Shown here in pieces: positions 1-32,000 of a stretch of 32,000 bases of DNA. Both the position numbers and the translations under genes were made by a program. How positions within the stretch are numbered: position 1 is the first letter of the stretch; each line of letters starts with the position of its first letter. The stretch is taken from contig JAWBON010000001.1 in assembly GCA_038826135.1 (NCBI GenBank), positions 1-32,000 of the forward strand, read 5' to 3'. The notes beneath the pieces were generated by a model. That model worked only from the letters and a program-made list of their open reading frames with translations, had not been told where the DNA came from and ran no database searches. This DNA is from Candidatus Odinarchaeota archaeon. Its GTDB lineage: Archaea > Asgardarchaeota > Odinarchaeia > Odinarchaeales > Odinarchaeaceae.

Positions 1-386
1 TTAACACATTGAGGGTCCCCTTTACAGAAATCGCATTTAAATGAAACTTTTCTCTCAAGATTTTTCCAGGGAACTGAGATCGGGCACATAATATTGCAGC
101 TTCTGCACCCTATACACTTATTTTGATCTATGTTAACTATTCCATCCTCACCTTTACTTATAGCGTCAACAGGACACGCTGATTTACATATAGGATCCTC
201 GCAATGAGAGCAGTGTATACCTATATAGTAAAATGGTCTCTGCGGGTCAGGGTAAATCCATAAATTAGATAATTCGTAATCTAATACTTTGAAATGCTCG
301 TATGAGCAGGCTAACATACAATAAGTGCAACCGCTGCACAGCTCAGGGTCATAAAACAGAACCTTCTGCTCATCGGTTTCAGGCAT
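1..386 (-). CDS. 4Fe-4S multicluster electron-transfer protein (DmsB/HydN/CooF-like), 3' end runs off the window
   Basis: Manual translation from ATG at 386: MPETDEQKVLFYDPELCSGCTYCMLAC...HCSHCEDPICKSACP...CIGCRSCNIMCP...KCDFCKGDPQCV. These are four ferredoxin-type Cys motifs. The ORF is absent from the track because no stop falls inside the window. Confidence 0.9.
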   Translation of the reverse strand, partial: MPETDEQKVLFYDPELCSGCTYCMLACSYEHFKVLDYELSNLWIYPDPQRPFYYIGIHCSHCEDPICKSACPVDAISKGEDGIVNIDQNKCIGCRSCNIMCPISVPWKNLERKVSFKCDFCKGDPQCV

Positions 387-603
387 GTTTAATCCCCAGT
401 AATTATATAGAGAATCATTAACCCGATTTATTTAAAAGTTTAACGGTAAACTTTAGAAACAGATACTCTATTAACAGCATTAAATTTTTTAATAGTTTTT
501 TAAAAAGGCTAAAAATTTAAGATTAAAACCTTTATATCCTTTGAATAAAATAGTATTAAATAATAATTAAACCTAGATATCTAGGGGAGTTTGGGGTGGT
601 GGC

Positions 604-1080
604 TTGGGTTTAATAGCGAGGCTTAAAGCATTTTTTAGACGGAGATCCTCTAAAACTCCACAAGCTAAGACTTTACCTGAAAAAACTAAGCCGGTCTCTG
701 AGATTAAAAGGGAAGCAGGAACAATAAAACCTGTTCAAATCAATAAAGATGTGAGTGTGGGAGAAGAAGTCAAGCCTGTTTCAGCCTGTGAACCTAAAGT
801 ATTAGAGGAGAAGCCGCCTCTGATTACACCGCTTAAAATTGAGCCTGAAGCTAAAAGTGAAATCCAAATATTATACGATGAATATGAGCGTCTCAGTAAG
901 GAAAAGGACAGTGTTAGACAGGAAATGGTTGAGCTTGATAAGAAACTATCTGCTGGGGAGCTTAAGCCTGCGGAGAGGGATAGGTTATTCCGGGAAAAAA
1001 TGGTTAAAGTTGTTGGGATAGCGCAGCGCATTCTTGAAATAAGAGCCCGGTGCGCTGAGCTTGGTAAACCTATTGAATAG
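604..1080 (+). CDS. Hypothetical protein: N-terminal basic amphipathic helix, Pro/Lys/Glu-rich linker, C-terminal helical hairpin
   Basis: 158-aa ORF with TTG start after a purine-rich GGGGAG/GGGGTGG leader. It fills the space between two divergent/convergent genes. Confidence 0.7.
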   Translation: MGLIARLKAFFRRRSSKTPQAKTLPEKTKPVSEIKREAGTIKPVQINKDVSVGEEVKPVSACEPKVLEEKPPLITPLKIEPEAKSEIQILYDEYERLSKEKDSVRQEMVELDKKLSAGELKPAERDRLFREKMVKVVGIAQRILEIRARCAELGKPIE

Positions 1081-1119
1081 TGATGCGAAACCAATTTTTA
1101 TAATTAATTCTTTCCAGAT

Positions 1120-1156
1120 CCTTTCTAGTGTTTTCAACATTTTACAACTAGAAAGG
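1120..1156. terminator. 10-bp perfect inverted repeat between convergent genes, possible terminator hairpin
   Basis: cctttctagt (1120-1129) and actagaaagg (1147-1156) are reverse complements, with a 17-nt loop and T/A-rich flanks. Confidence 0.45.
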
Positions 1157-1223
1157 CTAGATTTATTCATTTAACCGTGTTGTAAAAATTTGAATTATAG
1201 TTTATGAAATTTTTTTTAAACGG

Positions 1224-3131
1224 TTACATTTTAGGTGGAATATCTATGCCAAGTAGATCTGTTAAACCTATTTTCAAACTTTGAGCTACTGCTTTTATAA
1301 GATTTAATCTAGCACTACGTAACGCATCGTTTTCAGCTTTCAGAACAGGTAGTTTATGATAGAACATATTAAATTTATTCGCTAGTGAAAGACAGTAGTG
1401 CGGTATTAGATGATACTGGTATGTTTCCGCAGCCTCTTTTATTGTGGACGGGAATTTTGACAGTGTACGGATAAGGTCTATTTCAGTTTCATCTGTTAAC
1501 AGTGAATAGTCCGCCTCCCCTATCCTGTCAACCTTACTTAGTATACTGTTTATTCTCACTATTGTGTACTGTATATAGGGGGCGGAGTCTCCTTCAAAAT
1601 TGATCGCTTCCCTCCAATCTATTATAATCTTCTTCTCAGAACTGTATTTTGCAAGATAGAATTTGACAGCTCCTGAAGCTATGATTTCAGCTATCCTCTT
1701 TTTAACTTCAGGCTTCATCTCAGGGTTTCTCTTTTCAACTTCATCTAAGGCTAGTGTGAAAGCCTTATCTAAAACAGCGTCGGCGTGAAAACCTATCCAT
1801 GTGCCTTTCCTACCGGAGAACGCTACCTGTTCAGGCAGCCAAACCCATTGAAAAGATAGGTGATAAGAGTTAAGGTAAGCCTCCTCGTAGCCCATTATTT
1901 TAAGGGCTTGGTATACTACTTGCTGGGGTAGTGTCTGCTCGTATCCTATCACATTTATTACTTTATTAGCGTGGCCGAATCTCGGATCAGGCTGGCCTTC
2001 CTGAGAGGTCTCCATTAATACTGTACCGTTTTTCTGTGTACCGAATGTTCTAAATTTCAGATCCGCTTCAGCTAAACCGAACTTCCACATTTGAAGAGCT
2101 ATGTCTTTACCAGTGTATGTGCTGACACCGTCTGATCTAACCAGTATCTTATAGCTTTTCTTTAGAGACTGGTATGGTTCTCCAAGCGGAGACATATCTA
2201 TAACTATGCAATTAGCATCCTCCCCCTCTGTAAGTTTGAAAACATGCGGTGAACTCAACATTTTATTAAGCGCTTCCCTGAATAATCCGGATCTGACTAT
2301 ATCCTTCTCCCATATTAAAAGATCATAAAATATATTCATCCTAGCCGCTGTTTCAAGATGTCCGTGAACCGCCTGGTATACTAGTTTCTGCACTAAACTA
2401 GCGTATTCATTACCACCTTCCTCCATTTTCTTCAAGATGTGTTTAACGTTTTCCTCGATTTTAGGATTCTCCTCAGCTCTCTGAGCGGCTGCTGTGTATA
2501 TTAAACCAAGCCAGTAATCGTCTTTATAATCCGGTTTCCTTTCAACTTCGCCTCGTAGATTCTCATACCCCCACGCTAATACAGCTACTTGACGGCCTAA
2601 ATCATCCATATAATTTTGAACCTCTACATTATATCCTACTTTCCTCAGAAGACGCGCAATGACATCTCCTAAAACAGCGCATCTCATTGTACCTAGGTGA
2701 ATAGGTTTAGTGGGGTTAGCGCTAGTATGTTCTACAATAACTTTTTTACCGAAACCTATATTATTATCTCCGTAACCGTCACCCTCCTTCAAAATAGTGT
2801 CTAAGACTAGTTTCGAGAAATCAGACCAATTTATATAGAAGTTCAAGTAACCCGGTCTCGCAACCTCGACTCTGTCAATGAATTTACGCGGGTGTGCGGT
2901 GTAATCCTCTAATATTTTAGAAGCTATTTTCATAGGCGGGGTTTTTAATATTTTAGCCGTTTGAAAGGCTATTGTTGAAGATAAGTCTCCGAGTTTACTA
3001 TCCGGCGGAACCTCTAGGAACAGATTGAAATCTTTATCAGGTTTCGGCCAGTTATTATTTTTAAAAGTGTTCTCTAATAATTCTTCAACACTTTTCTTGA
3101 AAACACTCCACGGGTCGATCAATAAAACCAC
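1224..3131 (-). CDS. argS: Arginine--tRNA ligase
   Basis: N-terminal PPDSKLGDLSS and GYLNF, VEHTSANPTKPIHLG (HIGH region), DDLGRQ, RSDGVSTYTGKDIA, FSGRKG, FEGDSAPYIQY and a C-terminal DALR-type domain (ALRSARL). Confidence 0.97.
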   Translation of the reverse strand: MVLLIDPWSVFKKSVEELLENTFKNNNWPKPDKDFNLFLEVPPDSKLGDLSSTIAFQTAKILKTPPMKIASKILEDYTAHPRKFIDRVEVARPGYLNFYINWSDFSKLVLDTILKEGDGYGDNNIGFGKKVIVEHTSANPTKPIHLGTMRCAVLGDVIARLLRKVGYNVEVQNYMDDLGRQVAVLAWGYENLRGEVERKPDYKDDYWLGLIYTAAAQRAEENPKIEENVKHILKKMEEGGNEYASLVQKLVYQAVHGHLETAARMNIFYDLLIWEKDIVRSGLFREALNKMLSSPHVFKLTEGEDANCIVIDMSPLGEPYQSLKKSYKILVRSDGVSTYTGKDIALQMWKFGLAEADLKFRTFGTQKNGTVLMETSQEGQPDPRFGHANKVINVIGYEQTLPQQVVYQALKIMGYEEAYLNSYHLSFQWVWLPEQVAFSGRKGTWIGFHADAVLDKAFTLALDEVEKRNPEMKPEVKKRIAEIIASGAVKFYLAKYSSEKKIIIDWREAINFEGDSAPYIQYTIVRINSILSKVDRIGEADYSLLTDETEIDLIRTLSKFPSTIKEAAETYQYHLIPHYCLSLANKFNMFYHKLPVLKAENDALRSARLNLIKAVAQSLKIGLTDLLGIDIPPKM

Positions 3132-3322
3132 CGTTAAAGTTCAGCTTAAACACAGCATAACTATCCTACACGTAATCCTATTTAAATAATTTATAGCCGC
3201 TTTTATGCTTGAATCATTTATCAGACCTATCTTAAAACAATTAAATTTATTTATTAATAAAATTTTTAAGGAAGAATCTACATATTCACGTTACAATTTA
3301 GTATTTATAGGAGGAGTAATAA

Positions 3323-3751
3323 ATGGTTAAAATCGACAAGTTTGAACTACCAGACGACCTATACTATAATGACGATCACATATGGGTTAAGATCGAGGGT
3401 GGAAAGGCGAGAATGGGGCTTAACGACTTCGGTCAGCATATCGCTGGAAAAATTCTTTTCGCAAGAACTAGACCTGAAGGTAAAGATGTTCAAGCTGGTA
3501 AAAGCTTTGTTTCAATCGAGACTGGTAAGTGGGTGGGGTCGTTGAAATCCCCTCTTACAGGTGTTATATTACAGGTTAACCCTGCTTTGAAGAGTAAACC
3601 GAGTTTAATCAACGAATCACCGTATAATGAGGGCTGGTTGGTTGTAATCCAACCGTCTAACTTAGAGGCTGAGCTTAAGACACTTCACCATTCACCTGAA
3701 GATGTTAAAAGCTGGATGGAGAAAGAGATCAAGGAGAAGCTTAAACAGTAA
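3323..3751 (+). CDS. gcvH: Glycine cleavage H-protein family lipoyl carrier (LbpA-like variant)
   Basis: LYYNDDHIW, SIETGKWVG (lipoyl Lys69), SPLTG, VN..L...P.LINESPYNEGW. GGAG RBS upstream. Confidence 0.85.
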   Translation: MVKIDKFELPDDLYYNDDHIWVKIEGGKARMGLNDFGQHIAGKILFARTRPEGKDVQAGKSFVSIETGKWVGSLKSPLTGVILQVNPALKSKPSLINESPYNEGWLVVIQPSNLEAELKTLHHSPEDVKSWMEKEIKEKLKQ

Positions 3752-3779
3752 AACTCATACAATATCCACTAATTTTTGT

Positions 3780-5093
3780 TTAGTAATCGGTTAAAAGCTT
3801 TTGACCGATAACCTTATCTTCTTTTTCCGATTCTTCAACCTGTTTTCTAGCACCTATATTTAATTTACCGTAGACTCCGTCATGACCGGGTGGGTCGAAG
3901 TAGAATTCTCCTTTTCTCACCGAGCATATGTTTAACGCTAACTGTTCGTCAATATATTTTTTAAGTGAAGAGCAGTCTAAGCTTTCATTTAAAAGCAGAT
4001 CATACTCTGACCCGTACACTTCTATAAGCCTTTTATAAACCTCTATTACCTTATTAGACCAAGGTGACGTGATATTATAAGTGTAGGCGATCACTTCCGT
4101 TAACGGGAGAAGATATTTAAACGGCTTAGCTCCCTCGCGTTTAAATCCGAGCGGTCTATCTGAAAGCTTTATAACCCTGCTTAGCACCCCTCTGGTGATC
4201 TTTCTATGACAGATAGGACAGTTTTTAAGCCGCTCTGTAACGGAGGGGTGAGCGTAGAAATCCTCTTTATTTTTATGATGGTCGGGCCGGCACCCGTCAT
4301 AATTGTATTTACCCTCCTCCGGTCGGAATTCAATAGTCATCTTCAACCGTTCGTCATTCGTTCTAAGAGCCTCTATAACCTCCTTATATGATGGTTTTTT
4401 AAGGTTAAATACTGTAGCCTCTCGCCCAAGCCTGTGAGGGTAGAAACTATGCAAATCACTGCATGAAATAATTGAGAAGTTATCAAGCCAGGATATTGAG
4501 TGAATATATGTGGGATCCGCGCTTAACCCTGTTTCCAAGCAGTGTATTTCAGAAAACCTGTCTTTATAACAGTCCTTAATATTATCATAACCGTTAAACG
4601 TGCCTAGTAAACCATACCATGGTGTGAATATATGCGCTGGTATAATTTCAATTAAATCGTCTACCTCTTTAACAATATCTATGAACTCTGGAACCTGGAG
4701 TTTCAAAGTGGGTCTAGCATCACTTTCCAAACTTCCATAGCGTGACAGCGCTTCATTTATCTGTTTAGCGACTTCAAATGTAGGGGCTAAAATAATGTGG
4801 TGGACTCTTTTACCCCCTTCACCTTCATCACCGATTACAGTGTTAACCTCCGCTTGGAGTATGAAATGAACTTTAACATTATCCTTCTTGAAAACATAGA
4901 TCTGGTTTTCCTCATCGAAGGATAATTTATCTTCAAGCTCTGAAAGCCACTTAGGATATGTGAAATCACCGGTGGCGAGTATTGAAACACCTTTCAACCA
5001 AGCGTAATATGATAGTAATTCGATATCAAGGTTTTTAGAACAGCCGCCTGAATATTTACTATGAATATGCAAGTCGGCTATGAAATCTACCAT
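3780..5093 (-). CDS. Endonuclease Q family (PHP domain plus Zn finger) DNA repair nuclease
   Basis: DLHIHSKYS, TGDFTYP.W, HIFTPWYG, ETGLSAD, SDLHS..PHRLGREA, EEGKY, CPIC and PPGHDGVYGK. The ATG at 5093 (MVDFIADLH) is preferred over 5114. Confidence 0.9.
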   Translation of the reverse strand: MVDFIADLHIHSKYSGGCSKNLDIELLSYYAWLKGVSILATGDFTYPKWLSELEDKLSFDEENQIYVFKKDNVKVHFILQAEVNTVIGDEGEGGKRVHHIILAPTFEVAKQINEALSRYGSLESDARPTLKLQVPEFIDIVKEVDDLIEIIPAHIFTPWYGLLGTFNGYDNIKDCYKDRFSEIHCLETGLSADPTYIHSISWLDNFSIISCSDLHSFYPHRLGREATVFNLKKPSYKEVIEALRTNDERLKMTIEFRPEEGKYNYDGCRPDHHKNKEDFYAHPSVTERLKNCPICHRKITRGVLSRVIKLSDRPLGFKREGAKPFKYLLPLTEVIAYTYNITSPWSNKVIEVYKRLIEVYGSEYDLLLNESLDCSSLKKYIDEQLALNICSVRKGEFYFDPPGHDGVYGKLNIGARKQVEESEKEDKVIGQKLLTDY

Positions 5094-5149
5094 AAAAGGA
5101 TTGAAATGAAACACATTATTAAAACTTTATTATAGCCGGCTTACATTTT

Positions 5150-5740
5150 TTAACATTTAACTTTACTAGTTATCTTCTGATAATGTTTAAGGACAGCCTC
5201 CCTGCATATTTGAATAAAAGCTCTTCTAACATTTTCACCTGTAACTGCAACTGTTTCATATATTATTGAGGCTGGGAAACCATACCCGGCTAGTATCTCC
5301 TTAACTTTCTCCTTTGATATAGCGTTCGGTAGATCTCTTTTATTAAGCATTACTATGAAAGGTATCTCCGTCCCAACTAAACCGTTTAAAAACTCTTTAA
5401 GCTCATCCAGGCTCCAAATGTTTTCCTCTAATTGATCGGGGGAAGAATCCCATACAAAAACCAGGCCGTCAACACCTTGTAAAATAACTTTTCGCTGGTA
5501 CTTGTGTCTTTTCTGCCCCGCCACAGTCCATATCTGGAATTTAACACCTGCAACACCCGCAGTCATCCTATCGAAGAATAGTGTTCGACCTGTTGGATCA
5601 GTTATGCTTTGAAGGTTTCCATCCACTAAATTTCCCTCGTTTGCGTGCAGCCATTTTACAGACGTGGTTTTACCGCCGAGGCTGGGACCCCAATAGACGA
5701 GTTTGAATACTAATCTTCCATCCTGATCTCGTGAAGGCAT
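5150..5740 (-). CDS. mglA: MglA-type small Ras-superfamily GTPase
   Basis: KLVYWGPSLGGKTT (P-loop), GRTLFFD (MglA switch I with intrinsic Arg), TVAGQ in place of DxxGQ, VDGLVFVWDS, NKRDLPNA and ETVAVTGENV. Confidence 0.85.
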   Translation of the reverse strand: MPSRDQDGRLVFKLVYWGPSLGGKTTSVKWLHANEGNLVDGNLQSITDPTGRTLFFDRMTAGVAGVKFQIWTVAGQKRHKYQRKVILQGVDGLVFVWDSSPDQLEENIWSLDELKEFLNGLVGTEIPFIVMLNKRDLPNAISKEKVKEILAGYGFPASIIYETVAVTGENVRRAFIQICREAVLKHYQKITSKVKC

Positions 5741-5872
5741 TCATTATCACTTTGTAATAGTTTTTTGTATCATTATTATAAAAAATTATATTAAATTTTT
5801 CATTTAAAAACCTAATTTCAATAAAATAAACGTTTTCTAGACTTTGAATTAAAAATACCGTGTCTAACCATA

Positions 5873-5888
5873 GAAAGTTTTTTAAATA
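5873..5888 (+). promoter_or_regulatory. BRE-TATA promoter of the antiporter-arm operon
   Basis: GAAAG followed by TTTTTTAAATA, about 50 nt upstream of the ATG at 5941. This fits the archaeal consensus. Confidence 0.5.
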
Positions 5889-5940
5889 CCTAGTTATCTA
5901 TTTGCTTTTTGTTAAATCAAGGATGAGTGGAGTGTAAAAT

Positions 5941-6198
5941 ATGTTAGATTTCATATTACACTTTACGATGATCGCGGCTATGATAATATTCGCCGTAATC
6001 GCTATCGAGCATAAAAATCTTATTTACTGCGCTGTTTCACTTGCCGCTATGAGTGTCTTCCTAGGCATAATATATTTTATTTTAAACGCGCCGTATGTGG
6101 CGGTCTTCCAGCTGGTTATATACGCTGGGGCTGTTACAGTTCTATTTCTAGCAGCTATAAGTCTTGTAACTAAGGCGAAGGGGGATGAAAAGGATTGA
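5941..6198 (+). CDS. NuoJ N-terminal half / MbhD-like membrane subunit
   Basis: Three hydrophobic helices. APYVAVFQLVIYAGAVTVLFL resembles the NuoJ TM3 motif (QxxxYAGA..VLF). Confidence 0.8.
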   Translation: MLDFILHFTMIAAMIIFAVIAIEHKNLIYCAVSLAAMSVFLGIIYFILNAPYVAVFQLVIYAGAVTVLFLAAISLVTKAKGDEKD

Positions 6199-6500
6199 AA
6201 CCATATGATATTGCTTTAAAAGGAGTAGCCGCCGCATTATCAATAATTTTTCTCCTATTTATTTTAATTCAGCTACCGACCATTATTCCATTCCAGTATT
6301 CACCCACAGGAACCTCTTTTGTAATAACTCCTTCAGACAGTCTTCTAGAGTCGATAAGCAATATTTTATGGAATCAAAGAGTGGTTGAAACATTCGGTCA
6401 AGTGATAGTTCTATTCGTAGCAGCAGCTGGAGCGGCTGCATTATTCAGATTAGAGAAACCGTCCTCTATTGAATCAGAGGCTGAGGAGGAGACGCAATAA
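6195..6500 (+). CDS. NuoJ C-terminal half / MbhE-MnhB-like membrane subunit
   Basis: TTG start overlaps the upstream TGA. LWNQRVVETFGQVIVLF resembles the MbhE/MnhB motif (R.xDT.GE..VL). Two TM helices. Confidence 0.7.
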   Translation: MKPYDIALKGVAAALSIIFLLFILIQLPTIIPFQYSPTGTSFVITPSDSLLESISNILWNQRVVETFGQVIVLFVAAAGAAALFRLEKPSSIESEAEEETQ

Positions 6501-6820
6501 TGCTTCCGTTAAATTTGCTATGGTGGTATTTAGGCGCTGCAGCAGCCCTGTACATTATAGGGCTTTACGCTCTCGTTTCAACGAGAAATATGATTAAGAC
6601 AGTTATCGCGATAGAGATACTGATAGATGGGGCTCATCTTAACTTTATAGCGTTCGCTGCAACTCCGACAGGGGGAGTTGATCCTATAGCTCACAGCATA
6701 GTGATAACAAGTATAATAATAGGCGGCTGTATAGCAGCTATCGCTCTCTCACTAGCTATAAACGCATACAAGCATTACGGAACTATAGACGTCAAGAAAC
6801 TGAGGAGATTAAGGGAGTAA
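6500..6820 (+). CDS. nuoK: NuoK/MnhC-family subunit
   Basis: IIGLYALVSTRNMIKTVIAIEIL with the conserved TM2 Glu. Three TM helices, YKHYGTIDV tail, and a start coupled to the upstream stop (TAATG). Confidence 0.85.
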   Translation: MLPLNLLWWYLGAAAALYIIGLYALVSTRNMIKTVIAIEILIDGAHLNFIAFAATPTGGVDPIAHSIVITSIIIGGCIAAIALSLAINAYKHYGTIDVKKLRRLRE

Positions 6821-6835
6821 ATAGGAGGGTATGGA

Positions 6836-8890
6836 ATGTTACCGTTCGCACCATGGTTATGGGTTATACCAATGATCGGGGCGGTTTTAATCCCGATTGT
6901 CAACAGGATAAGTGGAGCTGCCCGAGACTATTTCGCCATCGCAGTCGGTGGGTTAACTATGATTTTCGCCATCTCCATAATCCCGGATATCGTAAACGGT
7001 TATGACTGGCTTACAGGCGTTGCTTTAACAGACTTCCCAACCACAGGCGCCCACGGAGACTGGGTTATCCCTTGGATCTCAGGCTTCTTAAATATGGGTG
7101 TTTTAGTAGACCCGTTATCTGTTTTCATGGCTAACATCGCATCCGGGATAGGCTTCCTCATACTAGTCTACTCTCTAGGATACATGCATCATGAAACCGA
7201 TAAGATGAGATACTGGTTTTTCATGCTCTTCTTCATAGGTGGTATGGATCTCCTTGTATTAGCTGATAATCTTTTAATGACGTTCATAGGTTGGGAGATT
7301 GTAGGCTTATGCAGCTATGCGTTAATAGGATTCTGGCATAAGAAAACAGGGCCAAGCCCTGATCCCCGCTATAAGAATGAAGGCGAGTATAATGCAGCCT
7401 GCGGTATGAAAGCATTCATAACCACCAGGGTGGGGGATGTAGCGTTACTGATAGGTATAATCATAATATTCACGTTCGCCGGCACATTCAATTATTTAGA
7501 GCTGGCGGAAGGTGGTTTCGGCTGGGTTGTAGCATTAGCTAATGGGGGTCTATTACTCCCAGCCTTAATACTATTATTCGGCGGCCCTGTAGGGAAATCC
7601 GCTCAATTTCCATTGCATGTTTGGCTTCCTGAAGCTATGGCGGGTCCAACTACAGTCAGCGCTTTAATTCACGCAGCTGCCATGGTTAAAGCCGGGGTTT
7701 ATTTAGTGGCTAGAGTTCTACCAATAGTTCATGAAGCATACGTTGTTTTAGGATACACGGAGATTGTAACCTTCTTCCAGATCGTCTCATGGGTTGGAAT
7801 AGGGACGGCTTTCCTGGCGGCTACAATAGGTATTGTTAAAAAAGAGATAAAGCAGGTGCTAGCGTATTCTACAATAAGCCAGCTCGGATACATGTTCGCA
7901 GCTTTAGGTGTAGCTGGAACTGTGATCGAATCCGCGGCAGGTTACATAGCTGGTACATTCCATCTTGTAGCTCACGCTATATTTAAAGCACTACTCTTCT
8001 TAGCAGCTGGTAGCGTGTTGCACTCAACAAACACTAAGAGCATGTTCGAAATGGGTGGGATACGGAAGGATATGCCTTGGACGTACCGGACTATGCTAGT
8101 TGGAGTACTCTCCTTATCCGGGATACCTTTCATATTCGCTGGCGGTTGGAGTAAGGAAGCGATTTTAACAGCTGCTCTTCAAGCCGGTAACACGCTTTTA
8201 TTCGCTATAGCGGCTATAACAGCTGCTATAACAGTCTTTTACAGTTTCAGAATGCTCGGCATAACATTCTTCGGCAGTAAAAGCAGCTATTTACAGGAAA
8301 TGGAGAAGAAAGGTCATCACGTTCACGAATCCCCTAAAGTTATGATTATACCGTTAATAATACTAGCCGCGGGCACGGTGATAATAGGTATACTTTCAAT
8401 ACCGGACTTTTTCGGAGTTCCAGGATGGGAGGGAGCGTTCACCATATTCTTCGAGGAGTTGATAGGTCATCATACAACTACAGGTATACCGGCCACTAAC
8501 CCGCTTGTTCTTACCGCTCTCGGCACAAGTATCGCTATGATACTTATCGGATTCATTCCAGCATACTTACTATACATTAGAAGGGATGGGAAACAGGATA
8601 CACCCACATTTAAACCGATCTACACGTTTCTTATGAACAGATGGTATATTAACGCATTCTACTACGCGTTCTTCGTAGACGGCTTTATATGGGCTGCTAG
8701 AGGCGCATACAAGTACATAGAGGAGGCTGGTATAGATCGCTTCAACGATGTTCTAGTGAACGGCACTCGCGGATTCACTGAAAGATTCAGGAAGACTCAT
8801 ACAGGCATACTCAGCATTAACATGCTCGGCGTGCTTATAGGAATATTAGTTATGGCCGCGGCTGCTTTAGCCGTTCTACTGCTGATTTAG
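6836..8890 (+). CDS. nuoL: NuoL/MrpA-like antiporter subunit with C-terminal lateral helix
   Basis: VDPLS, GWEIVGLCSYALIGFW, TRVGD, GKSAQFPLHVWLPEAMAGPTTVSALIHAA, LAYSTISQLGYM, FKALLFL, SKEAIL and a long C-terminal extension (NRWYINAFY...THTG). Confidence 0.92.
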   Translation: MLPFAPWLWVIPMIGAVLIPIVNRISGAARDYFAIAVGGLTMIFAISIIPDIVNGYDWLTGVALTDFPTTGAHGDWVIPWISGFLNMGVLVDPLSVFMANIASGIGFLILVYSLGYMHHETDKMRYWFFMLFFIGGMDLLVLADNLLMTFIGWEIVGLCSYALIGFWHKKTGPSPDPRYKNEGEYNAACGMKAFITTRVGDVALLIGIIIIFTFAGTFNYLELAEGGFGWVVALANGGLLLPALILLFGGPVGKSAQFPLHVWLPEAMAGPTTVSALIHAAAMVKAGVYLVARVLPIVHEAYVVLGYTEIVTFFQIVSWVGIGTAFLAATIGIVKKEIKQVLAYSTISQLGYMFAALGVAGTVIESAAGYIAGTFHLVAHAIFKALLFLAAGSVLHSTNTKSMFEMGGIRKDMPWTYRTMLVGVLSLSGIPFIFAGGWSKEAILTAALQAGNTLLFAIAAITAAITVFYSFRMLGITFFGSKSSYLQEMEKKGHHVHESPKVMIIPLIILAAGTVIIGILSIPDFFGVPGWEGAFTIFFEELIGHHTTTGIPATNPLVLTALGTSIAMILIGFIPAYLLYIRRDGKQDTPTFKPIYTFLMNRWYINAFYYAFFVDGFIWAARGAYKYIEEAGIDRFNDVLVNGTRGFTERFRKTHTGILSINMLGVLIGILVMAAAALAVLLLI

Positions 8891-8903
8891 GAGGATATTG
8901 AAT

Positions 8904-10439
8904 ATGCAGTTACCGACACCCGCAAACTCAAGTTGGATGCTAATATCTCTGCTTATCTTAATTATCGGAGCCCCTGTAGTTTACTTATTCGGTAAACGCT
9001 TTGAAGAGAAGAGCGGCTGGCTTGCTACTGTAATCGCCGCAATAGCCACCGTCATCTTCGTAGTTATAGCAGGCTCTAACGTCTTAGCTGGAACACCAAT
9101 CTATGAATTATACACTTGGAACCCTGGCTTGCTAAGTCTGGATTTCGGATTATACGCTGACGGTTTAAGCACCCCCATAGCAGCTATAACTATGATATTA
9201 ACCACGCTGGCAACATTGTACAGTATATCCTATTTAAAAGAGGAGGGGAATAAGGGCTCCTACTTCGCTTTAATGCTTCTTTACATGACCGGTATGACCG
9301 GTGTAATCTTAGCCACGAATCTACTAGAATTCTTTGTTTTCTGGGAGCTTATGCTAATACCGTCATGGGCTATGATTGTACGCTGGGGAACTCCCGGTAA
9401 AGCTGCTAGAGCCGGCTTCAAATACTTCATGTTCACCCAGTTCGGTTCAATATGTATTCTTCTAGCGATAGGTGTAACATGGTTCATATCCTTCCAAGCA
9501 GGTTCACCAACCCTTAACATTTACGACCTGAATATAGTAGCCTCATCTTTAGCAACATTAGCTGTGCCCCTGTACCTTGTAGGCTTCTGTGTTAAAATGG
9601 CGATATTCCCAGTTCACACATGGCTGCCTGAAGCACACGGTGAGGCTCCAACACCTGTGTCCGCTATTCTTTCAGGTGTTATGATAGAGACAGCAGCCTA
9701 CGGTATCATCAGAATACCTGTAAATCTATTCGGTGTCACATTCACCGATGTCATATTGTTCACGGCGGGTGGATGGGTTATTAACGTTTCAACCATTATT
9801 ATGATCTTCGCAGTGATCACAATGATATACGGCGGAGTTATGGCGATAGCTCAAACAGATACGAAAAGACTCTTCGCATACTCATCTGTCAGCCAGATGG
9901 GTTATATATTATTCGGTATCTCCGCTGTAACATCTCTGGGACTGGCGGGTGCATCACTTCACATAGTAACTCACGCATTCGGTAAAGGCACCCTCTTCAT
10001 GATCGCGGGTATATTAATGACACAGATCGGGCATTTGAAAGGGAGAGATATAACTAAATTAAGCGGCTTAGCCTCTAGGATGCCTATCACCGCAACAATT
10101 ACCTTAATAGCGGGTTTAAGCATCGCAGGCACACCACCGTTAGCAGGCTTCGCAAGCGAATGGCTTATATTCGCGGGAGCAGCTTCAGCCTACCACATTG
10201 TACTTTTAATATTCGCAGTTTCTTCAACAGCGGTCACAGCAGGCTACATACTATGGTTTATTAGAAGAGTATTCTTCGGACCACCGCGCGAAGATCTTTC
10301 AAATGTTAAAGAAGCCCCCTGGACTATGCTTGTTCCAGTAGCGCTTTTAGCATTAGGAGCCATATTGATCGGGATATTCCCGAATATAATTCTAGATTAT
10401 CTATTACCTATAGCGCAACACATAGCGCCTTTAACGTGA
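8904..10439 (+). CDS. nuoM: NuoM-like antiporter subunit
   Basis: DGLS, FWELMLIP, KMAIFPVHTWLPEAHGEAPT, AYSSVSQMG and PPLAGFASE (NuoM-type TM12 Glu). The ATG at 8904 follows GGAGG and is preferred over the TTG at 8898. Confidence 0.9.
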   Translation: MQLPTPANSSWMLISLLILIIGAPVVYLFGKRFEEKSGWLATVIAAIATVIFVVIAGSNVLAGTPIYELYTWNPGLLSLDFGLYADGLSTPIAAITMILTTLATLYSISYLKEEGNKGSYFALMLLYMTGMTGVILATNLLEFFVFWELMLIPSWAMIVRWGTPGKAARAGFKYFMFTQFGSICILLAIGVTWFISFQAGSPTLNIYDLNIVASSLATLAVPLYLVGFCVKMAIFPVHTWLPEAHGEAPTPVSAILSGVMIETAAYGIIRIPVNLFGVTFTDVILFTAGGWVINVSTIIMIFAVITMIYGGVMAIAQTDTKRLFAYSSVSQMGYILFGISAVTSLGLAGASLHIVTHAFGKGTLFMIAGILMTQIGHLKGRDITKLSGLASRMPITATITLIAGLSIAGTPPLAGFASEWLIFAGAASAYHIVLLIFAVSSTAVTAGYILWFIRRVFFGPPREDLSNVKEAPWTMLVPVALLALGAILIGIFPNIILDYLLPIAQHIAPLT

Positions 10440-10452
10440 GGTTGGATGAAAA

Positions 10453-12015
10453 ATGCAGCTTGATCTAACAGTTCTGGTTTGGCTACTACCAATAATCTTA
10501 CCGCTTATAGGAGCTGTCCTAACACCCTTAATCCACTTAATATTCAGTAAACTTAAAGCGGAGCGGGCCACTGACTTCTTCGCATCTTTTATACTCGTAC
10601 TCACCTTATGGTCTGTCATAAACGTTTATCTTATGTTAACAGATCCCGCTCTAACACCTACAGGTGTGAAAACGATACTTATATTCGGTTCACCTGCAAC
10701 AGGTGGAACAGGGTTCGAAATAGACATATTCAGCTGGTTTATGAGTGTTGTATTCGTATCAATAGGCTTCATAGTAACCATATACAGCATAAAATACATG
10801 GATAAAGATGACGGTCTGGAGAAATACTATATATTGCTTCAAACACTGGTAGCGGGAATGGTTGGAGTCGTTTACGCCGCTGACCTTTTCACATTATTCG
10901 TTTTCTGGGAGATAATGGCGTTATCAGGGTACAGTCTTGTTTCATTCAGGAAAAGTAAATGGGAGCCTATTGAAGCAGGCTATAAATATCTTATAATGAG
11001 CGCATTCGGCTCAACCCTTATACTCTTCTCGATCTCTTACCTATACGGTTTAACAGGCACACTTAACATAGCCTACTTAGGGTCAATCATCTCCACTGTG
11101 ACACCTAACCCGATGCTTTACATACTGTTAGGGATGTTGATATCAGGTTTCGGGGTTACAGCTTCAATCGTTCCATTCCACTCATGGCTTCCAGACGCTC
11201 ACCCCGCAGCCCCCAGCGGGATAAGCGCTATGCTCAGCGGGGTTGTTATAAAAACCGGTGTATACGCTATACTCAGAGTAGGCTCAGTTATATTCGCTCC
11301 GGGTATATGGAATTTCGGATTCATTGTAGCTGGATTCGCGGTTATAACCATGCTAGTCGGAAATATAATGGCTATGCTTCAAAACGATTTTAAGCGGCTT
11401 TTAGCATTCTCAAGCATAGCTAATATAGGATATATTATAGCAGGTCTTTCAATAGCATTCCTAGGTGTGGACGCATCCGCTCAAACCATAGCGTTAACAG
11501 GTAGTATATTCCACCTTCTCAACCACGCTATGGCTAAGGGGCTGCTCTTCCTTGTTTCCGGAGCCTTCCTATACCAGGTTCACACCAGGGATCTTAATCT
11601 TCTTAAAGGTATTGGGAGAAAGATGCCTATAACTGCTTTCTGTATGATTCTGGCGATTCTCTCGATTGCAGGTGTACCCCCGCTTCCCGGGTTCTTCAGC
11701 AAATTCATGATTATTTGGGGGCAGGCAGCAACCGGTAGTGTCGCAGGGATAGTTTTAGCAGCTTTAACATTGTTTAACAGTGCTCTCTCAATCGCATATT
11801 ATCTAAGAATCCTTGGCATAACAGTGTTCTCAGAGCCGTCTGAGAAAGTAGCTGAAGTTAAAGAATCTCCTATTGGAATACTTATCCCAATCGCTATACT
11901 CGCTGTAGCGATTTTCATATTAGGTGTTTGGAACACGCCTATACTCGACCTGATACAGCAGGTGGCGTATTCAGTTCTTAACCCTGCTTCATATATAGGG
12001 GCTGTTGTTCCATAG
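10453..12015 (+). CDS. nuoN: NuoN/MrpD-like antiporter subunit
   Basis: FWEIMAL, PFHSWLPDAHPAAP, IKTG, KRLLAFSSIANIGY, PPLPGFFSKF and AYYLR (NuoN-type C-terminal motif). Confidence 0.85.
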   Translation: MQLDLTVLVWLLPIILPLIGAVLTPLIHLIFSKLKAERATDFFASFILVLTLWSVINVYLMLTDPALTPTGVKTILIFGSPATGGTGFEIDIFSWFMSVVFVSIGFIVTIYSIKYMDKDDGLEKYYILLQTLVAGMVGVVYAADLFTLFVFWEIMALSGYSLVSFRKSKWEPIEAGYKYLIMSAFGSTLILFSISYLYGLTGTLNIAYLGSIISTVTPNPMLYILLGMLISGFGVTASIVPFHSWLPDAHPAAPSGISAMLSGVVIKTGVYAILRVGSVIFAPGIWNFGFIVAGFAVITMLVGNIMAMLQNDFKRLLAFSSIANIGYIIAGLSIAFLGVDASAQTIALTGSIFHLLNHAMAKGLLFLVSGAFLYQVHTRDLNLLKGIGRKMPITAFCMILAILSIAGVPPLPGFFSKFMIIWGQAATGSVAGIVLAALTLFNSALSIAYYLRILGITVFSEPSEKVAEVKESPIGILIPIAILAVAIFILGVWNTPILDLIQQVAYSVLNPASYIGAVVP

Positions 12016-12029
12016 CCCCTTTAACACTA

Positions 12030-12049
12030 TTTTTATTTTTTAAAAAAAA
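12030..12049. terminator. Bidirectional oligo-T/oligo-A terminator between convergent genes
   Basis: TTTTTATTTTTT followed directly by AAAAAAAA, between the stops at 12015 (+) and 12053 (-). Confidence 0.5.
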
Positions 12050-12052
12050 CGT

Positions 12053-12790
12053 TTAGAACGGGAATTCTCCTTTAATAACTGTACCGCTGTTTCCATCGAT
12101 AATAACGTTGAATAATTCATTTTTATATTTATAGACTATAAACCATAACGGTGCGTGTAAATAAACGGTTTGATTAAATTCAAACTCGTTTTTAAACTCA
12201 ATCAGCTTATCCACGCTGTTTAACACTAAAATTTTATGGTGCGCTTCAATCTCCTGTTGAGCTGTTCTTTTAGCTTCATCCTCATTTATCTCAGAGTTTA
12301 ATATTATAGAATTTCTAGGAATCTGGATAAAGTTGAAAACAACCCTTCTAGATAAAGGTATTTCAAACTCCTTGGTTGGGAAACTTGCTCCTCTTCTACC
12401 TAGAACCCGCCAATTATACTCTTTGATTATACTATCCTTTTTCCTGACCGGCGGTGTTAAACGTTCAAACACGCCTTCAAATAAAGTTGTTACTTTAACA
12501 GATAATATCCAGAACGGTAAGTATTTCAACTCTTTCAATTCTATTTTAGATTTTTTAACTAAATCCTTAGGTTTAATAAAACCCTCCTTCATCCAATCCA
12601 CCAGTACACTGTCTATCTTATCCTCAGAGTATTTTAAGGGCAACATTGAATGATCTAAGATAAACGGTTTACTTACATCTATCAACTGTGTTGAACCACA
12701 GTATTTACATGTAATAATAGCCTCGTTCTCAGCGTATTGAAGCGGCGCTCCACAGTTACTGCAATACACTCCCTTTGTTATCTGCGGCAT
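12053..12790 (-). CDS. Zn-ribbon-containing protein (CxxC-x17-CxxC plus conserved alpha/beta C-terminal domain)
   Basis: CSNCGAPL...CKYCGS, YLPFW and PLWFIVYKY...VIIDGNSGTVIKGEFP. Confidence 0.8.
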   Translation of the reverse strand: MPQITKGVYCSNCGAPLQYAENEAIITCKYCGSTQLIDVSKPFILDHSMLPLKYSEDKIDSVLVDWMKEGFIKPKDLVKKSKIELKELKYLPFWILSVKVTTLFEGVFERLTPPVRKKDSIIKEYNWRVLGRRGASFPTKEFEIPLSRRVVFNFIQIPRNSIILNSEINEDEAKRTAQQEIEAHHKILVLNSVDKLIEFKNEFEFNQTVYLHAPLWFIVYKYKNELFNVIIDGNSGTVIKGEFPF

Positions 12791-12875
12791 ACTACCTCAA
12801 CTTTTAAAAATTAAAGTGATTAATATTATTGGTGATTAAAATAACTATTAAACGGTTTCCCTAACCGGTGTTTAA

Positions 12876-13991
12876 ATGAATTTAACACAGTTAAAAACTA
12901 AAATCGGACAGTCACTGGCTCTAATAATAATATTAGAGTTAATATTTATTTTCGCAATAGTATACGTGATCGACTATTTCTTTGACGCTCTCTACTGGGT
13001 TCCAATATTTACAACAGGATATTATTTCCCAATAGCTAGAGATCTAATATGGGGTTTTATCGCTGTAGCTGTTTTTCTAATAGTTCAGTGGAGTTTAGGC
13101 TCATCATCAGTCGACTACGCTATGAGACCACGCCTCCTCCGTAAAGGTGAGAACCCCTGGATTGAGCAAACAGTTAACGAGTTATCTGAAAAATCAGGTA
13201 TTAAACCACCTAAAATAAAGATTGTAGACATGGACGCTCCTAACGCGTTTGTTTACGGTAGAACCGTAAACAGCTCCTCCCTGTGCTTGACAACAGGCCT
13301 CTTAAAATCGCTTAATAGGAATGAGATTAAAGCGGTTATAGGCCATGAACTAGGTCATTTAAGACATAAAGACGTTATAATAATGACATTAGCGGCAGGA
13401 GTTCCGCTGCTAGCTCTTCTAGTTTTAAGAGGCGGCTTATATACAGCCGCTACTATAGGCCGTACTTCCCGGCCAGGCGGCAAAGGGGATGGAGGCGCCT
13501 TCATAGTAATAATTTTAATAATCGTGGCTATTGCCTCCGCTATTTTCTTCCTATCACTGCTCGCCGTAAGAGGTCTCAGTAGGCTTAGAGAGCATTACGC
13601 GGACGCTCATGCTGCAATAGCCACAGCAGACCCGCACTCTATGCAAAGCGCTTTAGCTAAGATAACTTGGGGTCTTTCAATAGCACCTAAAAGTAATCAA
13701 AGCGATGCTATGAGAAACCTTTACATAGCCGACTCTTCTCAAGCCAAGTTGGAAGTAGCCTACGTGCGAGAGCATAAAGAAGAGTTTGATCTCGATAAAG
13801 ACGGTGTTCTGGATGAGCAGGAACTGGTAATCGCTATGGAAAAAGAGGCTAAAAAATCAAAACTTAGCGGGTTAAGCGCTAAATTCGCCACTCATCCACC
13901 AACATATAAGAGGATTCTCCTTCTGAAAAAAATAGAGAAAGAGCTTCAAACAATCCCCGCTGAGAAATTAAATATTAAAAAACTAATTTAA
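12876..13991 (+). CDS. htpX: HtpX-family (M48) membrane zinc metalloprotease with EF-hand-like insert
   Basis: N-terminal TMs, PNAFVYGR, AVIGHELGH (HExxH), SRLREHYAD and THPP. Confidence 0.93.
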   Translation: MNLTQLKTKIGQSLALIIILELIFIFAIVYVIDYFFDALYWVPIFTTGYYFPIARDLIWGFIAVAVFLIVQWSLGSSSVDYAMRPRLLRKGENPWIEQTVNELSEKSGIKPPKIKIVDMDAPNAFVYGRTVNSSSLCLTTGLLKSLNRNEIKAVIGHELGHLRHKDVIIMTLAAGVPLLALLVLRGGLYTAATIGRTSRPGGKGDGGAFIVIILIIVAIASAIFFLSLLAVRGLSRLREHYADAHAAIATADPHSMQSALAKITWGLSIAPKSNQSDAMRNLYIADSSQAKLEVAYVREHKEEFDLDKDGVLDEQELVIAMEKEAKKSKLSGLSAKFATHPPTYKRILLLKKIEKELQTIPAEKLNIKKLI

Positions 13992-14626
13992 ACATTAGAC
14001 GCTATTCTTTCCAGAAACACGGCTTGCTGATTAATTAAACCCATTATTGTCAGTATCTCTCTACCGTTCTCCGTTAACCCGTAGTTGTTACCAACCTTCT
14101 CAACTAAATTCTGCTCGACTAAAGCGTTTATATGATGGTATAGAGAGCCCCCTTTCTTACCTGAAAGCTGTTGAATCTCCTTCGCAGATCTATCCCGCTC
14201 AGCCAGCGAACACAATATTCTTATCCTGTCAACGTTTGAAAGAGCGGAAAGATAGTTCGCTATTCTCTCAAAGGATCTATCGCTATCCCCGATTATATCC
14301 TCAGTGTCAAACTCCATAACCATACTATGCATTGGAATAGCTTGATTTTGGAAAAATCTAACAGATGATAAGAATACAATCCCCTTCTGTATCCTCCTAG
14401 AAGCGGAAACACTTTCAAAAATAATTCTATCAAGCGCATCCTGTTTAACAGACTCCTTATCTTTTATAATCGGTGTTAGACTATCTTTCTCTGAAGAAGG
14501 CTGCTGCTCTATTAATCTAACAATTTTATCAAGCATTAACCTTAACCCTGTAACATCAATCTTAACACCTTCAAGGTTTGTTAACTGTTTTTTAAGTGTT
14601 TGAATCTCTTTTTCAACGCTTTCCAT
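13988..14626 (-). CDS. ArsR-like winged-helix transcription regulator with N-terminal extension
   Basis: C-terminal LSALSNVDRIRILCSLAERDRSAKEIQQLSGKKGGSLYHHINALVEQNLV...YGLTENG. Confidence 0.85.
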   Translation of the reverse strand: MESVEKEIQTLKKQLTNLEGVKIDVTGLRLMLDKIVRLIEQQPSSEKDSLTPIIKDKESVKQDALDRIIFESVSASRRIQKGIVFLSSVRFFQNQAIPMHSMVMEFDTEDIIGDSDRSFERIANYLSALSNVDRIRILCSLAERDRSAKEIQQLSGKKGGSLYHHINALVEQNLVEKVGNNYGLTENGREILTIMGLINQQAVFLERIASNV

Positions 14627-14639
14627 ATCATCCCAACTG

Positions 14640-14695
14640 TAATGTTAATACATAAAAGTGTAGTATATTAACATTATTATGTAATTATGTTACAT
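14640..14695. promoter_or_regulatory. Two inverted repeats, candidate operator upstream of the wHTH gene
   Basis: taatgttaata-N15-tattaacatta (14640-14676) and atgtaa-N5-ttacat (14679-14695). Confidence 0.55.
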
Positions 14696-14874
14696 TTAAA
14701 ACTTTCTATTTAAAAAAAACTCCACCAAACTGTATTAAATAAGTGAAAAACCGACAAAAATCTTTTTTTCAACAAACCCCTCTACCAGTTAAATTAAAAA
14801 TATCACAGTAAGTTTTAAATTAAATAATTTCAAGTTATATATATCTTAGTGAACAGTTTTTTAGGTGAACGATT

Positions 14875-15384
14875 TTGAGGAAAAGCAACGGGCTGACCTC
14901 AGTTTTAGTTAAAATAAATGAGCGCTACAATGTTTTAAAAACCGCTTACAATCAGCGAATGGACGAGCTTCTGGAAATGGCTAGTAAGTTAAACTCTAAT
15001 ACAGGCGAGGAGAGTGTTAAATTAGCAGTTTTATTACAGCAGAAAATATACTCGTGCTCCGAGATCATAATACAGTTTCAAAGCTGGCTTGACGATATTC
15101 AAAGCTTGGAGATCGTTGACGGATTGGAGAAGAAATTAAAAATTTTATACGCTCACACCCGAAACGAATTCAGCACGCTTGAAGAGTTTCAAATTCTAGT
15201 AAAAGACTATCTAAAAACGCAGATAAGCGACACCCCTCTTATTAAAGATGTTCAGCAGACTTTGAAAAACATGATTAAACTATTAACCGACTCGAAACAT
15301 TACACCAATAAACAGATAGAGGATGTATATTCAATGTTATTCAATAAAAGGAAGCTGATTGACAGTCTCTCAGAGCATATTTGA
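14875..15384 (+). CDS. Hypothetical all-helical soluble protein
   Basis: 169-aa ORF with TTG start and a GGTGA RBS upstream. Heptad-like pattern but no recognised motif. Confidence 0.65.
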   Translation: MRKSNGLTSVLVKINERYNVLKTAYNQRMDELLEMASKLNSNTGEESVKLAVLLQQKIYSCSEIIIQFQSWLDDIQSLEIVDGLEKKLKILYAHTRNEFSTLEEFQILVKDYLKTQISDTPLIKDVQQTLKNMIKLLTDSKHYTNKQIEDVYSMLFNKRKLIDSLSEHI

Positions 15385-15542
15385 CAGTTATCTCTAATTT
15401 TTCTCTTTTTAAAAATCATATAGCGTTAACATTATATTAATATGGTTAAAATCGTATTGCAGCTGGTGGGGGTAAGTTTCCTGGGAACACCACGTCACGT
15501 TTACACGCAGGTCTCTGAATTTTACTGGATAAAGATTAAATA

Positions 15543-15550
15543 TTTAAATA
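15543..15550 (+). promoter_or_regulatory. TATA box of the ATPase I-C-K operon
   Basis: TTTAAATA about 57 nt upstream of the ATG at 15607. Confidence 0.45.
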
Positions 15551-15606
15551 TAACAATTGTAAAACGTTATGAAAGTTAACAATTATTCAGAGCGGATGGG
15601 GCTAAT

Positions 15607-17496
15607 ATGCTTAAACCAGCTAAGATGAGTAAATTTACAATTATCGCGTTAGATGAATACGCAGATGATTTAATCAGATTGCTGGGTAATCTAGGAATCG
15701 CTCAATTAGTGAATGTGAGTGAGAAGATCGCAGCATATAATGGTTTGATTCAACCAGTTGAGCCGGGCGACTACTATTACCGGGTTTCAGCCCTTTTATC
15801 CCAGGTAGAGGGGTTAATCGGCGACCTCGCTGTTCAGGAAATAGAGGATGTTAAAGAAAAGAAACGTCATCAAAAACTCAGCGAGGACGAGTTAACTAAA
15901 ATAGAGGATGAAGTTAGGAAAATTGAGGAAGAATATCTCACTCTTTCAAAAGAATATGACACGTTAAAAGAAAAAACAGATTTGACAATAGACGAAGAAA
16001 AAAGACTAGCCGAGCTTGAAGAGAATAAAGTTGATCTTAAAAAAAGAGTGAGTAAAAACCTACTTGTTCTCCGAGAGATTCTGCAAATAGAGCAACGTAT
16101 AGAAGAAGTTAAAGGAATGTCAGGTAAAACCGACCGCTCTTTTATGTTTGAAGGCTGGGTTGAAGAGCGAAAGGTTAAAACACTTCAAGAATCAGTGTTA
16201 AAGATTACAGGGAATAATTGTATTATTAAAATAGACGCACCTAAAAAAGAAGATAAACCGCCTGTGTTAATAGAGAACCCTAAATTAATTAAACCCGTTC
16301 AAATGCTTACAGTAGGGTTCTCAGTTCCATCATACAAGGAAATAGACCCGACGCTTCTAGCATCTATCACATTCCCCATATTCTTCGGGATAATGTTCGC
16401 CGATATAGGTCACGGGTTAATACTTTTAATCCCATCCCTTCTAGGATATATATCATTGAAAAAGGGTCACCCTAACTTTGAAGGGATGGTAGGCTGGTGG
16501 GTTAAAGGATCCCCTCTATTAGTCTCCTGCTCGGTGTCATCTATTTTCTTCGGTATATTATTCGGTGAAATGCTAGGCTTCTCCATAGTAGCTGAACCCT
16601 GGTATATAGCGTTAGCTCCGTATCTATTATTCTTAAGACAAGCGCTTGTAGGCTTATTCACATTCTTCGACTACGACGGCGGTGTTAAAATACTTACTGA
16701 CCCCAACTATGTTAACCCAGCTACAGGTATCGCTGAATACTCTCCGCTTCCAGGTGAATTGTGGGTTGATCCCGTAACCCACTTAGAACATTACAGCGGT
16801 CCTATACTTTTCAGCCCCTTCCACCACCCCTTCCTATTATTCGCGCTATCGATTATGATCGGAGTCATGCATCTTTTAGTGGGATTAATTCTCGGCGTTG
16901 TTAACAGTATTAAAAAAGGTAAAATATTGGAAGGAATAGTTGACAGAGGATTCTGGATATGGTTCTACATAGGTCTCGTATACTTAGCTTTTAATAGAGG
17001 TGTAACTTTCACAAACTGGTTCTCAACATTCAGTTTAACAGACGTGTCATTCTACTTATTCGCTATGCCTTTTGCCGGTCTCATATTCGGTAAACTAGTA
17101 GCTCACCGAAACATTATGGAAGGCTTCATAGGAACCTTCGAAGTTCTAGTATCCTCAATATCAAACACTATCTCGTATACTCGTATTCTCGCTTTAAACC
17201 AGGTTCACGCTGGATTCAGCAAGACATTTATAAACTTGGGGACATCCCCTGTTTACCACCCAATACTGCACGAGTATCTGCCAGCCTCCGACGCAGGCTT
17301 TTTAGTATTTCAACCGACACTTTACTATGTAATGTTTATTGTAACACAGATCGGTTTAGTAATGTTTCTGGAAGGATTACTAACATTCATAAACACTCTC
17401 AGGTTACATTGGGTTGAATGGTTCCTTAAATTCTATGAGGGAGGAGGCTCAGAGTTTAAGCCGTTTAAAATAAGTAGAGTATATACCTCAGGTTAG
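15607..17496 (+). CDS. atpI: A/V-type ATP synthase subunit I (a)
   Basis: MLKPAKMSK start, FEGWV, PSYKEIDPT, FFGIMFADIGHG, SNTISYTRILAL (essential Arg526) and LRLHWVEWFLKFYEGGG. Confidence 0.95.
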   Translation: MLKPAKMSKFTIIALDEYADDLIRLLGNLGIAQLVNVSEKIAAYNGLIQPVEPGDYYYRVSALLSQVEGLIGDLAVQEIEDVKEKKRHQKLSEDELTKIEDEVRKIEEEYLTLSKEYDTLKEKTDLTIDEEKRLAELEENKVDLKKRVSKNLLVLREILQIEQRIEEVKGMSGKTDRSFMFEGWVEERKVKTLQESVLKITGNNCIIKIDAPKKEDKPPVLIENPKLIKPVQMLTVGFSVPSYKEIDPTLLASITFPIFFGIMFADIGHGLILLIPSLLGYISLKKGHPNFEGMVGWWVKGSPLLVSCSVSSIFFGILFGEMLGFSIVAEPWYIALAPYLLFLRQALVGLFTFFDYDGGVKILTDPNYVNPATGIAEYSPLPGELWVDPVTHLEHYSGPILFSPFHHPFLLFALSIMIGVMHLLVGLILGVVNSIKKGKILEGIVDRGFWIWFYIGLVYLAFNRGVTFTNWFSTFSLTDVSFYLFAMPFAGLIFGKLVAHRNIMEGFIGTFEVLVSSISNTISYTRILALNQVHAGFSKTFINLGTSPVYHPILHEYLPASDAGFLVFQPTLYYVMFIVTQIGLVMFLEGLLTFINTLRLHWVEWFLKFYEGGGSEFKPFKISRVYTSG

Positions 17497-17509
17497 GAGT
17501 GTTATATTA

Positions 17510-17758
17510 TTGAGCGATAGCGATGAAAAAAGCGAGGGTACATCATCCTACGGTTCTATGTTTAAATATTTAGGGATAGGCTTCGACATAGTGATATTTG
17601 CAATAGTAGGATGGATAGTGGCTAAATCACTCGGCTGGAATGAAGTACTCGGCATAGGGGTAGGCGCGATCGTTGGAACCCTTATAATGTACATTCACCT
17701 CTTCTGGACTGTTAAACGCCTGTCGCAAACTAAGGAAAAGGGGGACAAAAGTGTTTAA
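17510..17758 (+). CDS. Small 2-TM protein, AtpZ/AtpI (ATPase gene 1)-like
   Basis: GGAG RBS and TTG start. Gly-rich TMs YLGIGFDIVIFAIVGWIV and LGIGVGAIVGTLIMY. Overlaps the next gene by 8 bp. Confidence 0.65.
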   Translation: MSDSDEKSEGTSSYGSMFKYLGIGFDIVIFAIVGWIVAKSLGWNEVLGIGVGAIVGTLIMYIHLFWTVKRLSQTKEKGDKSV

Positions 17759-18809
17759 CACGGTTAAACTATCTTTTCTGAACGCTAAGATAAGAGGGCT
17801 GAAATCTAAGCTTTTAAGCACTGAAGAATTTAATTCACTGGTAGGCAGCAAAACATTGCAAGCGATGATCAGAATACTAAGCTATACAGATTACTCCAGG
17901 TATATAACTAAACAGGCTAGCATGGAGCTTTCTGAACGGGATGTTGACAACTTGTTAAATAAAGCGTTCATCGACGCGATTGAAAGCATCAGAACCGTGT
18001 CCCCGCCTGAAATTAGATCTTTAATGACTGTTGTTAGATCAAAATATGAAGCAGCCGCTCTTAAAACCCTGCTTAGATTAAAGTACAGTGGTGAACCTCT
18101 TCAAAAAGCGTTGATGTACGTTATACCTATAGGCATCTTCTCCGAGAAAACAGTATCCGATCTGCTATCGAAAGGAACGTTGAAAGCTATGATTGAAGCC
18201 ATCCCGGATGAAGGTTACAGAGCGGTTTTAACCAGTGCGTGGCGGGATTTTGAACGTGAAAAAATTCTATTACCCCTCGAACTCTCACTCGACTATTATA
18301 CGTTCACTAGAATGTTGAATTCGGCCAGAAGGATCCTAACACCGGAAGATTATTTATCAATATATAATTATATGGGGCGTACGATAGACGTCACCAATAT
18401 AAATATAATTCTTCGAGGTAAAGTCTTTAACTTAAACCCTGTTGAAATACAGAAAATGATAGTTAGAGAAGGAAGATATATTAAAAAAGACAGTCTTTTA
18501 GCAGCTATTAGATCTAGAAATATTGAAGAAGCTATTAAGAATCTTATGATACCCCCCTTCGACTACTATCTATCTATAGGGTGGAAAAAATATCAGGCTA
18601 AAAAAGAGTTTTATTTAATTGAAAACATGCTGGAAAAAAGCATTTACGATAAAGCTAAACTTATATTAGGAACATATCCTTTCCAGATTCAGATGCCTCT
18701 TGCATTCGTAGATTTGAAATTCTATGAGGTGAATAGTATTAAAATCGTTCTAGTAGCTTTACTGGAGGGGATACCCCCGTCGACAATAAGAGAGTACCTA
18801 ATATACTAA
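17751..18809 (+). CDS. atpC: A/V-type ATP synthase subunit C (eukaryotic d homologue)
   Basis: FLNAKIRGLKSKLL, LSYTDY, LELSLDYY, IDVTNINIILRGK and LAFVDLKFYEVNSIK. Length 352 aa and operon context agree. Confidence 0.9.
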   Translation: MFNTVKLSFLNAKIRGLKSKLLSTEEFNSLVGSKTLQAMIRILSYTDYSRYITKQASMELSERDVDNLLNKAFIDAIESIRTVSPPEIRSLMTVVRSKYEAAALKTLLRLKYSGEPLQKALMYVIPIGIFSEKTVSDLLSKGTLKAMIEAIPDEGYRAVLTSAWRDFEREKILLPLELSLDYYTFTRMLNSARRILTPEDYLSIYNYMGRTIDVTNINIILRGKVFNLNPVEIQKMIVREGRYIKKDSLLAAIRSRNIEEAIKNLMIPPFDYYLSIGWKKYQAKKEFYLIENMLEKSIYDKAKLILGTYPFQIQMPLAFVDLKFYEVNSIKIVLVALLEGIPPSTIREYLIY

Positions 18810-18819
18810 TTGCAAAATA

Positions 18820-18827
18820 TTTAAATA
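18820..18827 (+). promoter_or_regulatory. Possible internal promoter for the c-ring gene
   Basis: CAAAA-TATTTAAATA lies in the 69-bp gap before atpK, followed by a GGAGGA RBS. Confidence 0.4.
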
Positions 18828-18878
18828 CACCATCAAGATAACAAGGCTTGTAAAACCGCTGAACCAGGAGGATATAAA

Positions 18879-19187
18879 GTGAAGAAAAGCACACTATTAG
18901 TTATTGTTACATTGATTATTATGATCTCTGTTGCTGTTCAAGCCTTATCGTTTGTAGCCGCCTTCCAGGAGGGGAATATAACAGACGCCTATAAGTTTTT
19001 GGGGGCTGGTCTTTCAATAGGTTTAGCTGGTTTAGGTGCAGGTATAGGGCTTGGAATAGCTGGAGCAGCCGCTATCGGCGCATCTACAGAGAAACCTGAG
19101 ATGCTTGGTAAAAGCATCATCTTCGTTGTTTTAACAGAGGCTATAGCAATATATGGTCTACTGATATCATTCCTACTGCTAGCTTAA
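18879..19187 (+). CDS. atpK: A/V-type ATP synthase subunit K (c), single hairpin with N-terminal leader
   Basis: GAGLSIGLAGLGAGIGLG glycine zipper, EKPE loop and LTEAIAIYGL (Glu87). Confidence 0.95.
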   Translation: MKKSTLLVIVTLIIMISVAVQALSFVAAFQEGNITDAYKFLGAGLSIGLAGLGAGIGLGIAGAAAIGASTEKPEMLGKSIIFVVLTEAIAIYGLLISFLLLA

Positions 19188-19248
19188 CAAATATACTATA
19201 CTATTTTTGAAACCCTATTTTTAATTATTATTTCAAAATATTTTTACG

Positions 19249-20340
19249 GTGAAATTGTTGAAGGTTATAATTCCCGCAGGCGGGTTTGGAACCAGGCTTA
19301 GACCTTTAACATATACTCGGCCTAAGTCTCTGCTACCAATATATAATACTACAATACTGGGTTTCATACTAGACCATTTATCAAATTTTAAGGTCATTGA
19401 TGAAGTTATTATAGCAGCTAATAAAGAATTCCGCCAGATTGAATCAGTCTTCAAAAACAGCTACAAGGGGTTGAAAATAAAATATGTATGGGAAGAGAAG
19501 CGGATGGGGGGTGTTGCCTGTATTAAAAACGCTTCTAAAAATATTGAGGAAGATTTCTTAGTGTTTCTGGGGGATAATCTATCAGACGTTAACATAACAG
19601 AGTTTACAGCGTTTCATAAGAGAAAAGAATCAGACGCATCAATCATGCTTGTAAAATCAAAAACACCATGGTTGTACGGTGTTCCTGTCATTGATGAAAA
19701 CGATTACATAACATCTCTAATAGAGAAGCCTAAAAATATAGAGTGCAAGGAGGCTTATATTGCGACTGGAATATACATTTTTAAAAAAGACGCTCTGGAA
19801 TCTGTTGATGAAAAACAGTTCATAGATCACACAGGTGAAATATTCCCGATAATACTAACAGCTGGTAAAAAGGTTTCAGGATTTAAAACATCTTTCTACT
19901 GGTCTGATATAGGCGACTTTAAAAACTACTTAGAAACTAACAGGTGGGTTTTAGAAAATAAGAGGGGGAAAATAAAACCTTCTTCAAATAATATAGACGG
20001 CCTCTCATACACAGCTTCACCCTCTATAGCGGATAACAGTTGCGTGGAATCCTCTATTATTCTCAAAGGGGCTGTTGTTAAAGGTAAATGTAGAATAATA
20101 AATAGTATGATATACGAGAATACGATTATAGGCGAAGAGGCCTCGATAATTAATTCAATAATAGCTGAAAACACCGTCGTCGAAGAGCAGGTTAGCGTTG
20201 AGAACAGTATTATAGGCGCTAACACTTTAATAAAAGCTAATTCAAACATTAAAGATGCTAAAATATGGCCTAGGATGATAATCGAAACAGGCGGAATCGT
20301 TAAAGGAACTATTCAACACGATTACCTGCCGTTGAAATAA
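19249..20340 (+). CDS. NDP-sugar synthase (sugar-phosphate nucleotidyltransferase with left-handed beta-helix)
   Basis: IPAGGFGTRLRPLTYTRPKSLLPI, FLGDN, IEKP, WSDIG and C-terminal hexapeptide repeats. Confidence 0.92.
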   Translation: MKLLKVIIPAGGFGTRLRPLTYTRPKSLLPIYNTTILGFILDHLSNFKVIDEVIIAANKEFRQIESVFKNSYKGLKIKYVWEEKRMGGVACIKNASKNIEEDFLVFLGDNLSDVNITEFTAFHKRKESDASIMLVKSKTPWLYGVPVIDENDYITSLIEKPKNIECKEAYIATGIYIFKKDALESVDEKQFIDHTGEIFPIILTAGKKVSGFKTSFYWSDIGDFKNYLETNRWVLENKRGKIKPSSNNIDGLSYTASPSIADNSCVESSIILKGAVVKGKCRIINSMIYENTIIGEEASIINSIIAENTVVEEQVSVENSIIGANTLIKANSNIKDAKIWPRMIIETGGIVKGTIQHDYLPLK

Positions 20341-20341
20341 A

Positions 20342-21118
20342 CTAGCATGTTTTCCGCGCGAAGCTCATATACCCGGTATGACCGATCATCAGAGTAGCCG
20401 GTCTAGTTTTATCCTCTCTGACCATAATCTCTCTCAATATGCACTCAAAAGTTTTAATGTCTTTAAACCCTATTTTCTCCATAACATAAACCGCTTTCTG
20501 AGTCTGCTCTATTGTCGGTGAATAATTCACTAATATACCGCTTCCTCTAAGAGATGAATAAGCCTTCTCCACAACAAGCCATGGGGTAGCTAAATCCAGA
20601 ATGATAATATCCAAATCCTTCTCCATAAAACCTTCACAGACATCATGTTTTTTAAGTTCAACATAGTCGGAGAGCCCGTATTCGCTGAGATTTCTACCCG
20701 CCGCTTTAAGAGACTCATCTCTAATATCATACCCGTATATTTTACCATGAGGTTTAACAGCGTTAGCTAAATAAACAGTTAAGCCGCCGCTCCCGACACC
20801 CGCCTCAGCAACTCGTTGGCCGTCCCCTATCCCTGTATACGCTAATATTATACCCACGTCTTTAGGGTAAATTATCTGAGTAGACCGCTCCATTTTTAAA
20901 ACCAGATCACTTAAAACAGGTTTAAAAACCGTGTACTCGACACCCAGACTCGTATACCCTTTACACCCATACTCTTTTCCGATTAAATCATCAAATTTTA
21001 TGATACCTCTATGCGTGTGATGTTCTTTACCCTTCTGGACTTTAACAAGCCATCTCTTCTTATAATCTATTGCAAGCAGTACACGATCCCCTTCACCAAT
21101 AATATTCATCAACACCAC
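20342..21118 (-). CDS. trmI: tRNA (adenine57/58-N1)-methyltransferase
   Basis: HTHRG, RSTQIIYPKD, EAGVGSGGL, DLATPW, YSPTIEQ and RPATLMIGHTGY. Confidence 0.95.
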   Translation of the reverse strand: MVLMNIIGEGDRVLLAIDYKKRWLVKVQKGKEHHTHRGIIKFDDLIGKEYGCKGYTSLGVEYTVFKPVLSDLVLKMERSTQIIYPKDVGIILAYTGIGDGQRVAEAGVGSGGLTVYLANAVKPHGKIYGYDIRDESLKAAGRNLSEYGLSDYVELKKHDVCEGFMEKDLDIIILDLATPWLVVEKAYSSLRGSGILVNYSPTIEQTQKAVYVMEKIGFKDIKTFECILREIMVREDKTRPATLMIGHTGYMSFARKTC

Positions 21119-21175
21119 CGTTCAAATGGAATTAAATGATAAGGTTTTTAACTTACTATATAATTCTTATCAGCT

Positions 21176-21862
21176 ATGAACTATAAGAGTCTTCTAATAT
21201 GGGATTCTAAAGTTAAATCACAGCATCCTAATCTATCAATATGCGCCTGTATAATAAACAATGTTAAAAACACCGAGCACCCTCCAATCCTGGAAGATAT
21301 TAAACAAACAGTTATTAAAAAAATACATGCTAATTACACGCTTGAAAACATTAAAGATGAATCCACCACTAGAAGATATAGAGATTTTTATTGGAGGTTG
21401 GGCATAGACCCAACTAAGATAAGACCAGCTGGTGAAGCCTTGGTAAGGAGGATCCTGGCAAATAAGCCTTTTCCAAGAATATCCCCCGCAGTTGACGCTT
21501 ATAATCTAGCTTCAGTTGAAACCCTTGTCGCGTTAAGCGGATACGATTATAGTAAAATACTGTTTCCTTTAACTGTGCGCTTAGCCTCGGTTAAAGATGT
21601 ATTTCAGGGAATAGGCATGGATAAAACTGAAAACCTTCAAGGAAACGAGATCGTGGTATGTGATAGGGAGAAAATAATATGTGTTTACCCTTACAGGGAC
21701 TCGGAGCTTAGTAAAATCGACCCGCAAACCAGTAAAATACTTATCTTAGGATATAGTGTACCCGGCCTTGATTTAGATACGATTACTAGAGCCGTTCAAA
21801 AAGCGTGTGAAAACATAAAACTTGTATGCGGTGGTGAAGTAGAGTATATAGAAACACTTTAA
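21176..21862 (+). CDS. Stand-alone B3/B4 (PheRS beta editing-like) domain protein
   Basis: YRDFYWRLGIDPTKIRPAGEALVRR, ISPAVDAYNLAS, GYD and YPYRDS. Confidence 0.88.
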   Translation: MNYKSLLIWDSKVKSQHPNLSICACIINNVKNTEHPPILEDIKQTVIKKIHANYTLENIKDESTTRRYRDFYWRLGIDPTKIRPAGEALVRRILANKPFPRISPAVDAYNLASVETLVALSGYDYSKILFPLTVRLASVKDVFQGIGMDKTENLQGNEIVVCDREKIICVYPYRDSELSKIDPQTSKILILGYSVPGLDLDTITRAVQKACENIKLVCGGEVEYIETL

Positions 21863-21910
21863 CCATTGTTTATAAATATATATTATTTAAATATAAGTTA
21901 AGGTGTCTTA

Positions 21911-23428
21911 ATGAACCTCAACGTTAAGATATGTTTCGATGAATCTCATAATGAGGGAGGGCGGCTTAACACAACCTACACTGGTTTAAAAGAGCTGCTT
22001 GAAAAAAACGGGTTTGAATGCGTGTCGTTAACAGATTTCCCCATAACATACGATAAACTAAAAAAATATAATACCCTTGTTATAGCCGGCCCCGACATGT
22101 CTAAGTTCAGACCATCTGAAATAAATGATATTTTAAAATATGTGAGTGATGGCGGGAGTCTTGTTTTAATGTCGGATGCTGGCGGTGACAGCGGGCATAT
22201 GACTAACTTAAACAGAATAGCTCAAACTATAGCCTTCCAGTTTAACGCTGACCAAGTAATCGACCAGAAGTCAAACTTAGGTGTTGAAACCGTGCCGATA
22301 CTTGACCAGATAACGCCTCATGAAATAATGCGTGGTGTAGCCTCCGTCTCCTACAGAGCCGGTTGCAGTATAACAGTTACAGGGGAAGCCCTGATACTTC
22401 TTAAATCCAACCAGACTTCAAACCCTCCTAACGCGCCTATAATAGTGTTAGCTAAACACGGTGAAGGTAAAGTTTTAGGTATTGGAACATACGAGATATT
22501 CAGAGATAGACTACTAGGCGGAATAAACGCGAAATACCATAGCAATCTAGCTTTAAACATATTTCAATACATGTCAGTGTATGGGGAACCGGCTGAGGGG
22601 GAGGGAATAGTAATCGAGGAAATCCATGAGGAGACCAGTCCGTTAATAAAGGAATTAGCTCAAATCAAAGATGCTACGCAAATATCCGGCGAGTCTAAAA
22701 CTCAAGCTGAGAGTAGAATAGAGGAGGCTAAAATAACACCGTTAAAAGAGTCTCCGAAACGTAGAGAGCAGGAAAACCTGCTAAGAGAGTTATCTGAAAA
22801 CGTCACCAGTGTTTCAACCATGATAAAAGAACAGGTTTACAATCTATCAGATCTTCATGAAAAAATAACTGTGGCTGAAAGAGAGCTTGAAAACATAAAC
22901 TCAACTATTAAAAACTACCGTTTAAACGAACTTTATGATAACATAAATAATATTAATACAGCTTTTCAGAAAATCGGTGAGGACACAAACACCCTGCTGA
23001 AAGATATGGATAATTTGAAAAAGCATCTTGAAACTATTAAGTCAACTCAAGATGAATATAATACAACCGCAGCCGAGTTATCTAAAAACATTAAATCCGC
23101 TATAAACACTAGCAGCGATAAATTAATTAAAAACATTGAAGCCGGGTTTAACCGTGTGGGTAAAATAAGTCAAGAGCTGAAAAATCTAATTCCAGAAACT
23201 GTGAGAAACATTTTTCAAACCTATCAATCAGAGTTTCTAAACACCCAGGTGAAGTTGATTGAAGGATTAGAGGAGCGGTTAACTGAAAAAATAAATAAAC
23301 TTTTAACAGAGTTTTCAAAGCTGAAACCAGTAGAGGAGACGGGTAAAACCCCGGTTTCTAAAGAAGCTGAAGCGGCTGCTGAGAAACCTAAGGTTAAGAA
23401 AGCGGTGAAAAAACGAAGCCCTAGTTAA
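21911..23428 (+). CDS. GIFT/DUF4350-like (IFT52-like) domain fused to a long coiled coil
   Basis: ICFDESHNE, LVIAGP...F...EI..I.KYV..GGSL and GKVLGIG in residues ~6-222. Heptad-rich residues ~285-470. No TM or signal peptide. Confidence 0.8.
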   Translation: MNLNVKICFDESHNEGGRLNTTYTGLKELLEKNGFECVSLTDFPITYDKLKKYNTLVIAGPDMSKFRPSEINDILKYVSDGGSLVLMSDAGGDSGHMTNLNRIAQTIAFQFNADQVIDQKSNLGVETVPILDQITPHEIMRGVASVSYRAGCSITVTGEALILLKSNQTSNPPNAPIIVLAKHGEGKVLGIGTYEIFRDRLLGGINAKYHSNLALNIFQYMSVYGEPAEGEGIVIEEIHEETSPLIKELAQIKDATQISGESKTQAESRIEEAKITPLKESPKRREQENLLRELSENVTSVSTMIKEQVYNLSDLHEKITVAERELENINSTIKNYRLNELYDNINNINTAFQKIGEDTNTLLKDMDNLKKHLETIKSTQDEYNTTAAELSKNIKSAINTSSDKLIKNIEAGFNRVGKISQELKNLIPETVRNIFQTYQSEFLNTQVKLIEGLEERLTEKINKLLTEFSKLKPVEETGKTPVSKEAEAAAEKPKVKKAVKKRSPS

Positions 23429-23432
23429 ACCC

Positions 23433-24461
23433 TTATATGGAAGCTTCATCGCTTGATTTCAGAAACGCGTAGATAAACGATGAGATAAATATTATTGAAG
23501 TAAACCCTAGACTCCCAGTTAATATGATAATGTTAAACCTGTAAAGCAAGTCCACTACCAGGAACCCTGCTGCGACAAGAACACCGAGAAGTGTCAGATT
23601 ACTGCCAGCCACTCCCAGCTTAAGTTTTACGATTATTAAAAAACCCATTAAAATCAAACTAGCTATATTGACATAATCGATTATATATGGCATATTACCT
23701 AACTGGGGAATCCAGAGATAAGCGAATAAAATAAACAGTGCTAATTCGAATCCTCTTATCCCCCAACCGGAGCCTGAGAAAGCATCACTTAATCTTCTTC
23801 TCGCAATCCAATTATAAACAAACCATACAACCGAACCGATTGTCAGCGAGTTAACAACCCAGATTGAAAAAGCATAGATCAATCCCACTAAACCTTGCCA
23901 AGTATTCAATATCCATAAGCTCAGCGGTAAATAAGCCTGGTAGAAGAAGAAGGATACTAGAACCGGTAAAAATAATATTAGCGAGAAAATAACAGCGGAC
24001 ACCGTTATTAGAACTCTTCGACCGTGAACCCATAACCCCTCCCTGCCAGCAACCAGCTGCCAGCCGAGTACTATTGTAGTGAATATTGACAGGGCTGGTG
24101 AAATAAACGGTAGAATAAAGAACCCCGCCACTGCAACTGCGTTAATACCGTAAAACAATAAGTATCTTAACGGAACAATTGATACCCTCTCACTCCATAC
24201 ACTGAACATATTCGATAATCTATTCTTAAAAATATGTATTAAAATCAGCCATGGAGAGGATAAAATAATAGGGGTTATAATGAAATTGAAAAACATATTT
24301 AAATAAATGTTAGGCATAAGCGTGAATGATAAAGCTTGGATATCGCTGGAAACTATTAGAAGAGTGAAATACACGGGGATAAATAAGGCTGCTAAAAATA
24401 TCAGTAACCTGTTTAATAGAAAACCCTTTATGTAATAAGGCACTTTAATCTCACTCTTCAT
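23433..24461 (-). CDS. Hypothetical polytopic membrane protein (about 9-10 TM)
   Basis: 342-aa ORF made of successive hydrophobic segments with no recognised motif. Confidence 0.8.
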   Translation of the reverse strand: MKSEIKVPYYIKGFLLNRLLIFLAALFIPVYFTLLIVSSDIQALSFTLMPNIYLNMFFNFIITPIILSSPWLILIHIFKNRLSNMFSVWSERVSIVPLRYLLFYGINAVAVAGFFILPFISPALSIFTTIVLGWQLVAGREGLWVHGRRVLITVSAVIFSLILFLPVLVSFFFYQAYLPLSLWILNTWQGLVGLIYAFSIWVVNSLTIGSVVWFVYNWIARRRLSDAFSGSGWGIRGFELALFILFAYLWIPQLGNMPYIIDYVNIASLILMGFLIIVKLKLGVAGSNLTLLGVLVAAGFLVVDLLYRFNIIILTGSLGFTSIIFISSFIYAFLKSSDEASI

Positions 24462-24636
24462 TTAATATATTAAGAGTAATATCCGCCTCTTATACAATAA
24501 AAATATAACTATTTAGTTAACCATTCAAATTATTATAGTAAAAGATGTTGAATACAAGTTTATCGCTAACTTATTATATATTTTTAAAATAACTTTTAAA
24601 GCGAATCAGACTATTATACTCTGAAGAGGTTTTTAA

Positions 24637-25437
24637 ATGCCGAGCAGGTTTATTAGTAAACTTCAGAAAAGCTCTAAGGATAATGACTCGAAGATAATAC
24701 TTGCACTGGATATCAGTTCAGAGTTAAAACTAAGCGAAAGAGTGAATTGGGATTCAGGGAAAAGAAAATTGTTTAAACAAGCCGCGGATGTTATCAATAA
24801 GATAGGGGATAAGATCGCAGGGGTTAAAATAAATAATCAGTTGATACTACCATTAGGGCTTTACGAGCTTATACCTGAAATTATTGATGTGATCAACTCT
24901 TGGCAGCTGCCTGTAATCGCTGATATTAAGATTAATGATGTAGGTCACACTAATGAATGGATCGCCAGACATTTTATGAACGCTGGCTTTGACGCTTTAA
25001 TAGCTAATCCCTTCGTAGGCTGGACTGGTGGTTTAGATAAGGTTTTCGAAACAGTTAAAAACTATAATGGCGGTGTAATACTACTGGTTTACATGTCCCA
25101 TCCAGGGGCTTCTGAAGGATTTAATCAAATTGTAATCGACTCTAGGACAGGTTTACAAAAACCTCAGTATATTCTCTTCGCTGAAAAAGCTGGTAAGTGG
25201 GGTGCTGACGGAGTTATAGTGGGGGCTACATCCCCGGATATTATTAGAAAAGTTCGCAGTGTGTTAGATGAGAATATCCTGATTCTCTCCCCCGGCGTCG
25301 GAGTGCAGGGTGGGGAAGGCGGGGAAGCTATTCGAGCCGGGGCCTCTTATATTATAATAGGCCGCTCACTCTTTGAATCAGGGGACCCTGTTCTCAAAAT
25401 CAACGATTTTAATAAACGTGTAAAAAGTGTTGAATGA
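24637..25437 (+). CDS. pyrF: Orotidine 5'-phosphate decarboxylase
   Basis: IILALD, ADIKINDVGHT (DxKxxD), MSHPG, VGAT, SPGVGVQGG and IIGRS. Confidence 0.95.
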   Translation: MPSRFISKLQKSSKDNDSKIILALDISSELKLSERVNWDSGKRKLFKQAADVINKIGDKIAGVKINNQLILPLGLYELIPEIIDVINSWQLPVIADIKINDVGHTNEWIARHFMNAGFDALIANPFVGWTGGLDKVFETVKNYNGGVILLVYMSHPGASEGFNQIVIDSRTGLQKPQYILFAEKAGKWGADGVIVGATSPDIIRKVRSVLDENILILSPGVGVQGGEGGEAIRAGASYIIIGRSLFESGDPVLKINDFNKRVKSVE

Positions 25438-25446
25438 GAATTTCAC

Positions 25447-26343
25447 TCACAAGCTTTCACAAGGCTTTCTAGTAATATAGTTCATAACGGTGACAGCTAC
25501 CACTATAATAATAACCCCGATTATTCGGAACAAAGAGTAGGGTAGCAAAAACACTCCGCTGAATAATAGAATTATCTCTTCGCCGAATATGATAATAGAA
25601 ATTATAACCGGGATAATTATTGAAAGCGCGTTAATTAAAGGTATAGATATGCATGCTCTACCCTGCGATAACGCTGTCTGTTTCAGTATGAATCCGAAAA
25701 CTGTGAACAGCGCTAGACTCCAAAAAATAGGGCTCATAAAAAAATATAGTATTTTATCAGGGAAAGGTGTGGATGAGAAACCTTGGATACTCAGCCATTT
25801 AGTGAATACTTCCGCGATCCCGTAGGCTAATCCCGCGCTTAAAGAAATAGCATATTCCCCTCTAGTACCAGTGAATTTAAACAAGTTTAAGACAACTATC
25901 GCCAGTGATAGTAAAACTACTAATCCTATTAAAAAAGCTTCATTGATTACAGTCACCCCTGTGACTCTAGAATCATAGCTGAGTAATATAACACCTAAAA
26001 TAATTAAGCTGATAAAAAATGTCTCATGCTTTCTAAGCTTCTCTTTTAGAAAAACTAAGCTGAGAACAATTATTACCACTAAGTTAAGATTTATAATCGG
26101 TTTAACAACTATAAGATCTCCGAGTGAAAGAGCCTCCACGTAAATAAACCATGCTATAACCCCTGTTATCATACCAGCTAGCCAGTAAAGATTTTTTAAA
26201 AGATTCACAACCACTGAGATGAAATTTTTAAAAAACCCTTTCACCGTTAAAACCGTTAACTGGGTTAAACCTTTTTTCTGGAGTACATTACCTAAACCGA
26301 ATAAGATCGCGGATAATACGGCAAGATAAATATACTCCCACAT
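25447..26343 (-). CDS. DMT-superfamily transporter (EamA/NIPA-like)
   Basis: About 9-10 TMs, GNVLQKKGL and P...L..V...LS..FLKEKL. Confidence 0.85.
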   Translation of the reverse strand: MWEYIYLAVLSAILFGLGNVLQKKGLTQLTVLTVKGFFKNFISVVVNLLKNLYWLAGMITGVIAWFIYVEALSLGDLIVVKPIINLNLVVIIVLSLVFLKEKLRKHETFFISLIILGVILLSYDSRVTGVTVINEAFLIGLVVLLSLAIVVLNLFKFTGTRGEYAISLSAGLAYGIAEVFTKWLSIQGFSSTPFPDKILYFFMSPIFWSLALFTVFGFILKQTALSQGRACISIPLINALSIIIPVIISIIIFGEEIILLFSGVFLLPYSLFRIIGVIIIVVAVTVMNYITRKPCESL

Positions 26344-26368
26344 TTTAAATCATTCCATACAACAGCGC

Positions 26369-27115
26369 TCACTGTTCAGCTGCTTTTTTACCCCAGGAAT
26401 AGTTGAAGTATCCTGCTGCCACCTGAGCTAACCCAGCGTGATCCGACCATATTCCTAGAAGAGGCTCATATAATATTATTAGCACTTCCCTCTGATCCAC
26501 TATTACACCTCCCCCGAATAATTGGTCCACTGTTATAACGTCGGAGACTGTTTTTATTTTATCAACTATTTTATCAGCTTCAGATTTAGGTATCACGATA
26601 ACAGTTTTAATACCTTTCAGTTTAGCTGTTTGAACAACGGGGAAAATAATCTCCTGGATGCCGGGTAGGATAAACGGTAATGCTATTAAAATATTTTTCT
26701 CCGCTTTACTTATCATATCTCGTAGTTTAAATAACAGCCTCTCTTCCCCTCTTAAAATCCATATATCCGGTTTTTCAGTCTGGCTTTTCTTCAAATATAT
26801 AGGCTCTAACTCCTCTATCAACTCTTTCTCTAACGAGTCAAGTTCAATTATCTTCCTGTTTTTAAGACTTTTAATCACGTCTGAAGGCGGCTTAGCTGTA
26901 AATTTAACCGGCCTACCAGCCTCCGCTTCAACCCATCTATTCTCCTCTAACTGGTGTAATAAATCGTAAACCTTGCTTTCAGGTACACCGCTTAGAAGAC
27001 TAACCTGTTTAGCTGTTAAACCACCCTGCTGGATAAGGACAAGATATATCTTAGCCTGGTTTGATGTGAGTCCGAATCTCTTTAAATCCTTAAAAATCTT
27101 AGCCTCTAACGGCAT
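26369..27115 (-). CDS. TrmB-family transcriptional regulator
   Basis: FGLTSNQAKIYLVL, SGVPESKVYDLL..L...WV, GRPVKF and IVDQREVL. The ATG at 27115 follows GGAGG. Confidence 0.92.
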   Translation of the reverse strand: MPLEAKIFKDLKRFGLTSNQAKIYLVLIQQGGLTAKQVSLLSGVPESKVYDLLHQLEENRWVEAEAGRPVKFTAKPPSDVIKSLKNRKIIELDSLEKELIEELEPIYLKKSQTEKPDIWILRGEERLLFKLRDMISKAEKNILIALPFILPGIQEIIFPVVQTAKLKGIKTVIVIPKSEADKIVDKIKTVSDVITVDQLFGGGVIVDQREVLIILYEPLLGIWSDHAGLAQVAAGYFNYSWGKKAAEQ

Positions 27116-27233
27116 TAGAGGTCCTCCTTCGACTAACAATATTAAATAGGATTAATTATTTAAATGATTTCAATCATTATACTTGTAAAGTGTTGCCAGC
27201 TACCTGCTGATAAGCTTAAAGTTGTGGGTTCTA

Positions 27234-27848
27234 ATGTCTAGTGAAGAGAATAATAGTGGACGTAAGTCCACGGTTAATAAGTTAAGAGAATATCTTGCTA
27301 TATCCGGTGTCGGTGAAATAGCTAGACGCTACTTTGTTATGAACGCGTTTGACGGTGTTCTGACAACTCTGGGAGTAATAATAGGGGCGTCCTCGACTAG
27401 TTCAATAAACACTTTTTTCATTATCAGCGCGGTTCTAGGCGGAGCTATTGCTATGGCTGTATCCGGTGTATCAGGAGCTTATATGGCTGAGAAAGCGGAG
27501 AGGGAGCGTGAATTCGGTGAGCTTAAAAAAGCATTGATAAGTGATTTGAAAGGCTCTATTCATGAAAAAGCTTTAAAGTTCGCCTCCCTCTATGTGGCGG
27601 TGGTGGATGGAGCGGCGCCTTTCATATCCTCTATTATAGTCTTATCCCCCTTCTTCGTTGCCCATATAGGTTTAATACCGCCTTTAATAGCGTTAATCAT
27701 GTCAATTATAGTAACCACTATCTTCCTTTTCACATTAGGCTCCTACTTGGCTAAAATATCTAAAACTAATATTCTAATTTCAGGATTAAAAATGGTTTTA
27801 GCAGGTGTTATAACAGCGGTAATAATATTTCTGGTAAGTTTACTGTAA
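27234..27848 (+). CDS. VIT1/CCC1-family membrane protein (putative Fe/Mn exporter)
   Basis: RRYFVMNAFDGVLTTLG, AMAVSGVSGAYMAEKAE and a five-TM pattern. Confidence 0.88.
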   Translation: MSSEENNSGRKSTVNKLREYLAISGVGEIARRYFVMNAFDGVLTTLGVIIGASSTSSINTFFIISAVLGGAIAMAVSGVSGAYMAEKAEREREFGELKKALISDLKGSIHEKALKFASLYVAVVDGAAPFISSIIVLSPFFVAHIGLIPPLIALIMSIIVTTIFLFTLGSYLAKISKTNILISGLKMVLAGVITAVIIFLVSLL

Positions 27849-27988
27849 TTTTTAATTTCCGACTCGTTAATTTAAAATTGAATGAAACAGACGAGCCTGA
27901 TTACTATTCTTCGCAAGTGTTAATATATTAAATAATTGGTTATATCACCTACCTTAAATTTATTATTGTATTTTTTTAATATTATATT

Positions 27989-29197
27989 ATGGAATTAAAA
28001 TCGCTGGATGAAAAAACTCTTTTAGAAAGGGCTAAAAAACATATTTTTTCAACAGGTATAGGTGATGCTGCTTCAAGGCTGTGTCGTGAAAATACAGCTT
28101 ACGGGCTTGCTAAAATTCAGCTCGTCCAGGAGGAGTATGGTTTCGAGCCTTCAGCTACATTTATATCAACTCCTGATGAGACCGTCACTAGAAATGTTGA
28201 GAGATGGCAGAATGGTATAGGCTATGGTGGTAAAATTAGTTGGGGTGAAGGCTCTGATAAAATAATTTTCTTAGATGTTAAACCTAATTGTTGTGGAACA
28301 CTTGTAGGAGGGTTAGATGAGTTACCTGAGCCGGCGTATATTATCAAACATCTTTACAAGCTTGAATCGAAGGATTTTATTATTGACGGGATACCTGTTA
28401 AATGGGATTTTAATGTCGGGAACCATTTTATCGATGTTTTTAAAACATCTCCAGGGGCTAGTGTAGATTTACCTGAATATGTTTTTATAATTCATTCATC
28501 AGCCCCTGAGCTTAAAAGTGAAACACCTTTAGGTATGGGGCTGTATTATAGTAAAAGCCCTAGTTTAAGCCGGATTATGAAGACTGTTAAAACAAAATTC
28601 GGGGACGCTAAAATAGTTTTAGACGGTGATGCTGAAGCATATTATGATTTCTACAAGCTCTCTGAGCGTTTCTCCGAGCAGAAGAGGCTGCTGGCTGCTA
28701 AAGAGATATTCGGTGATTTTAAGCTGATCTCTAGTAAGACTCATCAGGGTTTATTAAACTTTAATGAGGCGGTTTTAGGTTGTCATTATTCGGATGATAC
28801 TGGTGGCGTACTGTACCCTGTTACTTTAAGACCTGATTTACCGGCTTATCTTATTGAAGCTAAAAAAAGTTTTTCGAAAAACATGTTAGAAGCCTTAGGA
28901 TTCTTTAATCGAGCTGAAGAGTTGGGTGTTTTAAACAGGCTTCTATCATTCAATTGTGTACCTCACGGGGGTGGATATAGTTTTCCAGACATGGTTACGG
29001 TGAAAGATATTATTAATATTCGTGGTGAAAGATACTTTGTTATGGAGCTTCAAAACGAGTTAGGGTTAAAGATTTTTAACAACCCTGGTGAGTTACAGTT
29101 CATCTACAGGGGGCGTCAGGTGGTTATCAGCTCTGTTGAATTGGAATTAATCGAGTTAAAAGCTAAGCTTATACCGGAATACGTGTTGAAATTATAA
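27989..29197 (+). CDS. Divergent RtcB-like protein
   Basis: RtcB-like motifs in the expected order: PD, D...NCCG, GNHF, IHSS, THQ and PHGGG. Confidence 0.65.
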   Translation: MELKSLDEKTLLERAKKHIFSTGIGDAASRLCRENTAYGLAKIQLVQEEYGFEPSATFISTPDETVTRNVERWQNGIGYGGKISWGEGSDKIIFLDVKPNCCGTLVGGLDELPEPAYIIKHLYKLESKDFIIDGIPVKWDFNVGNHFIDVFKTSPGASVDLPEYVFIIHSSAPELKSETPLGMGLYYSKSPSLSRIMKTVKTKFGDAKIVLDGDAEAYYDFYKLSERFSEQKRLLAAKEIFGDFKLISSKTHQGLLNFNEAVLGCHYSDDTGGVLYPVTLRPDLPAYLIEAKKSFSKNMLEALGFFNRAEELGVLNRLLSFNCVPHGGGYSFPDMVTVKDIINIRGERYFVMELQNELGLKIFNNPGELQFIYRGRQVVISSVELELIELKAKLIPEYVLKL

Positions 29198-29262
29198 TGC
29201 TTCAAATCCTCTATGAATATGTTTATTATTTATAAAGAATTTAAAAATAGAGTGGTGGTTCT

Positions 29263-29673
29263 ATGATGAGTAGCGGTTCTAGTATTGTAAGCGATATAAG
29301 AGATATACCGGGAAGCTCTTTTAAAATCCAAATAGAGAAAAAACCCAGCTCAGCTTTAATCAGAATATTACGCGGTTTGAAGGTGACAAAGGAGATTGAG
29401 ATTGAACGAGGGGAGTTAACCAAGAATCGGGTTGTCACAATCATTCAATCCGAATTATTTATGCCTATCTCTCCTTTCAAAATTATGAAAATTGTTGAAG
29501 AGCTTTTCAAAAATATTGAAGATAAAGAAAAACAGGCCGCCTCCTTGGAATCTCAAGTAACCCCTATGGAAGGTTCTCCACCCACTCCTGAAAAAGAAGT
29601 GGTTAAAGAAGCTGAGCAATCTACTTCGGAGGCCTCTGCTAGCAGCGATGTGAGTGAAAATAAACCCTGTTGA
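29263..29673 (+). CDS. Hypothetical protein: small globular domain plus acidic low-complexity tail
   Basis: 136-aa ORF with a GTGGTGG leader, co-directional with the RtcB-like gene. Confidence 0.65.
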   Translation: MMSSGSSIVSDIRDIPGSSFKIQIEKKPSSALIRILRGLKVTKEIEIERGELTKNRVVTIIQSELFMPISPFKIMKIVEELFKNIEDKEKQAASLESQVTPMEGSPPTPEKEVVKEAEQSTSEASASSDVSENKPC

Positions 29674-29718
29674 AATATCTTAAGCTTAAAGGCTTTTATA
29701 AAATAAAAATAGAGGGTT

Positions 29719-29733
29719 AGCCGAATACCGGCT
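29719..29733. terminator. Small GC hairpin between convergent genes
   Basis: agccg-aatac-cggct. Confidence 0.3.
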
Positions 29734-29736
29734 GTT

Positions 29737-30936
29737 TCACTTCTTTGATTTTATGAACTCCTCTATTTTATCAAATGCGGTATTCAGCATTTCAGGTGGC
29801 GGTAGGAAAACCGTTCGGAAGTGTCCCTCACCGGTTCTCGGGCAGAATCCTGATCCGAACACAACCACCACGCCTGTTTCTCTGAGCAGCTCCATCACGA
29901 ACTCTTTGCTATTAGGCCATTTTCCTTTAAGATCTATTTTCGGGAAAGCGTAGAAAGCTCCTTTAGGGGTAACGCAGCTGACACCGTCTATTTCATTGCA
30001 TCTTTTAACAGTTAAATCTCTTCTAACTCTGAGTTTCCGATTCATTTCTATAAGATGGTCCTGCGGGCCTCTTAAAGCAGCTATAGCAGCGATCTGGAAC
30101 GGGTGGGGTGCGCACAGTCTCACTCTGCCTTCTTTTTCAATATTTTTTCTGAGCTCAGTTAGCTTGTCTTCGGGATCATAGAAGTACATGTAGCCTAGTC
30201 TCCATCCTGGTGCTAGGTAAATTTTAGAGAATCCGTTGAATCCTATAACCGGCACGTCTTTAGCTATTGAAGCTGTGCTCACTATCTTCTCATCAAATGT
30301 CATTCTATCATATATTTCATCGCTTAACAGCAGCAGGTTATATTCACCTGCGAGGTTGATTATCTGTTTTACAACTTTTTCCGAGTATAATGCGCCTGTC
30401 GGATTGTTAGGGTTGATTAATACTAGCATTCTTGTTTTAGGTGTTATCTTCTTCCTTATGTCATCGATATCTGGTTGCCATCCATTATTTTCATCGCAAT
30501 CGTATGTGACTGGTACAGCGCCGAAAAACTGGGCTATTGAAATATAAGGCGGATATGTCGGACCGGGCATTAAGACTTCGTCACCAGCTTCTGTGGCGGC
30601 GGCTATGACGAATTGTAAAGCCTCGGAGACACCGGTTGTGATAAGCACATCTTCAACCGCTAACCCGCTAATATTATTATATTTTTTCTCTTTCTCAACT
30701 ATTGCTTTTCTAAGCTCGTCAACACCGTTGGAGGCTGAGTAGCCGTTGTAACCTTCGTCGATAGCTTTCTTAGCAGCCTCCCTGAATACTTCAGGTGTCT
30801 TGAAATCATATGCTATAGGGTCTCCGATGTTTAAGTATATCATCTTCTTACCTTTCTTTTCAAGCTCCATAGCGACTGCAGCGACGTCTCTAATAGCGTA
30901 GGTTAAATTCTTCACTCTATTGCTTATAAAAACCAC
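29737..30936 (-). CDS. Class I/II PLP aminotransferase (alanine/aspartate aminotransferase type)
   Basis: LNIGDP, GYSASNG, NPNNPTG, DEIYD, NGFSK (PLP Lys), PGWRLG and PKGAFY. Confidence 0.95.
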   Translation of the reverse strand: MVFISNRVKNLTYAIRDVAAVAMELEKKGKKMIYLNIGDPIAYDFKTPEVFREAAKKAIDEGYNGYSASNGVDELRKAIVEKEKKYNNISGLAVEDVLITTGVSEALQFVIAAATEAGDEVLMPGPTYPPYISIAQFFGAVPVTYDCDENNGWQPDIDDIRKKITPKTRMLVLINPNNPTGALYSEKVVKQIINLAGEYNLLLLSDEIYDRMTFDEKIVSTASIAKDVPVIGFNGFSKIYLAPGWRLGYMYFYDPEDKLTELRKNIEKEGRVRLCAPHPFQIAAIAALRGPQDHLIEMNRKLRVRRDLTVKRCNEIDGVSCVTPKGAFYAFPKIDLKGKWPNSKEFVMELLRETGVVVVFGSGFCPRTGEGHFRTVFLPPPEMLNTAFDKIEEFIKSKK

Positions 30937-31073
30937 TTTTATACACCTCTTAGCTTCCCTTGAATTTTTTTACTGTGATAAAATTATAGTTTGCTTTTCA
31001 GTTTAGATTTTCAAAGATATTAGTATATAAGGCTTTAGTGTTTTCGCTGATAATTAAAAAATCAAGGTATTTT

Positions 31074-31451
31074 TCAGTGCGGGTGACCGGTTTTTTTAGC
31101 TATTAATTGAACGAAGATAAGTGTGAGGCTGATTAAAAATAATGTGCCTAATTGATACCCATTTAAAAGAGCGTAGCATTTTAACGCTATATCCCATATT
31201 AGCACAGCGGTTGTTAGATTATAGGCGTGGTCTTTTTTTCCTAAAAGATGTGAGCTGTTGATGAATTGAGCTGCTCCTAATGCGAAGAATACTATTCCCA
31301 CAATTATAGTGGATTCACCGGTTATCATAGAAATAGAAGGGAACATGATTATTATAGCACCGGATACTATGCTTAAAGCACCGAGAAAAAGCATGAATAA
31401 ACCCATTCCACTATAATATTTCGGATGTACATCCATAATCTTATATTCCAC
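31074..31451 (-). CDS. Hypothetical 4-TM membrane protein
   Basis: 125-aa ORF with four hydrophobic segments. Confidence 0.65.
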   Translation of the reverse strand: MEYKIMDVHPKYYSGMGLFMLFLGALSIVSGAIIIMFPSISMITGESTIIVGIVFFALGAAQFINSSHLLGKKDHAYNLTTAVLIWDIALKCYALLNGYQLGTLFLISLTLIFVQLIAKKTGHPH

Positions 31452-31547
31452 CTTGTTTTTGAACAGCTATTTGTGTTTTATGAAGGGTTATTTAATTGTT
31501 TCGAATACTGTCAGAGACTTTTAAACAAATTCTATGAGGTTTTAACT

Positions 31548-31781
31548 TTAAGGTCTCTTCCACTGATTATATGCTAGTTGAATATCCCTGCTGGTTACGG
31601 TTTTTCTCTTGGAATGGATTGATAATTCACCTGCTCTTTTAGCTATTTCTAAACCTATTTCCTCAAGTATTTTACCCAGCTCACTAGCAGCTTTCTCAGA
31701 AACTCTTTCAACTTTCGCTTTTCTTATTAACCTATCTAATGGTGCTAACGGTATTATTCTCTCAGCTTTCTCTTTCGGCAT
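31548..31781 (-). CDS. Archaeal histone (HMf-like fold)
   Basis: IPLAPLDRLIRK..ERVS...L...LEE...EIA..A......RKTV...DI.LA, with a GGTGA RBS. Confidence 0.95.
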   Translation of the reverse strand: MPKEKAERIIPLAPLDRLIRKAKVERVSEKAASELGKILEEIGLEIAKRAGELSIHSKRKTVTSRDIQLAYNQWKRP

Positions 31782-31901
31782 TCTATCACCTTAGCTTAAA
31801 TTTCTTTTATATAGTGGTTATAAATTTTCTTACTGTAACAGGGTTTTTAACTTTGTTGCCTAAGTTATACTTGTTAGATTATGTAAAAGTTTAGGTATTA
31901 C

Positions 31902-32000
31902 TTAGAATAAAAGCATTATTGAACCACCTAGTATTAATAATATGCCTTGTATTATGCATAACGCTCCAAGTATTATTGAAACCGCGGGGAAACCTAGTTT
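31902..32000 (-). CDS. C-terminal fragment of a membrane protein entering from the right edge
   Basis: Open frame ...KLGFPAVSIILGALCIIQGILLILGGSIMLLF* ending at the TAA at 31902-31904. Confidence 0.6.
   Translation of the reverse strand, partial: KLGFPAVSIILGALCIIQGILLILGGSIMLLF

Follow-up and report, generated by a model that had tools for sequence, protein, structure and literature searches.

Positions 15607-19187 of the window (the whole 32,000-nt stretch of Odinarchaeota DNA analysed here) very probably hold an operon for the membrane sector (Ao) of the only A-type ATP synthase that the organism encodes, set apart from the other subunit genes by operon fragmentation of the ordinary Asgard kind and without any special Vo/V1 design. 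The region is a compact, same-strand cluster of four genes encoding subunit I (a), an 82-aa two-helix protein (x82), subunit C (d) and the proteolipid K (c). No known relatives of eukaryotes are closer than the Asgard archaea, and for this reason hints of a V-ATPase built from separately made halves draw attention in this group; the gene layout alone is no such hint. The points that are new here are the proposed AtpZ/AtpI-like identity of x82, a 13-mer found before both I and K, and the adjacency of the cluster to Nuo-like genes in seven Asgard families.

Core genes and transcription signals

The three core subunits were assigned with Pfam and NCBIfam models. The atpI gene (15607..17496, + strand), which encodes the stator and ion-channel subunit of Ao, matched the membrane-sector a/I family PF01496 (E 2e-43, 148.8 bits, cut-off 30.7); its best NCBIfam match was V-type ATP synthase subunit I, under the curated cut-off. 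The protein is 85% identical across three genomes of the genus and contains an arginine within the motif SYTRILAL. In subunit I, the motif SYTRILALNQVHAG has the expected arginine. The atpC gene (17751..18809, + strand), encoding the rotor socket that joins the central stalk to the c-ring, belongs to the AC39 family and was aligned to the complete PF01992 model (positions 1-339 of 339, E 2e-57, 195.7 bits, cut-off 29). The atpK gene (18879..19187, + strand) encodes a proteolipid with one hairpin and an N-terminal helix. It matched PF00137 (E 6e-20, 71.6 bits, cut-off 24) and scored 81 bits with the NCBIfam subunit K model, under the cut-off of 101 bits; the membrane carboxylate is present as the glutamate within LTEAIAIYG, and identity within the genus is 96-98%.

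The four genes had been described in the earlier note as closely spaced or overlapping, and the measured distances agree: 13 nt separate I from x82, x82 and C overlap by 8 nt (the GTG start of C lies ahead of the x82 stop), and the C-K spacer is 69 nt long, with GGAGG placed 8 nt ahead of the GTG start of K. Such close coupling would serve the co-insertion and assembly of Ao, the predicted products being the stator I (a), an AtpZ/AtpI-like small membrane protein, the rotor socket C (d) and the proteolipid K (c).

A promoter-like block (15526..15575, + strand) lies upstream of I and holds AAAGATTAAATA and the TATA-like 13-mer AAATATTTAAATA (15538-15550), the core of which, TATTTAAATA, is palindromic. 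Across four Odinarchaeum genomes these approximately 50 nt are almost unchanged, in contrast to the diverging flanks, and the block would act as a promoter from which the Ao operon is probably transcribed. A second copy of AAATATTTAAATA (18815..18827, + strand) occurs in the C-K spacer, in a block that is also conserved in the four Odinarchaeum genomes; this copy may be an internal promoter for K. The 13-mer has just two copies in the 1.26-Mb MAG, one before I and one before K, and provides a concrete prediction for transcript mapping.

Archaeal transcription terminates at oligo-T, and the T-rich stretch that follows K (19200..19225, + strand, two runs of five T) is the likely end of the transcription unit, where the Ao transcript would probably stop. 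The next gene encodes an NTP transferase (19249-20340) and has its own TATA-like stretch. An 11-mer, AAGATTAAATA, was found upstream of I, B and D in the MAG (7 genomic copies, 3.7 expected), and was kept before I and B, not before D, in the closed relative; it was set aside as regulon evidence and treated as a generic strong BRE/TATA element because the motif had been defined from these very sites. A scan for sigma-70 promoters and hairpin terminators was disregarded, being inapplicable to archaea.

The small gene between I and C

The x82 gene (17510..17758, + strand) encodes an 82-aa glycine-zipper protein, a candidate Ao/c-ring assembly factor. The earlier designation as a 2-TM protein was correct and can be extended: the product has two hydrophobic helices and is encoded within a membrane-sector block, as in the AtpZ/AtpI family, of which it appears to be a diverged member (PF09527-like; related PF03899). 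The evidence for this assignment is transitive. The x82 protein itself scored 19.7 bits with PF03899, below the cut-off of 25.1, and gave no PF09527 match at E values up to 10 (Pfam). An iterated profile seeded with x82 picks up small ORFs that neighbour C in other Asgard families, and three of these profile-linked ORFs (families f7 and f18) pass PF09527 (29.5, 32.7 and 33.0 bits, cut-off 26.6). The closest ESM Atlas clusters to x82 are AtpZ/AtpI (score 0.81-0.83), and the UniRef name of the Odinarchaeum yellowstonii orthologue begins with 'AtpZ/At...', which was taken as AtpZ/AtpI family.

An x82-like gene is located beside subunit C in many Asgard families, and the strict profile retrieves it in only 25 of 81 Asgard genomes; no such gene was found in the canonical operons sampled. 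Since x82 falls under every Pfam cut-off and the majority of family members score highest on generic glycine-zipper models, the family assignment rests on the profile chain and on gene position. A place in the AtpZ/AtpI family, as predicted in this way, is consistent with a unit for membrane-sector assembly.

Bacterial experiments cited in PMC4154653 and PMC10598746 give AtpI/AtpZ a role in c-ring assembly or Mg2+ uptake, and x82 would act in a similar manner, by helping c-ring assembly or by handling cations. It is a testable candidate for an assembly factor of the A/V-type membrane sector. A wider proposal, which we put forward only tentatively, is that x82 serves Ao either as a dedicated assembly factor or as its tenth subunit in the A-type ATP synthases of Asgard and some TACK archaea, the functional counterpart of bacterial UncI and eukaryotic Vma21; I, x82, C and K, beside a Nuo/Mrp-like module, might then form a membrane-assembly unit that has been linked since early Asgard evolution while the soluble-sector genes dispersed. 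A 378-aa protein with an x82-like N-terminus, encoded on Verstraetearchaeota-type contigs, was considered as a carrier of subunit d in its remaining part and was rejected (hhalign against the C alignment, probability 0.8%); a fold search for subunit d with the same protein was dropped, the AlphaFold2 model being too poor (mean pLDDT 45).

Dispersal of the ATPase genes

The remaining subunit genes, which the earlier note had reported as missing nearby and had proposed to locate in the genome, were sought by family searches and by querying the whole MAG with every subunit (tblastn). None of A, B, D, E, F, H is present on the contig of the cluster (C1, 54,811 bp). All nine subunits are encoded in the MAG, enough for a complete enzyme to form, each as a single copy, at four loci: the cluster described here, H-E-F-A on contigs C66/C76, B alone on C5 and D alone on C7. 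G002, a closed genome of the genus (1,418,269 bp), has four ATPase loci as in the MAG, 86 to 430 kb apart, with the cluster at 1,116-1,119 kb, E-F-A at 684-686 kb, B at 598 kb and D at 349 kb. In both genomes, the contiguity and order of the canonical operon are absent.

Gene order was compared in other archaea through a locus search anchored on subunit B, the 12-sequence subunit-C alignment offering no stretch conserved enough for searching. The surroundings of subunit C were compared at 20 Asgard loci from 13 GTDB families, and none of them has A or B within approximately 10 kb. The H-E pair usually adjoins the membrane genes in these loci, and in many of them A and B are separated by tens of kb or fall on separate contigs. 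Every subunit is found at a single locus, though in an order other than the canonical one, in two Asgard families (f5 and f9), so the split is not universal in the group. Among five genomes reached through Bathyarchaeia-type B loci (one of them labelled only Thermoproteota), all five carry C and K, clustered with H-E and/or I, at a separate place from A-B-D. The order H-I-K-E-C-F-A-B-D, cited in the earlier note as the common archaeal one, was indeed found in dozens of loci and remains unbroken in Methanobacteria, Thermococci, most Thermoplasmata and an Undinarchaeote.

The separated layout is thus ordinary for its lineage, since the subunit genes are commonly scattered in Asgard archaea and groups related to them. 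In published work, the subunit genes of Crenarchaeota are described as spread through the genome (PMC3189178), and a different operon structure is stated for the A-ATPases of Promethearchaeota and Thermoproteota (bioRxiv 10.64898/2026.10.01.756066); nothing on Odinarchaeia was found in the literature searched. The four-locus layout is probably the extreme form of an operon fragmentation that characterises Asgard archaea and the Thermoproteota related to them. The grouping of exactly a, d and c is a genus-level remnant, because H-E accompany the membrane genes in most other Asgard families.

Known systems show both likenesses and differences. The canonical operon has the same nine single-copy subunit families as Odinarchaeum, whereas in Odinarchaeum the order is lost, and a break between C and F together with further breaks gives four loci. 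In Crenarchaeota such as Thermoproteus tenax, which like Odinarchaeum stand on the TACK/Asgard side of Archaea, the genes of one A-type enzyme also occur as single genes or small clusters; T. tenax differs in having two atpI copies and other groupings, and no I / AtpZ-like / C / K operon is described for it (PMC3189178). Alpha-proteobacteria and nitrospirae include F-type loci that are split, with Fo in a block of its own, atpI(PF09527)-sI-a-c-b (Koumandou and Kossida 2014, PMC4154653); the same source concludes that the system can bear a split between any subunits. The bacterial block resembles the Ao block in including a small membrane protein of the AtpI/AtpZ type and in lying apart from the soluble sector. 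In contrast to split Fo, the Odinarchaeum enzyme is A/V-type, its block includes a d-type subunit, a kind without an F-type counterpart, and its soluble sector is spread over three loci. The layout is part of a broad pattern of operon decay in Asgard/TACK archaea, and F-type enzymes show such decay as well. Genomes of this kind risk being called incomplete for the enzyme by annotation pipelines in which ATPase genes are taken to be co-localised, for example through a clustering rule such as that of PMC11738941.

The earlier note had proposed that a, d and c are genetically separated for independent assembly or regulation of the membrane sector, foreshadowing the eukaryotic V-ATPase with its separate Vo assembly and reversible V1-Vo dissociation. 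We consider this unlikely. The cluster has its own conserved promoter-like element and encodes a candidate assembly factor, and the linkage of I, C and K in nearly all Asgard loci while the A1 genes wander could reflect selection for a membrane module. The three genes do form a cluster of their own, as had been claimed, but A1 provides no matching module: its genes are divided among three loci (H-E-F-A, B and D), so that there is no clean Vo/V1 split. The stalk genes H-E, moreover, lie beside the membrane genes in most Asgard families. The view that the separation is special or eukaryote-like is not supported by the comparison of gene order across Asgard and TACK genomes, since a split of this kind is found in the five Bathyarchaeia-type genomes and dispersal is reported for Crenarchaeota (PMC3189178), neither group being eukaryote-like; a split shared with other archaea is the outcome that the earlier note had itself named as refuting its proposal. 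An assembly pathway, in any case, is not deducible from gene order alone.

Compared with eukaryotic Vo (a, d and c-ring) and Vma21, the Ao cluster encodes the same three core families together with a small 2-TM hairpin protein. That protein appears to group with bacterial AtpZ/AtpI; neither Vma21-like (PF09446) nor subunit-e-like (PF05493) matches were obtained among 43 x82 family members at E values up to 0.1 (Pfam), and a PDB sequence search with the x82 profile returned only a chance match, to PetL. The dispersal of V-ATPase genes in eukaryotes is not operon-related.

Neighbouring genes

A five-gene membrane module (6195..12015, + strand; Pfam and NCBIfam) lies upstream of the cluster and is context outside the ATPase. 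It consists of a 101-aa ORF with a weak MrpB-like match, a NuoK/MrpC-like gene, a NuoL-like gene and two NuoM/N/MrpD-like genes. Homologues of the NuoK/L/M/N-like genes are found at most 10 kb from subunit C in seven Asgard families (f1, f2, f8, f12, f13, f15 and f19). For Atabeyarchaeia and Freyarchaeia, a block in which ATP synthase is syntenic with Nuo-like hydrogenase subunits is reported (bioRxiv 10.1101/2023.11.21.568159), so that NuoK/L/M/N-like genes adjoin those for the ATPase membrane sector and stalk; the passages found in that preprint take up neither the separation from A and B nor an AtpZ-like gene. The same Nuo-like linkage also occurs in Odinarchaeum and five other Asgard families. 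As a difference from the Atabeyarchaeia/Freyarchaeia block, no hydrogenase catalytic genes are adjacent in this window.

This recurrent linkage, together with the synteny in Atabeyarchaeia and Freyarchaeia, might suggest that the Ao genes and the NuoK/L/M/N-like antiporter module form one membrane bioenergetic island, in which the linkage was selected, rather than the separation from A1, and ion-pumping and ion-consuming parts are co-regulated or co-inserted. We regard this as improbable: four unrelated genes on both strands (12053-15384) part the module from the Ao genes, so that the two are not one operon, and the Nuo-ATPase linkage could be merely inherited synteny.

That the missing genes are an artefact of a contig break, mis-binning or chimeric assembly might be supposed from the 105 contigs of the MAG and from the subunit A gene, whose two parts lie at contig ends and overlap discordantly (54% identity over ~130 residues), but is already refuted by the closed 1.418-Mb chromosome of G002, where the A gene is whole and the same cluster is present, the arrangement and neighbours being identical there and in two further genomes of the genus, and the cluster itself is mid-contig in the MAG (15.6 kb from one end of C1 and 35.6 kb from the other).

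The Ao operon is preceded by a 169-aa helical ORF (14875..15384, + strand), noted for its positional conservation and a doubtful part of the unit. It showed no family match past the cut-off (Pfam, NCBIfam), and its profile found no counterpart in the other loci searched (100 loci). A weak match to ATP-synt_D (E 0.02) was judged to be coiled-coil noise, the real H subunit being on C66. The ORF occupies the same position in three same-genus genomes (63-64% identity) and sits upstream of the conserved promoter-like block.

Subunit genes in the window and in a closed relative

The window covers the first 32 kb of contig C1 (54,811 bp) of the Candidatus Odinarchaeota MAG (G000; 1.26 Mb, 105 contigs, 93% complete). 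There, ORF listing and family scans identified four co-directional genes: subunit I (a; PF01496) at 15607-17496, an 82-aa ORF with two hydrophobic helices (x82) at 17510-17758, subunit C (d; PF01992, full model aligned) at 17751-18809 and subunit K (c; PF00137) at 18879-19187. I and x82 are 13 nt apart, x82 and C overlap by 8 nt, and 69 nt separate C from K. Shine-Dalgarno-like GGAG, GGGGG and GGAGG motifs precede the x82, C and K starts, respectively, and K is followed by two T-runs and an unrelated NTP-transferase gene. The cluster claimed in the earlier note was thus confirmed as written.

The whole MAG was searched for the other subunits by family searches and tblastn. Every ATPase subunit was single copy, and contig C1 held no ATPase-like gene beyond the cluster. 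Of the remaining genes, H-E-F and the first part of A close contig C66, and the remainder of A lies at a contig end in C76; B stands by itself mid-contig in C5, and D by itself in C7. In G002, a same-genus genome closed in one contig (1,418,269 bp), the subunit genes fall into four loci: D (349 kb), B (598 kb), E-F-A (684-686 kb) and a cluster at 1,115-1,119 kb that comprises a 169-aa ORF followed by I, x82, C and K and has the same neighbouring genes as in the window. This matching layout on a closed chromosome excluded a contig or binning artefact as the cause of the split, an explanation that the earlier note had considered damaging to its proposal.

The G000 A gene is broken over two contig ends (C66 ~5576-6301 and C76 4006-5457, minus strand), the break falling exactly on the P-loop (GGFGTGKTV). 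Its two pieces share an overlap of ~130 residues, in which they are only 54% identical, and each contig shows synteny with the one A locus of the closed relative. A frames of ~1070-1170 aa occur in Asgard genomes G001, G004, G009, G017, G029 and G034, where they probably reflect an intein at the P-loop site. Together this suggests that a mixture of strains or alleles, some possibly with and some without the intein, broke the assembly.

Distribution of the split layout

Loci spanning ~10 kb either side of subunit C were taken from 20 Asgard genomes (13 GTDB families, designated by f numbers) and annotated by tblastn and by iterated profiles built from Odinarchaeum proteins. A and B were found in none of these 20 loci, an absence that is reliable because both are too conserved to be missed. 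I, C and K were close together in nearly all of them, except in f7 (I not within 10 kb of C). The I-x82-C-K order recurred in f8, and the peripheral-stalk pair H-E stood beside the membrane genes in f6, f7, f12, f13, f15, f17 and f19. A and B were 48-136 kb apart or on separate contigs in many families, and adjacent or a few kb apart in others. In f4, f6, f8, f12 and f18, only F and/or H were near A-B, plus D in f8 (~1.6 kb past B, opposite strand); the f14 locus held A and B only. In f14 (G019:C32, G038:C157), the usual A-B order is reversed: B precedes A, both on one strand, and the stretch fetched contained no further subunit gene.

Counter-examples were f5 and f9, whose subunit genes all lie at a single locus but not in canonical order (F-H-E-A-B-D-C facing I-K in f5, L147; K-C-H-F-E-A-B-D-I in f9, L144 and L145), and one f18 genome (G028) with a second ATPase operon in canonical order (L153, I-K-E-C-F-A-B-D). 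These single-locus sets and the second operon may represent other types of ATPase or have been acquired laterally. Family f3 has three subunit-C matches per genome; in one f3 locus (L047, G007, 4744-15415), two paralogous membrane clusters (I-C-K-K and I-K-C) lie side by side with a third I gene.

Outside Asgard, 80 loci anchored on subunit B were sampled. The order H-I-K-E-C-F-A-B-D, which the earlier note had given as common in archaea, was seen in Methanobacteria, Thermococci, most Thermoplasmata and one Undinarchaeote. Bathyarchaeia B loci comprised A-B-D only, or H-E-F-A-B ... D in one locus. C and K were apart from A-B-D in all five genomes reached via Bathyarchaeia-type loci: three carry H-E-C-K at a separate place (with I adjacent in one), another groups C and K with I and x82-like ORFs, and the fifth, labelled only Thermoproteota but possibly an Asgard genome, has H-E and K-C and matches x82 strongly. 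In three Thermoplasmata loci (L113, L116, L117), B-D stood without A or further subunits over the upstream stretch retrieved (7.6-10 kb for L113 and L117, just 1.5 kb for L116, a short contig); operons have therefore broken up sporadically in Euryarchaeota too. Dispersal of the subunit genes over the genome is reported for Crenarchaeota (PMC3189178), and a differing operon structure, in which d and F lie elsewhere, has been described for Promethearchaeota and Thermoproteota A-ATPases (bioRxiv 10.64898/2026.10.01.756066). The Odinarchaeum layout is also paralleled by well-known F-type splits: alpha-proteobacteria and nitrospirae separate Fo from F1 loci, with a conserved atpI(PF09527)-sI-a-c-b block (PMC4154653).

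The earlier note had proposed that setting exactly the a/d/c genes apart could permit independent assembly or regulation of Vo, as in eukaryotes. A separate membrane-sector unit does exist, with a likely assembly helper, but a special or eukaryote-like split was not supported: the same kind of layout occurs in most of the Asgard families and in the Bathyarchaeia-type genomes sampled, and is typical of the lineage. The simplest history would begin with one break in the canonical order, separating C from F, and continue with further breaks. Odinarchaeum would represent the most fragmented state, with exactly I, x82, C and K left because H-E joined F-A.

Family and distribution of x82

Pfam matches of x82 itself were sub-threshold (PF03899 ATP-synt_I, 19.7 bits; cut-off 25.1). 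Relatives numbered 48 in a search of 5.8 billion proteins; nearly all of the named ones carry Asgard labels (Odin, Thor, Hermod, Hod, Prometh), and one is labelled Thermoprotei. Only 52 matches were obtained among 1.84 billion representatives. Protein search identified the orthologue OdinLCB4_006140 in Candidatus Odinarchaeum yellowstonii. Relatives matched PF09527 at E ~0.01 and NCBIfam 'Cg1360 ATP-synthase-associated' at E 1e-3. Composition is a concern for family assignment, because generic glycine-zipper models score best for most members.

Three lines of evidence converge on AtpZ/AtpI. The nearest ESM Atlas clusters were AtpZ/AtpI families (score 0.81-0.83, a lead only), and distant x82-profile matches reached 24.6 bits on PF09527. 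With an iterated profile, small 2-TM ORFs were found directly upstream of or near C in f2, f3, f6, f7, f8, f12, f13, f15, f18 and f19; those of f7 and f18 cleared the PF09527 gathering score of 26.6 (at 29.5, 32.7 and 33.0) and that of f19 scored 25.9. It was concluded that x82 is likely a diverged AtpZ/AtpI-family protein. By analogy with bacterial work cited in PMC4154653 and PMC10598746, it may act in c-ring or Ao assembly, or in cation handling.

With a strict profile, the Odin-type branch was detected in 25/81 Asgard genomes (f1, f2, f6, f12, f15). The canonical euryarchaeal operons among the 80 B-anchored loci contained no x82-like gene. Neither Vma21 nor V-ATPase subunit e showed any similarity to x82 in Pfam searches or in a PDB sequence search with the x82 profile. 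Two proteins (P0083 and P0089, 378-382 aa) fuse an x82-like 2-TM hairpin to a ~310-aa helical domain, for which no family match was found; one member of their cluster is labelled Verstraetearchaeota.

Promoter-like elements and neighbouring genes

In an alignment of four Odinarchaeum genomes, ~50 nt upstream of I (15526-15575) were nearly invariant between diverged flanks, and the C-K spacer held a conserved block. The 13-mer AAATATTTAAATA is present in both blocks and nowhere else in the MAG. These would be putative BRE/TATA elements, the first serving the operon and the second lying inside it; the latter could raise K output, matching the many-copy c-ring. A 12-mer, AAAGATTAAATA, precedes the I operon (15531-15542) as well as the lone B gene (G000 C5:29218-29229), is kept at both sites in G002 (L139:7407) and has 3 copies in the MAG, where ~1.1 would be expected. 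It probably represents a generic, strong promoter core, though it might be a control element common to the I operon and B. The twin promoter-like element before I and K, the AtpZ/AtpI-like gene in Asgard Ao clusters and the four-locus ATPase map of the closed Odinarchaeum genome are modestly new; no explicit account of them for Odinarchaeia was found in the searchable literature.

A five-gene NuoK/L/M/N- or Mrp-like membrane module (6195-12015) lies 3.6 kb upstream of the cluster, and its homologues were found <10 kb from subunit C in seven Asgard families. This linkage matches a syntenic block reported for Atabeyarchaeia and Freyarchaeia (bioRxiv 10.1101/2023.11.21.568159). A TrmI/GCD14-type tRNA methyltransferase gene (20342-21118, minus strand) beside the cluster is also within 10 kb of C in f6, f13 and f15, which points to an old conserved neighbourhood. 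Genes for Arf/Ras-family small GTPases and an IFT52-type GIFT-domain protein, typical 'eukaryote-like' Asgard genes, lie near ATPase loci (window 5150-5740, minus strand, and 21911-23428; G000 C5:32656-33219).

Very long proteolipid genes were located at L041:1869-5315 (G016, f12), L040:6522-9768, L124:2539-5442 and L125:3181-6114. They comprise a 1,149-aa open frame with ~15 ion-binding-type glutamate motifs in an Asgard genome, two adjacent ~540-aa frames in a related Asgard genome, and ~970-aa frames in one Methanobacteriota and one Undinarchaeota MAG, and look like fused multi-hairpin c subunits.

Follow-up and report, generated by a model that had tools for sequence, protein, structure and literature searches.

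A short RtcB-fold protein of Odinarchaeia belongs to an old archaeal and bacterial family with a predicted nucleotidylation site and without the RtcB clamp for the 5'-OH strand

Genomic locus

The window, that is, the whole stretch of DNA analysed here, comprises 32,000 nucleotides of a contig (JAWBON010000001.1, assembly GCA_038826135.1) assigned to Candidatus Odinarchaeota archaeon, and its archaeal nature is evident from the histone, TrmB regulator and OMP decarboxylase also encoded within it. The sequencing runs listed for the assembly are of hot-spring metagenome DNA. A complete gene occupies positions 27989 to 29197 of the plus strand, stop codon included, where the list of open reading frames gives an ATG start and a product of 402 amino acids, referred to below as the short RtcB-fold protein. 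Exact codon translation ends the protein with Lys401, a leucine and the stop, and places all motifs quoted in the initial annotation, which had described an RtcB-like protein with a re-wired active site, at the residues it gave them (PD63ET, D96VKPNCCG, GN145H146F, IH169SS, TH252Q and PH326GGGY).

Upstream lies a gene of the VIT1 family of Fe/Mn transporters (27222 to 27848, plus strand; Pfam PF01988), which also precedes the short RtcB-fold gene at two further Odinarchaeial loci (L046 and L047). Downstream, an open reading frame of 136 amino acids with an acidic tail (29263 to 29673, plus strand) carries no family assignment and is included as context only. This order of three genes is kept in other Odinarchaeia. 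Among the matches listed, the nearest named relative is a protein of Candidatus Odinarchaeum yellowstonii, with 78% identity. Comparison with two Odinarchaeial orthologues gave 146–147 synonymous and 85–97 non-synonymous codon differences; as most differing codons are synonymous, the gene appears to be under purifying selection.

Canonical RtcB is encoded on another contig of the same genome by an open reading frame of 973 amino acids (PF01139, 569 bits), so that the 402-residue protein is not the sole RtcB of its host. This canonical protein contains a LAGLIDADG-bearing intein, inserted directly before the catalytic Cys, i.e. between the flanking residues GYDIN and CGVRV. The archease gene, correctly reported as missing from the window, is found on a third contig (C5). 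Across Asgard archaea, canonical RtcB is present in 59 of the 61 genomes sampled and in all 27 of high quality. Since canonical rtcB and archease are both encoded elsewhere in this genome, the short RtcB-fold protein constitutes an extra enzyme rather than a replacement, and on the evidence of these gene sequences the role of tRNA-splicing ligase in this organism belongs to another protein.

Predicted structure

The AlphaFold2 model of the 402-residue protein, built from an alignment of 31 sequences, has a pLDDT of 92.9 and a pTM of 0.92. In a Foldseek comparison with the PDB the best 13 matches are all RtcB, each with a probability of 1.00. An all-against-representatives structural search (VIA) retrieved RtcB of Thermus thermophilus (2epg) at Z 21.9 with an rmsd of 3.3 Å over 300 residues, the first fold other than RtcB following at Z 4.1. 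A second structural comparison placed ten RtcB entries at Z 19–22, among them the GMP/Mn complex of Pyrococcus horikoshii RtcB (4dwq_A; Z 21.6, rmsd 3.3 Å, 313 residues), versus 3.8 for the following fold. Chlorite dismutase, DyP and coproheme decarboxylase, all below Z 4.2, were rejected as sharing a beta-sheet arrangement only. The modelled protein thus has the RtcB fold, as the initial annotation had supposed, and matches no other.

The fold is shared with RtcB (PF01139), known for example from P. horikoshii (1UC2, 4DWQ and 7LFQ), T. thermophilus (TTHA1785, 2EPG) and human (RTCB), the matched RtcB entries aligning at Z 19–22 over about 310 residues, and the catalytic elements occur in the same order. 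Relative to RtcB, the protein is shorter by about 80 residues and its N-terminus is helical. Single-sequence and narrow-profile searches of the PDB reached RtcB at an E-value of 0.17 only, and a match to a NiFeSe-hydrogenase in the same searches (E 0.03) was rejected as chance.

Active-site residues

In RtcB, His234, His329 and Cys98 bind the first metal (M1), while Cys98, Asp95 and His203 bind the second (M2). His404 attacks the alpha-phosphate of GTP, Lys480 (through a contact with guanine O6) and Glu206 read the guanine, which is also contacted by Phe204, and Asn202 and Asn330 contact phosphates, the latter the gamma-phosphate (PMC9745838). The strand carrying the 5'-OH is held by Arg238, Arg190 and Gln194, with Asn202 contacting the 5'-OH itself (PMC8051266).

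These residues, numbered as in P. horikoshii RtcB by anchoring through an intein-free Odinarchaeial RtcB, were mapped onto the short RtcB-fold family by aligning a profile of 210 family sequences (Neff 6.0) with 25 Asgard RtcBs in hhalign. The alignment is significant over residues 140–252 (Prob 82.5%, E 9.8e-6) and marginal elsewhere (E 0.002–0.04). The broad profile was required, a narrow one (A1) reaching E 0.023 only, and the -glob option gave a meaningless alignment. In addition, the profile of a divergent subfamily of about 370 residues found its strongest PDB match in P. horikoshii RtcB (E 0.005), over three ordered segments; here too the Cys, the GNHF His and the PHG His fall opposite those of RtcB. 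All coordinates in the following two paragraphs refer to the plus strand, and all counts to the 210 relatives.

Four histidines, H146, H169, H252 and H326, are invariant (210/210), and with the near-invariance of C102, D63, N145 and F147 this puts the motifs well beyond chance. The segment G-N145-H146-F147-I-D149 (28418 to 28435) lies within the E 9.8e-6 region and corresponds to N202-H203-F204-x-E206, with N145 kept in 206 and F147 in 208 sequences; D149, the counterpart of Glu206, is variable (D 114, N 32, E 25, G 12). In H169-S-S-A-P173-E174 (28493 to 28510), H169 is the counterpart of the M1 ligand His234. Arg238 aligns with Pro173, beside the conserved Glu174 (183 sequences), in agreement with the reported loss of the GSRG motif. 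The pair H252-Q253 (28742 to 28747) matches the M1 ligand His329 and Asn330, the significant segment ending at H252; the exchange of Asn for Gln proposed for this motif holds across the family (Q253 in 177/210). P325-H326-G-G-G-Y330 (28961 to 28978) corresponds to A-H404-G-A-G-R408 in co-linear alignments that are individually weak, and H326 is accordingly placed as the predicted counterpart of the nucleotidylated histidine. Within this loop G329 is kept in 208 sequences, and the Arg of HGAGR has indeed been lost, being replaced by Tyr330 in 184/210. The penultimate residue, K401 (29189 to 29191), is matched to Lys480 by the weaker co-linear alignments, with K in 169 and R in 15 sequences.

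In the N-terminal part, at P62-D63-E64 (28172 to 28180), a weak sub-region hhalign alignment equates D63 (203/210) with Asp65 of the PDxH motif, the His of which is Thr65 here. In D96-V-K-P-N100-C101-C102-G103 (28274 to 28297) two weaker co-linear alignments match C102-G103 to the metal-bridging Cys98 and Gly99, C102 being kept in 205 sequences. The double Cys, which the initial annotation had singled out, is not a feature of the family, given that 120/210 sequences have Ala at position 101 and no more than 25/210 have Cys there. The same annotation had held the main His, Cys and Asp residues to be kept in RtcB order; this stands for His and Cys, while the equation of D96 with Asp95 is doubtful. 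Position 96 is Asp in 133/210 (N 30, E 22, G 12), and the ~370-residue subfamily alignment, though not the sub-region hhalign alignment, sets N100 (198/210) opposite Asp95. The counterpart of this M2 ligand may therefore be the near-invariant Asn100, or else the variable Asp96, and the uncertainty at this position could mean weakened handling of the beta- and gamma-phosphates of the NTP.

Taken as aligned, counterparts are kept for Cys98, His203, His234, His329, His404, Asn202, Phe204 and Lys480, so that the family is predicted to possess the M1 site, the M2 histidine, the nucleophile and the majority of the contacts to the nucleotide. The clamp for the 5'-OH strand, on the other hand, is gone as judged from the same alignments: Arg238 is replaced by Pro/Glu, and the helical segment of RtcB that carries Arg190 and Gln194 has no counterpart in the profile alignment. 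Further differences from RtcB are the exchanges of Arg408 for Tyr330 and of Asn330 for Gln253, and the replacement of Asp95 by a variable Asp or a near-invariant Asn. The median pI of the family is 6.4 versus 8.6 for RtcB.

Distribution and phylogeny

Public models do not describe this family. Pfam and NCBIfam, PF01139 included, gave no match to the 402-residue protein even at E ≤ 10, and neither did the PADLOC and PHROGs models; PF01139 at E ≤ 1 matched none of 34 divergent relatives. A word-indexed search with the protein nevertheless returned 869 homologues, and among 120 of these that were listed, wherever a name was given, it was "hypothetical protein" or "uncharacterized protein". The family profile, used in an exhaustive HMM search against 1.84 billion representatives, returned 338 clusters (50% identity) at E ≤ 0.001; among 150 of the 338 listed, none was an RtcB of canonical length (~480 residues) matched end to end.

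A scan of species-representative genomes located relatives in at least 235 species, with 46–56% identity to the query. Archaeal carriers include Odin-, Hel- and Hodarchaeota, Bathyarchaeia, Methanocellales and Nano-/Woesearchaeota, the gene being retained in genome-reduced DPANN archaea, and bacterial carriers include Spirochaetota, Planctomycetota, Clostridia, Chloroflexota, Atribacterota and Desulfobacterota. Within Asgard archaea the distribution is patchy (19 of the 61 genomes sampled), and a search of viral contigs yielded no relative. In a maximum-likelihood tree of 81 members, a branch supported at 99% divides 38 bacterial rows from 43 archaeal ones. No more than two "bacterial" labels are placed among the archaeal rows, and one of these is probably mis-binned, because the sequence is nearly identical to that of a Bathyarchaeon.

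The wide range at 46–56% identity, together with the division between archaea and bacteria, indicates that the family is old and slowly evolving. By these sequence criteria it is a family without a name and not a recent Odinarchaeial paralogue. Thus, the initial reading of the protein as a paralogue stands insofar as it is an extra enzyme of the RtcB type; it does not stand as a lineage-specific one, the family being old and separate with archaeal and bacterial clades. The literature searched contains no description of it, a mention in the RNA-repair survey of Burroughs and Aravind (2016) still being possible. Within the RtcB superfamily it stands apart as a family of its own, which no public model names.

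Gene neighbourhoods

Neighbouring genes were clustered across 81 genome loci, with 80 metagenome loci as a separate set. One recurring partner is conspicuous and encodes an HD-domain protein of about 190–230 residues; its gene is immediately adjacent to the short RtcB-fold gene in 32 of the 81 genome loci and co-directional in 31 of these 32. The HD gene precedes the short RtcB-fold gene in 19 loci and follows it in 13, separated by -4 to 114 nt in 30 loci and by 303 and 550 nt in the two outliers. This adjacency is found in archaeal and bacterial clades alike, and recurs in the metagenome set, where an adjacent, co-directional HD gene is present in 14 of 80 loci. In the window, no HD gene lies next to the short RtcB-fold gene. 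A search for an orthologue of the HD partner in this genome and in five others without an adjacent copy returned weak, generic HD matches only, and the partner is for this reason regarded as an accessory.

In comparison with the PDB, the profile of the HD partner matches Bacillus subtilis YpgQ (5dqv; E 9e-23) and also YedJ. These proteins (5DQV, 3GW7) are the nearest known relatives of the partner and not of the 402-residue protein. The partner keeps the H...HD...H...H...D metal motif of the YpgQ/YedJ type, although its scores fall under the NCBIfam cut-offs, so it is not a YpgQ orthologue. YpgQ itself is a Mn-dependent (d)NTP diphosphatase of low catalytic efficiency (PMC8177086).

The arrangement resembles that of additional bacterial RtcB paralogues having partners of their own, for example the RtcB2-PrfH ribosome-repair module, which likewise has a second RtcB-type enzyme that often accompanies a fixed partner gene (PMC9304027, PMC9223846), the short RtcB-fold protein occurring in addition to canonical RtcB proper. 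They differ in the partner, which is a release-factor homologue for RtcB2 and an HD phosphohydrolase for the present family. Moreover, RtcB2 is a normal member of PF01139, whereas the present family is not.

Other associations are rarer. In a Spirochaete, the short RtcB-fold gene and its HD gene stand tail-to-tail with an archease-rtcB pair, and in a Bathyarchaeial lineage the short RtcB-fold gene is flanked by canonical rtcB, 2.8 kb upstream, and by archease on its other side. Linkage within 3 kb to canonical rtcB and/or archease occurs in two independent lineages, and linkage to these genes altogether in no more than two or three. In Planctomycetota, a PolX gene follows the short RtcB-fold gene at four loci, and TetR-type regulators are found upstream of it. 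One rare cluster, recovered from two independent assemblies (P0135 and P0270), carries a fusion to a kinase domain resembling APH, thiamine kinase and CotS. A search for longer homologues yielded no further fused forms of at least 705 residues, which is weak evidence on its own. No conserved biosynthetic neighbour genes were found for the family.

Proposed function

The retained catalytic elements suggest that the family carries out chemistry of the RtcB type, and the substrate is probably other than that of RtcB, because the residues with which RtcB holds the second RNA strand are missing. The reading that we favour, by a narrow measure of confidence, is that of a stand-alone enzyme from a sister family of RtcB, which would transfer an NMP from His326 to a terminal phosphate and employ another acceptor or none. 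The 402-residue protein would bind Mn2+ and an NTP, probably GTP, and form a covalent His326-NMP. The recipient of the NMP would be a terminal phosphate, with a 3'-phosphate or 2',3'-cyclic-phosphate end of a nucleic acid as the likeliest candidate, and the transfer would give a pyrophosphate-linked, i.e. capped or activated, intermediate. This would then be resolved by an acceptor unlike that of RtcB or left unsealed. A nucleic-acid end is considered the likeliest substrate on account of the occasional linkage to rtcB/archease and to PolX and the retention of the gene in genome-reduced DPANN archaea. Changed chemistry and the capping or healing of nucleic-acid ends, as suggested in the initial annotation, are likewise proposals. 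In many other lineages the adjacent YpgQ-like HD diphosphatase may have the nucleotide or the pyrophosphate-linked product as its substrate, and as Odinarchaeia are without the HD partner, the enzyme would work alone there.

A wider reading is put forward only tentatively, namely that the family forms the catalytic half of an undescribed end-modification system of archaea and bacteria, in which a terminal phosphate of RNA, DNA or some other phospho-substrate is nucleotidylated without being sealed to a 5'-OH strand and the pyrophosphate-linked cap is removed or processed by a dedicated HD diphosphatase, Odinarchaeia having kept the capping half only. RtcB is so far the one family known to join 3'-phosphate ends via His-GMP, and its fold has been treated as a fold of one family. 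A second strongly conserved family with the RtcB core, often paired with an HD phosphohydrolase, would widen the RtcB superfamily and would point to a chemistry of phosphate ends that has so far escaped notice, both among anaerobic archaea (Asgard, Bathyarchaeia, DPANN) and in many sediment bacteria.

Alternative explanations

Two alternatives retain the His-NMP chemistry and differ in what it is directed at. The protein might be a true 3'-phosphate/5'-OH ligase of RNA (or DNA), a second sealing enzyme reserved for a particular substrate, for instance rRNA or tRNA that has been damaged. The full catalytic core is kept, including N145 as the counterpart of Asn202, which contacts the 5'-OH in RtcB, and several invariant arginines are available, so that the 5'-OH strand could be held by the family-specific R72, R233, R281, R308, R348 and R374. 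The proximity of rtcB/archease in Bathyarchaeia and in a Spirochaete, and of PolX in Planctomycetota, agrees with such a role. The family lacks equivalents of Arg238, Arg190 and Gln194, however, with a conserved Glu beside the Arg238 position; about 80 RtcB residues are absent, including most of the Arg190/Gln194 helical region, and the median pI of 6.4 is weakly acidic, all of which makes sealing an unlikely explanation. The loss of nucleic-acid-binding residues and a median pI unlike that of the basic RtcB would suit the second alternative, in which the NMP is transferred to a phosphate outside nucleic acids, on a small molecule or phosphoprotein, leading to an activated, NDP-linked intermediate or a phosphodiester. 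The fusion to an APH-type kinase in two independent assemblies and the TetR-type regulators upstream in Planctomycetota are further points in its favour. It is the weakly acidic pI and the kinase fusion that keep this explanation alive. We consider it rather improbable, as the fusion is a single rare cluster with no other fused forms found, conserved biosynthetic neighbours were not found, and DPANN retention with rtcB/archease/PolX linkage fits information processing better than metabolism.

The remaining alternatives dispense with nucleotidylation. The protein could be a metal-dependent hydrolase only, for instance a 2',3'-cyclic phosphodiesterase, with H326 serving as a general base. Such a phosphodiesterase activity is a side activity of RtcB. 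An intact M1 site beside an uncertain M2 Asp would be compatible with it, as would the exchange of the gamma-phosphate contact Asn330 for Gln and the variability of D149 at the guanine-reading position. Against this, the conservation of N145, F147, K401 and the P-H-G-x-G loop comes close to that of the metal ligands, and a plain hydrolase would not need such near-strict conservation of residues associated with GTP and His-GMP, which leaves the hydrolase with little probability. An RtcB-like scaffold or regulator that has lost catalysis, for which there is no specific point in favour, is scarcely credible: all of the 210 relatives have the four active-site histidines, the Cys is close to invariant in both clades, and because of this conservation the pseudoenzyme reading was rejected.

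Genomic neighbourhood of the RtcB-like gene

The RtcB-like gene (27989-29197, forward strand) is preceded in the window by a gene of the VIT1 family of Fe/Mn transporters (27222-27848) and followed by a 136-amino-acid ORF that has an acidic tail and no assigned family (29263-29673), and the same order of the three is kept in other Odinarchaeia (loci L046 and L047). A tie between the VIT1 neighbour and the presumed Mn2+ requirement of the RtcB-like enzyme is speculative. A VIT1 gene is also present at the Bathyarchaeial locus L060, four genes from the RtcB-like gene. The window further encodes a protein combining a GIFT domain and a coiled coil (21911-23428) and an archaeal histone (31548-31781).

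In a few other lineages, the RtcB-like gene is found near canonical rtcB and archease. In a Spirochaete, it lies together with its HD partner, a YpgQ-like phosphohydrolase gene, tail-to-tail with an archease-rtcB pair, while in one Bathyarchaeial lineage canonical rtcB and archease flank it (L105:4215-7995; L060:3741-9780; L149, L150 and L152).

Across the 81 loci whose neighbouring genes were clustered, PolX, composed of Pol beta and PHP domains, accounts for four immediate (±1) neighbours. Judged by their size (ca. 580–600 amino acids) and position, these four most likely correspond to the co-directional genes ca. 0.47–0.53 kb downstream in Planctomycetota loci L096, L099, L118 and L119. Such adjacency hints at a link of the RtcB-like gene to DNA end processing in this lineage.

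Divergent relatives and domain fusion

Far more divergent relatives (E-values of 1e-25 to 1e-45) occur in four other Asgard genomes (G026, G036, G015 and G003), in frames of 420–448 amino acids. A global search additionally recovered a subfamily of ca. 360–380 amino acids, which retains the four His residues and the Cys of the family. In two independent metagenomic assemblies the RtcB-like domain is naturally fused to an N-terminal APH/thiamine-kinase/CotS-like kinase domain (P0135, 743 amino acids; P0270, 748 amino acids).

Intein in the canonical RtcB

The canonical RtcB of the same genome is encoded outside the window, on contig 16 (G000:C16:2439-5360, equivalent to L128:240-3161), as a 973-amino-acid precursor interrupted by a LAGLIDADG-containing intein. 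The insertion point is directly N-terminal of the catalytic Cys, which bridges the metals (...GYDIN / intein / CGVRV), and because the intein sits exactly ahead of it, this Cys is also the +1 splice residue. In a further four Asgard genomes (G035, G044, G026 and G003), the match to PF01139, the Pfam model of canonical RtcB, is likewise split near this point of the model and lies in frames of similar length (973–1015 amino acids).
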